Shown in pieces: positions 1 through 64,000 of a stretch of 64,000 nt of DNA. Source of the stretch: Dehalococcoidia bacterium (GTDB lineage Bacteria > Chloroflexota > Dehalococcoidia > Lucifugimonadales > UBA1127); NCBI GenBank assembly GCA_965116355.1, contig OZ220679.1, forward strand, positions 2,273,034 to 2,337,033. Direction: 5' to 3'. The number at the start of each line of letters is the position of its first letter. Within the stretch, counting starts at the first letter, position 1. The position numbers and the translations under genes are program-made. The notes beneath the pieces were generated by a model, which saw only the letters and a program-made list of their open reading frames with translations, did no database searches and was not told the DNA's origin.

Positions 1-330
1 GGCGCGCCATCGGGGTACTACCCCGGGGAGGACTCGAGCAGCATCACGGGGGTCAGCGTCCTAGGCGACATGGAGGACCAGGCGGAGGCGTACCTCCGCA
101 TCAAGGCGAAGGAACTGCGGGACGGGGGCTCCGCCAACGTGAGCACTCTGGTCACCAGGGGATCGGCGGCGGCGGAGATCGAGGCGCTGGCGCGGGCGAC
201 GCCGGACAGCATGATCATCGCATGCACGCACGGACGGAGCGGCGTGGGCCGAGCCGTGCTGGGCAGCGTCATCGACCGGCTGGCGCGGCACTCGGGGCAT
301 CCGACACTGATCGTGCGGGCGCCGCAGTAG
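1..330 (+). CDS. Universal stress protein (UspA family), C-terminal part; 5' end lies outside the window
   Basis: Frame 1 is open from base 1. The C-terminus ...ACTHGRSGVGRAVLGSVIDRLARHSGHPTLIVRAP carries the UspA ATP-binding G-x2-G-x9-G(S/T) type motif. It is nearly identical to the C-terminus of the next gene, so the two are paralogs. Confidence 0.8.
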   Translation, partial: GAPSGYYPGEDSSSITGVSVLGDMEDQAEAYLRIKAKELRDGGSANVSTLVTRGSAAAEIEALARATPDSMIIACTHGRSGVGRAVLGSVIDRLARHSGHPTLIVRAPQ

Positions 331-537
331 CACGACGCCGGCCCTTCCATCCAAATGCCCCTAGACAACGCCGTCAGGCGACGGCAAAATCCCTATGTTC
401 AAATGCCGCGAGGGCCTTACGGCGCTATGCGTTTGCGCCTTCGTCGCGGTTGGGGCCAACAATCCGGTCATTCGGGGCGGCTGTGCGAGACGGCCGGCAT
501 CCGACCAATCAGCAGGGTTGCGGGAGGGGAGAAGTCC

Positions 538-1473
538 ATGTTCAAGCGTATTCTGACGCCGCTCGACGGTTCGACGCTTTCCGAGGGCATCCTGCCCTAC
601 GTACGGGCGCTGGCGCCGGCCTTGGGCGCGCGGGTGGAGCTGCTGCACACGCACTCGTCCATGACGACGTACGAGCTGGAGGACCTGAAGGACGAGGAGC
701 ACGCGTCAATCATGGCGGCGCTGGAGCCGGTGCAGACGCGCCTCCGGAACCAGTCGGTGAGCTACCTCTCGCAGGTGGCGCACGGCCTGGCGGACCTTGG
801 GGTGGAGACGCGGGTGAGCGTTCGGATCGGGTCTCCGGCGGACCAGATTGTGGACGTGGCGGAACAGGAACCGGACACGCTCATCGCCATGTCGACGCAT
901 GGGCGCGCAGGCGTGGGCCGGTGGCTGATGGGGAGTGTGACGGACCGGGTGCTGCACACGACGATGACGCCGATGCTGGTGGTACACCCGGAGCGATTCT
1001 CGCCCTCGCCTGACAGCGCGACCGCGATCCAGACGCTGATCGTGCCGCTGGACGGCTCGGACCTGGCAGAGACTGTGATGCCCATTGCGGGGGCGGTGGC
1101 GGCGGCCGCCGGGGCGGGCGTGCAACTGGTGCGGGTGCTGGACGCGGCGGCGCGGTCCGGGATGAGCGTCAGCCAACTGGCTGAGGCCGGTGTCAGCGAG
1201 GGGACGCGTGAGGAAGGCGACGCTTCAGAGTACCTGGGCGGGAAGGCGGAGGAGCTGCGACAGAGCGGGGTGGCGGATGTACACACGATGGTGCTCCGCG
1301 GCAACCCGGCAGAAGAGATAGAGGAGCTCTCAAGGAATACGCCCAACAGCATGCTGGTAGCGTGCACGCATGGCCGAAGCGGCGTTGGACGGGCTGTGAT
1401 GGGCAGCGTTACGGACCGGCTGGTACGGCACTCGGGACACCCGGCGCTCGTCGTGCGGGCACCGCATTACTAG
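538..1473 (+). CDS. Tandem-domain universal stress protein (two UspA domains)
   Basis: Start chosen at ATG 538 (MFKRILTPLDGS...), preceded by GGGAGGGGAG. There are two Usp-like halves, each ending in (S/C)THGR(A/S)GVGR...GSVTDRV... The upstream part of track ORF 355..1473 looks non-coding. Confidence 0.85.
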   Translation: MFKRILTPLDGSTLSEGILPYVRALAPALGARVELLHTHSSMTTYELEDLKDEEHASIMAALEPVQTRLRNQSVSYLSQVAHGLADLGVETRVSVRIGSPADQIVDVAEQEPDTLIAMSTHGRAGVGRWLMGSVTDRVLHTTMTPMLVVHPERFSPSPDSATAIQTLIVPLDGSDLAETVMPIAGAVAAAAGAGVQLVRVLDAAARSGMSVSQLAEAGVSEGTREEGDASEYLGGKAEELRQSGVADVHTMVLRGNPAEEIEELSRNTPNSMLVACTHGRSGVGRAVMGSVTDRLVRHSGHPALVVRAPHY

Positions 1474-1481
1474 GCGCGAGC

Positions 1482-2525
1482 CTAGGACGTCACCTCGATA
1501 TAGGTGTCGCGGGACTTGACGATCTCGCCGATGCGGTAGCCGTCGGCGCCGTGGGCGCGGAGGGAATCGATCAGGCCGGCCTCGCGGCTCCGGGGCACCG
1601 ACATCAGCAGCCCGCCGGACGTCTGGGCGTCGCAGAGCAAGAGCTTGGCCGCTTCCGATATCCCCGAATCCCAGTGGGCCACGCCCTCCATGGAGTCAAG
1701 GTTTCGCCGCGTGCCGCCGGGAACCACGTTCTGCTCCAACAGGTCCCACGTGCCCTTCAGGACGGGGACCGCGTCAAGCGAAATCCTCGCGGCGACGCCG
1801 CTTGCCGCCGCCATGTTCCGCAGGTGGCCCATGAGACCGAAGCCGGTGACGTCCGTGCAGGCGTTGACGCCGGCAGGCTTCATCGACAGGGCGGCACCCT
1901 CGTTCAGCCGCGCCATCATCTCGACGGCCTCGTCAAGGACGTCGTCAGGAGCAATGCCGGCCTTCGCGCCGGTGGTGATGATGCCGGTGCCGATGGGCTT
2001 GGAGAGGATGAGCACGTCACCGGGCCGGGCATCGGCGTTGGAGATGTGGTCGCCGGGACGGACGATGCCGGTTACGGCGAGCCCGTACTTGGGCTCGGCG
2101 TCGTCGATGGTGTGGCCGCCGGCGATGAGAACGCTGGCCTCCCTCGCCTTGGCGTAACCGCCCTTTAGGACGGTGGCGAGGATGCTCTTGTCCAGCGACA
2201 CGGGGAAGCAAACGATGTTGAGGGCAATGACGGGCATGCCGCCCATGGCGTAGACGTCCGACAGGGAGTTGGCGGCGGCGATTTCCCCGAACGCGTAGGG
2301 GTCATCGACGATGGGCGGGAAGTAGTCAACGGTCTGGATGATGGCAAGATCGTCGGTGATCCGGTACACAGCGGCATCGTCCCCGGTATCCGGACCGACA
2401 AGCAAATCGCGGTCAGACATGTGGGGCAATTGACTGAGGATTTGACCCAGATCCTCCGGGCTAAACTTAGCCGCTCAGCCTGCGCAGTGGGCAAGTTGAG
2501 TCAACTTGACTTCACTGTTTGACAT
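1482..2525 (-). CDS. selD: Selenide, water dikinase (selenophosphate synthetase), predicted selenocysteine-containing form (in-frame TGA at 2475-2477)
   Basis: Track ORF 1482..2429 is clearly SelD (AIR-synthase-like fold; ...DAAVYRI..., ...SDVYAMGG.P...). Reading upstream in the same frame gives ATG(2525-2523) SNSEVKLTQLAHCAG-TGA-AAKFSPEDLGQILSQLPH. This is the conserved N-terminal catalytic loop, where SelD carries Cys or Sec. Confidence 0.85.
2436..2456 (-). promoter_or_regulatory. Candidate bacterial SECIS hairpin for the selD UGA
   Basis: The mRNA reads UGA, then 18 nt, then GAGGAU-CUGGGUCAA-AUCCUC. This is a perfect 6-bp stem with a 9-nt loop containing GGU. The apical loop starts about 25 nt after the UGA, within the range typical of bacterial SECIS elements. 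Confidence 0.5.
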
Positions 2526-2602
2526 ACCCTCCCTCGGATTCCCGTGAGCAGGTTACCAGGCACATGGCCTCGGCGGAGTATAGCAGCATTGCACCCGTTC
2601 GA

Positions 2603-4687
2603 CTATGCAGGGGCAGCCGTGAGCAGCAGCTCATACCCGGCTGACTGCCGGGTGTGCGGCGTCAGCGACGCGACGATGACGGCTGCGGTCTCACCCTCGG
2701 CGAGGGCGGGGATGTTGAGGGTGCCAGCGTTGGCGTCGTCCAGGGGGACGTCGAGGACGGTGGGGGCGCCCTGGGCTCGCTCGACGACGACGCGGACGCC
2801 GAAGCGCTGGGGGAGGGCGTTGTTGGTGCGGACGAAGCCGTCGGCCGTCCATGCGCCGCCGGTCTCGGCGTCGTCGAAGAATCCGATCTCGGGCACGGCG
2901 ACGTCGTCAATGCAGGCGCCGTCGAGGCTGATGGCGGCGTCGAAGACCTGCTCGAAAGAGACGAGCACGCGCCCGCCGGCGAAGGGGGTGAGATCCACGC
3001 GCTCCTCCACCCATCCGCCGCTGTGCCCGGTGAAGCCGGGGCCGTAGGTTGCGCCGATAGGGTCGTCGGTGACGGTGTGGGCGCCGGGGAGGACGTGCCA
3101 CGTGTCGCCGCCGTCAGGAGTGGCCGTGACGTAGAGGTAGTCCCACTGCTCCTCCAGGTTGTGCCACATGCGGAAGGTGAGGGTGGCCTCGGTAACGGCG
3201 GACAGGTCGAACTCGTGCGTCAGGCGGGAGTGGGAGGCGTCGCCGCGGTTGCTCCACCAACAGGCCTCGCCGCTGAGAGGGGTGGTGTCGAGGATGGAGG
3301 CCGTGGAATCGCCGACGAAGGTCAGCGTCGCGCCGGTCGCGGGGACGTCGAGGCGGAGGACGTCGGCGGCGAAGGGGGCGACGTCATCGCGGAAGGGGGC
3401 GTCCGCCCGGACGGTGCGGCGGGGATCCACCTTCACGAGATTCGAGGCGTCGGCGTAGCCGTAGGGCATGGCGGCATCTCCGCCGAGGATGTTGGCGACG
3501 GACCAGTCCATGAAGAGGCGCTCGAAGGTCTGGGGGTGGCCGGCCTCGCGGAGGTAGGCGTCGATTCCGGCGGCGCCGTCCTCGGGCCGGGCGATGAGGG
3601 GGGCGAGGGAATCGAGGCCGTAGCGCTGGGTGAAGTAGAGGAAGAACAGGTAGGCGGTGTTGTAGTAGCGGCCGATGCCCTGACCGTAGCCGGGCCAGTT
3701 TGTGAGGGAGATCTCCTCGCGGAAGCCGGGCGGCGTGACGGGGCGCTGCGGGGAGACGAGCCCAGCGGTCACCTCCGAGATGCCCTCGTTCATCCAGGTG
3801 TGCTCGTTGGGGTCAACGAGCTGGTGGAGGAGGTGCTGCAACTCGTGGCCGGTGAGGCTGCTGAAGCCTGCCCTGCCCGTGCGGATGACCCGGGAGTCGA
3901 GGTAGAGGGCGGGCCGTCCGTTGCTGTAGGGGAAGACGGGGGGCGTGTAGTAGTCGGACGAGGCAAAGTAGCCGGCCGCGCCGCTGAGGGGGGCGATGAC
4001 CATGGAGACGGGGGCTTCGGAGGGCGCGCCGGCCTCTCCGGGGACGAAGCCGAGGGTGGCGCGGGCGACGGTGGGGAAGACGTGGCCCTCATAGAGCTGG
4101 GCGAGCTGCTGGAGTCGCCCCCGCTGGGGGTCCACTCCATCCGCGACGTACCAGAGGGCGTTGGGGGTGACGAACTGGAGGGTGGCGGGCACCGGATCGA
4201 CGCGGAGACGGATGAGGTCGACGATCCAGAAGGGCTCGGTGCGGCCGACGTCGTCGGCGGTGAGGACGGGGGCGACGGCGAGACGGGCGTCCTCGCCGGG
4301 CCGGAAGCGTTTGGCGAGGGCGACGAGGTCGGCGGGCGGCGGCGGGTGGATGCGGGCGGGGAAGGCCGTGCCGGCATTCATCTCCGCGGGAGACAGGGAG
4401 GGCCGCTGGAGCGGCTCGGCGGGGGCCGGGGTGGCGGCCGGCGCCGGAGGCGCGGGCGTCGGCGCGGGGTTGGCAGCGGCCGGCTGCGGGGGCGCGGCGG
4501 TGGGGACGGGGATGGCGGTTGGAGAAGCGATGGCGGCCGGGGATTGTGTTTGATCGGGCTCGCTCTCGCAGGCGGAGGCGATGGCGGCGAGGAAGGCGGC
4601 GGCAGTCACGAGCGCGAGGGCCGGCCACCTCCGCTTAAGCGTCTCGCCCCTGTGTGATTGGGCTTGCATGCCGTCCCCTGGTCTCAA
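2603..4687 (-). CDS. Secreted or lipoprotein zinc metallopeptidase (HExxH...E, gluzincin-like) with Pro/Ala-rich N-terminal linker
   Basis: N-terminal signal with lipobox-like ...FLAAIASAC, followed by a PA-rich low-complexity linker. The motif TGHELQHLLHQLVDPNEHTWMNEGISE contains HExxH plus a downstream NEG-E. An alternative start exists at ATG 4669. Confidence 0.7.
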   Translation of the reverse strand: MRPGDGMQAQSHRGETLKRRWPALALVTAAAFLAAIASACESEPDQTQSPAAIASPTAIPVPTAAPPQPAAANPAPTPAPPAPAATPAPAEPLQRPSLSPAEMNAGTAFPARIHPPPPADLVALAKRFRPGEDARLAVAPVLTADDVGRTEPFWIVDLIRLRVDPVPATLQFVTPNALWYVADGVDPQRGRLQQLAQLYEGHVFPTVARATLGFVPGEAGAPSEAPVSMVIAPLSGAAGYFASSDYYTPPVFPYSNGRPALYLDSRVIRTGRAGFSSLTGHELQHLLHQLVDPNEHTWMNEGISEVTAGLVSPQRPVTPPGFREEISLTNWPGYGQGIGRYYNTAYLFFLYFTQRYGLDSLAPLIARPEDGAAGIDAYLREAGHPQTFERLFMDWSVANILGGDAAMPYGYADASNLVKVDPRRTVRADAPFRDDVAPFAADVLRLDVPATGATLTFVGDSTASILDTTPLSGEACWWSNRGDASHSRLTHEFDLSAVTEATLTFRMWHNLEEQWDYLYVTATPDGGDTWHVLPGAHTVTDDPIGATYGPGFTGHSGGWVEERVDLTPFAGGRVLVSFEQVFDAAISLDGACIDDVAVPEIGFFDDAETGGAWTADGFVRTNNALPQRFGVRVVVERAQGAPTVLDVPLDDANAGTLNIPALAEGETAAVIVASLTPHTRQSAGYELLLTAAPA

Positions 4688-4781
4688 CTGTCCCTATGTC
4701 CAGAGTAACACAGGCGGCTTGTACCCATGTGCGCCGGGACGCCTCTTTCGGCGTGCGCCGAGGTCTGCCGGGCAAGCGTCG

Positions 4782-5684
4782 CTAGACGCCGGCGAGGGCG
4801 AGCTGGCGGGGCGGCTGAACGGGCTGCCACCAGTCATGGCGACGCTCTTTCAGGCCGTGGGCGTCCATGAGCTCGGAGACGCGGTCGTCGACGTCGTGGC
4901 GGAGGGCCGCGGGGGCGTAGGCCTCCGTGTAGAGGCGCTGGTAGACGGAGTGCAGACGCGGGTGGCGGCGGGAGAGGTAGTCCATGAAGTGCTCGCGGGT
5001 GCCGGGCTGGAGGTGCAGGACGTTGGGGTGGAGGAAGTTGGCGCCGTGGGCAGCAGCGGCCTCGACGACGGCGGCGAGGCTCTCGTGGGAGTCGGTGATG
5101 CCGGGGATGACGGGGGCGAGGAGCACGCCGGCACGGACGCCCGCGTTGACGAGGCGCTCCATGACCTCAAGGCGCTTCCACGGCGGCGGCGTGCCGGGCT
5201 CGAGCTCGCGCCAGAGATCCGGGTCGAGGGTGGTGATGCTGAAGGAGACGCACGCGCCCGCGCGCCGGGCGGCGTCGGCGAGGACATCGGCGTCGCGCAG
5301 GGCCATGGTGCCCTTGGTGACGAGCTGAAAGGGCGTGCGGCGCTCGGCGAGGGCCTCGAGGCAGCCGCGGGTGAGGCGGCGGGCGCCCTCGATGGGCTGG
5401 TAGGGGTCTGTGGCGGTGCCGATGGCGACAACGTCGCGGGGCCAGGTGGGGCGGGAGAGCTCGGCGCGGAGGACCTCGACGATGTTGGACTTGACGAAAA
5501 CGAGGCCGGAGAAGTCATCGGAGGGGTTGAGGTCGTGGAAGGCGTTGTAGCGGCGGGCGAAGCAGTAGTGGCAACCGTGTACGCAGCCTCGATAAGGGTT
5601 GAGCGACCAGCGGAAGCTCATGCCCTTGACCCGGTTCAGGGCGCTTCGGCATTCGGTGTCCATGTACCTGGCGAAATGAGACAT
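4782..5684 (-). CDS. Radical SAM protein, SplB/COG1533 (DNA-repair-photolyase-like, Rv2578c-type) family
   Basis: N-terminal ...LNPYRGCVHGCHYCFARRY... carries the CxxxCxxC radical-SAM cluster motif in the context typical of this family. Confidence 0.8.
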   Translation of the reverse strand: MSHFARYMDTECRSALNRVKGMSFRWSLNPYRGCVHGCHYCFARRYNAFHDLNPSDDFSGLVFVKSNIVEVLRAELSRPTWPRDVVAIGTATDPYQPIEGARRLTRGCLEALAERRTPFQLVTKGTMALRDADVLADAARRAGACVSFSITTLDPDLWRELEPGTPPPWKRLEVMERLVNAGVRAGVLLAPVIPGITDSHESLAAVVEAAAAHGANFLHPNVLHLQPGTREHFMDYLSRRHPRLHSVYQRLYTEAYAPAALRHDVDDRVSELMDAHGLKERRHDWWQPVQPPRQLALAGV

Positions 5685-5748
5685 GGGACCCTCCCTCGAT
5701 GATGGAGAGAGGGTAAATTAGAATATGTGTTCTTGTCAAGTCTTAGAA

Positions 5749-6120
5749 CTAGACGTGCTGATCGAAGAGGATGGGATTGCCGTCCGGGTCCTCGAGGAAG
5801 AAGCTGTCTGGGCCGTTGGTGGTCTCGTTGGCCTCGCTGATGAGGGTGATGCCTTTGCCCTTGATCTGACGCTGGATGCTGCGGATGTCGGTGAAGGCGT
5901 CTAGCTTCTGGGCGTCGGAGTTCCAGCCGGGGTTGAAGGTCAGGATGTTCTTGTCGAACATCCCCTGGAACAGGCCGATGGTCGCGGCGCCGTTCTGCAG
6001 AATCAGCCAGTTCTCGGACTGGTCACCACCAATGACGACGAAGCCCAGCTTCGTGTAGAAGTCTCTTGAGGCCTCGATGTCCTTGACCGTGAGGCTGACG
6101 GAAAAGGCTCCCAGCTCCAT
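5749..6120 (-). CDS. VOC family protein (glyoxalase/bleomycin-resistance fold)
   Basis: [29 protein letters not shown]... and the C-terminal ...[13 protein letters not shown] are typical VOC beta-alpha-beta-beta-beta modules. Confidence 0.75.
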
Positions 6121-6247
6121 GTCGGTGCGCTCCTGTGCTCGATTGGCGGGCGGGCGACTTCAGAGACGCAGTTGGGGAACGTGGCCCGCGCCGAATGGAC
6201 TTGAGTATACTGTCTTTCAGGCAATCAGTATTTTCGAAGGAGGAATC

Positions 6248-6676
6248 ATGCCGCTCAACGTGTACCTGAACTTCAACGGCAACTGCCGGGAGGTCTTCGA
6301 CTTCTACCGGTCGGTCTTCGGCGGGGACTTTGCGCTGCACCTGACGTTCCACGAGATGCCGGAAGACATGGGCATGTCCGAGGAGGAGAAGAACCAGATC
6401 CTGCACGTCTCGTACGACATCGGGGGGACGACGCTGATGGGGAGCGACGTCCCGAGCGCGTTCGGGCCGCCGGTGACGATGGGCAACAACATGTCCATCT
6501 CCTACTTGACGGAGACGCGGGAGGAGACGGAGGAGTACTTCAACAAGATCTCGGAGGGCGGGACCGTCACGATGCCCCTGGACGACCAGTTCTGGGGGGA
6601 CTACTTCGGGGCGTGCACGGACAAATTCGGGATCAACTGGATGTTCAACTGTGCGAGTGAGCCGCCTTCCTCGTAG
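6248..6676 (+). CDS. VOC/PhnB-like protein (3-demethylubiquinone-9 3-methyltransferase-domain family)
   Basis: Start ATG 6248 follows GAAGGAGG. MPLNVYLNFNGNCREVFDFYRSVFGG... and ...DKFGINWM are characteristic of the PhnB/YjdN-like family. Confidence 0.75.
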   Translation: MPLNVYLNFNGNCREVFDFYRSVFGGDFALHLTFHEMPEDMGMSEEEKNQILHVSYDIGGTTLMGSDVPSAFGPPVTMGNNMSISYLTETREETEEYFNKISEGGTVTMPLDDQFWGDYFGACTDKFGINWMFNCASEPPSS

Positions 6677-6687
6677 GGGGCGGGGCC

Positions 6688-6773
6688 CCCTTCGAGAGCC
6701 TCAGGGCGGGCTTCGACGGGCGCGGGTTAACGGGTTCGCATCCGTCGGGGTTCCTGCCTGCGCAGGAACGACG
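6688..6773. repeat. Mosaic intergenic repeat, copy 1 (modules A + C)
   Basis: Module A is CCCTTCGAGAGCCTCAGGGCGGGCTTCGACGGG. Module C is the hairpin GTTCCTGC-CTGC-GCAGGAAC (6750-6769). Confidence 0.7.
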
Positions 6774-6781
6774 ATGGAGCG

Positions 6782-6812
6782 GGCGCCCACAAGGGGCGCC
6801 TCTACGATTTTT
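6782..6812 (+). terminator. Possible intrinsic terminator after the PhnB-like gene
   Basis: GGCGCCC-ACAAG-GGGCGCC forms a 7-bp GC stem, followed 7 nt later by TTTTT. The spacing to the T-run is suboptimal. Confidence 0.4.
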
Positions 6813-6838
6813 CGGCGGGCAGTGGGTGGACATAATCC

Positions 6839-7693
6839 ATGACGTTCTGGAACACCTGGACATTCGACCCGCTGACCCTTGCCGGGTTGGCCGTGCTTTT
6901 CCTTCTCTACACGCGCGGGCTGTGGCGCAGCCGCGGTCGCTCAGGCAACCTCTTCCCGTGGTGGCGGCCGACCTCGTTCTACGCGGGGTGGACGGCGCTG
7001 CTGATGGGGGCGGTGTCGCCCATCGACGGGCTTTCGGGCGACCTCTTCCTCATGCACATGGTGCAGCACATGCTCATGATGATGGTGGGGCCGCCGCTGA
7101 TCCTCGTCGGGGCGCCGGTGGTGCCGGTGCTGCGGGGGCTGCCGGGGGTGCTGCGGGCGGACCTCGCCATCCCGCTGCTGCAGATGCGGCGGGTCCGCAA
7201 GGTACTGAGCTTCCTTGCGTCGCCGCTGACGGCATGGCTGGTCTTCGTGTTCACGGTGTGGATATGGCACATTCCGGCGCTGTACAACGAGGCGGTCACG
7301 AACGAGTGGCTGCACTTCCTGCAGCACGTCATGTTTACGAGCGCGGCCGTCTTCTTCTGGTGGAGCGTCATCGACCCGGTGCCGCTGAAGCCGCGGCTGG
7401 CGTACCCGCTGCGGCTGCTGTACCTGTTCCTCGCGACGCTGCAGAGCACGGTGCTGGCGGCGATCATCACGCTCTCGGAAGAGGTGCTGTACACGTACTA
7501 CGTGAGCGTGCCGCGGCTGTGGGGGCTGACGCCGGGGGAGGACCAGATGATCGCGGGGCTCATCATGTGGATACCGGGGGCGGGAATCTACTTCACGGTG
7601 CTGACGGTATTGTTCTTCGTCATGCTGTACAAGGACGACCAGCGCATGCGGCGGCTGGAGGGGCGGCCGGTGAGCGGGCCGCGGCGGTGGTGA
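6839..7693 (+). CDS. ctaG: Cytochrome c oxidase assembly factor CtaG (caa3-type, COG3336)
   Basis: Polytopic membrane protein with ...LFLMHMVQHMLMMMVGPPLILVGAP..., typical of Bacillus-type CtaG. It lies directly upstream of the oxidase structural genes. Confidence 0.8.
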   Translation: MTFWNTWTFDPLTLAGLAVLFLLYTRGLWRSRGRSGNLFPWWRPTSFYAGWTALLMGAVSPIDGLSGDLFLMHMVQHMLMMMVGPPLILVGAPVVPVLRGLPGVLRADLAIPLLQMRRVRKVLSFLASPLTAWLVFVFTVWIWHIPALYNEAVTNEWLHFLQHVMFTSAAVFFWWSVIDPVPLKPRLAYPLRLLYLFLATLQSTVLAAIITLSEEVLYTYYVSVPRLWGLTPGEDQMIAGLIMWIPGAGIYFTVLTVLFFVMLYKDDQRMRRLEGRPVSGPRRW

Positions 7694-7746
7694 GGGCGCC
7701 GCCGCGTTGACGGCGGCAAAACTTTGCGCGATTTTTCACCAACCCA

Positions 7747-7776
7747 TTGACTACGAAAGTTTCACGCCTATAGAAT
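7747..7776 (+). promoter_or_regulatory. Sigma-70-like promoter upstream of the oxidase structural genes
   Basis: TTGACT (7747-7752) plus a 16-nt spacer plus TATAGA (7769-7774). The alternative -10 is TAGAAT with an 18-nt spacer. It sits in a locally AT-richer intergenic stretch. Confidence 0.4.
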
Positions 7777-7902
7777 GGGGCTGCTGCAAAGGGGACTGTA
7801 CGGCTGTGCCAGCACGGGAGGCTCCCTGGCCCCCGACGCGAACAGCCTCTCAACGCTCATGGGGACGGCAGCAGCCGGTCACAACGACAATGAGAGAGGA
7901 CC

Positions 7903-9009
7903 ATGGCGAACCGAATACACATCCGCCCTAAGTCCCTGCTCGCACTCCTCGCCCTTGTAGTTTTGCCCATCCTCGCAGCCTGTGGCACCGTCGACTCGGC
8001 GCAGACCACGATCAACCCACAGTCGGACGTCGCACGGGAGATTCAGGGCACGTACGCATTCATCTTCTGGGTGTCCGTCGTGGTGTTCGTCGTCGTGGAA
8101 GGCGCGCTGGTGTACGCGGTGTTCCGCTACCGGCGCCGGGCGAACTCCGGCATCCCCAAGCAGACCGAGGGCAACATGGTCCTCGAAGTCACCTGGACGA
8201 TCATTCCCGCGTTGATCCTGGTCGCCATCGCGGTGCCGACGTGGATCACCATCTTCCGGACGGACGACATCCCCGAGGGGTCGTTCATCGTGAACGTCAC
8301 GGGCCACCAATGGTGGTGGGAAGTGGAGTATCCGGAGCTGCGCACGGGTGATGGCGACAACGAGGTCCGGCTGGTGACGGCCAACGAGATCCGGGTTCCG
8401 GCCGACCGCACGATCGGCTTCCACCTGGAGACGAACGACGTGCTGCACAGCTTCTGGGTGCCGCAGCTCTTCGGCAAGGTGGACCTGGTGCCGGGGCGGA
8501 CCAACACGGTGTGGTTCACGCCAGACGCTGATACGGCTGGCGAGGTGTTCCTGGGACAGTGCGTGGAGTTCTGCGGACTGTCGCACGCCAACATGCGGAT
8601 GCGCATTTTTGTCGACAGCCCGGATGACTTCGCGGCATGGGCCGACGGGATCCGCTCGCCGGCGCCGGAGGCCACGGGGCTGGCGGCGACGGGGCACGAG
8701 CTGTTCTCGTCAAAGGGCTGCACGGTGTGCCACAGCGTCAACGGGGACTACGAGGCTGCGGGCCAGCCACTATCGAGCGGGCGCATCCTGATCGGCCCCA
8801 ACCTGACGGGCTTCGGCTCTCGGACAACGCTGGCGGGGGCCATCCTGGAGAACAACACAGCGAACCTCTCGGCGTGGCTGGCCGAACCGGACGAGGTCAA
8901 GCCCGGCAACCTGATGTACCAGGAGGCCGCGGCATACACGCAACCGGAGCTGAGCCTGGCGAACGAGGACGTCACCGCTCTGGTAGCATATCTTCAGCAT
9001 TTGCAGTAG
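7903..9009 (+). CDS. ctaC: Cytochrome c oxidase subunit II with C-terminal cytochrome c domain (caa3-type)
   Basis: Lipoprotein-like signal (...LPILAAC) and two TM helices. CuA motif HSFWVP...CVEFCGLSHANM. C-terminal heme c motif GCTVCHSV with a downstream Met. Confidence 0.9.
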   Translation: MANRIHIRPKSLLALLALVVLPILAACGTVDSAQTTINPQSDVAREIQGTYAFIFWVSVVVFVVVEGALVYAVFRYRRRANSGIPKQTEGNMVLEVTWTIIPALILVAIAVPTWITIFRTDDIPEGSFIVNVTGHQWWWEVEYPELRTGDGDNEVRLVTANEIRVPADRTIGFHLETNDVLHSFWVPQLFGKVDLVPGRTNTVWFTPDADTAGEVFLGQCVEFCGLSHANMRMRIFVDSPDDFAAWADGIRSPAPEATGLAATGHELFSSKGCTVCHSVNGDYEAAGQPLSSGRILIGPNLTGFGSRTTLAGAILENNTANLSAWLAEPDEVKPGNLMYQEAAAYTQPELSLANEDVTALVAYLQHLQ

Positions 9010-9063
9010 CGCATTCGGGGGCGTAACGCCGGCTCGTCCGGCGCGGCGTTTGGAGGCGAATAC

Positions 9064-10914
9064 ATGGCAACGGCAGTTGGCGCAGTAGGGCACGCGGACC
9101 ACGACGCGTCCAAGAGCGGCGCGTGGAGCTGGATTACCACTGTCGACCACAAGCGCATCGGCATCCTGTACGGGGTGTCGGCCGTCTGTTTCTTCCTGGT
9201 CGGCGGCTTCGAGGCGCTGATCATCCGACTGCAGCTGGCGGAGGCGGAGAGCGACCTCATCGGCGCGGGCCTGTTCAACCAGCTCTTTACGATGCACGCG
9301 CTGACCATGATTTTCCTTGCGATCATGCCCCTGGGAGCGGCGTTCTTCAACTACATCGTGCCGCTGCAAATTGGGGCTCGGGACGTCGCGTTCCCGCGGC
9401 TGAACGCGCTGAGCTACTGGCTGTTCCTCTTTGGCGCGCTCCTGCTGAACTCGAGCTTCATCTTCGGCGGCGCGCCCGACGTGGGCTGGTTCGCCTACGC
9501 CAACCTGACGGCGACGGAGTACTCGCCGAGCAGCGCCGTCGACTTCTTCGCCCTCGGCATGCTGGTGCTGGGCGTGTCATCGCTGGCCGCGGCGCTGAAC
9601 TTCATCATCACCATCCTCAACATGCGGGCCCCGGGCATGACGCTGATGCGGATGCCGGTGTTCACGTGGATGACACTGGTAGTGTCCTTCCTGCTTGTGT
9701 TCGCGCTGCCAATCCTCACGGTGGGGTTGGTGCAGCTCCTGTTCTGGCGGGAGTTCGGGATGCCGTTCTTCTCGGCGGAGGCGGGCGCCGACCCGCTGCT
9801 GTGGCAGCACATCTTCTGGCTGTTCGGCCACCCCGAGGTGTACATCCTGATCCTGCCCGCGATGGGCATTGTGTCCGAGATCCTGCCGACGTTCTCGCGG
9901 AAGCCGCTTTTCGGGTACTCGACGGTGGTGTTCGCGGGCGTGGCCATCGGCTTCATGGGCTTCGCGGTGTGGGCGCACCACATGTTCACGGTGGGGCTGG
10001 GGTCGATCGCGCTGGCGGCATTCTCGGCAAGCACGATGCTGATCGCGGTGCCGACGGGCATCAAGATCTTCAACTGGATCGCGACGCTGTGGGGCGGGTC
10101 GATCCAGTTTACGACGGCGATGCTGTTCGCGCTGGGGTTCGTGGCGCTGTTCGTCATCGGCGGACTGAGCGGCGTGATGCACGCCTCGCCGCCTGTCGAC
10201 ACGCAGCAGCAGGACACGTACTTCGTGGTGGCGCACCTGCACTACGTGTTGTTCGGCGGGAGCATCATGGGGCTGTTCGGCGGCATCTACTACTGGTTCC
10301 CGAAGATGACGGGCCGCCTGTTGAGCGAGGCCATTGGCAAGTGGCAGTTCTGGCTGATGTTCATTGGCATGAACGTGACCTTCGGGCCAATGCACCTGGT
10401 GGGCATCGACGGCATGCCGCGGCGCATCAACACGTACGACGAGAGCATGGGCTGGGAGCTGCTGAACCAGATTGAGACGGTGGGCGCGTTCATCATCGCG
10501 CTGAGCGTCGTGCTCTTCCTGTTCAACTTCTTCAAGAGCGTCAAGTCAGGCGAGCCGGCGGGCGACGACCCGTGGGACGGCCGCACGCTGGAGTGGGCCA
10601 TCCCTTCGCCGCCGCCGGAGTACAACTTCGCGCGGATCCCGGTGGTGCACAGCAACGAGCCGTTCTGGGACCAGAAGCACCCGGAGCTGAAGCACGACGC
10701 GCCGCCGGCCGTCGCGGGGGGCGCGGATGAAGAGGCGGAGGAGTCCATCCACATGCCGAACCCATCCTACTGGCCGATCGTCGTAGCATTGGGGACGGCG
10801 CTGGCGGCGGGACTGGTCATCATCAACCCGTGGCTGGCGTCCATCGGCGCGGTCATTGGGCTGCTGGGCATCTACGGATGGGTCTTCGAGCCGGCAGCGC
10901 CCGAGCACCACTAG
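9064..10914 (+). CDS. ctaD: Cytochrome c oxidase subunit I
   Basis: Canonical heme-copper oxidase subunit I sequence (...WFFGHPEVYILILP..., ...HHMFTVG..., ...VAHLHYVL...). Confidence 0.95.
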   Translation: MATAVGAVGHADHDASKSGAWSWITTVDHKRIGILYGVSAVCFFLVGGFEALIIRLQLAEAESDLIGAGLFNQLFTMHALTMIFLAIMPLGAAFFNYIVPLQIGARDVAFPRLNALSYWLFLFGALLLNSSFIFGGAPDVGWFAYANLTATEYSPSSAVDFFALGMLVLGVSSLAAALNFIITILNMRAPGMTLMRMPVFTWMTLVVSFLLVFALPILTVGLVQLLFWREFGMPFFSAEAGADPLLWQHIFWLFGHPEVYILILPAMGIVSEILPTFSRKPLFGYSTVVFAGVAIGFMGFAVWAHHMFTVGLGSIALAAFSASTMLIAVPTGIKIFNWIATLWGGSIQFTTAMLFALGFVALFVIGGLSGVMHASPPVDTQQQDTYFVVAHLHYVLFGGSIMGLFGGIYYWFPKMTGRLLSEAIGKWQFWLMFIGMNVTFGPMHLVGIDGMPRRINTYDESMGWELLNQIETVGAFIIALSVVLFLFNFFKSVKSGEPAGDDPWDGRTLEWAIPSPPPEYNFARIPVVHSNEPFWDQKHPELKHDAPPAVAGGADEEAEESIHMPNPSYWPIVVALGTALAAGLVIINPWLASIGAVIGLLGIYGWVFEPAAPEHH

Positions 10915-10924
10915 AGGGGAAGTC

Positions 10925-11539
10925 GTGACAACTAACTCCACGGCACACGAGAGTCACCTGGCGACCACGACGGGGCTTGACCACCGCAAGCTCCTGATGT
11001 GGCTGTTCCTAGCGTCCGAGTGTCTCTTCTTCGGCTCGCTCATCGCGACGTTCCTGCTGTACAAGGACGCGAGCGTGGTGGGGCCCCAGCCGCACGAGAT
11101 TCTGAACATCCCGGTGACGAGCACGAGCACGTTCGTGCTGCTGACGAGCTCGCTGGCGATGGTGCTGGCGCTCGCGGCGGTGCAGCGCAGCGACGTGGTG
11201 GCGGCACGGTTCTGGATATTCGCGACGGCGTTCCTGGGCGCGACGTTCCTCGGCTTCCAGGTGTACGAGTTCTACGAGTTCGTCATCCACGGACTGACGC
11301 CCAAGACCAACGTCTTTGGCGCGAGCTTCTTCACACTGACCGGCTTCCACGGCGCGCACGTGACCGTTGGCGTCATCTGGCTGATGTCGCTCTTCTTCTA
11401 CTCGTTCAGGCACGGGTTACCTGCGGAAAAGAGCCTGGACGTGGAGCTGGCGGGACTGTACTGGCACTTCGTGGACATTGTCTGGGTCGTCATCTTCACG
11501 GTGGTGTACCTGATCGGCACCCTGCCGCCGGAAGTTTAG
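10925..11539 (+). CDS. ctaE: Cytochrome c oxidase subunit III
   Basis: GTG start at 10925, just after the ctaD stop and a GAGGGGAAG motif. Typical subunit III motifs are present (...FFGSLI..., ...FHGAHVTVG..., ...YWHFVDIVWV...). Confidence 0.85.
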   Translation: MTTNSTAHESHLATTTGLDHRKLLMWLFLASECLFFGSLIATFLLYKDASVVGPQPHEILNIPVTSTSTFVLLTSSLAMVLALAAVQRSDVVAARFWIFATAFLGATFLGFQVYEFYEFVIHGLTPKTNVFGASFFTLTGFHGAHVTVGVIWLMSLFFYSFRHGLPAEKSLDVELAGLYWHFVDIVWVVIFTVVYLIGTLPPEV

Positions 11540-11565
11540 CGGCGCGGACCTCAAGGGGAGAGCGC

Positions 11566-11880
11566 ATGGCAGAGCACGAGCAACACGGGGCGCAAACGCA
11601 CGAGCAGGAGCACCCCTCACCTGCAAAATACATCCTGATAGCGACGTACCTGACGCTGATCACCATCTTCGAGGTGGCGATCTACTACGTCGAGGTGCTG
11701 CGGCCCGCTTTCCTCTGGATCTTCCTGGCGCTGTCCGCGCTCAAGTTCTACTACGTCGCAATGTTCTACATGCACCTCAAGTTCGATGCCCGGATATTCA
11801 GGCAACTCTTCATATTTGGCCTGGTGCTGGCGACGTTCATCATGGTGGCGTTGCTGCTACTGTTCGCCATCATCATCTAG
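11566..11880 (+). CDS. ctaF: Cytochrome c oxidase subunit IV (prokaryotic COX4/CtaF-like)
   Basis: ATG 11566 follows AAGGGGAGAG. It is a small three-TM protein (...YILIATYLTLITIFEVAIYY...LKFYYVAMFYMHLKFD...) in the position of subunit IV. Confidence 0.7.
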   Translation: MAEHEQHGAQTHEQEHPSPAKYILIATYLTLITIFEVAIYYVEVLRPAFLWIFLALSALKFYYVAMFYMHLKFDARIFRQLFIFGLVLATFIMVALLLLFAIII

Positions 11881-11946
11881 CAGACAAACCTTGCGCGCCG
11901 TCCGATCCACAGGGACCCTCCCGCACCAGCGCACAGGTCGTGTGCC

Positions 11947-13785
11947 GTGAGCGATTCTTCACACCGCAGCCTGCGTATCCTGCTGGCCGTCACCGTTGCG
12001 GCGACGTTCGGACTGATTACGCTGGGCGGAGTCGTGCGAGCGACGGAGTCAGGCCTCGGCTGCCCGGACTGGCCCCTCTGCCACGGGCAGATCATTCCCC
12101 CCTTCGAGTATCACGTCCTCATCGAGTACTCGCACCGGCTTGTTGCGAGCGTCGTCGGGGCGCTGGTGGTGGCGTGCGCGGTCCTGGTGTGGGTAAAGCA
12201 CCGGGAGTCGACGGGGCTGAAGCGGCTGATGGCAGTCGCCGTGGCCGCGCTGGCGGTGCAGGTTGTGCTGGGCGGCATCACGGTGCTGACGGAGCTGCCG
12301 GCGCCCATCGTGACGGCGCACCTGTTCGCGGCGGAAACGCTCTTCGCGATGCTCATCGTGGCGCTGCTGATCGCGCGGCCGTCGCCGGCGACGGTGGGGG
12401 GCGTCGGCGAGGAGCGGCACCCGTACTTCAACACGGTCCTCTTGATGGCGGCGACGTCGATGGTGATCCTGCTGTCGGGGACGTACATCGTCGGGAGCGG
12501 GGCGAGCACGATCTGCCCGTCGTGGCCGCTGTGCACGAGCGACTGGCTGCCGAACTTCGGGCTGCAGTGGGAGCACATGGCGCACCGGGTGATCGCGGGC
12601 GTTGGCGGGCTGTACATCATCGTGGCGGCGGTGCAGGCGCGGCGGTACAAGGCGCAGTCGCGAGCGCTGGCGGGGATGGGGATGGGCGCGGCGGCGCTGG
12701 TGGTCGCGCAGGTGCTGGCGGGGGCGATGAACCCGTGGTTCCAGTTCGACGAGTGGGTACGCGTCCTGCACCTGAGCCTGGCATCGGCGCTGTGGGGGCA
12801 CCTGGTGGCGATGGCCGTTGTGTCGGCGCGGATGCGTCCGGAGGCGGCAGAGCTTGCGGGGGGCGGCGGCGCAGAAGACAGCGAGCCGACAGCGGCGAAC
12901 GAGGGGGTGAAGGGCAGCTCGCTGCGGGTGGTCATCGGGGACTACGTGGCGCTGACGAAGCCGCGGGTGATGTCGCTGCTGCTGGTGACGGCGTTCGGCG
13001 GCATGGTGCTAGCGGCCGAGGGGTTGCCGGGCGCGGGGCTCATCGCGACGGTGATCGCCGGCGGGGCGCTGGCGTCCGGGGGCGCGAGCGCGCTCAACCA
13101 CTGGCTCGACCGGGACATCGACCAGAAGATGGAGCGGACGTCGACGCGGCCAGTCGCGAGCGAGCGGGTCAGCGGGCGGCAGGCGCTGGTGTTCGGGCTC
13201 GTGCTGAACGTGCTGGCGTTTGCGCTGCTGTGGTGGGGGGCGAACCTGCTGGCGGCGTTGCTCGCGATGGCGGGGTCGGTCTTCTACGTGCTGGTGTACA
13301 CCAAGTGGCTGAAGCGGTCGACGGCGCAGAACATCGTCGTCGGCGGGGCAGCAGGCGCGGTGCCGCCGCTGGTGGGGTGGGCCGCGGTGACGGGCGGGCT
13401 GACGCTGCCGGCGTTCTACCTCTTCGCGATCATCTTCTTCTGGACGCCGCCGCACTTCTGGGCGCTGGCGCTGCTCATCCGGAAGGACTACGCCGAGGCG
13501 GGGGTGCCGATGCTGCCGGTGGTCGCGGGGGAGGAGAGCACGCGCCGGCATATCCTGCTGTACACGCTGGCGCTAACGATGCTCTCGCTGCTGCTGTACC
13601 TGGCGACGGACAGCCTGGGGCTGGTGTACCTGATCAGCGCTACGGCGCTCGGGCTGGGGTTCGTCGCGTTCGCGGTGCGGCTGTTCAAGCGGACCGGGCC
13701 TCGGGCGGCGGCGCCTATCTACCGGTACTCGCTGCTGTACCTGGCGCTGCTGTTCCTGGTGATCATGGGGGACGGGGCGTTGTAG
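11947..13785 (+). CDS. ctaAB: Fused heme A synthase (CtaA/COX15, N-terminal) and protoheme IX farnesyltransferase (CtaB/CyoE, C-terminal)
   Basis: The N-terminal half has ...GGVVRATESGLGCPDWPLCHG... and a second ...ICPSWPLC... pair (CtaA). A linker follows around nt 12830-12930. The C-terminal half has ...YVALTKPRVMSLLLVT..., ...NHWLDRDIDQKMERT..., ...FFWTPPHFWALAL... (CtaB). It is one uninterrupted 612-codon frame. Confidence 0.85.
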   Translation: MSDSSHRSLRILLAVTVAATFGLITLGGVVRATESGLGCPDWPLCHGQIIPPFEYHVLIEYSHRLVASVVGALVVACAVLVWVKHRESTGLKRLMAVAVAALAVQVVLGGITVLTELPAPIVTAHLFAAETLFAMLIVALLIARPSPATVGGVGEERHPYFNTVLLMAATSMVILLSGTYIVGSGASTICPSWPLCTSDWLPNFGLQWEHMAHRVIAGVGGLYIIVAAVQARRYKAQSRALAGMGMGAAALVVAQVLAGAMNPWFQFDEWVRVLHLSLASALWGHLVAMAVVSARMRPEAAELAGGGGAEDSEPTAANEGVKGSSLRVVIGDYVALTKPRVMSLLLVTAFGGMVLAAEGLPGAGLIATVIAGGALASGGASALNHWLDRDIDQKMERTSTRPVASERVSGRQALVFGLVLNVLAFALLWWGANLLAALLAMAGSVFYVLVYTKWLKRSTAQNIVVGGAAGAVPPLVGWAAVTGGLTLPAFYLFAIIFFWTPPHFWALALLIRKDYAEAGVPMLPVVAGEESTRRHILLYTLALTMLSLLLYLATDSLGLVYLISATALGLGFVAFAVRLFKRTGPRAAAPIYRYSLLYLALLFLVIMGDGAL

Positions 13786-13816
13786 CGGGGGCGGGGGCTG
13801 TTGCGAGAAAGCAAGA

Positions 13817-13840
13817 GGAGCAAGGCGATCGCCTTGCTCC
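13817..13840. terminator. Bidirectional terminator hairpin between convergent ctaAB and rplT
   Basis: Perfect 24-nt palindrome GGAGCAAGGCGA|TCGCCTTGCTCC. It is flanked by T-rich runs on both strands (TTCGAATTTCT on +; TCTTGCTTTCT on -). Confidence 0.55.
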
Positions 13841-13864
13841 TTCGAATTTCTGGCGAGCTGACTG

Positions 13865-14230
13865 CTATGCGCCGGCTGGAAGGGCGGACTTGGCCTGCTC
13901 TACTACGGCGGCGAAGCCGGCGGGTTGCCGGACGGCCATGTCGGCGAGGACCTTGCGGTCGAGGGTGATGCCGGCGGCGTTGAGGCCCGCGATGAGGCGG
14001 CTGTAGCTGATGCCGTGGCCTCGGGCGGCCGCGCCTATGCGGAGGATCCAGAGCTTGCGGAAGTCGCCCTTGCGCTCGCGGCGGTGGGCGTAGGCGTAGG
14101 CCAAGGCGTGCATGACGGACTCCTTGGCGCGCCGGTACTGGCGGTGGCGAACGCTATAGTGGCCCTTGGCCTGCGCCAGGGTCTTCTTGTGGCGGTGCTT
14201 CTTGGGAACGCTGCTGGTTGTCCTAGCCAT
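13865..14230 (-). CDS. rplT: 50S ribosomal protein L20
   Basis: MARTTSSVPKKHRHKKTLAQAKGHYSVRHRQYRRAKE... is canonical L20. Confidence 0.95.
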   Translation of the reverse strand: MARTTSSVPKKHRHKKTLAQAKGHYSVRHRQYRRAKESVMHALAYAYAHRRERKGDFRKLWILRIGAAARGHGISYSRLIAGLNAAGITLDRKVLADMAVRQPAGFAAVVEQAKSALPAGA

Positions 14231-14318
14231 GCCTTTTCCTCGTCTACGGCCGCATACGCGGAGCGGCTCTCGAATGTCATTGATCGTGTGAACGTGGCGG
14301 GAAGGACCTCGTACGCCG

Positions 14319-14537
14319 CTAGGAGTAGGGGAGGAGCTTCCGGAGGCGCTTGACGGCGCCCATCGGGACGGGTTCCTTCTGGTCGTAGCTCTGCTTCAGC
14401 GCCTGGCTCTTCTTTCGGCGGAGGTGGCTCCGCTGGCCGTGCAGGCGCAGCATGCGGCCGCCCGCGGTCACGTGGATGCGGGAAGCCGACGCCTTATGCG
14501 TCTTAAGCTTGTACTTCTTCGGCTGCTTGTTCGCCAA
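14319..14537 (-). CDS. rpmI: 50S ribosomal protein L35
   Basis: MANKQPKKYKLKTHKASASRIHVTAGGRMLRLHGQRSHLRRKKS... is canonical L35. It lies between infC and rplT. Confidence 0.95.
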   Translation of the reverse strand: MANKQPKKYKLKTHKASASRIHVTAGGRMLRLHGQRSHLRRKKSQALKQSYDQKEPVPMGAVKRLRKLLPYS

Positions 14538-15096
14538 CGGGCTTCTCCTCCACGGCGGCCGCCTTGGCGGCCTTTGGCGCCGGCGCCGCTCCGGGCACCA
14601 GCACGATGTTCAATCTGCGGCCCTCCATGGCCGGCGGAGCCTCCAGCTTAGCCTCGTCCTTGAGCTGCTCGGCGACTCCGCGCAGGAGGGTCACACCGAG
14701 CTCCGGGTGGGATATCTCCCTGCCCCGGAAGAGGACGCTGACCTTGACCTTGTTGCCGTCGCCCAGGAGCTCCTGAATGCGGCGGACCTTGGAGGCGCGG
14801 TCGTGCTCCGCGATGCGGGGCCGGAAGCGCACCTCTCGTACGATGTTGGTCTTCTGTGTCTTGCGGGCCTCCCGCTCCCGCTTGGTCTGCGAGTAGCGGA
14901 ACCGCCCATAGTCGAGGAGCCGGCAAACGGGTGGGGTTGCGTTGGGAGACACCTCTACCAGGTCCAGGCCCTGCTCGCGCGCCATATTAATAGCCTCGAG
15001 CGTGGGGAGGACGCCCAACTGCTCACCCGCGTCCCCGATCACCCGGACTTCACGGACCCGTATTTGCTGGTTAATGCGGTAGTCTCTGCCCGCGAT
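14503..15096 (-). CDS. infC: Translation initiation factor IF-3, predicted non-AUG (ATC) initiation
   Basis: The track ORF starts at GTG 15042, but the conserved IF-3 N-terminus (...RINQQIRVREVRVIGDAGEQLG...) extends upstream in frame to ATC 15096-15094. That codon follows an in-frame TAA and sits 9 nt downstream of AGGAG. The 3' end overlaps the rpmI start by 35 nt. Confidence 0.9.
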   Translation of the reverse strand: MAGRDYRINQQIRVREVRVIGDAGEQLGVLPTLEAINMAREQGLDLVEVSPNATPPVCRLLDYGRFRYSQTKREREARKTQKTNIVREVRFRPRIAEHDRASKVRRIQELLGDGNKVKVSVLFRGREISHPELGVTLLRGVAEQLKDEAKLEAPPAMEGRRLNIVLVPGAAPAPKAAKAAAVEEKPVGEQAAEEVQA

Positions 15097-15158
15097 GTTT
15101 TACCACTCCTTGCGAAATGCCATGTGACTATAGCACAGGCCTACGGCTGTGTAAACAG

Positions 15159-16133
15159 CTACGCCTGAACCGGCGTCCGTGCGGGGGCAGGGGTGTCGCG
15201 GTGCGCGATGCCGGTGAGGGCATCGACGGACGCCAACCCCTGGCGCACAAGATGTCGCTCGAGGCCGGCCATGACCTCGACGGGGGCGCGGGGGTTGGTG
15301 AAGTTAGCGGTGCCGATTTGGACCGCCGTCGCGCCGGCGTGGAGGTAGTCGAGGGCGTCGTCCGCCGACTCGATGCCACCTACGCCGATGACGGGGACGC
15401 TGACGGCTCGGTAGGTCTTGTAGACCATCGCGAGGGTGATGGGCTTGAGGGCGGGGCCGGAGACGCCGCCGGTCGCGGTGCCGAGGACGGAGCCGCCGGA
15501 GTCCCGGTCAAGGGCCATGCCGATGAGGGTGTTGGTGAGGGTGAGGGCGTGGGCGCCCGCGGCCTCGGCGGCCTGGGCGATGGGGACGATGTCGGTGACG
15601 TTGGGGGAGAGCTTGGCGAGCACGGGGAGGGACGTGGCGCCGACCACCGCGCGGACGACGTCGGCGGTGAGCTGGGGGCTCTGAGCGAAGTCGAGGCCGC
15701 CGGCGACGTTGGGGCAGCTCACGTTGATCTCGATGCCGGCGACGCCAGGGGCGCCGTCGACGGCGGCGGCGAGGGCGTGGAAGTCGTCGACGCTCTCGCC
15801 CGCGATGCTGAGGATGACGGGGACCTGCCACGCGGGCCACTTCGGCGCGTAGTCGCGGAGGACGGCGTCGATACCCGGGTTGGCGAGGCCGATGGAGTTC
15901 ATGGTCCATGCGCGGGAGTGGGCGATGCGCGGCCTCGGGTTGCCGAGGCGCTCATGGACGGTGGTGGTCTTGGCAACGACGGCGCCGAGGGACTGCCAAT
16001 CGCTACCGGCCGGCATGCCCTCGCCGTAGCCGTCCTGGCCGAAGGTGCCGCAGGCGATCATGACGGGCGCGCGCAGCCACAGCCCTGACGGGTGGCCGGG
16101 GGCGACGTTGATGGACATGTCAGGTTTCGGCAT
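15159..16133 (-). CDS. pyrD: Dihydroorotate dehydrogenase, class 1-like catalytic subunit
   Basis: ...NSIGLANPGID..., ...IEINVSCPNV..., ...GGVSGPALKPI..., ...IGVGGI... The start is uncertain: ATG 16133 is preferred, and the track start is 16196. Confidence 0.85.
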   Translation of the reverse strand: MPKPDMSINVAPGHPSGLWLRAPVMIACGTFGQDGYGEGMPAGSDWQSLGAVVAKTTTVHERLGNPRPRIAHSRAWTMNSIGLANPGIDAVLRDYAPKWPAWQVPVILSIAGESVDDFHALAAAVDGAPGVAGIEINVSCPNVAGGLDFAQSPQLTADVVRAVVGATSLPVLAKLSPNVTDIVPIAQAAEAAGAHALTLTNTLIGMALDRDSGGSVLGTATGGVSGPALKPITLAMVYKTYRAVSVPVIGVGGIESADDALDYLHAGATAVQIGTANFTNPRAPVEVMAGLERHLVRQGLASVDALTGIAHRDTPAPARTPVQA

Positions 16134-16204
16134 GAGCACCTCGCCTTCGATTGTTCCACAGGCGCAGGGGGCGGGCAAGGGCATAGGCGACGACACAAGC
16201 GCGG

Positions 16205-16331
16205 GCCCTTCGACAGGCTCCTTTGACAGAGCTCAGGACGGGGCCAGGGCGAACGGGGGATTCCGTATCAGGCATGGGCAGGCTCCCAGCCTCTCTGGGC
16301 ACCGGCTTTCGCCGGTGAAACGAATGGGGGG
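16205..16331. repeat. Mosaic intergenic repeat, copy 2 (modules A + B)
   Basis: Module A is GCCCTTCGACAGGCTCC...GCTCAGGACGGGGCCAGGGCGAACGGGGG. Module B is the hairpin CACCGGC-TTTC-GCCGGTG (16300-16317), followed by AAACGA. Confidence 0.7.
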
Positions 16332-16352
16332 TACGAGGGGCGGGCAAGAGCG

Positions 16353-16382
16353 TTGACGCTGTCTGCGGGCCGCAACTATGCT
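16353..16382 (+). promoter_or_regulatory. Sigma-70-like promoter positioned for a leaderless transcript of the 16389 gene
   Basis: TTGACG (16353-16358) plus an 18-nt spacer plus TATGCT (16377-16382). The ATG at 16389 lies 7 nt after the -10 element, and no Shine-Dalgarno is present. Confidence 0.35.
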
Positions 16383-16388
16383 TAACTT

Positions 16389-16814
16389 ATGTTACTCCCG
16401 GGCATAGCCACTCGCCGGAGCGCGAGCGCCGTGTACATGGCGCTGTTTATGGCGGTGGTGTGGGCGGCGCTGTTCCCGGCACTCGCGCCGACGCTGGACC
16501 ACCACGCCGTTGAGCGGCACCCGCAGCACGGCCACCTCTTCCCGGGCGGTGTCTTTGTCGACCACGAACACGGCTCGCTGGCGGACCACACGCACAGCGG
16601 CGGCGTGCCTGTCCCGGCGGACGGCGTCGTGATCCTGCCCACCAGCGGCGACATCACGAGCGCCAGCGTCTTCAACCTGGTATCCATGGGCGAGGCGGCG
16701 GCGCTGGCGCTGCTGGCACCCGCCCTGTTCGTCATCATTCGACTGCCCTGGCGCGACGCGCTCTCGCGGTTCACGCCGGGAGTCGACACACCCCCGCCCC
16801 GGCCCGCCCTCTGA
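16389..16814 (+). CDS. Hypothetical His-rich bitopic membrane protein
   Basis: Has an N-terminal TM (AVYMALFMAVVWAALFPALAP). A His-rich segment follows (DHHAVERHPQHGHLFPGGVFVDHEHGSLADHTH). A second TM (AAALALLAPALFVIIRL) comes after that. I recognise no family. It is the first gene of a co-directional four-gene cluster. Confidence 0.5.
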   Translation: MLLPGIATRRSASAVYMALFMAVVWAALFPALAPTLDHHAVERHPQHGHLFPGGVFVDHEHGSLADHTHSGGVPVPADGVVILPTSGDITSASVFNLVSMGEAAALALLAPALFVIIRLPWRDALSRFTPGVDTPPPRPAL

Positions 16815-16882
16815 TCGCTACCACTGGTATTGTCAGCGACAGAGTCCGGCTCGGCTGCCACCGTGGGCACGGCGCGTCAGCC

Positions 16883-17473
16883 TTGCCGGAAGAAGGCGGG
16901 AGAATGGCCTCCACCGGTCCACCGATCCTTTGTGCGCGGGTGGCGCTCGGTTTTGTGCTGGGCATTGTGCTGCTCGTGCAGTCGGCTGCGCCGGCGCTCG
17001 CCAACGGCGTGCACGTCGGCAGCCGCGAGGTGTTCGCGGGCGAGGCCGGGGTGTACCGAATTGCAGTGACCACGACGCCGGTCGAGGGTGCGATGCACTT
17101 CATCATCCTGCTCTCGAAGGCGGATGACGGGGGAACGGTCGAGGACGCGGCGATCACCTTGCGCGGCGACTTCGTGGACGGCGAGGGGGTCTCAGCCGGG
17201 CCCGTGGAAGGGTACGGGACGATCGAGGGGCCGCTGTGGTACGCGGCGGACCTGGAGGTCGCGCCGGCGGGGCTGTGGGAATTCACGCTGACCGTGGACT
17301 CGGCGCTTGGGCAAGAGAGCGTGACCTTTGGCGTGCCGGTGCTGGAGCCGGGCGGCGGGAACCTGACGCTGTTCGCGCTGATCATCATCGCGCTGGCGAT
17401 ACTCGGGTTTACGCTTGGCAATCGAATGTTTGGGCGGCGTCGCCGTGCGGGTGGGCGCCGTTCGCAGGGGTGA
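16883..17473 (+). CDS. Hypothetical secreted beta-rich (FixH/YtkA-like Ig-fold?) protein with C-terminal TM anchor
   Basis: Signal peptide ...LLVQSAAPALA|NGVHVG. A roughly 130-aa beta-rich domain follows (...GVYRIAVTTTPVEGAMHFIILL...WEFTLTVDS...). Then comes a TM (LTLFALIIIALAILGFTL) and an Arg-rich tail. The start is TTG 16883 or ATG 16904. Confidence 0.6.
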   Translation: MPEEGGRMASTGPPILCARVALGFVLGIVLLVQSAAPALANGVHVGSREVFAGEAGVYRIAVTTTPVEGAMHFIILLSKADDGGTVEDAAITLRGDFVDGEGVSAGPVEGYGTIEGPLWYAADLEVAPAGLWEFTLTVDSALGQESVTFGVPVLEPGGGNLTLFALIIIALAILGFTLGNRMFGRRRRAGGRRSQG

Positions 17474-17486
17474 AACGAGGGAAACG

Positions 17487-18260
17487 ATGAAGGCAACGAG
17501 AATCCTCGCGCTGGCGGCGGCGGCTGCGCTTTCGCTGGCGCTTGTAGCGTGCGACGGGGATGGCGCGAGCGAGCCGACCGAGCGGACCATCACCATCGAG
17601 TTGGAGCGGGGGCAGATTGCTGGAGACGCTTCTAACTGGCGGGTCAACGCCAACGACGAGGTCACGCTGGTTGTGCGCTCGGACGAGCCGGTGAACTTCC
17701 ACCTGCATGGGTACGACCTGGAGCAGGACGTGACTCCCGAGGATCCGGCAACCTTCAATTTCACGGCGAACGCCACGGGGAGCTTCCCAATCACGATTCA
17801 CCGGTCAGATGTACCGGCGTCCATGAGCGACCACGATGCTGGGCATGACAAGGCGATCGAGGGGCCCGCGGGGATGAGCGTCGCGGTGGAGGCGACGCCG
17901 GACTCGGTGTCCGGGCTGAACCTGCGGATCTCGACGTCTAGCTTCACCTTCTCGCCGGAGGAGGTCGGGGGCGAGCACGTGCAGGGTCACGGGCACGCGC
18001 ACGTCTACGTGGACGGCGTGAAAGAGGGCAGGGTGTACGGCAACCACTATCACCTGGGCTCGGTGGGGCCCGGCGAGCACACTGTTCGCGTGACGCTGAA
18101 CGCGAACACACACGCCGAGTATGCCGTCGGCGGGCAGCTGGTCGAGCACTCGATCAGCGTCACGGTGCCCAGCGCGGAGGAAGCGGGCCACGAGCACGGC
18201 GACGGCGCGGATACGACGACCGTCGAGGCGGAGCTTGGCCGGTTTGAGGTGAGGCCCTAG
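17487..18260 (+). CDS. Lipoprotein with N-terminal cupredoxin-like domain and His-rich C-terminal domain
   Basis: ATG 17487 gives MKATRILALAAAAALSLALVAC (lipobox). Domain 1, ...ITIELERGQI...NDEVTLVVRSDEPVNFHLHGYDLE...ATGSFPITIH, resembles EfeO-type cupredoxin-like domains. Domain 2 is His-rich (...HVQGHGHAHVYVDGVKEGRVYGNHYHL...HEHGDG). Confidence 0.65.
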   Translation: MKATRILALAAAAALSLALVACDGDGASEPTERTITIELERGQIAGDASNWRVNANDEVTLVVRSDEPVNFHLHGYDLEQDVTPEDPATFNFTANATGSFPITIHRSDVPASMSDHDAGHDKAIEGPAGMSVAVEATPDSVSGLNLRISTSSFTFSPEEVGGEHVQGHGHAHVYVDGVKEGRVYGNHYHLGSVGPGEHTVRVTLNANTHAEYAVGGQLVEHSISVTVPSAEEAGHEHGDGADTTTVEAELGRFEVRP

Positions 18261-18281
18261 CATAACGCCAGTGAGGTCTAC

Positions 18282-19838
18282 GTGAAGCTACTGAACAGGC
18301 TGTCCATCATAGCGGTCGCCGCGGGGCTGGCGCTGGCCGTCTCCCCCGCGGCGGCCCACGGGTTCGGCGAGCGCTACGACCTGCCGGTGCCGCTGGGCTT
18401 GTACGTCTTGGGCGCGGGGGCGGCGGTGGCCCTGTCCTTCGTCGTCATGGGGGTCTTTGTGCGCGGCGGGGAAGCCGGCCACGGCTACCCTCGGTACAAC
18501 CTGCTGCGATGGCGGGTCGTGCGAGCGGCGGCGCACCCGGTCGTCGTGACGTTCGTACAGGCGGCGTCGGTGGCGACGCTGGCGCTGGTAGTCGTCGCAG
18601 GCATCATCGGCGACTGGGAGCCGACGAAGAACATCTCGCCAACGCTGGTGTGGATCATCTGGTGGGTAGGCATGGCGTACGTGTGCGCGCTGGTCGGGAA
18701 CGTCTGGCGGCTGCTGAACCCATGGAACGCGACGTTTTCGTGGGCGGAACGCGCCTACGGAGGACTCGGAGGAGAGGGCGTACTTGGGATGGGGTTGCGC
18801 TATCCGGCTGGGTTGGGCGTGTGGCCGGGAATGCTGGCGTTCCTGGTGTTCGCGTGGGTGGAGATCATCTACATCGAATCGTCGCTGCCGGGGCGGATCA
18901 CGCAGTTCGCCCTGGCCTACACGGTATGGATGTGGGCGGGCATGTACCTCTTTGGCCGTGAAGTCTGGCTGCGGCATGGCGACGCTTTCTCGCTAGTGTA
19001 CGGATTCCTGGCGCGGTTCTCGCCGACGGAGATTCGGGTGACGGACGCGTCGGTGTGCGCGGACTGCCCGGCGGAGTGTGCGGACGCCGGCGAGGGCCTC
19101 GCCGGGGATGACGGATGCGTCGACTGCGCGGAGTGCTTCACGGAAGCGCCGGCGGTGCAGCGGGAGATCAACCTGCGGCCGTACGTGGTGGGGCTGCTGC
19201 GCAGCGAGGGGCGCTCGCTGTCCGTGATGATGTTCGTGTTGCTGCTGCTGTCGACGGTGAGCTTCGACGGCTTCTCCGCGACGCCGGTATGGGGGCGCAT
19301 GTTCAATGCGCTTTTCGACGTGACACGGGACGCGCACATCGTGGGGAGCATCGGGCTCTTCGGATTCTTCGCGGCGGTCGTCGCGGTGTACATCATGTTT
19401 TCGGGATTCATGTCGATGGCGAGCGGCTACCGGCTGCTCTCGGTGGAGACGGGGCAGGTCTTCGTCCTGACGCTGATCCCGATTGCGCTGGCTTACCACC
19501 TGGCTCACTTCTTCTCGTTCCTGCTGATCCAGGGGCAGAGCATCATCCCGCTGGCGTCGGACCCGCTTGGGTTCGGATGGGACATCTTTGGGACCATGGG
19601 ATACGAGATCAACATCGGCATCATCGGGGCGCGGACGGTGTGGCTGGTGTCGGTGGCGGCGATCGTCGTGGGGCACGTGGCGGCGGTGTACCTGGCGCAC
19701 GTGACAGCGCTGCGCGCGATCCCGGAGCGGCGGTACGCGCTTCGCAGCCAGTACCCGATGCTGGTGCTGATGGTGGCGTACACGATGGTCAGCCTGTGGA
19801 TCCTGGCGCAGCCGATCGTGGAGCCGAGCGCGGGGTGA
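18282..19838 (+). CDS. Hypothetical polytopic membrane protein (about 10-11 TM) with a Cys-rich loop
   Basis: Signal peptide ...LAVSPAAA|HGFGERYDLPVPL, so the mature N-terminal residue is predicted to be His. There are many TM helices and a central loop CADCPAECADAGEGLAGDDGCVDCAEC with two CxxCxx(x)C clusters. I recognise no family. Confidence 0.7.
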   Translation: MKLLNRLSIIAVAAGLALAVSPAAAHGFGERYDLPVPLGLYVLGAGAAVALSFVVMGVFVRGGEAGHGYPRYNLLRWRVVRAAAHPVVVTFVQAASVATLALVVVAGIIGDWEPTKNISPTLVWIIWWVGMAYVCALVGNVWRLLNPWNATFSWAERAYGGLGGEGVLGMGLRYPAGLGVWPGMLAFLVFAWVEIIYIESSLPGRITQFALAYTVWMWAGMYLFGREVWLRHGDAFSLVYGFLARFSPTEIRVTDASVCADCPAECADAGEGLAGDDGCVDCAECFTEAPAVQREINLRPYVVGLLRSEGRSLSVMMFVLLLLSTVSFDGFSATPVWGRMFNALFDVTRDAHIVGSIGLFGFFAAVVAVYIMFSGFMSMASGYRLLSVETGQVFVLTLIPIALAYHLAHFFSFLLIQGQSIIPLASDPLGFGWDIFGTMGYEINIGIIGARTVWLVSVAAIVVGHVAAVYLAHVTALRAIPERRYALRSQYPMLVLMVAYTMVSLWILAQPIVEPSAG

Positions 19839-19840
19839 CG

Positions 19841-20019
19841 CCCCCTTCGAGAACCTCAGGGCAGGCTTCGACGGGCTTCTTCGAGAGCCTCAGGACAGGG
19901 TCAGGGCGAATGGTTGGTCTGCCGGGAGCGGGGGTTCTGGGCACCGGCTTTCGCCGGTGAAACGAGGGAGGGCGGGTTTGTTGGGGTTCCCCTGCTTTCG
20001 CAGGAATGATAGTGAGGGG
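19841..20019. repeat. Mosaic intergenic repeat, copy 3 (modules A, A, B, C)
   Basis: Module A is duplicated: CCCTTCGAGAACCTCAGGGCAGGCTTCGACGGG, then TTCGAGAGCCTCAGGACAGGGTCAGGGCGAATGG. Module B is the hairpin CACCGGC-TTTC-GCCGGTG (19942-19959). Module C is CCTGC-TTTC-GCAGGAATGA. Confidence 0.75.
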
Positions 20020-20028
20020 ACGCAGAAA

Positions 20029-20049
20029 GGCCCGCCGGAGCGGCGGGCC
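20029..20049 (-). terminator. Intrinsic terminator-like hairpin downstream of ftsZ
   Basis: GGCCCGCCG-GAG-CGGCGGGCC. On the minus strand it is followed by TTTCTG. It lies 26 nt after the ftsZ stop. Confidence 0.5.
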
Positions 20050-20074
20050 CTTCTCTCGCCATGAGCTTTGGTAG

Positions 20075-21196
20075 TTACCGGATGATCGTCCGGCGCAGGA
20101 ATGGCGGGAGATCGAGGTCGGTAGAGGCCTCGCTGCGATTGCTGAGGAAGCGGCTGTTAAAGGAGTCAGGGTCAGAGGTGAACCGCGTCATGTCCTCGTC
20201 GTCGGAGATGCCGGTTGCGATGAGGGTCACGCGGGCGACGTCGCTGCCGGGCTCGCCGTTGACCATGCCGAAGAAGATCATGGCACGGTGGTCGACCTGC
20301 TGGGCGATGTAGGCGCCGGCCTCGTTGACCTCGCCGAGGGTCATGTTCGGGCCGCCGGTGACGTTGAAGAGCACGCCCTTGGCGCCCTCGAGCGAGAGGT
20401 CGAGCAGCGGATTGTTGACGGCCTGCTTGGCAGCCTGGAGCGGCCCGCCCTTGCCGTGGCCCTCGCCGATGGCCATCATCGCGCGGCCGGGGACCTTCAT
20501 GATCGCCTTGACGTCCGCGAGGTCGACGTTGATCTCGCCGGGGAGGTTGACCAGCTCGGCGACGGAGAGCACGCCGAGCATGACGGCGTCGTCGGCCATG
20601 CGGAGGGCGTCATCCATGGACGTGTCGCCGCGGAAGAGGCTCAGAAGCCGCTCATTGTGGATGACGATGAGGTTGTCCACGTAGGGCTTGAGCTGGGAGA
20701 TGCCGGAGTGGGCCGTCTCCAGCCGCCTGGCGCCCTCAAAGCTGAAGGGGGTGGTGGCGACGGCGACGACGAGGGCGCCCGACTGCCGGGCGATGTCGGC
20801 GACGACGGGAGCGGCGCCGGTGCCCGTGCCGCCGCCCATGCCGATGGCAAGGAAGACGAGGTCAGCGCCAGCGACCACGTTCTTGAGCGCCTGCTTGGAC
20901 TCGCTGGCGGCCATGGCGCCCTTCTCGGGGTCGCCGCCGGCGCCCAGGCCGCGGGTGAGGTGCTCACCGATGTGGATGACGTGCGCGCCCTCAACCTGAC
21001 CCAGCGCCTTGAGGTCCGTGTTGACGCACGCGTAGGTGACGCCAGGCACGGGCCTCGCTCGCATCATGCGCATGATTGCGTTGGAGCCGCCGCCGCCCAC
21101 GCCAATAGCGCATATCGACGCGGGACCAGCCTGCGACAGGGGCATGTTGGGCAGGGGAATGACCTGCGTAGTAGAACGAGACCGCTTACTCGGCAT
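20075..21196 (-). CDS. ftsZ: Cell division protein FtsZ
   Basis: ...IGVGGGGSNAI..., ...GMGGGTGTGAAPV..., and the C-terminal conserved peptide ...DLDLPPFLRR. Confidence 0.95.
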   Translation of the reverse strand: MPSKRSRSTTQVIPLPNMPLSQAGPASICAIGVGGGGSNAIMRMMRARPVPGVTYACVNTDLKALGQVEGAHVIHIGEHLTRGLGAGGDPEKGAMAASESKQALKNVVAGADLVFLAIGMGGGTGTGAAPVVADIARQSGALVVAVATTPFSFEGARRLETAHSGISQLKPYVDNLIVIHNERLLSLFRGDTSMDDALRMADDAVMLGVLSVAELVNLPGEINVDLADVKAIMKVPGRAMMAIGEGHGKGGPLQAAKQAVNNPLLDLSLEGAKGVLFNVTGGPNMTLGEVNEAGAYIAQQVDHRAMIFFGMVNGEPGSDVARVTLIATGISDDEDMTRFTSDPDSFNSRFLSNRSEASTDLDLPPFLRRTIIR

Positions 21197-21488
21197 AGCT
21201 AAACCCTCCAGTGGGTTTCGGTGCTGAAGAAGCCCGAAACGCTTTCAGTCCTACTACTTTAGGCATGAAACCAGCGATGTGTCAAGTCATGGGTTGTGAC
21301 GTCACAAAACTCGCGGGCGCCTGAATGTCCTCAGGGAGCCGCCCAATTGTACCTGTTGGGCCATTGTCCGAATGGGAAATCCGGCAGTGAGGGTGCGGTG
21401 GTTGGGGGATTCGCACCGTGCACGTTGATTGTTGGGGTCGCGCGCCGGTGCTAAGGTGCGCGGGAGGACGATTTGGGAGGAGAGGAAA

Positions 21489-21785
21489 ATGGCGGGATAC
21501 CTGCTGGTGCTGGACCACGAGATCAAGGACGAAGCGCTCTTCGCCGAGTTCCTGAAGAGTGTCGGCGACAATATGGAGTCCTTCGGCGGGAAGTACCTGG
21601 TGAAGGGCGGCAGACACATGGTCATGGACGGCCATTGGGCGCCAGTGCGCATCGCGCTGGTCGAGTTCGAGAGCGCGAACGGCGCGCGGCGGTGGCTCGA
21701 CTCGCAGGAGTACGCAGCGCTGGGCGAGATGCGCCGGTGGGCGGCCGACGCCACGGTGATCGTGTTGGAGGGGGTTGAGGGGTAG
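21489..21785 (+). CDS. DUF1330 domain protein
   Basis: ATG 21489 follows GGGAGGAGAGG. MAGYLLVLDHEIKDEALFAEF...FGGKYLVKGG...RIALVEFESANGARRWLDSQEY matches the DUF1330 pattern. Confidence 0.7.
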   Translation: MAGYLLVLDHEIKDEALFAEFLKSVGDNMESFGGKYLVKGGRHMVMDGHWAPVRIALVEFESANGARRWLDSQEYAALGEMRRWAADATVIVLEGVEG

Positions 21786-21802
21786 GGGCCGGCCAAGGGT
21801 TC

Positions 21803-22021
21803 CTAAGGCGTCTCAGCACCCTCTGGACGACCCAAGGCCACTTCCTCGTGAAGGTTGTCCGGCGTGATTCGGGCCAACAGAGCCTTCAATGAGTACGAGG
21901 GCGACCTCGACTGATTCCGCCCGATGCGTGCCGTTAAGCGCCGTTGGAGTCCAGCCACCACACCAAGTCTCCATTTGGCGAAATCAAACGAGAAACCCAT
22001 TGCGAACCACCTCCTCTTCAT
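21803..22021 (-). CDS. Possible orphan or degenerate MazE/PemI (AbrB/SpoVT)-type antitoxin remnant
   Basis: The C-terminal ...SYSLKALLARITPDNLHEEVALGRPEGAE resembles the C-terminal region of MazE/ChpS-like antitoxins. The N-terminal swapped-hairpin domain looks truncated. No toxin gene is adjacent. Confidence 0.3.
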   Translation of the reverse strand: MKRRWFAMGFSFDFAKWRLGVVAGLQRRLTARIGRNQSRSPSYSLKALLARITPDNLHEEVALGRPEGAETP

Positions 22022-22041
22022 GTTGACCCGGGACGCGAGGC

Positions 22042-22710
22042 CTACCCCTGCGCCTCAGCGAGGCGAACGATCTCTGCGAGGGTGATGTCCGCCATTGAAT
22101 TCAGGGTTAGGTCTGCGCCGGCATCGCCCATGCGGCGGGTGACGTCGTTGGGGACGGCGACGGTGAAGATGCCGGCTGCCCGGGCGGCCTGCACTCCCCT
22201 CTGAGAGTCCTCGAACGCTATGGCCTCCGTCGGGGCGACGTCCAGCGCGCGCAATGCGGCCAGATAGACGGCGGGGTCGGGCTTGCCGACGCCGACATCG
22301 GCATCATCGCGGCAACGGACTGCGTCGAAGTGGTGAAGGAGGCCGATGCGCTCAAGGTGGCCCGCCACCCATTGCCGTGAAGAGCTGGATGCCACCGCCA
22401 ACCGAAAGCCCATGCCGTGGGCATCCGTGATGCACTCGATGACTCCCGGGAGTACGGGCTGCGCTTCGACCATCTCGACGTGGCGGGCCCGCCGGCGGGC
22501 GGTGAGGGCCGCGGCGTCCAGGGAGCGGCCGGTGAGCCGCTCGAGGAGCCCAACAATGTCGATGCGCTCTCCGCGCCCGACGTTTTCATCCCACCGTTCC
22601 GGGGTCAGCTCCTGGCCATACTCCCGGAAGATTTCCTGCCAGCTCTGGAGCGCCGGTGTTTCCGTTTCGACGATGAGGCCGTCGAAGTCGAAGATGAGGG
22701 CGCGGATCAT
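22042..22710 (-). CDS. HAD-superfamily hydrolase (subfamily IA, beta-phosphoglucomutase-like)
   Basis: MIRALIFDFDGLIVETE carries the DxDG motif I. Also present are ...VASSSS... and ...GKPDP...FEDS..G... Confidence 0.85.
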   Translation of the reverse strand: MIRALIFDFDGLIVETETPALQSWQEIFREYGQELTPERWDENVGRGERIDIVGLLERLTGRSLDAAALTARRRARHVEMVEAQPVLPGVIECITDAHGMGFRLAVASSSSRQWVAGHLERIGLLHHFDAVRCRDDADVGVGKPDPAVYLAALRALDVAPTEAIAFEDSQRGVQAARAAGIFTVAVPNDVTRRMGDAGADLTLNSMADITLAEIVRLAEAQG

Positions 22711-22726
22711 GCGAGGTTCCCTGTGC

Positions 22727-22755
22727 TGCTCTTCGACAAGCTCAGGGCGAACGGG
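22727..22755. repeat. Mosaic intergenic repeat, copy 4 (module A only)
   Basis: GCTCTTCGACAAGCTCAGGGCGAACGGGG, lying between the fumC-like stop and the HAD gene start. Confidence 0.6.
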
Positions 22756-22765
22756 GAAGGCACAG

Positions 22766-24184
22766 CTACCCGCCGCCTCCGGCGCTCTTGCCGAGGCCGG
22801 GTTCGGTCATCTCGTCGGGCTTGAGGAGGACGTCGAGCTCCTCGTCGGAGAGGCCGGACTGCTCGCGGGCGACCTCGCGGATGGTGCGGCCGTCGGCTGC
22901 GGCGGCCTTCGCGATGGCGGCGGCCTTGTCGTAGCCGATGGCGGGGGCGAGGGCGGTGCCGAGCATGAGGCCACGCTCGACGAGGTCGGGGCCGGCAGTA
23001 GTGGCGACGAGGCCGGTGACGCACTGGCGCGAGAAGTTGCGGGAGGAGGCGGCAAGGAGCGACGTGGCCTGCAGGATGTTGTAGGCGGCAACCGGGAACA
23101 TCATGTTGAGCTCGAAATAGCCGCCCTGTCCGGCGACGGCGACGGCAGCGTCATTGCCGATGACCTGGGCGACGACCTGGATGACGGACTCGGCGATGAC
23201 GGGGTTCACCTTGCCGGGCATGATGGAGCTGCCGGGCTGGACCTCCGGCAGCATGATTTCGCCGATTCCGGCGCGGGGGCCGGAACCGAGCCAACGGATG
23301 TCATTGGCGATCTTGTTGAGGCTGATGGCGATGGTGCGCAGCGTGGCGCTGGCCTCAACGACGGAGTCGAGCGTGTTCTGCGCCTGGAAGTGGTTCCCGG
23401 TCTCGCGGACCTCGACGCCGATCTTTTGGGACAGGATGGCGCAGACGCCCGAGGCGAATTCAGGGTGGGCGTTGACGCCGGTGCCGACGGCGGTGCCCCC
23501 GAGAGCGACCTCGGAGAGCTCGGCGGCGGCGTGCTCGAGGCGGCGGAGGGAGCGTTCGGCCTGGCCGGCGTAGCCTCGGAACTCCTGGCCGAGGCGGACG
23601 GGCGTGGCGTCCTGCAGGTGGGTGCGGCCGGTCTTGACGATGGGCCAGAACTCCTCGGCCTTCGCTTCCAGCGATGCCTGCAGCTCCTGCAGCGCGGGAA
23701 CGAGGTCCTCCTTGATGGCGGTGAGCGTCGCGATGTGGATGGCGGTCGGTATGACGTCGTTGGAGGACTGGCACATGTTGACGTGGTCGTTGGGGTGGAC
23801 GAGGCGGTCGCCGCGGTCGCCGCCGAGGAGCTCGGTGGCGCGGTTGGCGATGACCTCGTTGGCATTGGTGTTGGTGGAGGTGCCGGAGCCGGTCTGGAAG
23901 ATGTCGAGGACGAAGTGGTCGTCGAGGTCGCCGTCGATGACCTCCTGGGCGGCGGCGTCGATGGCGCGGCCGAAGGCGGAGTCGAGGAGGCCGAGCTTGA
24001 CGTTGGTGTTGGCGGCGGCCTGCTTGATGAGGGCGAGGGAGCGAATGAAGGCGCGGGGGAAGCGGAGGTCGCTGATGGGGAAGTTGAGGACGGCGCGCAT
24101 GGTGGAGGCGCCGTAGTACGCGTTCTCCGGGACCTCCATCTCGCCCATGGAGTCGCGTTCGATCCGAGTGTTGGTTGCGGTCAC
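22766..24184 (-). CDS. fumC: Class II fumarate hydratase / aspartase-family lyase (FumC-like)
   Basis: The signature GSSIMPGKVNP is present, with QTGSGTS, QSSNDV, GRTHLQDATP and a C-terminus aligned to FumC. The N-terminus (AYYG..T.RA..NF.IS) and NPVIAE are more AspA/AspB-like, so substrate specificity is uncertain. Confidence 0.7.
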   Translation of the reverse strand: MTATNTRIERDSMGEMEVPENAYYGASTMRAVLNFPISDLRFPRAFIRSLALIKQAAANTNVKLGLLDSAFGRAIDAAAQEVIDGDLDDHFVLDIFQTGSGTSTNTNANEVIANRATELLGGDRGDRLVHPNDHVNMCQSSNDVIPTAIHIATLTAIKEDLVPALQELQASLEAKAEEFWPIVKTGRTHLQDATPVRLGQEFRGYAGQAERSLRRLEHAAAELSEVALGGTAVGTGVNAHPEFASGVCAILSQKIGVEVRETGNHFQAQNTLDSVVEASATLRTIAISLNKIANDIRWLGSGPRAGIGEIMLPEVQPGSSIMPGKVNPVIAESVIQVVAQVIGNDAAVAVAGQGGYFELNMMFPVAAYNILQATSLLAASSRNFSRQCVTGLVATTAGPDLVERGLMLGTALAPAIGYDKAAAIAKAAAADGRTIREVAREQSGLSDEELDVLLKPDEMTEPGLGKSAGGGG

Positions 24185-24438
24185 GGTTGCTGCTCCTTTG
24201 ACATAGTGCGCACGCGGTCGAGTGTGGTGGAATGCTCGCGACTATTGTAGCCGCTGGGCAGGGTGGTGCAAAGCGCGGCGTGGGGCTCGTCAAGGCGCTC
24301 GGCGAGGGCCCTCGGCGATGGGCGGCGGGTTGCCGGGCCCGGCTCTCGCGGGGTATGATGGGTGAGGCGAGGAAGGGGCCTCAGGCACGCCAGTTTCCTG
24401 GACTGGCGGACATTCTGGAGGCACCCTGCTCAACAGAT

Positions 24439-24524
24439 GCCGAAGTGGCGGAACGGTAGACGCGCTACGTTCAGGGCGTAGTGGGCAACAGCCCGTGTGG
24501 GTTCAAATCCCTCCTTCGGCACCA
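24439..24524 (+). tRNA. tRNA-Leu (anticodon CAG), CCA encoded
   Basis: Manual cloverleaf. Acceptor GCCGAAG/CTTCGGC; anticodon stem CTACG/CGTAG; loop TTCAGGG. It has a long variable arm and T-loop TTCAAAT. Confidence 0.85.
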
Positions 24525-24531
24525 CAAGCGT

Positions 24532-24608
24532 GCGCTTGTAGCTCAGCAGGATAGAGCGCAGCCCTGCGGAGGCTGAGGCCGTGGGTTCGAATCCCGCCAA
24601 GCGCGCCA
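24532..24608 (+). tRNA. tRNA-Arg (anticodon GCG), CCA encoded
   Basis: Manual cloverleaf. Acceptor GCGCTTG/CAAGCGC; D stem GCTC/GAGC; anticodon stem CAGCC/GGCTG; loop CT-GCG-GA; T arm GTGGG-TTCGAAT-CCCGC. Confidence 0.8.
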
Positions 24609-24622
24609 CTTCCCCTTCTTTC

Positions 24623-24699
24623 GGGCGGCTAGCTCAGTTGGTTAGAGCACTTGCTTTACACGCAAGGGGTCATAGGTTCGAGTCCTGTGCCGCCCACCA
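24623..24699 (+). tRNA. tRNA-Val (anticodon TAC), CCA encoded
   Basis: Manual cloverleaf. Acceptor GGGCGGC/GCCGCCC; anticodon stem CTTGC/GCAAG; loop TT-TAC-AC; T-loop TTCGAGT. Confidence 0.85.
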
Positions 24700-24958
24700 A
24701 TACGTTTCACATTGAACGCGGTTCCTCCACTTCCAGTGTCGTGTGTGGGCGTTCCGGTCAAATGGAATTGCCAGTCCGGCCACGCACAGGAAAGACCTGT
24801 ACGCCGTGGCAGCGCCAGGGCCAATAGTCAATTCCAGTTTGCTTGGCTCATCGCGAACAATAATCAGGCCCTCACGTCGCCTACTCGCTGACGTCCCTGA
24901 GGCTGCTATTCGCCGCGAAAGCGGTCGACGGAGTAGCCGGCTGGAACGGAGCGCTGGG

Positions 24959-27900
24959 CTAGTTCGGGGTCGCCTTCTGCCCCTGCATCTGCGTTGCAAC
25001 AAGCTGCGCGTACAGCCCGCCGCGTGCGAGGAGATCCTCGTGCTTCCCCTGCTCGACGACCACGCCCTCGTCGAGCACCAGGATGTTGTCGGCGTCGCGA
25101 ATGGTGGATAGCCTGTGGGCCATCACTATCGTGGTCCTGCCGGACATGAGCCGGTTGAGGGCCTCCCGAACAGTCGCCTCGCTGATGGCGTCCAGGTGTG
25201 ACGTGGCCTCGTCGAGGATCAGCACCGGGGCGTTCTTGAGGATGGCGCGGGCAATTGCGATCCGCTGCCGCTGACCGCCCGAAAGCTGCATTCCACGCTC
25301 GCCGACGCGGGTGTCGTAGCCGTCCGGGAACGACTCGATGAACTCCTCCGCGTTGGCCTGCAGCGCGGCCTCCGCCACCTCCGAGTCAGTCGCGTCGTAC
25401 CGACCGAGCCGGATGTTCTCGCGGATAGTGTCGTTGAACAGGTAGGTGTCCTGCGCGACGAGCGCCATGCGGCCGCGCAGGTCGTCGAGCAGGAGCTCGT
25501 CCAGACTGTGGCCCTGCAAGGCAATGCCGCCCCGGTCCGGGTCCCAGAAGCGCATCATCAGATAGGCGACCGTGGTCTTGCCTGCCCCTGAACGCCCCAC
25601 GACAGCCACAGTCTGCCCCGACCCGATGCCAAAGGACACGTCGACCAGCGCCTGTGGGTCGCCGTCCGAGTAGGCGAAGGCCACGTCGTCGAAGTCGATG
25701 GACGGCGTGCCCGACCCTGCCTCGTCGGCGAGGTGCGCCACGCCGGGGCCGTCCTGCACCGGCACCGCTTCATCATGGACTGCGAGGATGCGACGGGACG
25801 CGGCCAGCGTCTCCATCATCTGCTTCATGGTGCGGGCCAGCTCTGTGACCGGGCTGAACGACGCCAGGGCCAGCACGCTGACCAGCGGCAGCTGCGCCCG
25901 CGCTATCTGCCCATCGAGCACCAGCCAGACGCCCATTGCCAGTACCGCCAGCCCGCCGAGTCCCATCATGGCCTCAATGAAGCCTATCTGGGAGGCCTGC
26001 GACTTCTGGAACCGGACCAGGTGACCGGCATAGTCCCAGCCCTTCTCCGTCAGCTCACGGCTCCGGTTGGGCCCGCGGCCGAACGCGACGATCTCCCGCA
26101 TGCCCTGGATGCTGTCGACCATGTAGGCGTGGATCTCCCCTATGCGGCCACGGATCTCCATTCCCAGCCGCTCAATGCGGGCGTTGGCGAAGAAGGGGCT
26201 GATGGCCACCGCGACGAGGAACGGGGCGAGCACCACGGCGATGGGCCACGATATGACGGCCAACGCGACCAGCAGACCGGACGGTATCAGGACCGCCACG
26301 ATCATCGGCGACACGGCGTGCGCGAAGAAGAACTCGACCGTCTCCACGTCGCCTCCGACGACGCTGATGAAGTCGCCGGAGCGACGCCGGACCATGTAGG
26401 CCGGCGCGAGCGGCTCCAACTTTTCGTAGAGGTCAACCCGCATCTTCGCCAGCAGTCTGAATGCCATGTCGTGCGCCTGCCACGACTCCAGGTAGAACAA
26501 CAGGGCCGAAAGCGGCGCGAAGACGCACACGAGGACGAGGTAGGTCGTCAGGGGCTCGTCGCGGAACACCGCCCCCACCAAAAGCGCACTGAACGCTCCC
26601 AGGAGGATGACGGAGCCATGATGGAGCAGCCCCAGGGCGAGGGTGCCCAGGAACTGGTACTTGACCGGCCCGACCAACCCGAGCAGCCTGACCCAGACGT
26701 TCAAGGAGCGGATGTTGACCGGCTCTCCGCTTTGGTGGGAGCGGGAAGGCGCGTCATGCTGATGGCCGTTGGACTGGCGCAGATCGGGGCCGAATTCGAC
26801 GGAGACGCTGGCCGGCGCCCGCTCGGGTGCGGCGAACGCGGCCAGGTCGATCATGCCCATCTGGGCCTGCTGGCGCATGAGACCGGCATAGGTGCCGTCG
26901 GCGGCCATCAGCTCGGCATGCGCCCCGATCTCCACGGCCCGGCCTTCATCCAGGACCAGGATGCGGTCTGCTTTGATGACGCTGGAAAGACGGTGAGCGA
27001 TGATGAGCGTCGTCCTGTTCTCCATGAGACGGTCGAGCGCCGCCTGGATGACGGACTCATTCTCGGCGTCCACGCTGGAGAGCGCCTCGTCCAGCAGCAG
27101 GATGGACGTGTCCTTCAGCAGGGCCCGCGCAATGGCCAGCCGCTGGCGCTGTCCGCCCGACAGCCGGACCGCTCGCTCGCCGACGACGGTGTCGTAGCCC
27201 TGAGGCAAATGCACAATGAACTCGTGGGCGTTGGCGGCCCGGGCGGCCTCCTCCAGCTCCTGCTGGGTCGCGTCCGGCTTCCCGAAGCGCAGGTTTTCGG
27301 CCACGGTGCCGTGAAACAGGTATGTGTCCTGTGTGACGACCGATATGTTGTCTCTGAGCACGTCAAGCGGGAGGTCCCGGAGGTCATGCCCCCCAAGCTT
27401 GATCGAGCCGTCCTGGGGGTCGTAGAAGCGGTACATCAGCCAGACCAGCGTCGACTTGCCGGCGCCGCTGGCGCCCACAACGCCGAGGGTTTCGCCCTTG
27501 CGCAGGTCAAACGACACGTCGTGGAGCGCGGGCCGGTGGCCGCTGTCGTATCCGAAGGTCACGCCCTCAAAGGAGACCTCCGGCGTAATGTCGGACGCAG
27601 GCTGCCTGGCGGCGGCTTCGGATTCGAGGATCGTCACCGACTCGTCCATGATGCCGAAGACGCTGTGCGCCGATGAGAGCACGGTCATGCCCTGGTGGTA
27701 GAGGTTGGTCAGCTCCCGCATGGGCCGGAACACTTCGACCCCGAGCATCAGTACGATGAGCAGAGGCCGCAGCTCCATGTCGCCGTTGCTGACGCGGACA
27801 GCGCCCACGGCCAGGGCTATCGCGGCCCCGGTGGCCATGAAGAAGATCGACGCGCCGCTGGTGGCGCTGTTGGCGGCGACCACGCCCATGGTGCTCTTGT

Positions 27901-28588
27901 AGAGGTGGTGAGCGCGCTGCGCCAGCGCCCTGCCGCGGCTCTTGCTCTGGCCAAAGGCCTTGAGCGTCGCCAGCCCCTGGACGCTGTCCAGGAAGTCCGA
28001 ACCCAGATCGCCGTAGGACCGGCGGCGCCTGTAGCTGCTGTCCCGGTTCCATCGATAGAACGAGGCGGGAACGACCAGCGCGAGGAATGCGAACAGCAGG
28101 AAGATGACCGCAATGTAGGGGTCGAGCGTCACCATGAAGGCGAAGATCGCGATGGGAGCGATGGCGGAGACGATGATCTGCGACAGGTACTGCCCGAAGA
28201 AGGTCTCCATCCGCTCGATGCCCTCTACGATGGAGAGGACGACGTCGCCGGTCCGGTTCCGGTCGGCGTACCCCGGGCCGAGCCGCAACGCGTGCTCGTA
28301 CACCTGCTCGCGCAGCCTGATCTTGACGATGTTCGCGGTGTGATGGCTTACCGCGTTCTGCCAGTACAGGAAGACGCTGCGGGCGACGATGAAGGCCGCG
28401 ATGAGCAGCAGCGGCGACGCGAGCGCAGAGAAGTCCGCCTGCCCGGTTATGACCCGGTAGATAATGACGCCGGATACGGCCAGGCGCGCAACGCCCGCGG
28501 CTACGGCAATCAGGCCCAGGGCGGCAGCGAACAGGATCCGGAACCGCACGCCGCGAGTCAGTTCGAACAATCGCCAATCAAAATACAT
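24959..28588 (-). CDS. Fused full-length ABC exporter (TMD-NBD-TMD-NBD), possibly CydD/CydC-like
   Basis: The 1209-aa protein has two type-I exporter TMDs and two NBDs. Each NBD has Walker A (GASGAGKST; GRSGAGKTT), an LSGGQRQR signature and Walker B (LLLDEA; LILDEAT). An AGGAG RBS lies upstream. The CydDC assignment is only a resemblance. Confidence 0.9.
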   Translation of the reverse strand: MYFDWRLFELTRGVRFRILFAAALGLIAVAAGVARLAVSGVIIYRVITGQADFSALASPLLLIAAFIVARSVFLYWQNAVSHHTANIVKIRLREQVYEHALRLGPGYADRNRTGDVVLSIVEGIERMETFFGQYLSQIIVSAIAPIAIFAFMVTLDPYIAVIFLLFAFLALVVPASFYRWNRDSSYRRRRSYGDLGSDFLDSVQGLATLKAFGQSKSRGRALAQRAHHLYKSTMGVVAANSATSGASIFFMATGAAIALAVGAVRVSNGDMELRPLLIVLMLGVEVFRPMRELTNLYHQGMTVLSSAHSVFGIMDESVTILESEAAARQPASDITPEVSFEGVTFGYDSGHRPALHDVSFDLRKGETLGVVGASGAGKSTLVWLMYRFYDPQDGSIKLGGHDLRDLPLDVLRDNISVVTQDTYLFHGTVAENLRFGKPDATQQELEEAARAANAHEFIVHLPQGYDTVVGERAVRLSGGQRQRLAIARALLKDTSILLLDEALSSVDAENESVIQAALDRLMENRTTLIIAHRLSSVIKADRILVLDEGRAVEIGAHAELMAADGTYAGLMRQQAQMGMIDLAAFAAPERAPASVSVEFGPDLRQSNGHQHDAPSRSHQSGEPVNIRSLNVWVRLLGLVGPVKYQFLGTLALGLLHHGSVILLGAFSALLVGAVFRDEPLTTYLVLVCVFAPLSALLFYLESWQAHDMAFRLLAKMRVDLYEKLEPLAPAYMVRRRSGDFISVVGGDVETVEFFFAHAVSPMIVAVLIPSGLLVALAVISWPIAVVLAPFLVAVAISPFFANARIERLGMEIRGRIGEIHAYMVDSIQGMREIVAFGRGPNRSRELTEKGWDYAGHLVRFQKSQASQIGFIEAMMGLGGLAVLAMGVWLVLDGQIARAQLPLVSVLALASFSPVTELARTMKQMMETLAASRRILAVHDEAVPVQDGPGVAHLADEAGSGTPSIDFDDVAFAYSDGDPQALVDVSFGIGSGQTVAVVGRSGAGKTTVAYLMMRFWDPDRGGIALQGHSLDELLLDDLRGRMALVAQDTYLFNDTIRENIRLGRYDATDSEVAEAALQANAEEFIESFPDGYDTRVGERGMQLSGGQRQRIAIARAILKNAPVLILDEATSHLDAISEATVREALNRLMSGRTTIVMAHRLSTIRDADNILVLDEGVVVEQGKHEDLLARGGLYAQLVATQMQGQKATPN

Positions 28589-28927
28589 AACTCAACTCCT
28601 GGCAGCTACGAAAGGACACTGTAGACCAGAGGCGAAGCACCTGCAACAGACCCGTCCCCGGTCCTTCGCCTGCCAAGCGACAACAGGCGGGCATGGCCGG
28701 TGGTTCCCGCAACCGTCCGGCGGTGGCCTGGATCGCATCCTTCAGGGTCCTGGTGTAGTCGATGTCTCTGCCGCAAAGAGCGTGGAATCCAGCAGCATGG
28801 AGACCTCCGCCGCCACCTCGCAGGAGCTCGGCCCGATCCCGGCCGCTGCGCTATATGCGAAACTCCCAGCGAAAACTCGCAATTCGGTCTCATATGGCCC
28901 ACCAGATCCGACCCATCAAGACTGAGT

Positions 28928-29240
28928 TCATGACGGGAAACCTGTGAGCTCGCTGCCGACTTGGGGGCGAGTGACGGAGCGACTCTGTGAGCTGGATATC
29001 AGGACCGTTGTCTCAAGCGATACGTGGCCGATAGCAGGCGACGTACGTGGAATATCGCTTGAGCGCGTCGAGGATGCAGCTCTCCTCAACGGCCTTGCGC
29101 ATGGTGAATCGATGCGCAGGTTTTCCAATTCGCCCAGATACAGCAAGCGGCCTGTGCTTGGGGGTCGCAGTGCGAGCGAAGAAGCTCGGGTTGCCCTGCA
29201 GGCCGCCTGAGTTCAAGAGACTTGTCCTCTGCGGCGCCAC
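28928..29240 (-). pseudogene. Possible decayed tyrosine-recombinase (integrase) C-terminal remnant
   Basis: One minus-strand frame reads ...ARPLRRAASSTRSSDIPRTSPAIGHVSLETTV.... This resembles the H-x-LRR-T-x-AS ... LGH-x-S-x-x-TT box II region of phage integrases. The catalytic His and Tyr are not evident, and the frame is broken relative to the upstream segment (...HRFTMRKAVEE...). Confidence 0.25.
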
Positions 29241-29286
29241 ACCTAGTAGAACGCCAAGACCGGCCGCAATCCTGAGTCCCGTTCAG

Positions 29287-29472
29287 TTAGCTGAGCATGG
29301 ACTCCACTTGCTGGGCTTCAGCGTCGCTCAACATTCGGAACACGACGAACTGGGGAGCATCTTTGGCCCAGCCCCGAACCGCCTTCCGACCATTCTTCAG
29401 GGTCACCAAACTGGGTTCCAGAATCTCGCACCTCTTGCGCAGCGGCAGGCAGTAAGCAGTCAGTCCCTCCAT
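29287..29472 (-). CDS. Hypothetical small protein (61 aa)
   Basis: ATG 29472 is preceded by GGAGGTG at good spacing. It starts 36 nt downstream of the 175-aa ORF on the same strand. I recognise no family. Confidence 0.45.
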   Translation of the reverse strand: MEGLTAYCLPLRKRCEILEPSLVTLKNGRKAVRGWAKDAPQFVVFRMLSDAEAQQVESMLS

Positions 29473-29508
29473 GGCACACCTCCGTCGATCTGTTGGCCTT
29501 TTCCCAGC

Positions 29509-30036
29509 CTAGACTTCATCCACTCTCAGGTTGTGAGGACCGCTTTGCCGCGCATCGTCCTGCAGTCCGCGCCGGCCTGAAGTCATAGCGACGACATCAT
29601 GGTCCAAGTACTCACGAATCAACTCGTTGGCCTGGTGAATGGCTTGGTCCAGCGCGTTGCGCGCCGATTCCGGTTGGGCATGGCTGACTTGAAACCCCAG
29701 CCATTGCTCCGACTGTTCCGGGTCGTCCTGCACTATCAATTGGACTTTCTTCCAGTCCCGGGCCAGCTGCCGCAACCGCTGCAGCACCCGGTCCCATTGG
29801 CTGGGTCTGGTCACCAGGCACAGGACGTAGGCCGTTCCTCCAGTGATCTCCCACCAGTCCGGAAACTCCGGGTGACCCTCGCAGGAAGAGAGAGTTTCCA
29901 CCAGATCCGTCTGGTTCAGCGTCCACACCAACTCCCTGACCCCCGGCTCCAACTGGTCGTAGTCCAGAAACCAGGGGTGCATCACCTGGACATCAGAGAA
30001 CGTCGGACGGAGCACCGCTTGTTTGAACCACCACAT
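29509..30036 (-). CDS. Hypothetical protein (175 aa)
   Basis: The ORF sits in the lower-GC patch with GGAGG just upstream. It contains ...VRELVWTLNQTDLVETLSSCEGHPEF... I recognise no family. Confidence 0.5.
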   Translation of the reverse strand: MWWFKQAVLRPTFSDVQVMHPWFLDYDQLEPGVRELVWTLNQTDLVETLSSCEGHPEFPDWWEITGGTAYVLCLVTRPSQWDRVLQRLRQLARDWKKVQLIVQDDPEQSEQWLGFQVSHAQPESARNALDQAIHQANELIREYLDHDVVAMTSGRRGLQDDARQSGPHNLRVDEV

Positions 30037-30936
30037 AAAGCCTCCGGGCCCTCAATCTCAGGCACCTGCAGGGCCACTCCCGCCTCAGGAGCAAGGTGGA
30101 CGGTGCGATACACCGCTTTCCTTCTCACCGAAGGGGGTATCTTCACTGAACGATTCAATTGTGAAGCCCCCTGCTTCCGCGCCAGGAGATCGCCTATCGC
30201 TCTTCCATGAAGAGTGACCAAACACCGGGGTTCCCAGTGAAACCATCAAGTATAGGCGTGATGTTGTGAAACACTGAAATGATACTTTATCTCATATCTT
30301 AACTTTGTAATGCAGCGGATATGTCTATTCAAGCGAGATAAGATATCAATTAGAGACGGGAGTGTCAACACCAGTAATTGCCTCTTCCCGGAGGATGCAT
30401 CTTCTGTCTTCGGACGTCAGGTCCAGGGGATGGCTGGCCCTCCAGGAAGACCAATGGCTTTGGTCGCTGCGAGAACCCCTTTGGCCGGTGACACGGAGAT
30501 GCTGACCTCGGAGATAGGCTGCACTTGGAAGATGCGTTTGCCGTCCAAGGCAGACGTTCGCCTCGGTGAGAATTCCAGGCGAAGAGTTCACAGCTCGGCC
30601 TTACACGGCGCACCGAGACGTGTCGCTCCGCGAACCGCGTTCAGGGGGATCTCTGCAAAGTCTCATCGCCGTGCAGGTTCTCGTCCGGCACGGAAATGGA
30701 GCGGGCGATGACAGCCCTTCCGGGCCTGAGCAACTCGCTCACCACCTGAGCGACGATGTCGACTGAGGCCAGCATCACCGGCGGCTCCAGCCCGGCGCCC
30801 ACCAATGTGACACGGTCAAGGCGCCTTCGGACGAGCCGCCGGTGATGTGCGGGTCCAAGGCTCGCTTACGCAGTTGCTCCAGTGCGGCCGGCGGCCCTCG
30901 AGCTCAGGACGGCCGCCGGCAATTCCTGGGTCGTGA

Positions 30937-31617
30937 CTACTGCCACAGGTCGGGGTCGGGCCGGTTCATCAGTCCGAGGCCCAGGTATCCGTACCAGATG
31001 ACCAGCAGCACGTAGAAGCTCCGGGCCAGGGAGATGAAGGTGTCGCGGCTGTCGTTGTCGAGGATGGCCACCATGAAGAAGACCATGACGGCCAGGCTGA
31101 CGAGGGCAGCCACGAGGGAGATTATTCGGTTGTAGTCGTCCCTCGTGGAGAGGCCCAAGGCGAAGATGGCGCCGCCAAAGCCGAGCGCAATCCCGCCGGC
31201 GTAGACGAGAGCGGAGCCGGCGTAGTAGACGGGAACGCTTCCCGCGATCTGTTCGCTGGATTGGGCATCGGCCAGAATGAAGTCCATACCGCCGGACAGG
31301 ATCCAGCCGGTCAGTCCGACGAATATCATGAAGAAGCCCATTTGGACCAATGCCTTGCCGTTGCCCTGCAAGGTGACGTTCCGCATCAGCGCGTACAGGC
31401 CGGAGAGGATCAGGGACAGGCCAAGGATTATCCCGATGTTGGTTACGTTGGTCAGCTCGGGGTTGCCACCCCGCGCCGTTATGGAGCCAACAGCGTCGGA
31501 CACCTTGGCGCTGTCGATCAGCAGCCCGCCCGGCTCCAAGAGAAAGAAGACGAAGGCGATTATTGGCCCGAATATGAGTGACAGCCCCGCCAACCGGTTC
31601 ACGGATATTGTGCCCAT
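30937..31617 (-). CDS. Hypothetical integral membrane protein (about 6 TM; DUF4386-like?)
   Basis: ATG 31617 is preceded by GAAGGAGG. The sequence is strongly hydrophobic with multiple predicted TM helices. Confidence 0.65.
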   Translation of the reverse strand: MGTISVNRLAGLSLIFGPIIAFVFFLLEPGGLLIDSAKVSDAVGSITARGGNPELTNVTNIGIILGLSLILSGLYALMRNVTLQGNGKALVQMGFFMIFVGLTGWILSGGMDFILADAQSSEQIAGSVPVYYAGSALVYAGGIALGFGGAIFALGLSTRDDYNRIISLVAALVSLAVMVFFMVAILDNDSRDTFISLARSFYVLLVIWYGYLGLGLMNRPDPDLWQ

Positions 31618-32150
31618 GTTTGGACCTCCTTCATGCAATGCGATTCCTTGGCTCAATCCCTCCCAGCGCACATCCTGACGCCTAAGATGGGGCATTGCAA
31701 CAGGAAAATGACCTGTCCAAACGGCAATCTCGTTCGCTGAGTTGGTCCCGTGGAGAGAGGATGCCCGGCCGGACTTGCAGCGCAGATCTGGAACTCCCGC
31801 TGGATAGCCGACAGGACGGCATGCATGAACGCACCTCGATGCGCAGGCCTGTCGTCAGTTATCGGCGTATGTGGTTGCCTTGCTTCGGACAGGCGTCTGA
31901 GCCGGGCGTGGGGCGTGCGGCCCAAAGCGTGCACATTGAGCGAAATTAGTACCTGCAATTCGTATTGCTATATTCATCATCCGCAGGACATCAAGGCTCT
32001 GGTTCCTGTCTGAGATTCTCCCTATAGCCTATATTTATTGCTTTTGACGATTCAAGGAATTACATGTAGGATGGCAAGTGACGCCACGGCTGTTAATTCA
32101 GGGCAAACATTGGTTGTTTCAGCGTCCGAGAAACTTGGGGGGAGTGAGCG

Positions 32151-32447
32151 ATGCCGAGGTTTGAGACCCTACCGGTAGACGAAGCCCAATTCAACAGCAT
32201 GACGAGCAAGCGGGCCAGGATTATGAGAGAGTACATGGCGTTCATCGAACAGGTGCCGGAGGGTCACGCGGGAAAGCTCGATCCCGCGGAGGGCGAGACG
32301 ACGAACGCCGTCCGCCGCAGGCTTGGCGCGGCTGCGTCGGCCCTCGGCAAGGCGCTGACGATTCGGAGGGTGGAAAACTCCGTCTACTTCTGGACCGCCA
32401 CCGGCAATGGCCGCAGGCGGGGACGGAGAGCGGCTGAAGCGCATTAG
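32151..32447 (+). CDS. Hypothetical protein (98 aa)
   Basis: ATG follows GGGGGGAG in an AT-richer upstream region. I recognise no family. Confidence 0.4.
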   Translation: MPRFETLPVDEAQFNSMTSKRARIMREYMAFIEQVPEGHAGKLDPAEGETTNAVRRRLGAAASALGKALTIRRVENSVYFWTATGNGRRRGRRAAEAH

Positions 32448-32618
32448 GGAGCACTTTTGCCTCGTTCATTGAGGTGCGGCTGAGATTCTCGACTGACCGA
32501 GCAGCAGGCGCACCACGCGAAACCGGTACGAAGTGCATGTGTAAAACGTTCTAGCCGCCAGGTAGTTTGTGCTATTGTGTTCGGCGAACGCCCGTGATTC
32601 TGCTGGGAAGCGGCGGAG

Positions 32619-34397
32619 GTGCGAGTCACGGCTACGCCAGCACGCAACCCGAAATTCGAAGCGCATGAACGCCCACCGCTTTTGACGTCCCTCGGATTGG
32701 GCGCGCAGTTCAGCCTCATGGCCACGGCAACGCTGCTGGTCACGCCGGTCATCGTGGCGAACGAGTCCGGGCAGGGCGAGGACTATCTCACCTGGGTGGT
32801 CTTCGCGTCCCTTGTGGTCGTGGGGATCTCCACACTGCTGCAGGTGAAGCGCATCGGGCCGCTGGGCGCCGGCGCGGTACTGCCAATGTTCACGGCGGCC
32901 GTCTCGATTCCCTTCTGCATTACAGCGGCCAAAGAGGGCGGCCCCGCGGCGCTCTCCACGTTGGTGCTGGCCGCCGCCATTGTGCAACTCATCATCTCCC
33001 GCTGGCTGTTCATCCTGCGACGCGTCGTCACGCCCACGGTCGGGGGCATTGTCGTGCTCATCCTCTCGATAACGCTGGCGTCCGTGGTGTTTCACCTGCT
33101 GGACACGGCGGCGCAGGAGGACCCGGTCTCGGCGCTGGTCCCGGGCCTTGTGACGCTGGCGGTCGTGGCGGCGATAACTTTGCGCGGCGCGGCGCTTCTT
33201 CGGCTGTGGGGCCCGGTCATCGGCATCGTGGCGGGCACGGCCACGGCGGCGGCGATGGGCGTGTACGACCCGGCTCGCGTGGTGGACGCCGCATGGGTGG
33301 GCGTGCCCGCGTCTGCGCCGGGGCTGGCGTTCGACTTCGGCATAACGTTCTGGACGCTGCTGCCCTCCTTCCTCTTCCTGGGCGTCATCTTCTCGATTCA
33401 CACGAACGGCGAGTCCATCGCGATGCAGCGCGTGGCGTGGCGCGATGACCGTGCAGTCGACTTCAAGGAAGTGCAGAGGTCGCTGGCGAGCGGCGGGATC
33501 AGCAACCTCCTCGCGGGCCTTGGGAGCACCGCGCCGAACATCATCAACTCGGGCATCATCGCGTTCACGCGGACCACCGGAGTAGCATCGCGCTCGGTCG
33601 GGTACAGCATCGGCATCATCTTTCTGGCGCTGGCATTCACGCCGAAGTTTTCGGCGCTGTTCAGCACGATTCCGGGGCCGGTGATGGCGGGGTACCTCAT
33701 GCTGGTCTGCGGCACGCTCTTCGTGGACGGGGCGCGGACGGTGATCCTCAATGAACCAAACCGCGAAAAGGTGGTTGCCGGCGGCATCTGCTTCTGGATC
33801 GGCGCGGCGTTCCAATTCGGGCTGATCACGCTGCCGGACGTCGGGCCGGTGGTTGGCGGGCTGTTCAAGAGCGGGATCACGACGGGCGGGTTCGCCGCAA
33901 TTCTGATGATCCTCTACCTGGAACTCACAAATCCGCGCAGGATGCGCTTTCAATCCCGGCTGGATGTGGAGTCACTGCCGGAACTGAACGAATTCATCGA
34001 TAAATTTGCCGCCAGACGCAGGTGGAACACGGCGATGCGGGACCGACTTTCGGCCGTGGCGGAGGAAACGCTGCTGACGCTCTCGCCGTTGGACCTGACC
34101 GGCGAGAAGCAGCCTCGACAGGCGGAGGCGACCACCGATGAGGAGCGGCGATTGGTGGTGGTCGCGTCGAGCGAGGGGCAGTCGGCCGACCTGGAGTTCA
34201 TAGCGGGGCCGAGCGGCGACCTGAACATCGAGGACCGGATCCGGCAGCTCCAGCAGCACGATGCGGACTCGGTCGTGGAGAACGAGACGTCGCTGGTGCT
34301 GCTGCGGGCGTATGCGGCGTCCGTGCGGCACCAGCAGTTCCACGGCACGGACATCATCACCGTTCGGGTGAACCAACCGAGCGTCACGAACACGTAG
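32619..34397 (+). CDS. NCS2 (nucleobase:cation symporter-2 / xanthine-uracil permease) family transporter with about 150-aa C-terminal cytoplasmic domain
   Basis: The N-terminal roughly 440 aa are polytopic and NCS2-like (...AQFSLMATATLLVTPVIVA..., ...INSGIIAFTR...). The C-terminal soluble extension starts at about nt 33930. Confidence 0.8.
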   Translation: MRVTATPARNPKFEAHERPPLLTSLGLGAQFSLMATATLLVTPVIVANESGQGEDYLTWVVFASLVVVGISTLLQVKRIGPLGAGAVLPMFTAAVSIPFCITAAKEGGPAALSTLVLAAAIVQLIISRWLFILRRVVTPTVGGIVVLILSITLASVVFHLLDTAAQEDPVSALVPGLVTLAVVAAITLRGAALLRLWGPVIGIVAGTATAAAMGVYDPARVVDAAWVGVPASAPGLAFDFGITFWTLLPSFLFLGVIFSIHTNGESIAMQRVAWRDDRAVDFKEVQRSLASGGISNLLAGLGSTAPNIINSGIIAFTRTTGVASRSVGYSIGIIFLALAFTPKFSALFSTIPGPVMAGYLMLVCGTLFVDGARTVILNEPNREKVVAGGICFWIGAAFQFGLITLPDVGPVVGGLFKSGITTGGFAAILMILYLELTNPRRMRFQSRLDVESLPELNEFIDKFAARRRWNTAMRDRLSAVAEETLLTLSPLDLTGEKQPRQAEATTDEERRLVVVASSEGQSADLEFIAGPSGDLNIEDRIRQLQQHDADSVVENETSLVLLRAYAASVRHQQFHGTDIITVRVNQPSVTNT

Positions 34398-34596
34398 GCG
34401 CGCCGGGGCCAAAGCTGCCATCCTCGCCTCGCCGACCCGCCGGCGGCCTCGCTACGGATGGCGCGAGATTTCCAGCGAAACGAGGGCTGGCGGTTGCCTG
34501 CCCGCGCCTGTAGCATAACGCCAAGTGAGAGTGTCCGCGGGCATCGGACTTCGGGCTTTCGCTAGCCGCATCACCCAGGCAGGTGGGAATGTCCCG

Positions 34597-36210
34597 ATGA
34601 TGGAATACAAGGTGCCCCGCAACTATTCCGTGCACGTGCTGACGGCATTGGCGTTTCTGTTTGTCGCAGGGTTTGCCGCAGTGGCCTACTTCCGGTTCAG
34701 CGACGAGCCGTTGACCGGAGACACGCTGACTTCGACAGCGCCGGCTGCCGTCGAGGTTGCGCAGAGCTCGAACGGGCAGCCGGCCGCTGCGGCTGCGGGC
34801 GCCGCCGTAGCGCCAGCGAATCAGACTGCGCCAATCCAAGACACGCTTATCGCTTCCACGGCGACGTGGGAGAGCCTTCCGGCGTCCACGAGGCTCGCGC
34901 TTTCGAAGCGATCGCTGGCTGACCGCATCCTCGCGCTGCCCTGGGTGGAGGACGGCGTCAGCGCGGAGGAGCAGGCGGAAGTCGACCGGCTGGTGGCGAT
35001 GGAGCTGGCGTTTGGCTGGGAGGGCGACCCGGCGCTAGTGGGGAAGGAGTGGGTGGTTGACGGCCTCGACGAGGACGAGCGGTCAACCGTCGCGCTGCTG
35101 GAGTCGCTGGCAGTGGAATCCGAAGCGGGTGGCCGGGTGTTCCGGCTCGCGTTTCTTGACTCGCTGGAGGAGACGGACAAGCCGAGCCTGGACTTCCTAA
35201 CGAGCCTGTCGAGAACGGACTACGGGCTTCGTCTGCTGGGCGTGATCGTCGACAAGGGGTGGGTGAGCGACGGCCTCGGGGCAACGGAGCTGGCCGTCCT
35301 GAGGACGTTGCACTCGCTGGAGGACAAGGCAGAGGACGAGGCGATCCTGATTGCCGGCATGGCGCTCCTGGACTCGGTGGAGTCCGACGACCTGCCTGCG
35401 GTGCAACTCCTGGCGAGCGTCGGCACCCGCGACCAGCCGCTGCTTTCGAGGTTGCTGCAGAAGACTTGGGTGCAAGACGGATTCGACGCGGAGGAGGCCC
35501 GCGTCGTCACGTCGCTGGGATCGCTGGCCGGGCAGGACCGGGTGAGCGCGCTGGCGATCGCGACCATGCCCTTCCTCGACGAGGTTGAGCATGGGGACGC
35601 GGAGTCGGCTCGCTTCCTGGCGGACCTGAGCCTCCGCCGTCCCGAGGTATTTCGCGCGACGGAGGACAGGGTATGGGTGCGCGATGGCATCGATGCGCTC
35701 GACGTGAAGGTGCTCGACTTTCTGGACTCACTGGCAGACACCAGCATCGAGAGCGCCCTGTTCGTTGCGGCGCTACCGTTCCTTGAGACGCTCGAACCGG
35801 CTGACGCGGAGACTGCGTTCGTGTTGTCGGGCCTGGGGGCGCGGCACCCGGCGTTGTTTGGAGAGGCGCTGGGGAGGACGTGGGTGCGCGACGGCATCGA
35901 CGAGGCGGAGGCGTTGCTGGTCAGGGAAATGGAGCTGATGCAGGACAGGCAGGTGGCTACTCGACGGTGGATTGTGGCAGACCGCAACGGCGGAGGCGAC
36001 AGGCCGTTCCTCCGGGGAAGCCTGGGACGCCGCTTCGACAGCGACGAAAACAGCGTCATCAGCTACTACGAGGCCGTCGCGGCTGCGGAGGCGCACCTTC
36101 GCGATGAGCTGAGCGGCGGGGATTTTGAGCAGATCGCCTCGCTGTACCTCTTCGCGGATGGCCTGGTCGGCGTGCCTACGGCGTTGGAGCTGGCGGCGGT
36201 ACAAGGTTGA
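34597..36210 (+). CDS. Membrane-anchored protein with about 69-aa tandem helical repeats (W-V-x-D-G repeat)
   Basis: ATG 34597. It has an N-terminal TM (VHVLTALAFLFVAGFAAVAYF) and an Ala-rich linker. Repeats then begin at W116, W152, W222, W291, W360 and W429, giving periods of 36, 70, 69, 69 and 69 aa. Confidence 0.65.
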   Translation: MMEYKVPRNYSVHVLTALAFLFVAGFAAVAYFRFSDEPLTGDTLTSTAPAAVEVAQSSNGQPAAAAAGAAVAPANQTAPIQDTLIASTATWESLPASTRLALSKRSLADRILALPWVEDGVSAEEQAEVDRLVAMELAFGWEGDPALVGKEWVVDGLDEDERSTVALLESLAVESEAGGRVFRLAFLDSLEETDKPSLDFLTSLSRTDYGLRLLGVIVDKGWVSDGLGATELAVLRTLHSLEDKAEDEAILIAGMALLDSVESDDLPAVQLLASVGTRDQPLLSRLLQKTWVQDGFDAEEARVVTSLGSLAGQDRVSALAIATMPFLDEVEHGDAESARFLADLSLRRPEVFRATEDRVWVRDGIDALDVKVLDFLDSLADTSIESALFVAALPFLETLEPADAETAFVLSGLGARHPALFGEALGRTWVRDGIDEAEALLVREMELMQDRQVATRRWIVADRNGGGDRPFLRGSLGRRFDSDENSVISYYEAVAAAEAHLRDELSGGDFEQIASLYLFADGLVGVPTALELAAVQG

Positions 36211-36336
36211 GTGTTCGCCGACGCCTGGCGCGTTGTTTCACGACCCTTCGCTGAGGTGGATGCTGTCGCGCGCGTGACGGGCTTCGTATAATTCGGGCAG
36301 GCGCCGCTTGTGCCGTCGATGCTAAATGTGAGGTGC

Positions 36337-37818
36337 ACCGTGTGGTTTGTGCCCAAAGTGATGAGCACGCAACATCCCGACAACGCCACTCCCGCGCCCT
36401 TCGCCGATGAGGAAGGCGTCCTGAAGGGCGAGGGGGAGGTGGACGAGGCCGCCGAGATCTTTGCGCTCGGCTGCAACGAGCAGATGTGGGACTCCGAGGG
36501 CAAGGAGGCGGACAACCACGTTGTGCAGAAGCTGCTGACGGGGTACGCGGACTTCTTCCAGCAAGAGCGTCGGCTGGGGCATGACGTGATCCTGACGCTG
36601 CGCGTGCCCAACCCCTCGGTGGAGCGGGACATGCGGAAGTCTATGGTGGAGGCGCTGCAGAGCGTGCCCTCAGCGTGGGACGTTGCCAACGGCTTCTACC
36701 CGGACATGGACGACGAGAACGCACCCATCCAGGAGGTCATCCTGCCGTTCACGACGAGCGCGCAGGAGCTCCGGCTCGTCGAGGCGTACTACCGGCAGAT
36801 CATCGTGGGGCAGGAGCAGCACGCGCTGCCGGGCGGGCGGACGATCCAGGACTGGATCGGAGAGTTCTCGCCGAAGCGTATCCGGATGATCCCCTTGGTC
36901 GAGGACCGGGACAACATGCTGCGTAGCGACGCGATCGTCGAGGAGTACCTGTATGGGCGGGAGGTGCCGTACCAGCGGGTGTTCCTGGCGCGGAGCGACC
37001 CGGCTCTCAACTACGGCATCGTCGGGGCGGAGCTCATCCTCAAGGTGGCGCTGCAACGGCTGCACCGGCTGGAGGGGCGGCTGGGCATCCCGATGTACCC
37101 GATCATCGGGGCAGGGTCGGCGCCCTTCCGCGGGCATCTGAACCCGCTGAACATCGACCGCTCGTTCGTGGAGTACCCGAGCGCGCAAACGGTGACGGTG
37201 CAGTCGGCGTTCAAGTACGACTACGACCGGGACACGGTGCGCGAGTCCATCGCGCTGCTGCGGGCGCACACGCGCCGCGAGCCCCGGCCCATCGACGAGG
37301 ACAGGGCGATTTCACTCATCGCCAAGGCGTCGGCGGGGTACCAGAAGCGGGTGGTGGAACTGACCAACGTGATCGCCGCGGCGTCCGCCCACGTGCCTCG
37401 GCGGCGGGAGCGCAAGATGCACGTGGGGCTGTTCGGCTACGGGCGCTCGCTGGACGGCGTGGGTGGGGCGACGCTGCCGCGGGCCATCGGCTTTGCGGCG
37501 TCGCTGTACTCGATCGGCGTGCCGCCGGACCTGCTGGGGCTGAGCGCGTTTGACGAGGACGACTGGGCGTTCATTCGCGACAGCTACCCGAGCGTCGACG
37601 AGGACCTGCGGGCGGCGCTTCGGTACACGAACGAGCGGCACGTGCGGGAGCTGCTGGGCGAGGACTCGATGAACGTCGTCGCGCGGTTCACGGACGAGGT
37701 GGACCGCATCCACGAGGGTCTGACGAGCGCGATCTGGGCGGCCATCAAGGACGAGTCGCGGGTGCAGGTGCGGCCCTACGTGGAGCAGGCCGCGAAGCTG
37801 CGCCGGTACCTCGGCTAA
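36337..37818 (+). CDS. ppcA: Archaeal-type phosphoenolpyruvate carboxylase (PepcA)
   Basis: The N-terminal ...VPKVMSTQHPDN...GE.EVDEA...LGCNEQMWDSEGKEADNHVV.KLL is the hallmark of the roughly 500-aa archaeal-type PEPC. The start is uncertain: GTG 36337 follows GAGGTG, and alternatives lie at 36310-36358. Confidence 0.85.
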   Translation, partial: TVWFVPKVMSTQHPDNATPAPFADEEGVLKGEGEVDEAAEIFALGCNEQMWDSEGKEADNHVVQKLLTGYADFFQQERRLGHDVILTLRVPNPSVERDMRKSMVEALQSVPSAWDVANGFYPDMDDENAPIQEVILPFTTSAQELRLVEAYYRQIIVGQEQHALPGGRTIQDWIGEFSPKRIRMIPLVEDRDNMLRSDAIVEEYLYGREVPYQRVFLARSDPALNYGIVGAELILKVALQRLHRLEGRLGIPMYPIIGAGSAPFRGHLNPLNIDRSFVEYPSAQTVTVQSAFKYDYDRDTVRESIALLRAHTRREPRPIDEDRAISLIAKASAGYQKRVVELTNVIAAASAHVPRRRERKMHVGLFGYGRSLDGVGGATLPRAIGFAASLYSIGVPPDLLGLSAFDEDDWAFIRDSYPSVDEDLRAALRYTNERHVRELLGEDSMNVVARFTDEVDRIHEGLTSAIWAAIKDESRVQVRPYVEQAAKLRRYLG

Positions 37819-37862
37819 CGGCCGAGCCGGCCGCGGGAGGACGCCGCGGCAAGGAGGCGCCA

Positions 37863-39131
37863 ATGCTGACCGCAGAGGAGAACGAGCGGTTTACCCAGGT
37901 GGGACCCGGCACCCCGATGGGCAAGCTCATGCGGTGGTACTGGCACCCCATCGCGACGGCGTCACAGCTCGACGAGAACCCGGTGCGGGCGGTGCGGCTG
38001 CTGGGGGAGAACCTGGTGCTCTTCCGCGACCGGTCAGGCAGGATGGGGCTGGTCGAGGGCCGGTGTGCGCATCGTCGCGTCGAGCTTCGCTTCGGGATCC
38101 CGGAGCCGGAGGGGCTGCGGTGCGCGTACCATGGGTGGCTGTACAGCCCGGAGGGGCAGTGCCTGCAGATGCCGGACGAGCCGGCCGACAGCACGTACCC
38201 CAGCCGGGTGAGGCTGCAAGCGTACTCGGTGCGGGAGCTGGCCGGAGTCGTGTTCGCGTACCTTGGCCCGGAGCCGGCGCCGCTGCTGCCGAACTGGGAC
38301 CTCTTCGTCATGGAGAACGTTGCGCGGGACGTGGGGTTCCAGGTGCTCAACTGCAACTGGCTGCAGGTGCAGGAGAACGACATGGACCCGGCGCACCTTG
38401 AGTGGCTGCACGGGTATTTTGCGAACTACGCGCTGGAGCGCATCGGGCGGCCTGACCTGCAGCGGCCGCAGCGCGGCGGCGGGAGCGGCCCTCGGACGCC
38501 CGTCGGCGAGCGGCGGGACTGGGCGGTGTACGACCAGGGCATCATGAACTACGCCAAGACCTCCAACGGCCTCCGAGAGGTGCGGCCCTCCATCTTCCCG
38601 AACGTCAACAGCTTCACCACGGACTTCATGTACCGGGTGCCGATGGACGACACGCACACGCTGCACGTCTTCTTCACCTCCTACACGCAGGACCCGGACG
38701 AGCCGCCGCAGGAGAGCGTGCCGTACTACATCGTGCCGCCGTCGGTGGACGCGCACGGCGACCCTATCTGGGACGAGCTGGACAACAACGGCGGGCAGGA
38801 CGCGATGGCGTGGCTTGCGCAGGGGCCCATCGTCGACAGGACGAAGGAGCGGCTGGGCGAGTCGGACCGGGGCGTGCTGATGTACCGGGAACTGCTGCGG
38901 CAGCAGCTTCGCATCGTCGAGGACGGCGGGGAGCCGATGAACGTGGTGCGCGACCCTGCGAAGAACATGTGCATCGCGGTGCCCCCACGGGACGGCTCGC
39001 CGCTGGTGTGGGACGGCCCGAGCGAGCACCTGATGAACCGGGTGACGGGGCCGTACAAGCACTCGCCGGTGGTGCGGGAGATGGTGAAGAAGCACCGCGG
39101 CGAGGACGCGCTGGAGGGGCCGGTCCACTAG
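37863..39131 (+). CDS. Rieske [2Fe-2S] non-heme-iron oxygenase, alpha-subunit-like
   Basis: Rieske motif CAHRRVEL...CAYHGW. A mononuclear-iron motif NDMDPAHLEWLHG (D-x2-H-x4-H) is also present. Confidence 0.85.
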   Translation: MLTAEENERFTQVGPGTPMGKLMRWYWHPIATASQLDENPVRAVRLLGENLVLFRDRSGRMGLVEGRCAHRRVELRFGIPEPEGLRCAYHGWLYSPEGQCLQMPDEPADSTYPSRVRLQAYSVRELAGVVFAYLGPEPAPLLPNWDLFVMENVARDVGFQVLNCNWLQVQENDMDPAHLEWLHGYFANYALERIGRPDLQRPQRGGGSGPRTPVGERRDWAVYDQGIMNYAKTSNGLREVRPSIFPNVNSFTTDFMYRVPMDDTHTLHVFFTSYTQDPDEPPQESVPYYIVPPSVDAHGDPIWDELDNNGGQDAMAWLAQGPIVDRTKERLGESDRGVLMYRELLRQQLRIVEDGGEPMNVVRDPAKNMCIAVPPRDGSPLVWDGPSEHLMNRVTGPYKHSPVVREMVKKHRGEDALEGPVH

Positions 39132-39462
39132 GGAGCGCCGCTGCATAGCCCAGCAGCCCTCAAAGCCAACTGTGGTCTGGCACCTTCGACTGGATTGAGA
39201 AGGACGAGGGTCTCCTCTGGAGGGAACGTTCCCTTTCCTTCCGGCAATTGGTTGTGACAACACTTTCCTCCATTATTAGTACGCACTACCTCTCGTGAGC
39301 TTCACTGCCGAGCCGAAATGCCGGTAGCCTTCGACACCCTACTTAGATTTGGGAATTGCTTTGAACCCAGCCACACTGCCAACGCCGGCTGGAACCTGCT
39401 TCTGTCGGATTGCTCCCTAGAACACGCGGGGCACCCCATCTCCAGAGTTTGAAGAAATAGTG

Positions 39463-39490
39463 TTGACAAAGTAAATACTATGTCTATACT
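39463..39490 (+). promoter_or_regulatory. Strong sigma-70-like promoter of the heme-uptake operon
   Basis: TTGACA (39463-39468) plus a 16-nt spacer plus TATACT (39485-39490), in an AT-rich island. Confidence 0.5.
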
Positions 39491-39506
39491 AATTTCTGAA
39501 CATAGT
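39477..39506 (+). promoter_or_regulatory. Inverted repeat (candidate operator) overlapping the -10 element
   Basis: ACTATGT (39477-39483) and ACATAGT (39500-39506) are exact reverse complements separated by 16 nt. Together they bracket the -10 hexamer and the predicted transcription start. Confidence 0.35.
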
Positions 39507-39596
39507 CTGCTATCAATCCAATGCTGTGTGGAACCCACGGCCCATGCTTTCAGGGTTCGCCACAAGCGCGCATGGGATTGGAAATCTGGAGGCGAA

Positions 39597-40775
39597 ATGG
39601 CGATTCGAGCATTTTCCAGTCGATGGTTGAGCGTCGTTGCCGCGGCGACGATTCTCGGTCTCCTGGCGGCCTGTAGCGGCGGCGAGGGCGATGACCGGCA
39701 AACCGCGGGGGCAGGGTCGCAGCGCGTGGCGTCTGTACCGGTTGTCGTGCCAACGGCGGTCACTACGAGCAGCGCAACAGTCGCTGCGATACTACCCACA
39801 CCGGCGCCGACCGTTGCTTCAGCCCCTGCCCCCACGCCGGCACCCACCACGCCGCCGGACCCGGTGACGGTCGTCGAGCCGGCGCCGACCGCGACGGGCG
39901 AAGTGGAAGAGCCCGCACCACCTGTTCTTCCTGCGACGATTGTGGATGTTCAGGGCAACGTGGTTGTTGTCGAGGACGTCAGCAGGATAGTGGTGCTGAA
40001 CGGGGACTTTACCGAGGTGGTCTTCGCGCTCGGCCTCGGCGAACACGTCGTTGCGGTCGACAGCAGCGCAACCTATCCGGATGAAGTCCAGGAACTTCCG
40101 CAGATTGGCTACCAGCGGTCGCTGAGCGCCGAGGGCATCCTCTCAATGAATCCCACCCTTGTGATCGGAAACCTCAATGCGGGCCCACCGGAAGTGCTCG
40201 AGCAGGTCCGTTCGACGGGGGTCCCGGTAGTCATTCTGGACAACGTTTCCACCATTGACGGGGCCGCGCAGAAGATCCGCAATATCTCGGTTGCACTCGG
40301 CGTTCCTGACCGCGGCGAAGAGCTGGCGACAGACCTGGAGACGCAGATAGAGGAAGTGCGGGCGCTGGTAGCTCACGTGGAGGAGAAGCCAACAGCCGTG
40401 TTCCTCTACATGCGGGGGCTGGACTCGCTGTTCCTCATCGGCAGGGACCATCTCAGCCACGAGCTCTTCGAGGCGACCGGTGCCATCAGCGGCGGCGCGG
40501 CGGCAGGCGTGATGCGGCCCTTTGTGCCGTTGACGGCGGAGGCCCTCGCCGCGGCGAACCCTGATTGCATCGTTGTCCTGACAGCCGGGCTGATGTCCGT
40601 GGGCGGCCGCGACGGACTTCTCACGATCCCGGGCGTGGCGCAGACCAAGGCCGCGCAGGAGGGCTGCATCGTCGACTTCGACGACCAGTACTTCGGCGGC
40701 GGCGGCCCGCGCATGGGGCAAGTCCTGATGGACCTGCTGCGCGTATTCCACCCTGACCTGGCGCCTGCCCAATGA
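39597..40775 (+). CDS. hmuT: Hemin/heme ABC transporter substrate-binding lipoprotein (HmuT/ChuT-like, cluster A-II SBP)
   Basis: ATG 39597 follows GGAGG. There is a lipobox LLAAC and a Pro/Thr/Ala-rich linker. The SBP core follows (...RIVVLNGDFTEVVFALGLG..., ...PTLVIG...). It sits with FecCD permease, ATPase and heme-degrading genes. Confidence 0.8.
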   Translation: MAIRAFSSRWLSVVAAATILGLLAACSGGEGDDRQTAGAGSQRVASVPVVVPTAVTTSSATVAAILPTPAPTVASAPAPTPAPTTPPDPVTVVEPAPTATGEVEEPAPPVLPATIVDVQGNVVVVEDVSRIVVLNGDFTEVVFALGLGEHVVAVDSSATYPDEVQELPQIGYQRSLSAEGILSMNPTLVIGNLNAGPPEVLEQVRSTGVPVVILDNVSTIDGAAQKIRNISVALGVPDRGEELATDLETQIEEVRALVAHVEEKPTAVFLYMRGLDSLFLIGRDHLSHELFEATGAISGGAAAGVMRPFVPLTAEALAAANPDCIVVLTAGLMSVGGRDGLLTIPGVAQTKAAQEGCIVDFDDQYFGGGGPRMGQVLMDLLRVFHPDLAPAQ

Positions 40776-40855
40776 TCAGCTTGAACGCCGCCAGAAGGCG
40801 CGTGCCCCCATGGCCGCTGGGCCGAACGAAAACCCAGCGGCAGGAGGGGTCGCGG

Positions 40856-41878
40856 GTGACGGCTCCCGCATTGTTGGGATCGATTCTCGTGCTGCTGGTC
40901 GTGGCCCTGTTCATGAACACGGGCATGGGCGCGGTCGAGATCAAACCGCTGCAGACCGTCGCCATCCTTCTGAGCCACGCCGGCATCGAGACGGGCATCG
41001 CCGTCGAGCAGCGCATGGACTCGGTGCTGTGGAACATCCGGCTGCCGCGAATCGTGCTGGCCCTGCTCGTCGGCGGAGGGCTTGGAGTTGCCGGCGCAGC
41101 ACTGCAGGGGGTCTTTCGCAACCCGCTGGCAGAACCGAGCGTCATAGGTGTGTCCAGCGGCGCGGCGGTGGGCGCGGTGAGCGCCATCGTGCTTGGGTTC
41201 TTCATTCCGGGAACGACGGGCATTGTTGTGGCGGCGTTCCTTGGCGGCTTGGCGGCCACGGCGCTTGTCTACTCGGTGGCGAGGAGCTTTGGCCGAACAG
41301 AGGTTGTGGTGCTGGTGCTGGCGGGCATCGCTGTCAACGCCACGGCCGGCGCATTCACTGGACTGCTCACCTCCATCGCCGACGATGACCAACTACGCAG
41401 CATCACCTTCTGGATCCTTGGCTCCGTGGGCGGGGCCACGTGGCCCGTCGTCTGGTCCGTGCTCCCGTTTTTCGTCGTCGGCATGGTGGCGCTGCCCTTC
41501 TGGGCCCGAGCGCTCAACCTCCTGACGCTGGGCGACCTTCAGGCAGGACACCTGGGCATCTCGACCGAACGAGTCCGTGTTGCTGTCATCGTGTTCAGCG
41601 CGCTTATAACGGGCGCCGCAGTGGCTGTGGCGGGCGTTATCGGCTTCGTGGGTCTGGTTGTCCCACACATCATCCGCCTCACCGTCGGGCCCGACCACCG
41701 ATTCCTGCTGCCGTGCAGCATCCTCGGCGGAGCGATGCTGCTGCTGTTCGCCGACCTCATCGCGAGGACGGCGGCGGCGCCGGCGGAAGCGCCACTCGGC
41801 GTCGTCACGGCGCTGCTGGGCGGACCGTTCTTCCTGTGGCTCGTCCACCGCACCCGAAAGAGCTGGGGAGGCATTTGA
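40856..41878 (+). CDS. hmuU: Hemin ABC transporter permease (FecCD family)
   Basis: FecCD-type polytopic permease (...LWNIRLPRIVLALLVGGGLGVAGAALQGVFRNPLAEP...). GTG 40856 follows AGGAGG. The alternative ATG 40772 overlaps the hmuT stop (ATGA). Confidence 0.85.
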   Translation: MTAPALLGSILVLLVVALFMNTGMGAVEIKPLQTVAILLSHAGIETGIAVEQRMDSVLWNIRLPRIVLALLVGGGLGVAGAALQGVFRNPLAEPSVIGVSSGAAVGAVSAIVLGFFIPGTTGIVVAAFLGGLAATALVYSVARSFGRTEVVVLVLAGIAVNATAGAFTGLLTSIADDDQLRSITFWILGSVGGATWPVVWSVLPFFVVGMVALPFWARALNLLTLGDLQAGHLGISTERVRVAVIVFSALITGAAVAVAGVIGFVGLVVPHIIRLTVGPDHRFLLPCSILGGAMLLLFADLIARTAAAPAEAPLGVVTALLGGPFFLWLVHRTRKSWGGI

Positions 41879-42720
41879 TGACGACGCTGGTTCAAGTTCG
41901 CGACCTGGGCTACAGGGCAGGCGCCCGCGCCCTTGTCGACGGGGTCGACCTGGACATCCGGGCCGGCGAGGTCCTGGGGATTGTCGGACCAAACGGCGCG
42001 GGCAAGTCCACGTTGTGCGGGTTGCTGGCGGGGGACCTGCACCCGGACTCAGGCGAAGTCTCGCTGTGCGGGCGTCCGGTGCAGTTCACCGATGTTGGAG
42101 CGCTGGCGCGGCTGCGTTCCGTGCTGCCTCAGCACACCGCCTTGGGTTTCCCCTTCACTGCCCGAGAGGTGGCGCTGATGGGGAGGCACCCGTATGTGCG
42201 CCGCTGGCGGTCGCCGTCGGCGTGCGACTATGCTATAGCCGAAGACTCCCTGATGCGCGTGAAGACGCTGCACCTATCAGAGCGCCTGTACCCGACCCTT
42301 TCGGGTGGAGAGCAGCGCCGGGTGTCGCTGGCGCGGGTGCTGGCACAGAACACGCCGGTGGTGTTGCTGGACGAGCCGACGGCCGCACTCGACCTCGGTC
42401 ACCAGGAACTCGTGATGGGCATCTGCCGTCGACTGGCGGCGGAGGGGAAGGCAGTGGTCGCCATCCTCCACGACCTGAACCTCGCCGGAGCGTACGCGGA
42501 CAGGGTTGCGGTCATGTCCAAGGGGCGCGTAGTTGGACTGGGGAGGACTCGCGACATCCTCTGCGCGGGGCTGCTCTCGCAGGTGTTCGACCACAGCGTC
42601 ATGGTTATGCCGCATCCCCAGAGCGGCAGTCCGGTGGTCCTGCCTGCATCAAACGGTCAGGGAGAAGGTGAAGGGCGGTGGAGGCCCTTCGCCGCATGGG
42701 AAGCAATCGGAAAGGGATAG
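41878..42720 (+). CDS. hmuV: Hemin ABC transporter ATP-binding protein
   Basis: Its ATG overlaps the hmuU stop (TGATG). Walker A GPNGAGKST, signature LSGGEQRR and Walker B VLLDEPT are present. Confidence 0.9.
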   Translation: MTTLVQVRDLGYRAGARALVDGVDLDIRAGEVLGIVGPNGAGKSTLCGLLAGDLHPDSGEVSLCGRPVQFTDVGALARLRSVLPQHTALGFPFTAREVALMGRHPYVRRWRSPSACDYAIAEDSLMRVKTLHLSERLYPTLSGGEQRRVSLARVLAQNTPVVLLDEPTAALDLGHQELVMGICRRLAAEGKAVVAILHDLNLAGAYADRVAVMSKGRVVGLGRTRDILCAGLLSQVFDHSVMVMPHPQSGSPVVLPASNGQGEGEGRWRPFAAWEAIGKG

Positions 42721-42730
42721 GAGGAAGAGA

Positions 42731-43060
42731 ATGAGTGTCGTCAAGATCAACGCCATCACGCCGGCCGAAGGCGCAGGAGCAGAGCTGGAGGCGCGGTTCG
42801 GCAACCGAGTACGGGAAGTGGAGCAGATGGAGGGGTTTGAGGGATTCCAACTGCTGCGTCCCGTGTCGGGGGAGACCCGGTACTACGTGTACACCCGCTG
42901 GCGCTCGGAGGAGGACTTCCTGCGGTGGGTGAACAGCGACGAGTTCAAGCGAGGCCACGCCAGGACCGACGGCGAGGTCCCCGTCGCCACCCATGCCACG
43001 CTTCTGTCGTTTGAAGTTGTGGAGTGGCCGCAGCCGGTGGCAATCCCGGACGGCTCGTAG
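42731..43060 (+). CDS. ABM-domain heme-degrading monooxygenase (IsdG/MhuD/HmoB-like)
   Basis: ATG follows GGAGGAAGAG. MSVVKINAITPAEGAGAELEARF...GFEGFQLLRP....YYVYTRWRSEEDFLRWVNSDEFKRGH is a typical ABM fold with the N..W..H-type context of IsdG-family enzymes. The operon context supports the call. Confidence 0.7.
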   Translation: MSVVKINAITPAEGAGAELEARFGNRVREVEQMEGFEGFQLLRPVSGETRYYVYTRWRSEEDFLRWVNSDEFKRGHARTDGEVPVATHATLLSFEVVEWPQPVAIPDGS

Positions 43061-43102
43061 CCGGGGCTCGCCGAAACAATCGAAACTGAGAGGAGACACG
43101 AC

Positions 43103-43936
43103 TTGACCACACCTACACCACAGAACACCGGAGCGCCGCAGCGTCGGAGGCGGCCGCCGCCTCGCGTTGTCGAGGTGCGGCGGGTTGAGCGCATTACGCC
43201 GCGGATGGTGCGGATCACGCTGGGCGGGGAGCAGATGCAGGGCTTCGAGTCCAAGGGCCCCGCAGAGCACGTCCGCATCTACCTGCCCGACGCCTCGTCT
43301 GGAGAGCTGCCCATGCCCGTGGAGGGGCCGGAGGGCATGAACTTCCCGGAGGACAGGCCCCGGCCGATGAGCCGGGCGTACACGCCCCGCCACTGGGACG
43401 CAGAGTCGGGGGAGCTGGTCGTCGACATTGCGCTGCACGAGCACGGGCCGGGGGCCGCGTGGGCGGCGGAAGTCAAGGCCGGCGACACGGCGGTCATCGG
43501 CGGGATGGCAGGGGGCACGTACTTTCCCGAAGACGCGGCCGAGTGGTATGTCATCGGCGGGGACGAGGCCGCGTTGCCGGCGATCGGCACGCTGCTGGAG
43601 GCGATGCCGTCGAGCATGCGGGCCATCGTCTACGCGGAGGTGCACGACGCGGAGGAAGAGCAAGAACTCACGTCGGCGGCGGAGTTCGAGGTGACGTGGC
43701 TGCACCGCCAGGGCGGCTCGACGCCGGGGCGGCTGCTGGCGGACGCGATCAAGTCAGTGGAGCTGCCCGCCGGCGACGGTCGCGTGTGGGTGAGCTGCGA
43801 GGCCGACGTCATGCGGGAGATCAGGCGGCACTTCCTCGAGGAGCGCGGCGTCGACCGCTCGATGCTGCGGACGCAAGGGTACTGGAAGCAGGGCGATGCC
43901 AACCACCCGGACCACGATATGGGGGACGACGTTTAA
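43103..43936 (+). CDS. Siderophore-interacting protein family FAD-binding reductase (SIP/ViuB-like)
   Basis: TTG start follows GAGAGGAG. ...RVVEVRRVERITPRMVRITLGG..., ...RAYTPR... and ...YWKQG... are typical of the SIP family. Confidence 0.8.
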   Translation: MTTPTPQNTGAPQRRRRPPPRVVEVRRVERITPRMVRITLGGEQMQGFESKGPAEHVRIYLPDASSGELPMPVEGPEGMNFPEDRPRPMSRAYTPRHWDAESGELVVDIALHEHGPGAAWAAEVKAGDTAVIGGMAGGTYFPEDAAEWYVIGGDEAALPAIGTLLEAMPSSMRAIVYAEVHDAEEEQELTSAAEFEVTWLHRQGGSTPGRLLADAIKSVELPAGDGRVWVSCEADVMREIRRHFLEERGVDRSMLRTQGYWKQGDANHPDHDMGDDV

Positions 43937-43958
43937 TCCCTTCCCGGCTTGCGCCCGC

Positions 43959-44141
43959 GCCCTTCGACAGGCTCCTTCGAGAGCCTCAGGACGGGGTCAG
44001 GGCGAGCGGGGTCTGGGTACCGGCTTTCGCTGGTAAGACGGAGTGCGGTACAGGCAGGCACTTCGACGGGCTCAGGGAAAGCGAGAAGCCACGCTGCCGC
44101 GCCACTGGATTCCCGCTTTCGCGGGAATGACGGTAGCGGGG
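43959..44141. repeat. Mosaic intergenic repeat, copy 5 (modules A, B-degenerate, A', C)
   Basis: Module A is GCCCTTCGACAGGCTCCTTCGAGAGCCTCAGGACGGGGTCAGGGCGAGCGGGG. Degenerate module B is TACCGGCTTTCGCTGGTAAGACG. Module A' is CACTTCGACGGGCTCAGGGAAAGCGAG. Module C is the hairpin ATTCCCGC-TTTC-GCGGGAAT (44109-44128). Confidence 0.75.
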
Positions 44142-44164
44142 AGGGCGAGCGGGTGTGCGGCTTT

Positions 44165-44587
44165 CTAGCCCGCGCTGGGGTCCACGGGGAGGCCGGAGCC
44201 GGTTGCGACTTCCCACTGGAAGCCGTCGGGGTCCGCGAAGTAGCCCGAGTAGCCGCCCCAGAACGTCTCTTCGGCGGGCTTGATAATGCGGGCCCCGGCC
44301 GCCTCGGCCTCGGCGAGCACGGCGTTCACTTCATCGCGCGAGGCGACGTTGTGCGCCATTGTGAAGAAATGTTGTCCTGACCCGACATCACCGGCCCGGT
44401 CCGCGGCGGCGTCTTCGGCCAATGCGTCTCTCGGAAACAGGGCGAGCATCACGTTGTTGAGCAAGAAGAACGTGATTGACGCGCTTCCCGCCTCGTGCAC
44501 GGGCAGACCCATGCCGTCGCGATAGAACCTGGTCGAGCGCTCCAGGTCCGTGACTCCAAGGGTGACGATGCTCAGCCGCGCTTCCAT
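44165..44587 (-). CDS. VOC family protein (glyoxalase fold)
   Basis: MEARLSIVTLGVTDLERSTRFYRDGMGL... and ...GYFADPDGFQWEV. Confidence 0.75.
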   Translation of the reverse strand: MEARLSIVTLGVTDLERSTRFYRDGMGLPVHEAGSASITFFLLNNVMLALFPRDALAEDAAADRAGDVGSGQHFFTMAHNVASRDEVNAVLAEAEAAGARIIKPAEETFWGGYSGYFADPDGFQWEVATGSGLPVDPSAG

Positions 44588-44696
44588 TCAATACCCTCCC
44601 AGTGGTGTTCCGGCAATATAGCACAAGTGTTTCAAACATGACAATGGGTGGCGAGAGGAAGTGATTCGAGCCGGTGAAGTGCTGTAGGATTGCTCC

Positions 44697-45260
44697 ATGA
44701 CGAGCTGGAACGAGCGATTCCGGGACAAGACACGGGACACGCTGGAGGAGGCGCTGGCGTTGCTCGGTGTCCCGGCGGAGATGGCGGAGCGCGGGCGGCC
44801 AGAGGAGGCGATCGGCAAGCGAATGTTCACCCGGTCGCTGGGGGTCGTCGACATCTCGGCGGGGCCGATCACGTGGGTGAACGTCATCAAGCAGGACGGC
44901 AGCGACAGGAGCCCTCCGCAATGGTGGTTCATCTTCGGCGTGCCGGACGGGCGGAAGATGCCGAAAGAGGGGGCCATCAAGCTGACGACGCTGCGGAAGA
45001 AGTCTTTTCCGATATTCGGCGAGGTGCTGGACGTCTCGTGGCGCGGGAAGGACATGGGCAGCGGACTTATCGGCATCCTCTCCGAGGACGCCACCATCGA
45101 CGAGATGATCAAGCGGGTGAAGGACATGACCGTCCAGAACCGGACCGAGGGCTTTCAGGGCTGGACGCTGCAGACGGGAAAGAACTTCGAGCTGTCCCAA
45201 CAAGACTGGGAGGCGCTGCAGACGATAGCGCTCTACCTGACGATGACGCCGGTCGGGTGA
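44697..45260 (+). CDS. Hypothetical protein (187 aa)
   Basis: A clean ORF with plausible composition. I recognise no family. Confidence 0.5.
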   Translation: MTSWNERFRDKTRDTLEEALALLGVPAEMAERGRPEEAIGKRMFTRSLGVVDISAGPITWVNVIKQDGSDRSPPQWWFIFGVPDGRKMPKEGAIKLTTLRKKSFPIFGEVLDVSWRGKDMGSGLIGILSEDATIDEMIKRVKDMTVQNRTEGFQGWTLQTGKNFELSQQDWEALQTIALYLTMTPVG

Positions 45261-45382
45261 GATTGGGAGCGGTGTTTCGGCTCGACGGATTTCGTAAAAT
45301 GAGACTGGAAAGGGGTTGACCAACAACGGCAATTGATATAATTTATATTTGCTTTAACCCCCTCAAGGGCTCTTGAAGACAC

Positions 45383-45417
45383 GGGCCTCCTGCCGCGCGG
45401 CGAGGCCCTCTTTTTTT
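45383..45417 (+). terminator. Intrinsic terminator (attenuator) in the metE leader
   Basis: GGGCCTC...GAGGCCC stem with an inner GCC/GGC extension, followed by TCTTTTTTT. It lies 12 nt upstream of the metE ATG and abuts the RBS CAGGAGG. Confidence 0.6.
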
Positions 45418-45429
45418 CAGGAGGACGAT

Positions 45430-47724
45430 ATGGTGACGACAGCAAACCTGGGATTCCCCCGCATTGGACCGCATCGAGAACTGAAGTGGGCCGTCGAGGC
45501 GTACTGGGGCGGCAGGATAGACGGCGACGAACTGCAACGACGGGCCGCCGACCTGAGGCGCGCACATTGGGAGTTCCAGCGCGACGCCGGCATCACTCAC
45601 ATTCCCTCCAATGACTTCTCTCTCTACGACCACGTACTGGACACCTCTGTCATGGTGGGCGCCATCCCGCGGCGCTACGGGACGGTGGACGGCGGCGTGG
45701 ATCTGGACACGTACTTTGCGATGGCGCGGGGCCGAGCGGCGACCATCGGCGATCCGGGCGTGCAGGCGATGGAAATGACGAAATGGTTCGACACCAACTA
45801 CCACTACCTGGTGCCGGAGCTGCACGAGGGGCAGCAGTTCGCGCTGCGTTCGGCGAAGGTCGTCGACGAGTTCCTCGAGGCGCAGGGGCTTGGCATCCAC
45901 ACGCGGCCGGCGCTGGTGGGGCCGGTGACATACCTCCTCATCTCCAAGGCTCAAGGTGACGGGCTCGACACCCTAGTGTTGCTGGACGGGCTGCTGGACG
46001 TGTACGCCGAGGTCCTGCGGCGGCTGGCGGACGCCGGCGCGACGTGGGTGCAGATGGACGAGCCGGCGCTGGGACTGGACCTAACCTCCGAGCAATTGAC
46101 CGCATTTGAGACTGCGTACTCGCGGCTGGCTGCGGCGGCGCCCTCGCTCAGCGTCATGCTGACAACGTATTTCAGCGACCTGCGTGAAAACACGGGGGCC
46201 GCGCTCGCGCTGCCGGTGCAGGGGGTGCACCTGGACCTGGTGCGGGGACGCTCCGACCTGGCGCCGGTGCTCGCCGAGCTGTCCGCCGGCAAGACCCTGT
46301 CGCTGGGGCTGGTCGATGGACGTAACGTGTGGAAGGCAGACCTTGCGGGGGCCATCGAGACGGCGCGGACGGCGGTCGCCGTGCTGGGCGGCAACCGGGT
46401 GGTCATCGCGCCGTCGTGCTCGCTGCTGCACAGCCCGGTGGACCTGGACAACGAGGAGACGCTGGACGAGGAGATCAAGTCGTGGATGGCCTTCGCAAAA
46501 CAGAAGGTGCGGGAGGTAGCGACCATTGCGGCGGCGCTGAACGGGGAAGGGCCGGAGGCGGAGCTGGCCTCGAACCTGGCGGCGATCACCGACCGTACGG
46601 CGTCGCCGCGCATTCACAGCCCGGAGATCAAGGAGAGGAGCGCGGCAGTCACCGCTGACATGCTGTTGCGACGGAGCCCGTACGCCCAGCGGCGGGGCGA
46701 ACAGCTCGACTTGCCGGACTTCCCCACCACGACCATTGGCTCCTTCCCGCAGACGGCGGAGATCCGACGCGCACGAGCCAGCCACAATCGCGGGGAGATG
46801 TCCGACGGGGAATACGAGCAGTTCCTGAAGGAGAACATCGCGGAGGCGGTGCGCATCCAAGAGGACGTGGGGCTGGACGTGCTGGTGCACGGGGAGGCCG
46901 AGCGGAACGACATGGTGGAGTATTTCGGCGAGCAACTGCTGGGCTACGTTTCCACCGCCAACGGGTGGGTGCAGAGCTACGGCTCACGGTGCGCCAAGCC
47001 GCCCGTCATCTACGGCGACATCGCACGGCCGTCGCCGCTGACGCTGCGCTGGATAACGTATGCGCAGTCGCTTACGGAGCTGCCGATGAAGGGCATGCTG
47101 ACCGGGCCTGTGACCATGCTGGAGTGGTCTTTCGTGCGGGACGACCAGCCGCGGAGCGAGACGTGCCGACAGCTGGCCCTTGCGATACGCGACGAAGTCC
47201 TGGACCTGGAGGCGCTGGGCATCAACGTGATCCAAGTGGACGAGCCGGCGCTGCGCGAGGGGCTTCCGTTGCGCAGGGCGGACTGGGACAGCTATCTGTC
47301 CTGGGCGGTTGACTGCTTCCGGCTGGCAACCGCCGGGGTGCAGGACCGGACGCAGATCCACACGCACATGTGCTACGTCGCGTACGACGACATTGCCGAA
47401 TCGATCACGCTGATGGACGCGGACGTGATCTCGATGGAGAACGCGCGGAGCGACGGAGAGGTGCTCCGCAACCTGCAGCGGAACAGCTACCCAAACGAGG
47501 TGGGGCCGGGCGTCTTCGACATACACTCGCCTCGGGTGGCGGATGCGGACGAGATGGCGGAGTTGCTGAGGGCGGCGTCGCGGGCGCTGCAGCCCGGACA
47601 GCGGTTGTGGGTGAACCCGGACTGCGGCCTGAAGACGCGGCGGTGGGAGGAGGTCATCCCGTCGCTGCGGAACATGGTATCGGCGGCGAAGGCGATGCGC
47701 GGGGCGGTCAGGGCGGGTAGATAG
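45430..47724 (+). CDS. metE: 5-methyltetrahydropteroyltriglutamate--homocysteine S-methyltransferase (cobalamin-independent methionine synthase)
   Basis: MVTTANLGFPRIGPHRELKWAVEAYW... The sequence is full-length MetE-like through the C-terminal Zn site (...HMCY..., ...NPDCGLKTR...). Confidence 0.95.
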   Translation: MVTTANLGFPRIGPHRELKWAVEAYWGGRIDGDELQRRAADLRRAHWEFQRDAGITHIPSNDFSLYDHVLDTSVMVGAIPRRYGTVDGGVDLDTYFAMARGRAATIGDPGVQAMEMTKWFDTNYHYLVPELHEGQQFALRSAKVVDEFLEAQGLGIHTRPALVGPVTYLLISKAQGDGLDTLVLLDGLLDVYAEVLRRLADAGATWVQMDEPALGLDLTSEQLTAFETAYSRLAAAAPSLSVMLTTYFSDLRENTGAALALPVQGVHLDLVRGRSDLAPVLAELSAGKTLSLGLVDGRNVWKADLAGAIETARTAVAVLGGNRVVIAPSCSLLHSPVDLDNEETLDEEIKSWMAFAKQKVREVATIAAALNGEGPEAELASNLAAITDRTASPRIHSPEIKERSAAVTADMLLRRSPYAQRRGEQLDLPDFPTTTIGSFPQTAEIRRARASHNRGEMSDGEYEQFLKENIAEAVRIQEDVGLDVLVHGEAERNDMVEYFGEQLLGYVSTANGWVQSYGSRCAKPPVIYGDIARPSPLTLRWITYAQSLTELPMKGMLTGPVTMLEWSFVRDDQPRSETCRQLALAIRDEVLDLEALGINVIQVDEPALREGLPLRRADWDSYLSWAVDCFRLATAGVQDRTQIHTHMCYVAYDDIAESITLMDADVISMENARSDGEVLRNLQRNSYPNEVGPGVFDIHSPRVADADEMAELLRAASRALQPGQRLWVNPDCGLKTRRWEEVIPSLRNMVSAAKAMRGAVRAGR

Positions 47725-47798
47725 CGGCACTCGCAGGCAGACAGAGGACGGGCGCGCGGGGGCAGCGCGCCGAATGGGTCGCGGCGAGGAAAGGTGCG

Positions 47799-47942
47799 TT
47801 ACTTCTTGCCGGGGGAAGGACGGGCACGGTTGCCCATCCGTGTGAGCGCGAAGAATCCGACGACGGTAAGCACTATTCCGAGGACGGCAATTGCGATCCC
47901 TGTGGAGGCGCCAACGAACTCCACAATCTCACTCAAGGCCAC
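47799..47942 (-). CDS. Possible small membrane protein (47 aa), not in the ORF track
   Basis: GTG 47942 lies 6 nt downstream of GGGAGG. It encodes VALSEIVEFVGASTGIAIAVLGIVLTVVGFFALTRMGNRARPSPGKK, which is one TM helix plus a basic tail. Confidence 0.35.
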   Translation of the reverse strand: MALSEIVEFVGASTGIAIAVLGIVLTVVGFFALTRMGNRARPSPGKK

Positions 47943-48191
47943 AGCATACCTCCCCGTATGTCAAGGCCTGTCGTCCGGTGATGCAGCATTGTAACCCTGC
48001 CCGTCAACCCCTTTCCAGCAAGGGCGTGACGGGAAATTTCCAGATATTCCGGGGATGAGCGCGACTTCAAGTGCGGTGCATAGGAGCACCCCGTAATCCT
48101 CCACGGGTCAGGTTTTGGGCTTTGCAATGGCCTCTTGCAAAAGCTACATTGTTCAAGTGCCGGAATCCAATTCCATGCAGGAGCATGCACG

Positions 48192-49133
48192 TTGACGAAC
48201 GCCCAAGAGACCCTTGCTCGAGAGTGGGCCATCGACGTCAGGAACCTGCGCAAGTCGTACGGCAGCATCGAGGCGGTGCGGGGCGTCGACCTGCAGGTGG
48301 CGACGGGTGAGGTGTTCGCGCTGCTGGGGCCGAACGGGGCGGGGAAGACGACGATCGTCGAGATCCTCGAGGGGCACCGGAGCAAATCGAGCGGGGACGT
48401 GTCGGTGCTGGGGCACGACCCGGGCTCGAACGACCAGGCGTACAAGCAGCGAGTAGGCGTCGTGCTGCAATCGACCAGCGTGGACCAGTACCTCTCCGTC
48501 GAGGAGACGATCAACCAGTTCCGCGGCTACTACCCGCAGCCGCTGCCGCTGGAGGAACTGCTGAACCTGGTGGGACTTCGGGAGCAGCGGCGACAGCGGG
48601 TGAACAAGCTGTCCGGCGGGCAGCAGCGGCGGCTGGACGTTGCCATCGGGCTGGCGGGGGACCCGGAGCTGCTGTTCCTCGACGAGCCGACGACGGGGTT
48701 CGACCCGGCGGCGCGGCGCGGGGCGTGGGAGATGGTGCGGGGGCTGAAGTCGCTGGGAAAGACGGTGCTGCTGACGACGCACTATATGGAGGAGGCCGAG
48801 TACCTGGCGGACCGCGTCGCGATCATGGTGCAGGGTAGGATCGTCGCATTGGGGGCGCCGGGAGAGCTCTCGTTGGAGGGCCGCGCGACGACCGTGCGGT
48901 TCCGCCTGCCGGAGGGCTCGCCCGCGCTGACGGACGGGCTTCAGGCGGTTGGGTTAGGCGGCGGCGCATACTCGTTGGAGACGGACTCGCCGACGGGGAC
49001 GCTGCACGCGCTGACCTCGTGGGCAGTGGAGCACGGCGTCGAGCTGGAGGAGCTCTCGGTCACGCACCCGACGCTGGAGGACCTGTTCATCGAGCTGGTG
49101 GGCGAGGACGGCGAGAGCGGGGGGAAGGCATGA
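48192..49133 (+). CDS. ABC-2 type (DrrA-like) exporter ATP-binding protein
   Basis: Walker A GPNGAGKTT, signature LSGGQQRR and Walker B LFLDEPT are present. TTG 48192 follows AGGAG. The track start is 48135. Confidence 0.85.
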   Translation: MTNAQETLAREWAIDVRNLRKSYGSIEAVRGVDLQVATGEVFALLGPNGAGKTTIVEILEGHRSKSSGDVSVLGHDPGSNDQAYKQRVGVVLQSTSVDQYLSVEETINQFRGYYPQPLPLEELLNLVGLREQRRQRVNKLSGGQQRRLDVAIGLAGDPELLFLDEPTTGFDPAARRGAWEMVRGLKSLGKTVLLTTHYMEEAEYLADRVAIMVQGRIVALGAPGELSLEGRATTVRFRLPEGSPALTDGLQAVGLGGGAYSLETDSPTGTLHALTSWAVEHGVELEELSVTHPTLEDLFIELVGEDGESGGKA

Positions 49134-49906
49134 AGGCCGTGATGCTTGCGCTGCGACAGGTGCGCTACGAGAACCGGGCGTTCTGGCGGAACCCGGCGGC
49201 GGCGTTCTTCACCATCGTATTCCCGCTGATGTTCCTGGTGATCTTCAACCTGGTGTTCGGCAACAGGGACATCACGGACGCTAACGGCAACACGTACAGC
49301 GGCTCGACGTTCTACGTGCCGGCGATCATGGTCTTCGCGCTGGTAGGGGCGACGTACACGAACATCGCGATGAACATCGCGTTTTCGCGAGAGGCAGGAC
49401 TGCTGAAGCGGATGCGGGGCACGCCGCTGCCGAGCTGGTCCTACCTGGCGGGCAAGATCGTGCACTCCGTGCTGCTGGCGGCGCTGCTGGTGGTCATCGT
49501 CGCGGGGTCGGGGGTTGTGCTCTTCGGCGTCGACCTGCCGACGAACACCCTGCCGGCAGTGTTGCTGACGCTGGCCATCGCGGCGGCGACGTTCTGCACG
49601 CTGGGGCTGGCCGTGACGACGCTCATCCCGAACGCGGACGCGGCGCCGGCGATTGTGAACGCGTCGATCCTGCCGCTGCTGTTCATCTCCGACGTGTTCA
49701 TCCCGCTTGACGACGCGCCGGTGTGGCTGACGACCATTGCGGACGTGTTCCCGGTGCGGCACATGGCGGTGGCGCTTCACACGTCCTTCAACCCGTTCGA
49801 GACGGGGACCGGGTTCGAGTGGGGGCACCTGGCGGTGATGGCGGTGTGGCTGGTCGGCGGACTGGCGTTCACCGTGCGGTTCTTCCGGTGGGAGCCTCCC
49901 CGGTAG
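49130..49906 (+). CDS. ABC-2 type exporter permease
   Basis: Its ATG overlaps the upstream stop (ATGA). It is a six-TM ABC-2 membrane protein (...FWRNPAAAFFTIVFPLMFLVIF...). Confidence 0.8.
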   Translation: MKAVMLALRQVRYENRAFWRNPAAAFFTIVFPLMFLVIFNLVFGNRDITDANGNTYSGSTFYVPAIMVFALVGATYTNIAMNIAFSREAGLLKRMRGTPLPSWSYLAGKIVHSVLLAALLVVIVAGSGVVLFGVDLPTNTLPAVLLTLAIAAATFCTLGLAVTTLIPNADAAPAIVNASILPLLFISDVFIPLDDAPVWLTTIADVFPVRHMAVALHTSFNPFETGTGFEWGHLAVMAVWLVGGLAFTVRFFRWEPPR

Positions 49907-49937
49907 ACGGGGGGCGCCGCGCTAGCCGGGGCCTCGC

Positions 49938-50462
49938 CTAGCGCTCGTACCAGCCAGAGCCGAAGATCAGGCCGTCGTGGAGCACCGCCCACGTGTGCTT
50001 GATCGCCTCGTCGCCGGTCTCCGGGTTCAGCAACGTGTAGTTGACCCAGCTGCCCTCCTCGGTCGTGGCCAGCAATGGTTCGCCGTAGTAGTAGCCGGTG
50101 GAGTCGACGCGCTCCTCCGGGTCGCGGTTGATGAAGTTGGGGTTGTGGTGGCCGATGGTGCGCCCCTCCTCGTTGATGATGAAGACGTACCACTCGCCGT
50201 CCACGTTGGCGGGGTCGCTGTAGTGCTCGATGGCGGCCTCGCGCCCCTCACGCTCGTAGAGCTGGATTGCCTCGTCGACGAGGGCCTTGGTGTAGAGACC
50301 GGGCACGTTCTTGGAGGGCAACGGCGAGGCGGGCTCCCTCGCGAGGGCCAGGGCGGCGACCACCAATGCGGCAACGGCAACCACGAGCGCCGCAGTTGCC
50401 AAACCGACTGAAGCCCGATTCGTCATCTGCATCCTCCAAGGCGCCTTGTCTCGGCGCGACAT
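49938..50462 (-). CDS. Membrane-anchored extracytoplasmic single-Cache (sCache_2-like) domain protein
   Basis: It has an N-terminal TM anchor. Then come ...AIQLYEREGREAAIEHYSDP....GEWYVFIINEEGRTIGHH... and ...GSWVNYTLLNPETG....K..W......GLIFGSGWY, matching the Cache/PDC pattern. No output domain is present. Confidence 0.6.
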   Translation of the reverse strand: MSRRDKAPWRMQMTNRASVGLATAALVVAVAALVVAALALAREPASPLPSKNVPGLYTKALVDEAIQLYEREGREAAIEHYSDPANVDGEWYVFIINEEGRTIGHHNPNFINRDPEERVDSTGYYYGEPLLATTEEGSWVNYTLLNPETGDEAIKHTWAVLHDGLIFGSGWYER

Positions 50463-50675
50463 GTGCCCGCCGCGTTCTTACGGGAGCTGCGGGGGTGTGC
50501 GTCCAGCAGAACGCTCACACTAGTATTGTAGCCCATCACACTAGTGACACGTGTCAGCCCCCTCGCGGGTTATCGGCACTTCCGGTCGCACAGGCAGAGT
50601 CCGGCTGACGACATTCGAATGGCGAGGGGCTACACTGGGCCAACCGCAATACGGCAAGAGGGAGCAGCCACGGGG

Positions 50676-51752
50676 ATGGAACTGCGCGAGACCATCGCGG
50701 GGATCAGGCCGGCGGACGCCGAGGCGATGCGCGCCGCGATAGCGCGGCAGTCGACGCTGACCAAGCCGCCGGGGAGCCTCGGGCGGCTGGAGGAGCTGTC
50801 GGTGCGGCTCGCGGGAATGCAGGGGGCGGAGCGTCCGGCTATCCGAGGGAAGACGATCATCGTGGCGGCGGGCGACCACGGCGTGGTGGCGCAGGGCGTG
50901 ACAGCGTACCCGCAGGAGGTCACGGCGCAGATGGCGCTGAACTTCCTTTCGGGCGGCGCGGCCATCAGCGTGCTGGCGCGGCAGGCGGGGATCGATCTGG
51001 TCATCGTAGACGCGGGCATCGCGACGGCGCTGCCGGAACACCCGGCGTTGCGCGTGCTCGGTATTGGACGAGGCACGGCGGACATGACGGCGGGGCCGGC
51101 GATGACGAGGGCGCAGGCAGAGGCGTGCGTCTCGGCAGGAGTGGACCTCGCGCTGGAGGCGACGGGACGCGGGGCGGACGCCATCGGCACAGGGGACATG
51201 GGCATCGGGAACACGACGGCATCGAGCGCGATCGTCTCAGCGCTGACGGGGCGGCCGGCGAGGGAGACGACGGGGCGCGGCACGGGGCGGAGCGACGCGG
51301 AGCTCGCGGCGAAGGCTGCGGTCGTCGAGCGGGCGCTGGCGGTCAACCGGCCGGACGCGGGCGACCCGCTGGACGTGCTGGCGAAGGTGGGCGGCTTCGA
51401 AATCGGCGTGCTGGCGGGCGTCGTGCTGGGCGGGGCGTACGCGCGGCGGGCGGTGGTCATCGACGGGTTCATCTCGGGGGCGGCGGCGCTGGTCGCGCAC
51501 CGGCTGTGCCCGGTGGTGTGCGACTACCTCATCGCGGGGCACCTCTCGGCGGAGGCAGGGCACCGCGTCGTGCTGGAGGCGTTGGGGCTGCGGCCGCTGC
51601 TGGAGCTTGACATGCGGCTGGGCGAGGGCACGGGCGCGGCGCTGGCGATGGGGGTGGTGGAAGCGGCGGCGGCGACGCTCTCTGACATGGCAACCTTCAC
51701 GGAGGCGGGCGTGTCGGACCGGCCCGACGAGGGGAAAGGCGGCGCGGACTGA
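50676..51752 (+). CDS. cobT: Nicotinate-nucleotide--dimethylbenzimidazole phosphoribosyltransferase
   Basis: ...TKPPGSLGRLEELSVRLAG..., ...AGDHGV..., ...GDMGIGNTT... and ...LGEGTGAA... are canonical CobT. Confidence 0.9.
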   Translation: MELRETIAGIRPADAEAMRAAIARQSTLTKPPGSLGRLEELSVRLAGMQGAERPAIRGKTIIVAAGDHGVVAQGVTAYPQEVTAQMALNFLSGGAAISVLARQAGIDLVIVDAGIATALPEHPALRVLGIGRGTADMTAGPAMTRAQAEACVSAGVDLALEATGRGADAIGTGDMGIGNTTASSAIVSALTGRPARETTGRGTGRSDAELAAKAAVVERALAVNRPDAGDPLDVLAKVGGFEIGVLAGVVLGGAYARRAVVIDGFISGAAALVAHRLCPVVCDYLIAGHLSAEAGHRVVLEALGLRPLLELDMRLGEGTGAALAMGVVEAAAATLSDMATFTEAGVSDRPDEGKGGAD

Positions 51753-52513
51753 TGGGACTGGTGCAGGCGTTTGGGTTTCTGACGATCTTGCCCGTCGGCG
51801 GTGGACAGCAGACGAGCATGGGCCCGGCGCGGGCGTGGTTCCCGCTGGTGGGGCTGGCGCTGGGCGGCGCGCTGGCGGGGCTCGACTGGCTGATGGACAC
51901 GGCGGTGCCGCCGCTGGCGGTGGCGGCGATCCTGCTGGCGGCGCTGCTGGTTCTGACGCGGGGGTTGCACGTCGACGGGTTCATGGACGCGTGCGACGGC
52001 CTCTTCGGCGGGCACTCGCGGGAGGACCGCTTGCGCATCATGCGGGACTCGCACGTGGGGGCGTTCGCCGTCGCCGGGGGGCTCACGGTACTGCTGCTGA
52101 AGTGGTCGCTGATCGTGAGCGTGCCGCTGGAACTGCGGTGGGAGCTGCTGCTGCTGTTCCCGTGCCTCTCGCGGCTGGGGATGCTGGCGACGATGGCGGC
52201 GTTCCCGTACGCGCGGGCCGAGGGGATGGGGTCGGCGTTCATGGAAGGCCGAGGGTGGTGGCAGGTCCTCATCGGGCTGGCGACGGGGCTCGGCGCGGCG
52301 TGGCTGCTGCTCGGCGGCGGGGGACTGGCGCTCGTAGGGGGCGTGTTTCTCGTCGCGCTCGCTCTGGGGTGGTGGACGTCGCGCATGCTGGGCGGCATGA
52401 CGGGGGACACGTACGGGGCGGTGAACGAGGTGGGGGAGGCGGCGGCGCTGCTGCTGGGCGTGCTGCTGGTGTACTACTGGCCGACGCTGTTCTTCGCGCC
52501 ATACTGGGGCTAG
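51752..52513 (+). CDS. cobS: Adenosylcobinamide-GDP ribazoletransferase (cobalamin synthase)
   Basis: MGLVQAFGFLTILPV... and ...TRGLHVDGFMDACDGLF... The start overlaps the cobT stop. Confidence 0.9.
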   Translation: MGLVQAFGFLTILPVGGGQQTSMGPARAWFPLVGLALGGALAGLDWLMDTAVPPLAVAAILLAALLVLTRGLHVDGFMDACDGLFGGHSREDRLRIMRDSHVGAFAVAGGLTVLLLKWSLIVSVPLELRWELLLLFPCLSRLGMLATMAAFPYARAEGMGSAFMEGRGWWQVLIGLATGLGAAWLLLGGGGLALVGGVFLVALALGWWTSRMLGGMTGDTYGAVNEVGEAAALLLGVLLVYYWPTLFFAPYWG

Positions 52514-52544
52514 ACGGGAACCGGACCACTCGGAGGAGACGGAC

Positions 52545-53177
52545 TTGGGCACGTGGAGGCTGGTGCGGCACGGCGAGACGGTGTGGAACCTCCAGGGCCG
52601 TATCCAAGGACACCGGCACATCCCGCTGACAGAGCGCGGGCGCGAGCAGGCACGCCAGCTTGCCGAGCGGCTCGACGGAGAGGGCGGCCGGGTGGTGTAC
52701 AGCAGCGACCTGGGGCACTCGCTGGCGACGGCGCAGGAGGTGGCGTCGGCGAGCAGGGGCGAGATCATACCGGAGCCGCTGCTTCGCGAGTTCTCGTACG
52801 GCGAGTGGGAGGGTCTCACGATGGCGCAGGCCAGGGAGCGGGACCCGGACGTGTACGAAATCCGGATCATCGGCCGGAATACGGACTACGCCGCGCCGGG
52901 CGGGGAGACGACACTCGATCTGCTGGGGCGGGTGTGGAGTTTCGTGGAGGCGGCGAGGAAGCAGCACCCGTATGAGGACGTGACCGTGGTGGGGCACGGG
53001 GGATCGATACGGGCGGTGGCGGTGTGCCTGCTGGGGCTGGGGGCGGAGCACTTCTGGCGGCTGCGGCTCTCGCACGGGAGCCTGTCGGTGGTCACCGTCG
53101 AGCCGGAGGGGTGCGTGCTGGAGATTTGGAACGACACGGGGCACCTGGTGGACACGCAGTCGAGGACGATACCGTGA
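52545..53177 (+). CDS. cobC: Histidine phosphatase family protein, probable alpha-ribazole-5'-phosphate phosphatase
   Basis: RLVRHGETVWN carries the RHG motif, and ...VVGHGGSIR... is also present. It lies between cobS and cobU. Confidence 0.75.
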   Translation: MGTWRLVRHGETVWNLQGRIQGHRHIPLTERGREQARQLAERLDGEGGRVVYSSDLGHSLATAQEVASASRGEIIPEPLLREFSYGEWEGLTMAQARERDPDVYEIRIIGRNTDYAAPGGETTLDLLGRVWSFVEAARKQHPYEDVTVVGHGGSIRAVAVCLLGLGAEHFWRLRLSHGSLSVVTVEPEGCVLEIWNDTGHLVDTQSRTIP

Positions 53178-53710
53178 GCCGGTTGACGCTGGTGCTGGGC
53201 GGCGTTCGCGCGGGGAAGAGCGCATTCGCGCTGCGGTTGGCGTCGCAGGGCGAGCGGGTGCTGTTCGTCGCGACGGCGGAGGCGGGCGACGACGAGATGG
53301 CGGCGCGCATCGCGGCGCACAAGGCGAGCCGGCCGGCGGACTGGACGACGCTGGAGGCGCCGGTGGAAGTCTCGGGGGCGTTGGGGCCGATAGTGGACGA
53401 CTACGACACGGTGGTGCTCGACTGCCTGACGCTGTGGGTGAGCAACCTGTTGCTGCGGACGGAGGCGCCCTCGACGGGGGAGGCCATCGCGGCGCGGACG
53501 GAGGAACTGCTGGCGCTGCAGCAGCGGAGCGCGGCGTCGTGGGTGGTGGTGAGCAACGAGGTGGGGCTCGGCGTGATACCGCCGACGGAGCTGGGGAGGG
53601 CATACGAGGACGCGCTGGGGCGGGTGAACCAGATCTTCGCGGCGCAGGCGGACGCGGTGTACTTCATGGCGGCGGGGCTGCCGCTGCAACTCAAGGGCGA
53701 GGTCACGTAG
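53174..53710 (+). CDS. cobU: Bifunctional adenosylcobinamide kinase / adenosylcobinamide-phosphate guanylyltransferase
   Basis: The GTG start overlaps the cobC stop (GTGA). P-loop LVLGGVRAGKSAFA, plus ...ATAEAGDDEMAARIAAHKASRP..W.T.E.. and ...VVLDCLTLWVSN... Confidence 0.85.
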   Translation: MSRLTLVLGGVRAGKSAFALRLASQGERVLFVATAEAGDDEMAARIAAHKASRPADWTTLEAPVEVSGALGPIVDDYDTVVLDCLTLWVSNLLLRTEAPSTGEAIAARTEELLALQQRSAASWVVVSNEVGLGVIPPTELGRAYEDALGRVNQIFAAQADAVYFMAAGLPLQLKGEVT

Positions 53711-53713
53711 GGC

Positions 53714-53733
53714 GGGCGATTCGCGAATCGCCC
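53714..53733. terminator. Palindromic hairpin filling the cobU / PhnB-like convergent gap
   Basis: Perfect 20-nt palindrome GGGCGATTCG|CGAATCGCCC. It occupies almost all of the 23-nt gap between the two stop codons. There is no U-tract. Confidence 0.5.
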
Positions 53734-54195
53734 CTACACGTTGGCAGCACGGCGCAGGGTCTCGATGTCTATCTTCACCATTTCGAGCAGCGACTTCATT
53801 ACGGCTTCAGGACTCGCCTCGATAAGGTCGCCTAGGGCAGCGGGCTGGACTTGCCACGAGAGGCCGAAGCGGTCTCGCAACCAGCCGCACTGCTCCTCCA
53901 CACCCCCGCCTTCCAGAAGGCCGTACCAATAGTGGTCGATCTCCGCCTGGTCCTTGCATGCGATGGTGAAGGAGACGGCGTTGGTGTGCGGGAACATGGG
54001 GCCGCCGTCGAATGCGTTGAAGGCCATGCCGTCCAGCTCGAAGTCCACGATGGCGCCGCCCTCGGCTGGGCCGGAGGGGATGGGGACGAGGCTGGTGATG
54101 CGCGAGTTTGGGAAGAGGGAGACGTAGAGGGTGGCGGCCTCCTCAGCGCTGTTGTCGAACCAGAGGGACGGGGTTATGCGCTGGGTAATGGGCAT
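53734..54195 (-). CDS. VOC/PhnB-like protein (3-demethylubiquinone-9 3-methyltransferase-domain family)
   Basis: ATG 54195 follows AAGGAGG. MPITQRITPSLWFDNSAEEAATLYVSLFPNS... and ...DRFGLSWQV are typical of this family. Confidence 0.75.
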   Translation of the reverse strand: MPITQRITPSLWFDNSAEEAATLYVSLFPNSRITSLVPIPSGPAEGGAIVDFELDGMAFNAFDGGPMFPHTNAVSFTIACKDQAEIDHYWYGLLEGGGVEEQCGWLRDRFGLSWQVQPAALGDLIEASPEAVMKSLLEMVKIDIETLRRAANV

Positions 54196-54221
54196 ACATA
54201 GCCTCCTTGTTGCAGCGTGCG

Positions 54222-54551
54222 TCACTTGGCGGGCAGCGCGAGGGCCGTCGTTGCGCCAAAGTGGACCCACTCGGCGAGCGAGTCGTCGGCGGAAGTGGCC
54301 TCGGGGCCGACGAGGACCCAGCCGCGCATCGGGCGGCCGGAGTAGTCCATCTCGCGGACGTGGGGCAGTTCGAGAGTGGCGGCGTAGGCGTCCTTCGGCA
54401 CTCGCACGATAACGTCGTCGTTGAGGACGCAGCAGGCGAGGTTGCCCTGCACCATGAAGGCCATGCCGCCGAACATTGACTTGCGCTGGAGCGTGGGCTC
54501 GGGGCCGAGGACGGCCAGGACGCGGTCGGCGAGATCCTGGTTGTAGGACAT
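54222..54551 (-). CDS. TfoX N-terminal domain-containing protein
   Basis: MSYNQDLADRVLAVLG....QRKSMFGGMAFMVQGNLACCV.... matches the TfoX_N pattern. Track ORF 54222..54794 extends upstream implausibly. Confidence 0.7.
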   Translation of the reverse strand: MSYNQDLADRVLAVLGPEPTLQRKSMFGGMAFMVQGNLACCVLNDDVIVRVPKDAYAATLELPHVREMDYSGRPMRGWVLVGPEATSADDSLAEWVHFGATTALALPAK

Positions 54552-54588
54552 GGAGGTTACTCCCGCTCCCTGCTTGCGCTTGGGTTGG

Positions 54589-56274
54589 TTAGCTGGTGAC
54601 GGCGCCCTCGCTGGCGGTGCCGACGAGCTTGGCGTACTTGGCCATGACGCCGACCTCGTACGGGATGGGGCGGGGTTGCCAAGCTGCCCGGCGGCGGGCC
54701 ATTTCCTCGTCGGAGATCTCGACGCTGAGGTCGCGGCTCTCGACGTCGAGGTGGATGATGTCGCCTTCCTGGACGAGGGCGATGGGGCCGCCAACAGCGG
54801 CCTCGGGGGCGACGTGGCCGATCATGGGGCCGTGGGTTGCGCCGGAGAAGCGGCCGTCGGTGAGTAGGAGGACGTCGTTGCCGAGGCCGGCGCCCATGAT
54901 GGCGCCCGTCACGGCGAGCATTTCCTGCATGCCGGGGCCGCCGCGGGGGCCCTCGTAGCGGATGACGACGACGTCGCCGGCGTTGATCTCGCCGCGGGTG
55001 ACGGCCTCGAAGGTGGCGCGCTCGCCGTCGTAGACGCGTGCGGGGCCGCGGTGCTGCTGGTGCTTGGTGCCGGAGACCTTCATCACCGAACCCTCGGGCG
55101 AGAGGTTGCCGCGGAGAATGACGAGGCCGCCCGTGGGGGTGCGCGGCGCTGTGACCGGGTGGACGACCTCGCCGTCAGCGGCGGGGATGTCGAGGTCGTC
55201 GAGGTTTTCGGCGACGGTCTTGCCGGTGCACGTGAGAACGTTGGGGTGGAGCAGGCCGGCGTTCAGGAGCTCCCGCATGACGACGGGTACGCCGCCGACC
55301 TTGTCGAGGTCAGACATAACGTATTTGCCGGCGGGCCGGAGGTCGGTGAGGTAGGGAGTGACGCGGCTGAGGCGGTCGAAGTCGTCGATCTTGAGGTCGA
55401 CCTTGGCTTCGTGGGCGATGGCGAGGAGGTGGAGGACGGCATTGGTGGAGCCGCCCATGGCGAGGACGACCATGATGGCGTTCTCGAAGGCATCCTTCGT
55501 CATGATGTCGCGGGGCTTGATGCCGCGCTCCAGCATCGTGTAGACGGCGGCGGCGGCCTGGTGGGCGATACCCTCGTTCTTGGGGTCGACGGCGGGGACG
55601 GAGGCGGCGCCGGGGATGGACATGCCCATGGCCTCGATGGCGGAGGACATGGTGTTGGCGGTGAACATGCCGGCGCAGGCGCCCTCGCCGGGGCAGGCGA
55701 TGCGTTCCATGGCGAAGAGGGCCTCCTGCGAGAGGTTGCCCTTGGACCAGGAGCCGACGGCCTCAAACATGTCCTGAATGTTGATGTCCTTGCCGAGGTA
55801 GTTGCCGGGCAGGATGGCGCCGCCGTAGACGAAGATCGACGGAATGTTGAGGCGGGCCATGGCCATCAGGGAGCCGGGCATGTTCTTGTCGCAGGCGGCG
55901 ACGGCGATGAGTCCGTCCATGCTCTCGCCAAAGCAGACGGTCTCGATGGAGTCGGCGATGACCTCGCGGCTGACGAGGGAGGCCTTCATGCCCTCCGTGC
56001 CCATGGAGATGCCGTCTGAGACGGTGATGGTGCCGAAGAGGAAGGGGAAGCCGTTGGCTCGGCGGACGCCCTCTTTGCAGGCGTGGGCGACTCGGTCAAG
56101 GTGGACGTTGCAGGGGGTGACGTCGCTGGCGAGGTTGGCGACGGCGATGAACGCGCGGTCCATGTCGTCGTCGCTCATGCCGACGGCGCGGAGCATGGCG
56201 CGCGCGGGAGCGCGGTGTGCGCCGTCGGTGACAATTCGGCTCATGTGCTTGACGTCGTACTTGGTGGTGGTCAT
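54589..56274 (-). CDS. ilvD: Dihydroxy-acid dehydratase
   Basis: ATG 56274 follows GGAAGGAG. ...[15 protein letters not shown]..., ...CDKNMPG... and ...[10 protein letters not shown]... are canonical IlvD. Confidence 0.95.
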
Positions 56275-56422
56275 GCGGGCACTCCTTCCGATGGTGCGCC
56301 GCCCAATAAAGCAGCGGCGGATTTCGTTGGAGAAAGTGTGCACCAAAGGGAAGGAGCTTCGCAAGGGCAGGCCCACCCCGCGCCTGTTGACCGGGTGGGC
56401 CTGCTACTCGATCCGGTGGGAG

Positions 56423-57241
56423 CTAGCTGGAGGCCTCGCCGGGCGGGTCCTCGACGAAGAAGACGGTGAGGGTGGTGTTCTTCAGCAGCGGGCCGATGGT
56501 GCCGTCGTTGAAGCCGATGAGCTGGATGGTGTGGTTGCCGGCCTGCAGGTCAAAGGACTTGGCGAAGGAGACGGGCACGTCCCACTGCCGCATGATGCGG
56601 CTCACCTGCACCTGCCGGGAGTCACCGGGGTCCTCGAGCTCCGTATTGAGAGCGAGGGTGAAGTCGTGGTTGCATTCCTGGCCGATGGCGCAGCTGAAGG
56701 ACGCCGTCGTGCTGACGATGGCGAAGACCTTGCCGGACCTCTCCAGCGAAATGGGGTTGGAGAGGATGCTAACCCAGTTGTTGCGGCTGACGGTCAGGTC
56801 GTAGTCGATGCCGCTGAGGTTGGCGGTGGGGGCAAGGATGGTGAGGTTGCCGTCCTCGCCGGGGAGGCCTGCCGGGCCCTGGATTCCCTGCATACCCTGG
56901 CGGCCCTGCGGGCCGGGGAGGCCGCGGGGGCCGGTCCCGCCCTGTGCGCCTTGCGCACCCTGCGGGCCGGTTTCGCCCTTGAGTCCGGGGGCGCCGGCCC
57001 TGCCGTCGTCTCCCTTGGGGCCCTGCGCGCCGGCGGGGCCGGGCGGGCCCTGCACCTCTGAGAGGCGGTCGGTCAGGGCCTGGTTGACCAGGACAAGGAG
57101 CTCATCGTTCGTGGGCGTGTCGCCGTCGCGGCCTGCGGGGCCCCGGGCGCCGGCTTCGCCCTGCTCGCCCTGCGGGCCAATGCAGGCGAGGAAGATGGCG
57201 AGGGTGAGCGTGATGGGTAGAAGCACCAGAAGCCTTGGCAT
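56423..57241 (-). CDS. Collagen-like (G-X-Y repeat) lipoprotein with globular beta-rich C-terminal domain
   Basis: It has the signal/lipobox ...LAIFLAC. G-X-Y block 1 spans aa 22-40 (6 triplets). A 23-aa helical interruption follows. G-X-Y block 2 spans aa 65-131 (22 uninterrupted triplets). The C-terminal domain is about 140 aa. Confidence 0.8.
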   Translation of the reverse strand: MPRLLVLLPITLTLAIFLACIGPQGEQGEAGARGPAGRDGDTPTNDELLVLVNQALTDRLSEVQGPPGPAGAQGPKGDDGRAGAPGLKGETGPQGAQGAQGGTGPRGLPGPQGRQGMQGIQGPAGLPGEDGNLTILAPTANLSGIDYDLTVSRNNWVSILSNPISLERSGKVFAIVSTTASFSCAIGQECNHDFTLALNTELEDPGDSRQVQVSRIMRQWDVPVSFAKSFDLQAGNHTIQLIGFNDGTIGPLLKNTTLTVFFVEDPPGEASS

Positions 57242-57486
57242 AGATCTACCTCCCGGGCGCGCTCGCCAAATGAGCGCGGCCCTAGCAACAGTGACGCACC
57301 ACCGGCGGTTGGGCCCGGCGATGCGGTTGCGCCCGCTAAAGCGGGCGTCGCCTTTCGGCTTGGAGTCATTGTAGCACGCCCGTCCAGACAGGCGCGACGG
57401 ACGGGACCCTGCGGGCTGTGTATTCCTCTTTACCTCTCCCGTATACTGTGTGAGTTATTCACCCGGGGGCATCCTGCAGTAAAGGT

Positions 57487-58833
57487 GTGCCATTGACGAC
57501 ATCCGACACCGAACATTCCCGTCCGACGCACTGGCAGGCTCGGCTGCCCTTCTTCTTCGGCTGGATCATCGTGGGCGTGGTGTTCCTGCGATCGTTCACG
57601 ACGGCGGGCGCAATCTGGTCGACGTCGGTGCTTTCGGTGCCGATGACGGAGGATCTGGGGTGGAGCCACTCGGCGATATTCCTCGGCATCACGCTGCGCA
57701 CCCTCGGGGCTGCCGTCGGCGGGTTCTTCCTCGGGCGGTTCCTCGACACGAGCAGAGGGGCGCCGATCCTGGCGGTGGGGAGCGCCTTCGTGTCGGGCTT
57801 CGGGCTGATGCTCGTGGCGGCGGTGCAGGAGGTGTGGCAGTTCTGGCTCATCTACGGCTTGCTGAGCGGAGTGCTGGGGGCCGGGCCCGGCGCGCTGCTG
57901 ATGGGGGCCATCGTTCCCAAGTGGTTCGTGAAGAAGCGGGGGCGGGCGACGGCGCTGGCCTCGATGGGGACGGGGCTGGCGGCGTTCCTCCTGCCCTTCA
58001 CGGTGGCGAACGTGGTGGAGGCGGTGGACTGGCGCACGACATTCCTGCTGCTGGGCGGGATGACGCTGGTCTTCGCGGTGCTGCCGGCGCTGCTCATCAA
58101 GACCAGGCCGGAAGACGTCGGGCTGCACACGGATGGAGACTCGGAGAGCGTGGCGGCAGCGGCGCGGGCGCGGGGCGCGGATAACAGCCTGACGGCGCGG
58201 GAGGCGTTTCGCACGATCACGCTGTGGCTGCTGGTGGCGGCGGCGTTCTTCGCGAGCTTCTCGCCGACGGCGTACCCGGCGAACCTGACGCCGACGTTCA
58301 GCGACAAGGGCTTCGACCTGACGACGGCCGGATTCGCTTTCAGCGCGTACGGGTTCACGAGCTTCTTCGGGCGGTTCTTCTGGGGATGGCTGGCGGACCG
58401 CGTGCACATCCGGAAGGCGCTGCTCATCATATGCGGGTGGAACGGACTGACCGTGCCGCTGCTGTTGCTCATGCCGGGCGACAGCGTGCTGGCCGCGGGG
58501 GCGATCGCCGGCTTCGGCATCGGCGGATGGGTCGGCCTGAACCAGGTGGTGTGGGCGACGTACTTCGGGCGGGCGAACCTGGGCGCCATCACGGGGCGGG
58601 TGCGGCCGCTCATCACGCTGTCGGGCGGGACGGGGCCGTTCCTGGTGGCCTTCATGGCCGACTTCTTCGGCGGCTTCGGCACGGGCATCGTCGTCATGGC
58701 CGCGAGCTGGTGGGCGTCGTCCTTCTTCCTCTTCATCGTGCGGCCCGTGCGCCGGATGCAGCCCACCGCGCCGGCACAGGCGCCGACGACAGCACGAGGG
58801 GCGACTGAAACAACCTCGAACCAGGGAGGGTAG
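57487..58833 (+). CDS. MFS transporter
   Basis: 12-TM MFS-like sequence (...GRFLD...; ...GWLADR...). The start codon is GTG. Confidence 0.85.
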   Translation: MPLTTSDTEHSRPTHWQARLPFFFGWIIVGVVFLRSFTTAGAIWSTSVLSVPMTEDLGWSHSAIFLGITLRTLGAAVGGFFLGRFLDTSRGAPILAVGSAFVSGFGLMLVAAVQEVWQFWLIYGLLSGVLGAGPGALLMGAIVPKWFVKKRGRATALASMGTGLAAFLLPFTVANVVEAVDWRTTFLLLGGMTLVFAVLPALLIKTRPEDVGLHTDGDSESVAAAARARGADNSLTAREAFRTITLWLLVAAAFFASFSPTAYPANLTPTFSDKGFDLTTAGFAFSAYGFTSFFGRFFWGWLADRVHIRKALLIICGWNGLTVPLLLLMPGDSVLAAGAIAGFGIGGWVGLNQVVWATYFGRANLGAITGRVRPLITLSGGTGPFLVAFMADFFGGFGTGIVVMAASWWASSFFLFIVRPVRRMQPTAPAQAPTTARGATETTSNQGG

Positions 58834-58837
58834 AGAC

Positions 58838-60028
58838 ATGGCGACAGAGCGGCCACGGCTGCGCATCGGTTTCATTGGGCTCGGGATGGCGGGTTCCGGC
58901 ATGGTGCGGAGCATGTACGAGCACCCGGACGTGAGCATCGCGGCGGCGGCGGACCACCACGCGGGCCCCCGGGAGGCGTTCGCGCGGGACTTCGAGGCGG
59001 AGGTGTTCGAGGACGCGGAGGCGCTGTGCGAGAGCGACAACGTCGACTTCGTCTACGTCGCGACGCCGCACCAGTTCCACAAAGAGCACGTCATCATGGC
59101 GGCGGAGCATGGCAAGCACGTCATCGTGGAGAAGCCGCTGTCGCTGACGCTGGAGGACTGCGACGCGATCATCGAGGCCGTTGACAGGACGGGGGTGAAG
59201 GTGATCGTCGGGCACACGCACAGCTACGACCCGGCCATACGCGTGATGCGGCAGATGATCGCGAGCGGAGACTACGGCAAGCTCGGCATGATCAATACCT
59301 GGAACTATACCAACTTCCTGTACCGGCCGCGGCGGCCGGAGGAGCTGGACACCTCGCTGGGCGGGGGCATCCTGTTCAACCAGGTACCGCACCAGGTGGA
59401 CAGCGTGCGGTTGCTGGGCGGCGGGCTCGTCAAGAGCGTGCGGTCGGCGACAGGAGTCTGGGACGCGTCGCGGCCGACGGAGGGGAGCCACCTGACGTTC
59501 CTGCAGTTCGAGGACGGCGCGGCAGCGTCTATGGTGTACAGCGGCTACGACCACTTCAGCACCGACGAGTTCAACGGCTGGATCGGCGAGGGCGGGGGCG
59601 CAAGCGCTCCCGACAGCCACGGCCGGGCGCGGCGGTCGCTGGCGGGCGTGGGCCGGGACGAGGAGATCTCGCTGCGGACGTCGGTGTACGCGTACAAGGG
59701 GCTCGGCGACCGCACTGCGTCGGGGCCGCAGAACCAGCCCCGGTTCGGCGTCATGGTGGTGAGCTGCGAGGGCGGCGACCTGCGGCCGACGGCCAACGGC
59801 GTCGCGGTGTACACGGCGGAGGGGATGAGCGAGGTCGAAATCCCGGCGGGGCGCGGCGTGCCGGGCCGGGGGGACGTGATGGACGAGCTGTACAACGCCG
59901 TCGTCCACGACGCGCCGCTGGTTCACGACGTCCGGTGGGGCAAGGCGACGCTGGAGGTGTGCCTGGCCATCCTGGAGTCGTCCCGGACTCGGCAGGAGGT
60001 TGTGCTATCGCATCAGGTGGGGTTGTAG
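58838..60028 (+). CDS. Gfo/Idh/MocA family oxidoreductase
   Basis: N-terminal Rossmann LRIGFIGLGMAG and ...HVIVEKPL... are present. An RBS GGGAGGG lies upstream. Confidence 0.85.
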   Translation: MATERPRLRIGFIGLGMAGSGMVRSMYEHPDVSIAAAADHHAGPREAFARDFEAEVFEDAEALCESDNVDFVYVATPHQFHKEHVIMAAEHGKHVIVEKPLSLTLEDCDAIIEAVDRTGVKVIVGHTHSYDPAIRVMRQMIASGDYGKLGMINTWNYTNFLYRPRRPEELDTSLGGGILFNQVPHQVDSVRLLGGGLVKSVRSATGVWDASRPTEGSHLTFLQFEDGAAASMVYSGYDHFSTDEFNGWIGEGGGASAPDSHGRARRSLAGVGRDEEISLRTSVYAYKGLGDRTASGPQNQPRFGVMVVSCEGGDLRPTANGVAVYTAEGMSEVEIPAGRGVPGRGDVMDELYNAVVHDAPLVHDVRWGKATLEVCLAILESSRTRQEVVLSHQVGL

Positions 60029-60044
60029 ACAGGGGTGTAGTCGC

Positions 60045-60082
60045 GCCCTTCGACAGGCTCAGGGCGGATTCAGGGCAAACGG
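60045..60082. repeat. Mosaic intergenic repeat, copy 6 (module A)
   Basis: GCCCTTCGACAGGCTCAGGGCGGATTCAGGGCAAACGG, directly after the Gfo/Idh/MocA stop. Confidence 0.65.
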
Positions 60083-60099
60083 TGGACAGGAGGACGGAC

Positions 60100-61146
60100 G
60101 TGAAGATTGCAGTGATTGGCGCGGGGGCGATCGGTGGGACGCTGGGCGGGCACATGACGCGCGGGGGCGAGGACGTGACGATCTTCGACCCGTGGCAGGA
60201 GCACGTCGACAAGATGCGGAACGACGGGCTGTTCCTCGACGGGGTGCAGGGCGAGCACCTGGTGCAGGTGGACGCGCGGCACGTGAGCGAGCTGGTCGGC
60301 GCGACGGACAAGTACGACCTCGTCATCTGCGCGGTGAAGTCGTACGACACGCCGTGGGCGATCGACCTGATGCTGCCGCACCTGGCGGAGGGAGGGTTCT
60401 TCGTCAGCCCGCAGAACAGCATCAACGAGGAGCAGATCGCGCCGCTGGTGGGCGCGGACCGGATGATCGGCTGCGTGAGCACGATCTCGGCGTGGCTGAT
60501 GGAGGCCGGGCACGTGCGGCAGACGGGCAGCATGAGCCAGGCGCTCAAGGGCAACGTCTCGTTCACCGTCGGCGAGCTGGACGGGCGGGACACGGAGCGG
60601 GTGCAGATGGTGCGTGAGATCTGGGACCACGCGGGCCACACGACGGTGACGGACAACCTTTGGGGCGAGCGGTGGTCCAAACTGGCCATCAACTGCATGG
60701 CCAACCCGACGGCGGGCATGACGGGGCTGACGAGCCACGAGGTGCGCGCCAACCCGACCTCGCGGGGGATGATGCTGAAGTTTGGCGCGGAGGCCATCCG
60801 CGTGGGGCGCACGCTGGGGCACTCGATTCCGTCGCCGATGAAGGGATTCAGCCTTGACGACATCGAGGCGGCGGCGTGGGAGGGCAACGCGGAGCTGGAG
60901 GCGACGTTCTCCGGGCCGCCGCCGGCGGTGGCGGGATACCCGTCGCTGTACCAGGACGTGATGAAGGGGCGCAAGACGGAGGTCGATTACCTGAATGGGC
61001 TCGTGGCGAAGAAGGGCAAGGAGATCGGCGTCGCGGCGCCGTGGAGCGAGGCGGCGGTGACGGTCATCAAAGGCGTCGAGTCGGGCGAGTTCGCCGTCGG
61101 GATGGAGAACGTGACGCGCGTGGGGCAGATAGCGCGGGCGGGGTAG
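60100..61146 (+). CDS. Ketopantoate reductase family (PanE/ApbA) 2-dehydropantoate 2-reductase-like oxidoreductase
   Basis: GTG 60100 follows AGGAGG. VKIAVIGAGAIGG..., ...VKSYDT... and ...SLYQDVMKGRKTEVDYLNG... are present. Confidence 0.8.
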   Translation: MKIAVIGAGAIGGTLGGHMTRGGEDVTIFDPWQEHVDKMRNDGLFLDGVQGEHLVQVDARHVSELVGATDKYDLVICAVKSYDTPWAIDLMLPHLAEGGFFVSPQNSINEEQIAPLVGADRMIGCVSTISAWLMEAGHVRQTGSMSQALKGNVSFTVGELDGRDTERVQMVREIWDHAGHTTVTDNLWGERWSKLAINCMANPTAGMTGLTSHEVRANPTSRGMMLKFGAEAIRVGRTLGHSIPSPMKGFSLDDIEAAAWEGNAELEATFSGPPPAVAGYPSLYQDVMKGRKTEVDYLNGLVAKKGKEIGVAAPWSEAAVTVIKGVESGEFAVGMENVTRVGQIARAG

Positions 61147-61151
61147 GGGGC

Positions 61152-61225
61152 GCCCTTCGACAGGCCCAGGGCGATCGGCACCACCCTGCCCCATTGGATT
61201 CCTGCCTTCGCAGGAATGACGGGGT
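61152..61225. repeat. Mosaic intergenic repeat, copy 7 (modules A + C)
   Basis: Module A is GCCCTTCGACAGGCCCAGGGCGATCGG. Module C is the hairpin ATTCCTGC-CTTC-GCAGGAAT (61198-61217), followed by GACGGGG. Confidence 0.7.
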
Positions 61226-61285
61226 AGTTTGTTCGGGGCGAACGGGCTCGGCTTGGAACGAGAAACTCATTGAGGAGCGGACTGT

Positions 61286-62041
61286 ATGGACCTGGAACTG
61301 GAAGGCAAGCGGGCAATCGTGACCGGTGGCAGCCGGGGGATTGGGAAGCAGATTGCGCGGGTGCTTGGGGAAGAGGGCGTGGACATCGCCATTGCGGCGC
61401 GGGACGCGGAGCGGTTGGCGACGGCGGCGGAGGAGCTGGCGACGGCGACGGGGCGGCGCGTGCTGCCGTACACCGTCGACACGGGCAACGACGCGTCGGT
61501 GCGGGACATGGTGGACCGCGCGGCGGCGGACCTCGGCGGCGTCGACATCCTGATCAACGGAGCGGCGATGCCCGGCGGCTTTGCCCGCCCGCCAACGCTC
61601 TCGGAGGTTACAGTCGAGGCCTTCTGGGACGACATGAACGTCAAGGTGATGGGGTACCTGCGATGCGCGCAGGCGGTGGCGCCCCACATGATCTCGCAGG
61701 GATGGGGCCGGATCATCAACCTGAGCGGCATGGCGGCGCGGCAGAGCGGGACGGTCATCGGCAGCATGCGCAACGTGGCGGTGGTGGCGATGACGAAGAA
61801 CCTGGCCGACGAGCTGGGCGAGCACGGCATCAACGTGACGGTCGTGCATCCCGGCGCCACCCGCACGGAGCGCACGACACCCGAGGCCGAGGAGCGGCTG
61901 GCGGGCAACACGGTGCGCCAGGTCATCGACGCAGCGGACGTGGCGAACGTGGTCGCGTTCCTGTGCTCGCCGAAGGCCGTGGCGGTTACCGGCGACGTGA
62001 TCGCGGCTGGCGGCGGCGTGGGGCGGGCGATCCACTACTAA
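61286..62041 (+). CDS. SDR family oxidoreductase
   Basis: ...AIVTGGSRGIG... (TGxxxGxG) is present, with a downstream catalytic region and ...INVTVVHPG... Confidence 0.85.
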   Translation: MDLELEGKRAIVTGGSRGIGKQIARVLGEEGVDIAIAARDAERLATAAEELATATGRRVLPYTVDTGNDASVRDMVDRAAADLGGVDILINGAAMPGGFARPPTLSEVTVEAFWDDMNVKVMGYLRCAQAVAPHMISQGWGRIINLSGMAARQSGTVIGSMRNVAVVAMTKNLADELGEHGINVTVVHPGATRTERTTPEAEERLAGNTVRQVIDAADVANVVAFLCSPKAVAVTGDVIAAGGGVGRAIHY

Positions 62042-62061
62042 ACCGGTGGCGGAGCCAAGGC

Positions 62062-64000
62062 ATGACACAGGTGAGGGAGGGCGACCTGCTGTGGTCGCCG
62101 TCCAAGGAGCGGAAGGCGCAGGCCAACATCACGCGCTACATGGCGTGGCTACGGGAGTCGCGGGGGCTGAGCTTCACGTCGTACGAGGAGCTGTGGCGCT
62201 GGTCCGTTGACGACATGGAGGCGTTCTGGGGCAGCGTGTGGGAGTACTTTGGCGTGCGGGCGCATCGGCCGTACGAGCGCGTGCTGGCCGACAGGAGCAT
62301 GCCGGGGGCGCGGTGGTTCACGGGCGCGGAGATCAACTACGCAGAGCATGCGCTCGCGCGGCGTGACGGACACACGGCGTTGCTGTACCGGAACGAGGAC
62401 GGCGACGGGGGCGAGGTCACATACGCCGAGCTCGCTTGCCAAGTGGCGTCGGTCGCGGCGGGGCTGCGCCGGCTGGGCGTCGGGCGCGGCGACCGGGTGG
62501 CGGCGTACCTGCCGAACATCCCAGAGGCTGTCGTGGCATTGCTTGCGACGGCGAGCATCGGCGCGGTGTGGTCCTCGTGCTCGCCGGACTTTGGCGAGCG
62601 CAGCGTGGTCGACCGGTTCCAACAGATCGAGCCGACTGTGCTGATCACCGTCGACGGGTACCGGTACGGCGGGCGGGAGTTCGACCGGACGGGGGTCTCG
62701 GAGGAGATACGCCGCAGCCTGCCGAGTCTGAAGGCGATGGTCGTCGTCGAGAACATCGACGGTCGGGAGCTGCCCGAGGGCGCGGTGCGATGGGATGACC
62801 TGCTGGGCGAGAACGCGGAACCGGTCTTCGAGCCTGTGCCGTTCGACCACCCGCTGTGGGTGCTGTACTCGTCGGGGACGACGGGGCTGCCCAAGGCGGT
62901 CGTGCAGAGCCAGGGCGGCATACTGGTAGAGCACCTGAAGGCGCTGTCGCTGCACCTCGACCTCACGGAGCACGACCGGTTCTTCTGGTTCAGCACGACC
63001 GGCTGGATGATGTGGAACTTCCTTGTGGGCGGGCTGTTGGTGGGATCGACGTGCATCCTGTACGACGGGAACCCCGGGCACCCCGACCTGAACGCGCTTT
63101 GGCGGCTGGCGCAGGACACGGGCATGACCTACTTCGGGACGAGCGCGCCGTTCGTCGCGGCTTGCATGAAGGCGGGCATCGAGCCGGGGCGGGACTTCGA
63201 CCTGAGCGCGCTGCGGGGCATGGGCTCGACGGCGTCACCGCTGCCGCCGGAGGGCTTCGCGTGGGTGTACGAGCACGTCAAGCGGGACATCGTGCTGGGC
63301 TCGGCGAGCGGGGGGACGGACGTGTGCACGGCGCAGGCGGGGCCATGCCCGATCGTGCCGGTGCACGCGGGAGAGCTGCAGTGCTCGTTGCTGGGCGTCA
63401 AGCTGGAGTCGTACGACGAGGCGGGGCAGCCGGGGATTGGGCGCGTGGGGGAGCTCGTCGTCACGGAGCCGATGCCGTCGATGCCCATCTTCCTGTGGGG
63501 CGACGCAGACGGGAGCCGGCACCGGGAGAGCTACTTCGGGATGTACCCGGGCATCTGGCGGCACGGCGACTGGGTGAAAGTGACGGAGCGGGGAAGCTGC
63601 GTGATTTACGGCCGGTCCGACTCGACGCTGAACCGGGGCGGCGTGCGAATGGGCACGAGCGAGTTCTACAGCGTCGTAGAGGAGTTTCCGGAGGTGGCCG
63701 ACAGCCTGGTAGTCGACACGAGCACACTGGGCGCGGAGGGACAGCTGCTGCTGTTCCTGGTGATGCGGGAGGGCGAGGAGCTGGACGAGAGGTTGACGGC
63801 GCGGGTGAAGGAGCGGATCCGGTCGGCGCTGTCACCGCGGCACGTGCCGAACGCGATCTTCGCAGCGCTGTCGGTGCCGCGGACGCTGAACGGCAAGAAG
63901 GTGGAGGTGCCGGTGAAGCGCATCCTGCAGGGGGCCCCGGCGCGAGAGGTGGCGGCGGAGGCGTCGATGGCAAACCCGGAGGCGCTGGCGTACTTTGTGG
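62062..64000 (+). CDS. Acetoacetate--CoA ligase (acetoacetyl-CoA synthetase), 3' end outside the window
   Basis: It is absent from the ORF track because no stop codon falls in the window. Manual translation gives MTQVREGDLLWSPSKERKAQANITRYMAWL...FWGSVWEYF..., the AMP-binding motif LYSSGTTGLPKAVV, and ...ANPEALAYF at the window edge. Confidence 0.85.
   Translation, partial: MTQVREGDLLWSPSKERKAQANITRYMAWLRESRGLSFTSYEELWRWSVDDMEAFWGSVWEYFGVRAHRPYERVLADRSMPGARWFTGAEINYAEHALARRDGHTALLYRNEDGDGGEVTYAELACQVASVAAGLRRLGVGRGDRVAAYLPNIPEAVVALLATASIGAVWSSCSPDFGERSVVDRFQQIEPTVLITVDGYRYGGREFDRTGVSEEIRRSLPSLKAMVVVENIDGRELPEGAVRWDDLLGENAEPVFEPVPFDHPLWVLYSSGTTGLPKAVVQSQGGILVEHLKALSLHLDLTEHDRFFWFSTTGWMMWNFLVGGLLVGSTCILYDGNPGHPDLNALWRLAQDTGMTYFGTSAPFVAACMKAGIEPGRDFDLSALRGMGSTASPLPPEGFAWVYEHVKRDIVLGSASGGTDVCTAQAGPCPIVPVHAGELQCSLLGVKLESYDEAGQPGIGRVGELVVTEPMPSMPIFLWGDADGSRHRESYFGMYPGIWRHGDWVKVTERGSCVIYGRSDSTLNRGGVRMGTSEFYSVVEEFPEVADSLVVDTSTLGAEGQLLLFLVMREGEELDERLTARVKERIRSALSPRHVPNAIFAALSVPRTLNGKKVEVPVKRILQGAPAREVAAEASMANPEALAYFV

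Follow-up and report, generated by a model that had tools for sequence, protein, structure and literature searches.

SelD, or selenophosphate synthetase (selenide, water dikinase), has been counted since the 1990s–2000s among the two most widespread selenoproteins of bacteria; the literature places it second among bacterial selenoprotein families by breadth of distribution and notes that it is often misannotated. Selenocysteine (Sec)-containing bacterial forms are known from Aquifex aeolicus, from Desulfomonile tiedjei, where the opal codon is codon 15, and from Acetomicrobium mobile (in BSepDB). These proteins belong to the same TIGR00476/NF002098 family as the gene described here, with which they have in common a G-U-A-A-K motif, a UGA at the catalytic position, an intragenic stem–loop directly downstream of the UGA, and regular truncation by gene callers. 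There is no difference of kind between this gene and the known Sec-containing SelDs; what is particular is its host, an uncultured aerobic Dehalococcoidia lineage. Cys-type SelD, represented by E. coli SelD (3u0o) and by Myxococcus and Gaiellales genes among the related loci (L048–L079), has the same catalytic loop and the same placement of Lys20, and also has in common with the present gene a D-L-x-Q-V-L segment and its self-complementary coding, but it carries TGC at residue 17 where the present gene carries TGA. Mutagenesis of E. coli SelD has established that both Cys17 and Lys20 are essential.

The gene lies on the minus strand of the 64-kb stretch of DNA that was analysed (the window). 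The mechanical list of open reading frames gives it as 1482..2429 (−), a 315-aa product with a TTG start. Reading the same frame further upstream gives ATG 2525-2523, SNSEVKLTQLAHCAG, TGA 2477-2475, AAKFSPEDLGQILSQLPH and then MSDRD..., and downstream of the TGA the frame runs as AAKFSPEDLGQILSQLPHMSDRD... up to TAG 1484-1482. The TGA is the sole internal stop in this continuous frame, and the extended product has 16 + 1 + 330 = 347 aa, with the UGA as codon 17. The original prediction had claimed both that the SelD call from TTG 2429 is truncated and that the in-frame reading begins at ATG 2525, and all of its coordinates were correct. The features of the gene are as follows.

1482..2525, minus strand: full selD coding sequence, 347 codons including the predicted Sec17, stop TAG 1484-1482, from family models and the alignment with E. 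coli SelD
2527..2535, minus strand: Shine-Dalgarno-like GAGGGAGGG, directly 5′ of the ATG, with a purine-rich motif of the GGAG/GAGG type in the same place in every relative
2523..2525, minus strand: ATG, taken as the true start codon, with ATG or GTG 16 codons 5′ of the TGA in nearly all Dehalococcoidia relatives and an identical codon in assembly L081
2475..2477, minus strand: UGA, predicted selenocysteine codon 17 and catalytic residue, aligned with E. coli Cys17; TGA in 60 and TGC in 15 of 75 loci
2466..2468, minus strand: AAG, codon for Lys20, predicted second catalytic residue of the N-terminal loop, aligned with E. coli Lys20
2418..2429, minus strand: internal TTG 2429-2427 and ATG 2420-2418, the starts chosen by ORF and gene callers, judged not to be real; their products are without residues 1-32 or 1-35, including Sec17 and Lys20

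A promoter and terminator scan of 1350-2750 returned nothing; an extended −10-like sequence, TGcTATACT, was seen by eye only at 2585-2577 (−).

Scored with Cys in place of residue 17, the 347-aa product reaches 390.3 bits against TIGR00476 (cutoff 125), covering profile positions 1–309 of 311, and 358.9 bits against NF002098 (cutoff 299), covering positions 1–342 of 347. The N-terminus aligns without gaps to E. coli SelD 3u0o, with about 340 residues collinear, so that U17 falls on C17 and K20 on K20, and the motif reads HCAG-U17-AA-K20 here and HGAG-C17-GC-K20 in E. coli. The crystallised sequence of Aquifex aeolicus SelD (2yye/2zod) reads SSG-C-AAK where the present gene has CAG-U-AAK, and the AA of the Lys20 codon is invariant in 38/38 aligned Sec-type genes. 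The expected match of H-C-A-G-U-A-A-K to the SelD motif was borne out by this alignment, as were the likeness of the upstream codons to SelD N-termini and the fit of the extended product to the SelD models from profile position 1. The product itself was scanned against NCBIfam only; the domain pair AIRS (PF00586) and AIRS_C (PF02769) is read from its homologues, in which precomputed Pfam matches are found on the 96 %-identical protein P0001 and on all 120 best homologues. On this profile and alignment evidence, the gene is selD, coding for a predicted selenophosphate synthetase that is a standard Sec-containing member of its family.

The Gly-rich N-terminal loop with residues 17 and 20 exists in the product only when the UGA is read through; because Cys17 and Lys20 are essential and both lie upstream, translation from 2429 or 2420 would yield a protein without the catalytic loop. 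Such short products are what databases hold. All of the best 120 database homologues are N-terminal truncations of 297–328 aa with at most 94 % query coverage, and the 96 %-identical relative is annotated at 312 aa, as had been foreseen for standard gene callers; an exact-sequence look-up found the 312-aa truncated product of the window to be absent from the record.

The conservation of the TGA was followed in a scan of species-representative genomes, which gave 80 related loci, in 75 of which the motif could be located. The nearest loci are uncultured Dehalococcoidia metagenome-assembled genomes (MAGs), the first of them (L001) at 86 % identity; the closest complete MAG is OX638292.1. At position 17, 60 of the 75 loci, from several phyla, have TGA, a recurrence well beyond chance; the other 15 have TGC and belong to Myxococcus/Corallococcus, Gaiellales and a few others. 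The closest 16 loci (L001–L016), all of them Dehalococcoidia and all species-level genomes, carry TGA without exception. An independent metagenome assembly from another sample, at 96 % identity, repeats the ATG...TGA segment with a single synonymous change and keeps the gene order of radical SAM, InhA-like peptidase, selD and Usp.

TGA is one substitution away from TGC or TGT, and other lineages have Cys-type SelD, so the TGA could be taken for a sequencing or assembly error, or for a recent inactivating mutation in a gene that is Cys-type or has become a pseudogene. The original prediction had named TGC or TGT in close relatives as the sign of such an error, and TGA was found at the same codon in all 16 Dehalococcoidia loci, in 60 of 75 loci overall and in the independent assembly, the last of which excludes sequencing error. 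Both flanks of the TGA are under purifying selection, and the remainder of selD is intact at full length, which argues against a pseudogene; from these comparisons, the error or pseudogene reading may be regarded as effectively refuted.

The evidence for translation 5′ of the TGA comes from pairwise comparison of 13 Dehalococcoidia sequences. Across codons −9 to −1 before the TGA, the difference rates are 0.145, 0.111 and 0.452 at the first, second and third codon positions, and 275 synonymous codon differences stand against 111 nonsynonymous ones; this third-position-dominated variation resembles the pattern 3′ of the TGA. As judged from these substitution patterns, the segment 5′ of the TGA is under purifying selection and is translated in frame with the remainder of selD. 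It is this evidence that bears on a start at TTG 2429 or ATG 2420, the one that ORF lists and gene callers give, in which case the gene would encode a truncated SelD-like protein and the upstream 16 codons and TGA would form an untranslated leader. That reading is highly improbable: the truncated protein would be without Sec/Cys17 and Lys20, the residues aligned to the catalytic residues of E. coli, the supposed leader is conserved as a peptide, with variation at third positions and with start codon and Shine-Dalgarno motif fixed in position, and sequence inspection found no Shine-Dalgarno-like motif ahead of either internal start.

Such in-frame translation requires that the UGA be decoded. 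Elsewhere in the window TGA closes 8–9 inferred genes; there is thus no global reassignment of the codon. The case for recoding is built on the conservation of the TGA and on the upstream coding evidence, and not on the hairpins discussed below. Together with the family models and the alignment to Cys17, these observations uphold the central claim of the original prediction, namely that reading the UGA as Sec restores the catalytic N-terminus of SelD: the gene would be a selenoprotein gene, with the UGA almost certainly specifying Sec at the catalytic site.

The best explanation, to which we assign a probability of about 0.93 on sequence comparison, is that this locus is the Sec-containing selD of an uncultured aerobic bacterium of the class Dehalococcoidia, with UGA codon 17 recoded as Sec. 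Translation would begin at ATG 2525 behind the Shine-Dalgarno-like motif, and at the UGA (2477-2475) SelB carrying Sec-tRNA(Sec) would be recruited by a stem–loop in the coding sequence just 3′ of the codon, allowing the predicted insertion of Sec. The ribosome would then continue to TAG 1484-1482 to yield the 347-aa enzyme, in which Sec17 and Lys20, within the flexible Gly-rich N-terminal loop, would form the catalytic site that converts selenide and ATP into selenophosphate. The genes selA, selB and selC are expected to lie elsewhere in the genome, and published work credits the class with the Sec trait.

Within the 64-kb window, no tRNA-Sec was found by an Rfam gathering scan or by ARAGORN, and ARAGORN found none in L001–L040; its 92-nt 'tRNA-Ala(ggc)' at 51880-51971 is a false positive inside the CobS gene. 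Pfam scans revealed no selA, selB, selU or selenoneine (sen) genes among the 40 window ORFs, and SelA/SelB signature motifs are absent from the 6-kb flanks of the Dehalococcoidia loci; a regular-expression search for the SelA PLP and SelB G1 motifs over the related loci retrieved only Desulfosporosinus (L026, L028) and the Deltaproteobacteria MAG L064. Two in-frame-TGA scans yielded no second selenoprotein in the window, and a match at 45157 (−) was rejected as an antisense-frame GC3 artefact. Two of the genes close to selD are the following.

331-1473, plus strand: tandem-Usp protein, neighbour of selD
2603-4693, minus strand: InhA-like metallopeptidase, neighbour of selD

Also near selD are a radical-SAM protein and glyoxalase-fold proteins, and beyond these the window holds a caa3-type cytochrome oxidase cluster, FtsZ, fumarase, PEP carboxylase, MetE, cobalamin salvage genes and IlvD, among others. 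This is the ordinary housekeeping content of an aerobe.

The lack of a tRNA-Sec in the window leaves some room for the UGA to be translated as Cys by a tRNA(Cys)UCA of the selC* type, or to be read through by a near-cognate tRNA as Trp or Cys, so that the enzyme would be Cys-type or inactive. Such selC* tRNAs exist, and Desulfomonile tiedjei selD gives an active enzyme when its opal codon is read as Cys (PMC5389517). The same study describes selC* mainly in delta-proteobacteria and reports a genuine tRNA-Sec in Chloroflexi (PMC5389517), and Dehalococcoidia MAGs have large selenoproteomes, with 46–49 selenoprotein genes each, in a survey in which 16,621 species were judged positive for the Sec pathway (PMC13326102). 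Downstream of the UGA there are SECIS-like hairpins with loops of the G[G/U] type, and TGA serves as a normal stop in other window genes. Decoding as Cys or by readthrough is unlikely on these grounds, and decoding of the UGA as Sec is the reading retained below.

Three structures can be drawn in the RNA around and downstream of the UGA.

2445..2461, minus strand: hairpin H1, GCCCGGA/UCUGGGU with a GGA triloop, best SECIS candidate; 7-bp stem, 20 nt after the UGA, −9.3 kcal/mol
2436..2456, minus strand: hairpin H2, GAGGAU/AUCCUC with loop CUGGGUCAA; perfect 6-bp stem that overlaps and excludes H1
2432..2480, minus strand: long imperfect stem–loop of the minimum free energy (MFE) fold, enclosing H1; lower stem GGCUGAG (2480-2474, with the UGA) and CUCAGUC (2438-2432)

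The SECIS of the E. coli fdhF type also has a bulged U, a feature that is not evident in the window hairpins. The likeness to it lies in an in-ORF stem–loop 3′ of the UGA, in the position of the UGA within the lower helix, and in a small apical loop that starts with G followed by G or U; the window hairpins have neither sequence homology to the fdhF SECIS nor an Rfam match, and they are candidate SelB-binding elements. A permissive Rfam scan of 2300-2620 gave no match to a SECIS family, and the sole match in the scans, to the hairpin ribozyme (E = 4.9), is attributed to chance.

The published model of the bacterial SECIS (bSECIS) requires an apical loop of 3–9 nt on an upper stem of 4–16 bp; a G must stand among the first two loop bases, with G or U as the usual next base, the UGA and the loop must be 16–37 nt apart, and the MFE may not exceed −7.5 kcal/mol (PMC13188914). 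H1 agrees with all four of these criteria. H2 was the candidate put forward in the original prediction; its 6-bp GAGGAU/AUCCUC stem and 9-nt loop were found as described, beginning 18 nt after the UGA (GAGGAU at 2456-2451, loop at 2450-2442, AUCCUC at 2441-2436), but as drawn it departs from two of the four criteria, with a loop that begins CU and an energy of −6.5 kcal/mol, and H1 is the stronger candidate. If H2 is redrawn to include inner U-A and G-C pairs beyond a C·A mismatch, its loop shrinks to a GGU triloop, 27 nt after the UGA, and its energy falls to −7.5 kcal/mol. H1 is more stable by 2.8 kcal/mol than H2 as drawn, and the MFE fold, which contains H1, has an energy of −19.8 kcal/mol, nearly equal to the −19.4 kcal/mol of the best fold containing H2. 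The ensemble pair probability is about 0.55 for H1 and 0.21 for H2, and occlusion of the first 12 nt, such as a ribosome would cause, shifts the values to 0.87 and 0.07. The 66-nt region as a whole folds no better than dinucleotide-shuffled sequences (z = −0.84).

Comparison among relatives divides the clade. H1 is conserved only in the window and L001–L004, and not in L005–L015; it is kept in L002–L004 through G·U to A-U and C-G to U·G changes. The H2 register is the one that recurs across the wider Dehalococcoidia set, in which 80 % of cells are paired, the covariation is reached by 0/500 shuffles and lies above all slid controls, and RNAalifold independently recovers the register. Synonymous compensations are seen in L007 (GAA with UUG) and L008 (UUG with CAA), and the closing pair occurs as GAU:AUC, GAU:GUC and GAC:GUC. 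Across L006–L015, the stem in this register comprises 4–8 contiguous pairs and carries a G[G/U]N triloop at 27 nt from the UGA; in L006, L009, L012, L013 and L015 it becomes a perfect 8-bp AGGACCUG/CAGGUCCU helix. The lower helix (GGCUGAG/CUCAGUC) is 79.5 % paired in the clade, with little covariation. The covariation of H2 is weak across phyla, and RNAalifold found no consensus structure in a 38-sequence multi-phylum alignment, which indicates that SECIS positions differ between lineages.

The Cys-type genes provide a control for these hairpins. Pairing in the fixed register is 4.0/6 in Cys-type and 4.1/6 in Sec-type genes, with similar MFE, and a hairpin agreeing with all four bSECIS criteria occurs in 11 of the 15 Cys-type genes as compared with 57 of the 60 Sec-type genes. 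The Cys-type genes give such hairpins because the encoded D-L-x-Q-V-L (GAC-CUG...CAG-GUC) is self-complementary at the codon level, and SECIS-like hairpins at this site are thus partly a by-product of the encoded peptide. Remnant SECIS-like structures after the Cys codons of former selenoproteins were also described in a 2006 survey. Only the first loop bases separate the two classes, with G[G/U] at this point in 44/60 Sec-type genes as against 3/15 Cys-type ones (Fisher p = 2e-4, for sequences that are phylogenetically non-independent, ten of the 15 Cys-type sequences being Myxococcus or Corallococcus), and the apical loops of Cys-type genes mostly begin GC. The hairpins are consistent with a SECIS but are no independent proof of recoding, and their specificity is low.

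Between the two candidates, the folding models tip the choice towards H1 as the SECIS of this gene, with a little better than an even chance. That H2 (2456-2436) and not H1 is the functional SelB-binding element here is a tentative reading, which draws on the retention of its register across the wider Dehalococcoidia clade, on the perfect 8-bp stems with G[G/U]N triloops in the five relatives named above, and on the GGU triloop and −7.5 kcal/mol of the redrawn form. It has against it the CU loop start and −6.5 kcal/mol of H2 as drawn, the greater stability of H1 and its dominance in the ensemble, the perfect retention of H1 in the subclade of the window (L001–L004), where the changes strengthen it, the example SelD SECIS in BSepDB, which lies 17 nt after the UGA and thus close to the position of H1, and the pairing of the H2 register in Cys-type genes as well. 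The gene combines two overlapping SECIS candidates, and members of the clade seem to favour different ones. It is conceivable, although doubtful, that H1 and H2, being mutually exclusive, are alternative SECIS conformers that tune Sec insertion.

The stop codons of the clade form a side observation of their own. They were counted over high-GC3 ORFs of at least 150 codons.

Window, GC 66.6 %: TAG 23, TGA 8, TAA 6
L001–L004, GC 64.7 %: TAG 25, TGA 2, TAA 1
L005–L015, GC 61.8 %: TAG 41, TGA 12, TAA 17

TGA usage rises with GC content. In the literature, TAG is described as normally far rarer than TGA (PMC10471768), and TGA usage is said to increase across genomes (PMC9348620). It is conceivable, although doubtful, that the strongly TAG-rich and TGA-poor stops of this 62–66 % GC Dehalococcoidia clade are a lineage-wide adaptation to heavy recoding of UGA as Sec or to altered RF2 activity, in which selD, needing its own product, would sit in a selenium-dependent autocatalytic loop.

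Sec-containing SelD and its misannotation are already known, and Dehalococcoidia have already been catalogued as rich in selenoproteins (PMC13326102); the finding is scientifically nothing new, and its use is for annotation. The proper annotation would be a 347-aa selenoprotein with a translation exception at codon 17, in place of the current 312–315-aa database entries, which are without the catalytic loop. This selD would mark the organism as a user of Sec, and more genes with in-frame UGA codons are to be expected elsewhere in its genome.

In Cys-type selD genes, which carry TGC at codon 17 instead of the TGA read as selenocysteine (L048-L079; Myxococcus and others), a hairpin is kept in the same register as in the Sec-type genes, as exemplified by GACCUG-GCC-CAGGUC in Cys-type loci such as L055 (6031+). 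Either it is left over from a former SECIS, or it follows from the fact that D-L-x-Q-V is encoded by self-complementary sequence. Because Cys-type genes retain a hairpin at this position, matches to SECIS models are poorly specific within the SelD family.

A further small conserved hairpin, GCUGAG/YUYAGC, in which 2474-2479 pairs with 2460-2465 (-), was predicted by RNAalifold from the Dehalococcoidia set, and would include the UGA codon itself. Its pairs are near-invariant or show one-sided changes only within that set, and the hairpin can coexist with H2, one of the overlapping SECIS candidates following the UGA; it and the lower stem of the MFE fold are mutually exclusive.

Further features of the window, including one in the gap upstream of selD, are as follows.

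Other features of the window
2577-2585 (-), extended -10-like TGcTATACT, within the 77 nt that separate selD from the peptidase gene
6836-13785 (+), caa3-type cytochrome c oxidase cluster
18261-19838 (+), large high-GC3 frame, 525 codons, no Pfam match
24439-24699 (+), three-tRNA cluster, Leu(CAG), Arg(GCG) and Val(TAC), on which ARAGORN and Rfam agree
34519-36210 (+), large high-GC3 frame, 563 codons, no Pfam match
56423-57454 (-), bacterial collagen-like protein, 343 codons, Pfam collagen triple-helix repeats (E = 5e-13)

The -10-like element upstream of selD is identical in L081, an independent metagenome assembly, and was not called by a strict two-hexamer promoter scan. For the two large high-GC3 frames, the Pfam search returned nothing at E <= 1e-5, and a Pfam match was likewise absent for the smaller frames 17382-18260, 30937-31854 and 44688-45260. 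ARAGORN also reported a 92-nt 'tRNA-Ala(ggc)' at 51880-51971 (+), which was rejected as a false positive, as it lies within the CobS gene (51686-52513), lacks Rfam support and consists of coding-like sequence.

The caa3-type cluster, which indicates an aerobic lifestyle, includes CtaG, a COX2 fused to a cytochrome c domain, COX3, and a COX1 bearing a subunit-IV-like segment at its C-terminus. The fusion of CtaA and CtaB is noteworthy: a single 634-codon frame joins a heme A synthase domain (COX15/CtaA) to a heme O synthase domain (UbiA/CtaB).

Stop-codon usage was counted over high-GC3 ORFs of at least 150 codons. TAG prevails and TGA is scarce in the window and in L001-L015, its Dehalococcoidia relatives, although the GC content is 62-67 %; the TAG/TGA/TAA counts are 23/8/6 in the window, 25/2/1 in L001-L004, which form its own subclade, and 41/12/17 in L005-L015. 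In the literature, TGA stops are described as ordinarily far commoner than TAG (PMC10471768, PMC9348620). The TAG bias may be tied to heavy use of UGA as a selenocysteine codon in Dehalococcoidia, or possibly to release-factor changes.

Follow-up and report, generated by a model that had tools for sequence, protein, structure and literature searches.

The gene T of the window (the whole stretch of 64,000 nucleotides analysed here, from a Dehalococcoidia bacterium) encodes a polytopic membrane protein of a large family. We give about an even chance to the interpretation that this protein is the membrane component of an undescribed, widespread module for the acquisition or delivery of copper, the core of which would consist of T and of the cupredoxin-fold lipoprotein B. 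It is proposed that in the Chloroflexota two proteins have been added to the module, the YtkA-like protein A and the His-rich small membrane protein C. In the end the metal would be used by cuproenzymes of the membrane, such as haem-copper oxidases and copper membrane monooxygenases. The four genes form an apparent operon in the window:

16389 to 16814, forward strand: gene C, the first of the apparent operon, encoding a small protein that has a loop rich in His (DHHAVERHPQHGH...DHEHG...DHTH) and two hydrophobic segments
16883 to 17473, forward strand: gene A, encoding a YtkA-like protein that consists of a secreted, beta-rich domain, a TM anchor at the C-terminus and a tail rich in Arg
17487 to 18260, forward strand: gene B, encoding a cupredoxin-fold lipoprotein with the motif SDE-x4-FHLHGY ... 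H and a weak match to PF13473
18282 to 19838, forward strand: gene T, an ORF with a GTG start, encoding a polytopic membrane protein of 518 aa

A promoter-like site is located 5' of C, at 16353-16382, and a Shine-Dalgarno-like GAGG motif precedes the start codon of T by about 6 nt; the scan for a terminator 3' of T yielded none that was convincing. The coordinates and strand of T are exactly those of the preliminary description, and the 10-11 TM body proposed there agrees with the AlphaFold2 model (pLDDT 80.7, pTM 0.83), in which T is an all-helical protein with 10 TM helices past the signal peptide. A database lookup of the exact sequence returned no record for the window protein T or for P0001; the gene-context data for T come from the loci of homologues.

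The T family comprises 6,241 representatives at E <= 1e-3, with over 6,000 clusters when grouped at 50% identity, and it is spread over many bacterial phyla and haloarchaeal plasmids. Among groups that are abundant in the environment, members were found in marine and sponge Dehalococcoidia, Rokubacteria and Nitrospiraceae; others come from subsurface Chloroflexota and from cultured Bradyrhizobium, Rubrobacter (for example WP_132687972 of R. taiwanensis), Variovorax and Mycolicibacterium. The preliminary description did not recognise the combination of a permease-like body with an N-terminal His and a Cys loop, and T indeed maps to no known transporter family: searches of Pfam, NCBIfam and the PDB sequences gave no match to a transporter family or any other family, and the best hit of the T model in a Foldseek search of the PDB had E = 0.46, with TM <= 0.16. 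Several specific assignments were tried and rejected. T is not a CopD, in view of the lack of a PF05425 match and an hhalign probability of 0.07% against seven CopC-CopD-cytochrome c proteins; the corresponding probabilities for PmoC and Caa3_CtaG were 0.15% and 0.16%. For HupE/UreJ and CbiM/NikM, the families PF04955, PF13795 and PF01891 were unmatched at E <= 1 and Foldseek gave no PDB match at E < 0.4. FTR1/EfeU (FtrC) was dismissed for want of a Pfam match and of the RExxE motif, the conserved Glu residues of T being only single ones (E194, E250). A comparison of residues 26-250 with residues 296-516 by hhalign (348 sequences each) gave a probability of 0.2% for an internal duplication, in a sequence-profile test that leaves room for a purely structural repeat.

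The features of T on which the interpretation is built are the following:

18282 to 18356, forward strand: predicted Sec signal peptide, residues 1-25, with putative cleavage after AAA
18357 to 18395, forward strand: predicted mature N-terminus HGFGERYDLPVPL, the proposed metal-capturing arm, with 12 residues before TM1
18861 to 18863, forward strand: E194, at the predicted periplasmic end of TM4 (339 of 352 relatives)
19056 to 19136, forward strand: six-Cys module C259-x2-C262-x3-C266-x12-C279-x2-C282-x2-C285, on the predicted cytoplasmic side, an optional insertion
19266 to 19268, forward strand: D329 of an FDG motif, at the predicted periplasmic end of TM6 (347 of 351 relatives)
19494 to 19508, forward strand: Y405-H406-L-A-H409 in TM8 (Y405 in 340 of 346 and H409 in 341 of 347 relatives; H406 variable, 274 of 347)
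19557 to 19565, forward strand: S426-D427-P428, with which the conserved periplasmic loop SDPxGxGW begins (D427 in 339 of 347 relatives)
19674 to 19700, forward strand: H465-x7-H473 in TM9 (H465 in 337 of 345 and H473 in 341 of 348 relatives)

Residues 1-25 of T (MKLLNRLSIIAVAAGLALAVSPAAA) have the n/h/c layout that is typical of a Sec signal peptide, and a twin-arginine motif is absent from this leader. In an alignment of 354 relatives, position 26 (+1; codon at 18357-18359) is His in 337 of 342 aligned relatives and position 25 (-1) is Ala in 323 of 340, with Gly in 12 and Ser in 3. Position -3 is mostly Ala or Val, and the remainder of the signal peptide shows no conservation. Judged from the alignment, a His at +1 of a conserved putative signal-peptidase site is the most conserved feature of the T family. 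The preliminary description had predicted a mature N-terminal His after AAA and had named conservation of this residue as a check; at the level of sequence both were confirmed by these counts. The arm that follows is also well conserved (G27 in 264 relatives, with Ala in 72; R31 in 305, Y32 in 299, D33 in 293, P35 in 331 and P37 in 338), and the N-terminal motif is kept in relatives of approximately 30% identity from Mycobacterium, Sulfitobacter and Neorhizobium. In the AlphaFold2 model the arm has a pLDDT below 50. In histidine-brace proteins (CopC, YcnI, LPMO, PmoB CuB) the N-terminal NH2, the imidazole of His1 and in most cases a second His bind Cu in a T-shaped geometry. His would be first in the predicted mature chain of T, as in a histidine brace, whereas the soluble beta-sandwich (Ig-like or cupredoxin-like) fold that carries such a site is not found in the all-helical T.

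The residues H409, H465, H473, E194, D329 and D427 are each 96-99% conserved and persist at approximately 30% identity. According to the helix limits of the AlphaFold2 model, H465 is located mid-membrane and H473 in the cytoplasmic half, two helical turns apart on TM9. The positive-inside analysis gave a K+R value of 19.3 for the predicted inside loops versus 3.9 for the outside loops, and the N-terminus and the SDPxGxGW loop (a motif that also served as the pattern for the homologue search) are therefore predicted to be outside and the Cys loop inside. A translocation path would fit with conservation on both faces and with the presence of His residues in mid-membrane. The T family shows no conservation of Met-rich motifs such as are typical of Cu(I) channels, and no energy-coupling element is evident in T. 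As a counterpoint to the copper model, His-lined paths suit Cu(II), Ni(II) and Zn(II) better than Cu(I).

The gene B, which we regard as the universal partner of T, is located directly 5' of T in 56-59 of 84 loci, and was also found there on further contigs and in Actinobacteria; the B-T pairing extends across Chloroflexota, Proteobacteria and Actinobacteria. In the AlphaFold2 model of B (pLDDT 83.7) the fold is interrupted by a 'GHAHVYVDG...LNANTH' domain, and Foldseek related it to the CuA domain 2cua (TM 0.55, rmsd 2.8 A over 80 residues) and to Brucella FtrB 8vuk (TM 0.63). A was found in 33-39 of the 84 loci, mostly in Chloroflexota, and a homologue of A (L014) has a weak match to the YtkA family PF13115 (E = 0.003). 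In B. subtilis the assembly of CuA involves YtkA/CtaK as well as the YtkA domain of YcnJ (PMC13344008). C occupies the same position in 10-14 related loci.

Proteins that handle copper dominate the neighbourhood of T as a whole. In 8 loci the slot of B is taken by a CopC-CopD-cytochrome c fusion (PF04234, PF05425, PF13442), and these loci encode yet another anchored protein with an N-terminal His. On a Sulfitobacter plasmid a PCu(A)C chaperone, fused to the insertion domain of B, adjoins the T homologue, and in a further locus (L095) T is adjoined by a P-type ATPase, a YHS regulator and an HMA-cupredoxin protein. Two mycobacterial plasmids share the order sigC, B-like gene, T homologue beside hmoCAB, which encodes a copper membrane monooxygenase, and in M. 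chubuense NBB4 the B-T pair (MYCCH_RS28730 and MYCCH_RS28725) sits between hmoCAB and an iron monooxygenase. In the window itself a caa3 oxidase/CtaG/CtaA-CtaB cluster is found 4.5 kb upstream of T, and in locus L003 SCO1 and cox genes are found 0.7-8 kb downstream. As a general role, that of a dedicated cox assembly factor was rejected, since only 2 of about 86 loci have cox genes at a distance of up to 7 kb. The rarity of this linkage is also a counterpoint to the copper model, and two others concern the loci: the CopC-CopD loci already have an importer, and T may act differently there; and the model leaves unexplained both the occurrence of the T homologue of Sulfitobacter and Neorhizobium together with an ABC importer of the Liv type, in an island for nicotinate catabolism, and the fusion of T to an SBP-5-like domain in alphaproteobacteria. 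The 393-aa gene found 5' of B in an alphaproteobacterial locus showed no similarity to the C-terminal extension of T from the same locus.

Given these copper-handling neighbours and the conserved His1, the His-brace-type copper site that was suggested for T at the outset is a reasonable inference. In the copper module, signal peptidase I would cut after AAA, which would leave His26 as the N-terminal residue of a 12-residue periplasmic arm tethered to TM1. The amino group and the imidazole of His1 could then chelate Cu(II) in a site of the (mono)histidine-brace type. The metal would be handed over by B or A (by CopC where the locus has CopC-CopD-cytochrome c), and the arm would pass it into a periplasm-facing vestibule lined by E194, D329, Q419 and D427. 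From there a ladder of residues, all near-invariant, could lead through the bilayer, by way of H409 and H465 and subsequently Y405 and H473. In the clade of the window the cytoplasmic six-Cys module may be an accessory metal-acceptor, sensor or redox site. A precedent is found in the N-terminal-His 'anglerase' domains that are fused to HupE/UreJ-2 permeases, which bind Cu2+ with a Kd of 62-74 nM (PMC12537917). Tentatively, and with clearly less confidence than in the copper module as such, we propose that T founds a class of its own among the histidine-brace cuproproteins, one that is integral to the membrane and has a fold not represented in the PDB. With the His-rich cupredoxin lipoprotein it would form an unrecognised, phylogenetically broad copper route across or into the membrane, in which the Cys6 cluster of some clades might also reduce copper, and which would supply haem-copper oxidases and copper membrane monooxygenases.

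The Cys loop of T reads CADCPAEC-ADAGEGLAGDDG-CVDCAEC. The preliminary description gave it six Cys residues and a 13-residue spacer; the six Cys residues stand, and the spacer is of 12 residues. The positive-inside rule places the loop, the side of which had been left to topology prediction, in the cytoplasm. A six-Cys pattern with the spacing (2,3,3-12,2,2) and a subsequent aromatic residue recurs in 199 of 345 relatives and is, like the N-terminal His, more than a chance feature. The loop is deleted in 105 of the 345, with a 5-residue linker in its place, and has decayed to 1-5 Cys in 33; it is absent in 79 of the 141 representatives at 50% identity that cover the region. The loop-less and decayed relatives retain the remaining protein and the partner B. 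The Cys loop, which about one relative in three lacks, is an insertion specific to certain clades. By eye, its presence showed no correlation with H406 in alignment A2.

The reading of this loop as 'ferredoxin-like' could not be upheld. No Fer4-type Pfam family matched T at E <= 1, the best ferredoxin match in NCBIfam (FdxA, E = 0.83) and those among the PDB sequences (E = 6-10) were non-significant, and the motif, C-x2-C-x3-C...C-x2-C-x2-C-[FYW], lacks the conserved CP of the CxxCxxCxxxCP signature. By Fer4 profile and Cys conservation, T was likewise rejected as a 4Fe-4S ferredoxin or polyferredoxin of the NapH, NosR, CcoG or FtrD type. Since the loop is optional, it cannot be a core Fe-S centre, and redox chemistry through it cannot be the core mechanism of the family. 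It could equally be a metal-binding module of the Zn2Cys6 or Cu(I)-thiolate type.

These findings bear on an alternative that we consider improbable, in which T acts as a redox protein that spans the membrane or as a cupric reductase. It would hold a cytoplasmic Fe-S cluster at the Cys module, His-ligated haem or copper in TM8/TM9 and periplasmic copper at His1, and its task would be either the reduction of Cu(II) to Cu(I) or electron exchange with B or the cytochrome c domain of CopCD. CcoG, a polyferredoxin cupric reductase, and FtrD, part of FtrABCD, are functional precedents; the JGI name of a T homologue (P0071) is 'polyferredoxin', and the six conserved Cys residues on the cytoplasmic side, the mid-membrane His residues on adjacent helices and a periplasmic partner that is either a cupredoxin fold or a CopCD with a cytochrome c domain, both potential electron carriers, fit this scheme. 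Against it speak the deletion or decay of the module in relatives that keep the rest of T and B, and the missing ferredoxin matches and signature. Moreover, the three invariant TM His residues are insufficient for two bis-His haems, and B, of which the sole conserved Cys is that of the lipobox, has no Cys ligand for type-1 copper. T may possibly couple redox chemistry to metal translocation, as the preliminary description suggested.

It is likewise unlikely, in our opinion, that T is a membrane metalloenzyme with an active site formed by His1, H409, H465 and Asp/Glu residues, acting as a hydrolase or His-brace oxidase on a lipophilic or periplasmic substrate, the product of which some Proteobacteria would take up via the adjacent Liv-type ABC system. 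This reading stems in part from the name 'fenitrothion hydrolase', which UniRef gives, apparently by propagation, to homologues from Rubrobacter, Ramlibacter and Piscinibacter, and which is a counterpoint to the copper model; NCBI labels the same proteins 'hypothetical protein'. The fenitrothion hydrolase FedA was reportedly described from Burkholderia sp. NF100 by Tago et al. in 2006, in Microbes Environ 21:53. The FedA name is borne by BCAM2542 of B. cenocepacia (PMC3417382), and, according to its citation in PMC3768572, a published paper describes a novel organophosphorus hydrolase gene from strain NF100. T homologues also occur in catabolic islands beside ABC importers and beside monooxygenase clusters, and the histidine braces of LPMOs are catalytic (PMC10952591). 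Our full-text literature searches, however, found no description of the FedA protein, a putative member of the T family by its name. An ancient family with members in marine, sponge and subsurface Chloroflexota and in haloarchaea cannot have a xenobiotic phosphotriesterase activity as its native role; any action on organophosphates might be a by-product of a Cu(II) or Zn(II) site that is exposed. Furthermore, the partners that are conserved with T are of the metal-trafficking type and not substrate-related enzymes, and a periplasmic active site has no need of H473 in the cytoplasmic half or of the conserved cytoplasmic loops.

Least of all do we expect T to be a permease for a divalent metal other than copper (Ni, Co, Zn or Fe), either NikM/CbiM- or HupE/UreJ-like or an FtrABCD/EfeUOB-like iron permease with B as its FtrB-type cupredoxin: an N-terminal amine, His1 and the TM His residues would make an N-rich site that also suits Ni(II)/Co(II), the HupE/UreJ-2 'anglerase' fusions bind both Cu and Ni (PMC12537917), the fold of B is near that of FtrB, a component of ferrous-iron uptake (PMC11966278), and the set of Ig-like protein, cupredoxin and Cys-loop membrane protein parallels FtrA/B/C/D, but urease, hydrogenase, B12 and iron-regulation genes are not recurrent in the T neighbourhoods, T lacks RExxE and any FTR1, HupE_UreJ or CbiM Pfam match, and all neighbours that can be assigned to a specific metal are copper proteins (CopC, CopD, PCuAC, YtkA-like, YHS/HMA, CuMMO, Cox).

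Bacterial copper import and the delivery of copper to membrane cuproenzymes are poorly understood. To our knowledge, the known copper players (CopCD/YcnJ, CcoA, PCuAC, Sco, CtaG/CtaK) leave many phyla uncovered, and the T family is without a Pfam model, a structure or a reliable name. If B and T do form a copper module, this would explain how cytochrome oxidases and copper monooxygenases of the hydrocarbon/ammonia type are fed, it would add a membrane-embedded member to the histidine-brace repertoire, and it would correct the probably misleading annotation as 'fenitrothion hydrolase'. Should T indeed be a new class of cuproprotein, it would fill a gap in the picture of how bacteria import copper and mature their cuproenzymes. 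As culturable hosts of T exist, genetic tests are directly feasible.

In comparison with known systems, T shares with FedA the name that UniRef gives to clear family members with the N-terminus AHGFGQR(Y/F)DLPLPL, whereas this name accounts neither for the copper-type partners nor for the distribution of the family. The FtrABCD and EfeUOB systems likewise combine a beta-sandwich protein, a small Cup-II-like cupredoxin (B resembling FtrB 8vuk), a permease and a Cys-rich element. The latter, however, is a short optional loop in T and not a polyferredoxin protein, the neighbours of T indicate copper and not iron, T has no FTR1 domain or RExxE, and the conserved ligands of B, an Asp and an HxH motif with an optional additional His, differ from the Asp/His and Glu residues reported for FtrB (PMC11966278).

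A His-bearing mature N-terminus that is exposed by cleavage is found in the fusions of the 'anglerase' domains Ang-1/Ang-2 to HupE/UreJ-2 (PMC12537917) and in NikM/CbiM of ECF transporters. As is proposed for T, the His-bearing N-terminus of these systems is covalently tethered to the permease and presumably captures its metal, and His1 is approximately 100% conserved. In the Ang-HupE fusions the His is on a folded Ig-like domain, whereas T would have a 12-residue arm, more like NikM/CbiM. In NikM/CbiM the N-terminus with its His forms the substrate site. T differs from both in its larger size (10 TM) and its dedicated cupredoxin partner, and, as HupE_UreJ and CbiM Pfam matches and Foldseek PDB matches are absent, its fold is unrelated to those permeases.

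CopC-CopD and YcnJ-YcnI, finally, differ from the proposed module in several respects: T, which is not a CopD homologue, itself bears the N-terminal His that those systems have on a soluble beta-sandwich domain; the place of CopC as partner is taken by a lipoprotein of cupredoxin fold, with an SD-x5-HxH motif; and many T members have a cytoplasmic Cys6 module. YcnJ of B. subtilis combines CopC, CopD and YtkA, and YobA-YebZ is a system of this kind in E. coli. These systems have in common with T and B a periplasmic copper-binding partner and a polytopic membrane protein in which TM His residues are conserved, a post-cleavage N-terminal His that is a Cu(II) ligand in CopC and YcnI and is predicted in T, and an association with a YtkA-like domain and with the biogenesis of haem-copper oxidases.

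The T gene is an intact open reading frame of 518 aa (window 18282-19838, + strand) with a GTG start and a GAGG motif about 6 nt 5' of the start codon. Its leader, MKLLNRLSIIAVAAGLALAVSPAAA, is built like a Sec signal peptide (charged residues, a hydrophobic core, small residues), lacks a twin-arginine motif and is directly followed in the translation by HGFGERYDLPVPL. The preliminary description had proposed that removal of the leader leaves an N-terminal His, and the conservation agrees well with this predicted cleavage. In a 354-sequence alignment of T relatives, His is found at precursor position 26 (predicted mature position +1) in 337/342 and Ala at position 25 in 323/340 (Gly in 12, Ser in 3), while position -3 holds Ala or Val in most and the remaining leader is unconserved. 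Even relatives at about 30% identity keep this peptidase site and the His immediately after it. Judged from sequence, a conserved cleavage site combined with His at +1 is the signature that would be expected for a functional free N-terminal His. In one rare family member (P0148) Tyr replaces this His (…GWA↓YGFDQPYEWP), a natural variant for which a loss or change of function is conceivable.

The T family is large, structurally unmatched and effectively unannotated. A word-indexed search returned more than 3,392 matches; when 1.84 billion cluster representatives were searched in full with an HMM, 6,241 matched at E <= 1e-3 and 1,496 at E <= 1e-30. The genome scan placed relatives in the Dehalococcoidia and other Chloroflexota, in the Alpha-, Beta- and Gammaproteobacteria (e.g. 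Bradyrhizobium sp. Pha-3) and in Rubrobacter, Rokubacteria, Methylomirabilia, Nitrospiraceae and Tectomicrobia; a search of plasmids extended the range to Mycobacterium, Mycolicibacterium, Rhodococcus, Pseudonocardia, Rhizobium, Sulfitobacter and many haloarchaea. Near-invariant are N117, W124, E194, D329, Y405, H409, Q419, S426-D427-P428, W433, H465 and H473. The AlphaFold2 model (built on 23 homologues; pLDDT 80.7, pTM 0.83) has ten long helices after the leader, in line with the 10-11 TM segments suggested earlier. The type of protein had not been recognised then, and indeed no Pfam or NCBIfam family matches T, the PDB holds no relative detectable by sequence or profile, and Foldseek comparison of the model with 350,542 PDB chains gave no match (best E = 0.46, TM <= 0.16). 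Kinship with CopD, PmoC or Caa3_CtaG was rejected, as hhalign shows no relation, and the same program detected no internal repeat between the two halves of T.

The Cys stretch of T reads CADCPAEC-ADAGEGLAGDDG-CVDCAEC; the six Cys reported earlier are confirmed, but the spacer has 12 residues rather than 13. The six Cys are not family-wide: exactly six occur in 199 of the 345 relatives that span this region, seven or eight in 8 and one to five in 33, while the other 105 lack Cys there and have the loop shrunk to about 5 residues. It is also missing in 79 of the 141 listed 50%-identity representatives covering the region. Most homologues from the Alpha- and Betaproteobacteria lack the loop, and most of those from the Dehalococcoidia, Rubrobacter, Nitrospiraceae and Rokubacteria have it, with the consensus C-x2-C-x3-C-x(3-12)-C-x2-C-x2-C-[F/Y/W] in acidic, Gly-rich surroundings. 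Because Lys and Arg together average 19.3 in the predicted inside loops versus 3.9 in the outside loops (340 sequences; TM segments taken from the model helices), the N-terminus and the SDPxGxGW loop are predicted to lie on the periplasmic side and the Cys module on the cytoplasmic side. The Cys loop is an optional module, on the predicted cytoplasmic side, and cannot be the core mechanism of the family. Its two Cys triplets might hold an Fe-S cluster; equally conceivable is a cluster of the Zn2Cys6 or the Cu(I)4-thiolate type, as in Gal4 and Ace1/Ctr1-type sites. The ferredoxin-like reading did not hold, as the loop is optional and matched no ferredoxin model in Pfam, NCBIfam or PDB searches. 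A redox protein or cupric reductase, which would agree with the loop and with redox-type partners, is weakened on the same grounds, and we consider it quite unlikely.

T is the last gene of an apparent four-gene operon (C, A, B, T), which has housekeeping genes on both sides (13865-16196 and 20075-28588).

Features of the window around T
6826-13785, +, complete caa3-type cytochrome c oxidase cluster
6826-7710, +, Caa3_CtaG-like gene
7903-9009, +, COX2 with C-terminal cytochrome c
9064-10914, +, COX1 with subunit-IV-like tail
10856-11539, +, COX3
about 11640-11880, +, COX4_pro
11947-13785, +, CtaA-CtaB fusion (haem A synthase / haem O synthase), 612 aa
13865-14230, -, rplT
14503-15042, -, infC
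15159-16196, -, dihydroorotate dehydrogenase
16353-16382, promoter-like site ahead of C
16389-16814, +, C, first operon gene, small membrane protein of 141 aa, two hydrophobic segments, His-rich loop LDHHAVERHPQHGHLFPGGVFVDHEHGSLADHTH
16883-17473, +, A, secreted beta domain with C-terminal anchor
17487-18260, +, B, lipoprotein, cupredoxin fold in model (pLDDT 83.7)
20075-21196, strand opposite T, ftsZ, 3' of T
21429-21785, DUF1330
22042-22710, HAD hydrolase
22766-24184, class II fumarase/aspartase-type lyase
24959-28588, fused double ABC exporter, 1,209 aa

B lies immediately 5' of T in 56-59 of 84 loci, A is present in 33-39 of them and C keeps its position in 10-14. No family assignment was found for C, and an A homologue matches YtkA weakly. 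A B-type small gene also precedes T homologues on mycobacterial and Pseudonocardia plasmids and was found in each further contig sampled. The B model can be superimposed on the CuA domain of ba3 oxidase with an rmsd of 2.8 A for 80 residues, and it reaches TM 0.63 with Brucella FtrB; the conserved motif is SD-x5-H-x-H, usually with a further His, and the lipobox Cys is the sole Cys of B. Inserted into the fold is a domain of some 110 aa (window 17835-18170; motif 'GHAHVYVDG...LNANTH') with weak DUF2846 and DUF4399-type matches, present in 0, 1 or 2 copies in B homologues and probably itself metal-binding.

T and its cupredoxin partner B most likely form a new copper-handling module, and the His-brace copper site proposed earlier is supported by the conservation and the gene context. 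Eight Dehalococcoidia loci have, immediately before T, a CopC-CopD-cytochrome c fusion in place of B. These loci also encode another anchored protein, with a leader ending A↓HD, a beta-rich domain, a C-terminal TM anchor and an Arg tail (A↓HD(H/D)R in L035:3941-4693, L022:2648-3754, L050:3903-4628 and L014:3624-4511); it has no Pfam match, is YcnI-like in design and is a further predicted N-terminal-His protein. On a Sulfitobacter plasmid the T homologue neighbours a PCu(A)C chaperone fused to the 'GHAHxYxxG' domain that is also inserted in B (L084:5009-5767), and in L095 T adjoins a P-type ATPase, a YHS-domain regulator and an HMA-DsbD_2-cupredoxin protein. In M. chubuense NBB4 (L091, pMYCCH.01, 5479-8101) and M. 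dioxanotrophicus (L087, 4229-8137) the order sigC, B-like gene, T homologue adjoins hmoCAB, the copper membrane monooxygenase genes. In NBB4 these genes lie between hmoCAB and the soluble di-iron monooxygenase genes smoXYB1C1Z, immediately 5' of the latter, and a metal-dependent switch between the two enzymes has been proposed (PMC8784404). The mycobacterial B-T pair might serve in copper supply or as a copper switch. The full caa3 oxidase/CtaG/CtaA-CtaB cluster lies 4.5 kb 5' of T in the window, and SCO1 and cox genes are downstream in L003, a cox linkage limited to 2 of about 86 loci. A Kelch beta-propeller protein immediately 3' of a T homologue (L093:5978-6949) and a 'galactose oxidase early set domain' protein near the homologue in Pseudonocardia (L089:10919-13318) may be copper radical oxidase clients.

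UniRef labels several clear homologues 'fenitrothion hydrolase', in agreement with T being a membrane metalloenzyme, to which we give a small chance. The label apparently spread from FedA of Burkholderia sp. NF100 (Tago et al. 2006, a paper cited in PMC3768572). An exposed metal site could hydrolyse phosphotriesters as a side activity. A permease for Ni, Co, Zn or Fe is very improbable, as all specifically assignable neighbours are copper proteins. The copper model does not account for two arrangements. In the Alphaproteobacteria, T carries an additional C-terminal domain of about 400 aa that resembles an SBP-5-like protein (PDB 7fi3_A, 'ABC-type dipeptide/oligopeptide transport system', E = 4e-12), and its gene comes after those of a Liv-type ABC importer (a permease and two ATPases) and an unassigned gene of 375-393 aa. 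This extension, predicted to be periplasmic and lacking a Pfam match, occurs in homologues from the Proteobacteria and Methylomirabilia (L058:6905-9640; L030, L045, L057, L070, L076, L079; L009). In Sulfitobacter plasmid P4 (L084) and Neorhizobium pNCHU2750a (L086), a distant homologue lies with LivKHMGF within nicotinate-catabolism islands (6-hydroxynicotinate reductase, nicotinate dehydrogenase NicAB / xanthine-dehydrogenase-family genes).

From the observed sequence features and neighbourhoods and the predicted topology we infer a copper mechanism, in which direction (import or delivery), metal and path are all putative and which as a whole has about an even chance of being correct. Cleavage of the leader would free His26, whose amine and imidazole would bind Cu(II) donated by B, A or CopC. 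The 12-residue arm would then dock in a periplasmic vestibule of E194, D329, Q419 and D427, from which the metal could pass H409 and H465 in mid-membrane and continue along Y405 and H473 in the inner half. In homologues that have it, the Cys6 module might act as cytoplasmic acceptor, sensor or reducer of the metal.

A periplasmic metallochaperone combined with a membrane protein carrying an N-terminal His is an already known kind, to which B-T would belong, and it is doubtful that T represents a categorically new membrane histidine-brace system. Gene for gene, the T module resembles the components of B. subtilis YcnJ (CopC, CopD and YtkA) and YcnI, with T standing in for CopD or accompanying it; YcnJ and YcnI act in Cu(II) import and the supply of haem-copper oxidases (PMC13344008, PMC12362106). 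Cu2+-binding 'anglerase' domains are found fused to HupE/UreJ-2 (PMC12537917). This fusion is the nearest conceptual precedent for the permease-tethered His1 of T. A second is offered by NikM/CbiM, in which an N-terminal Met-His arm forms the Ni/Co site.
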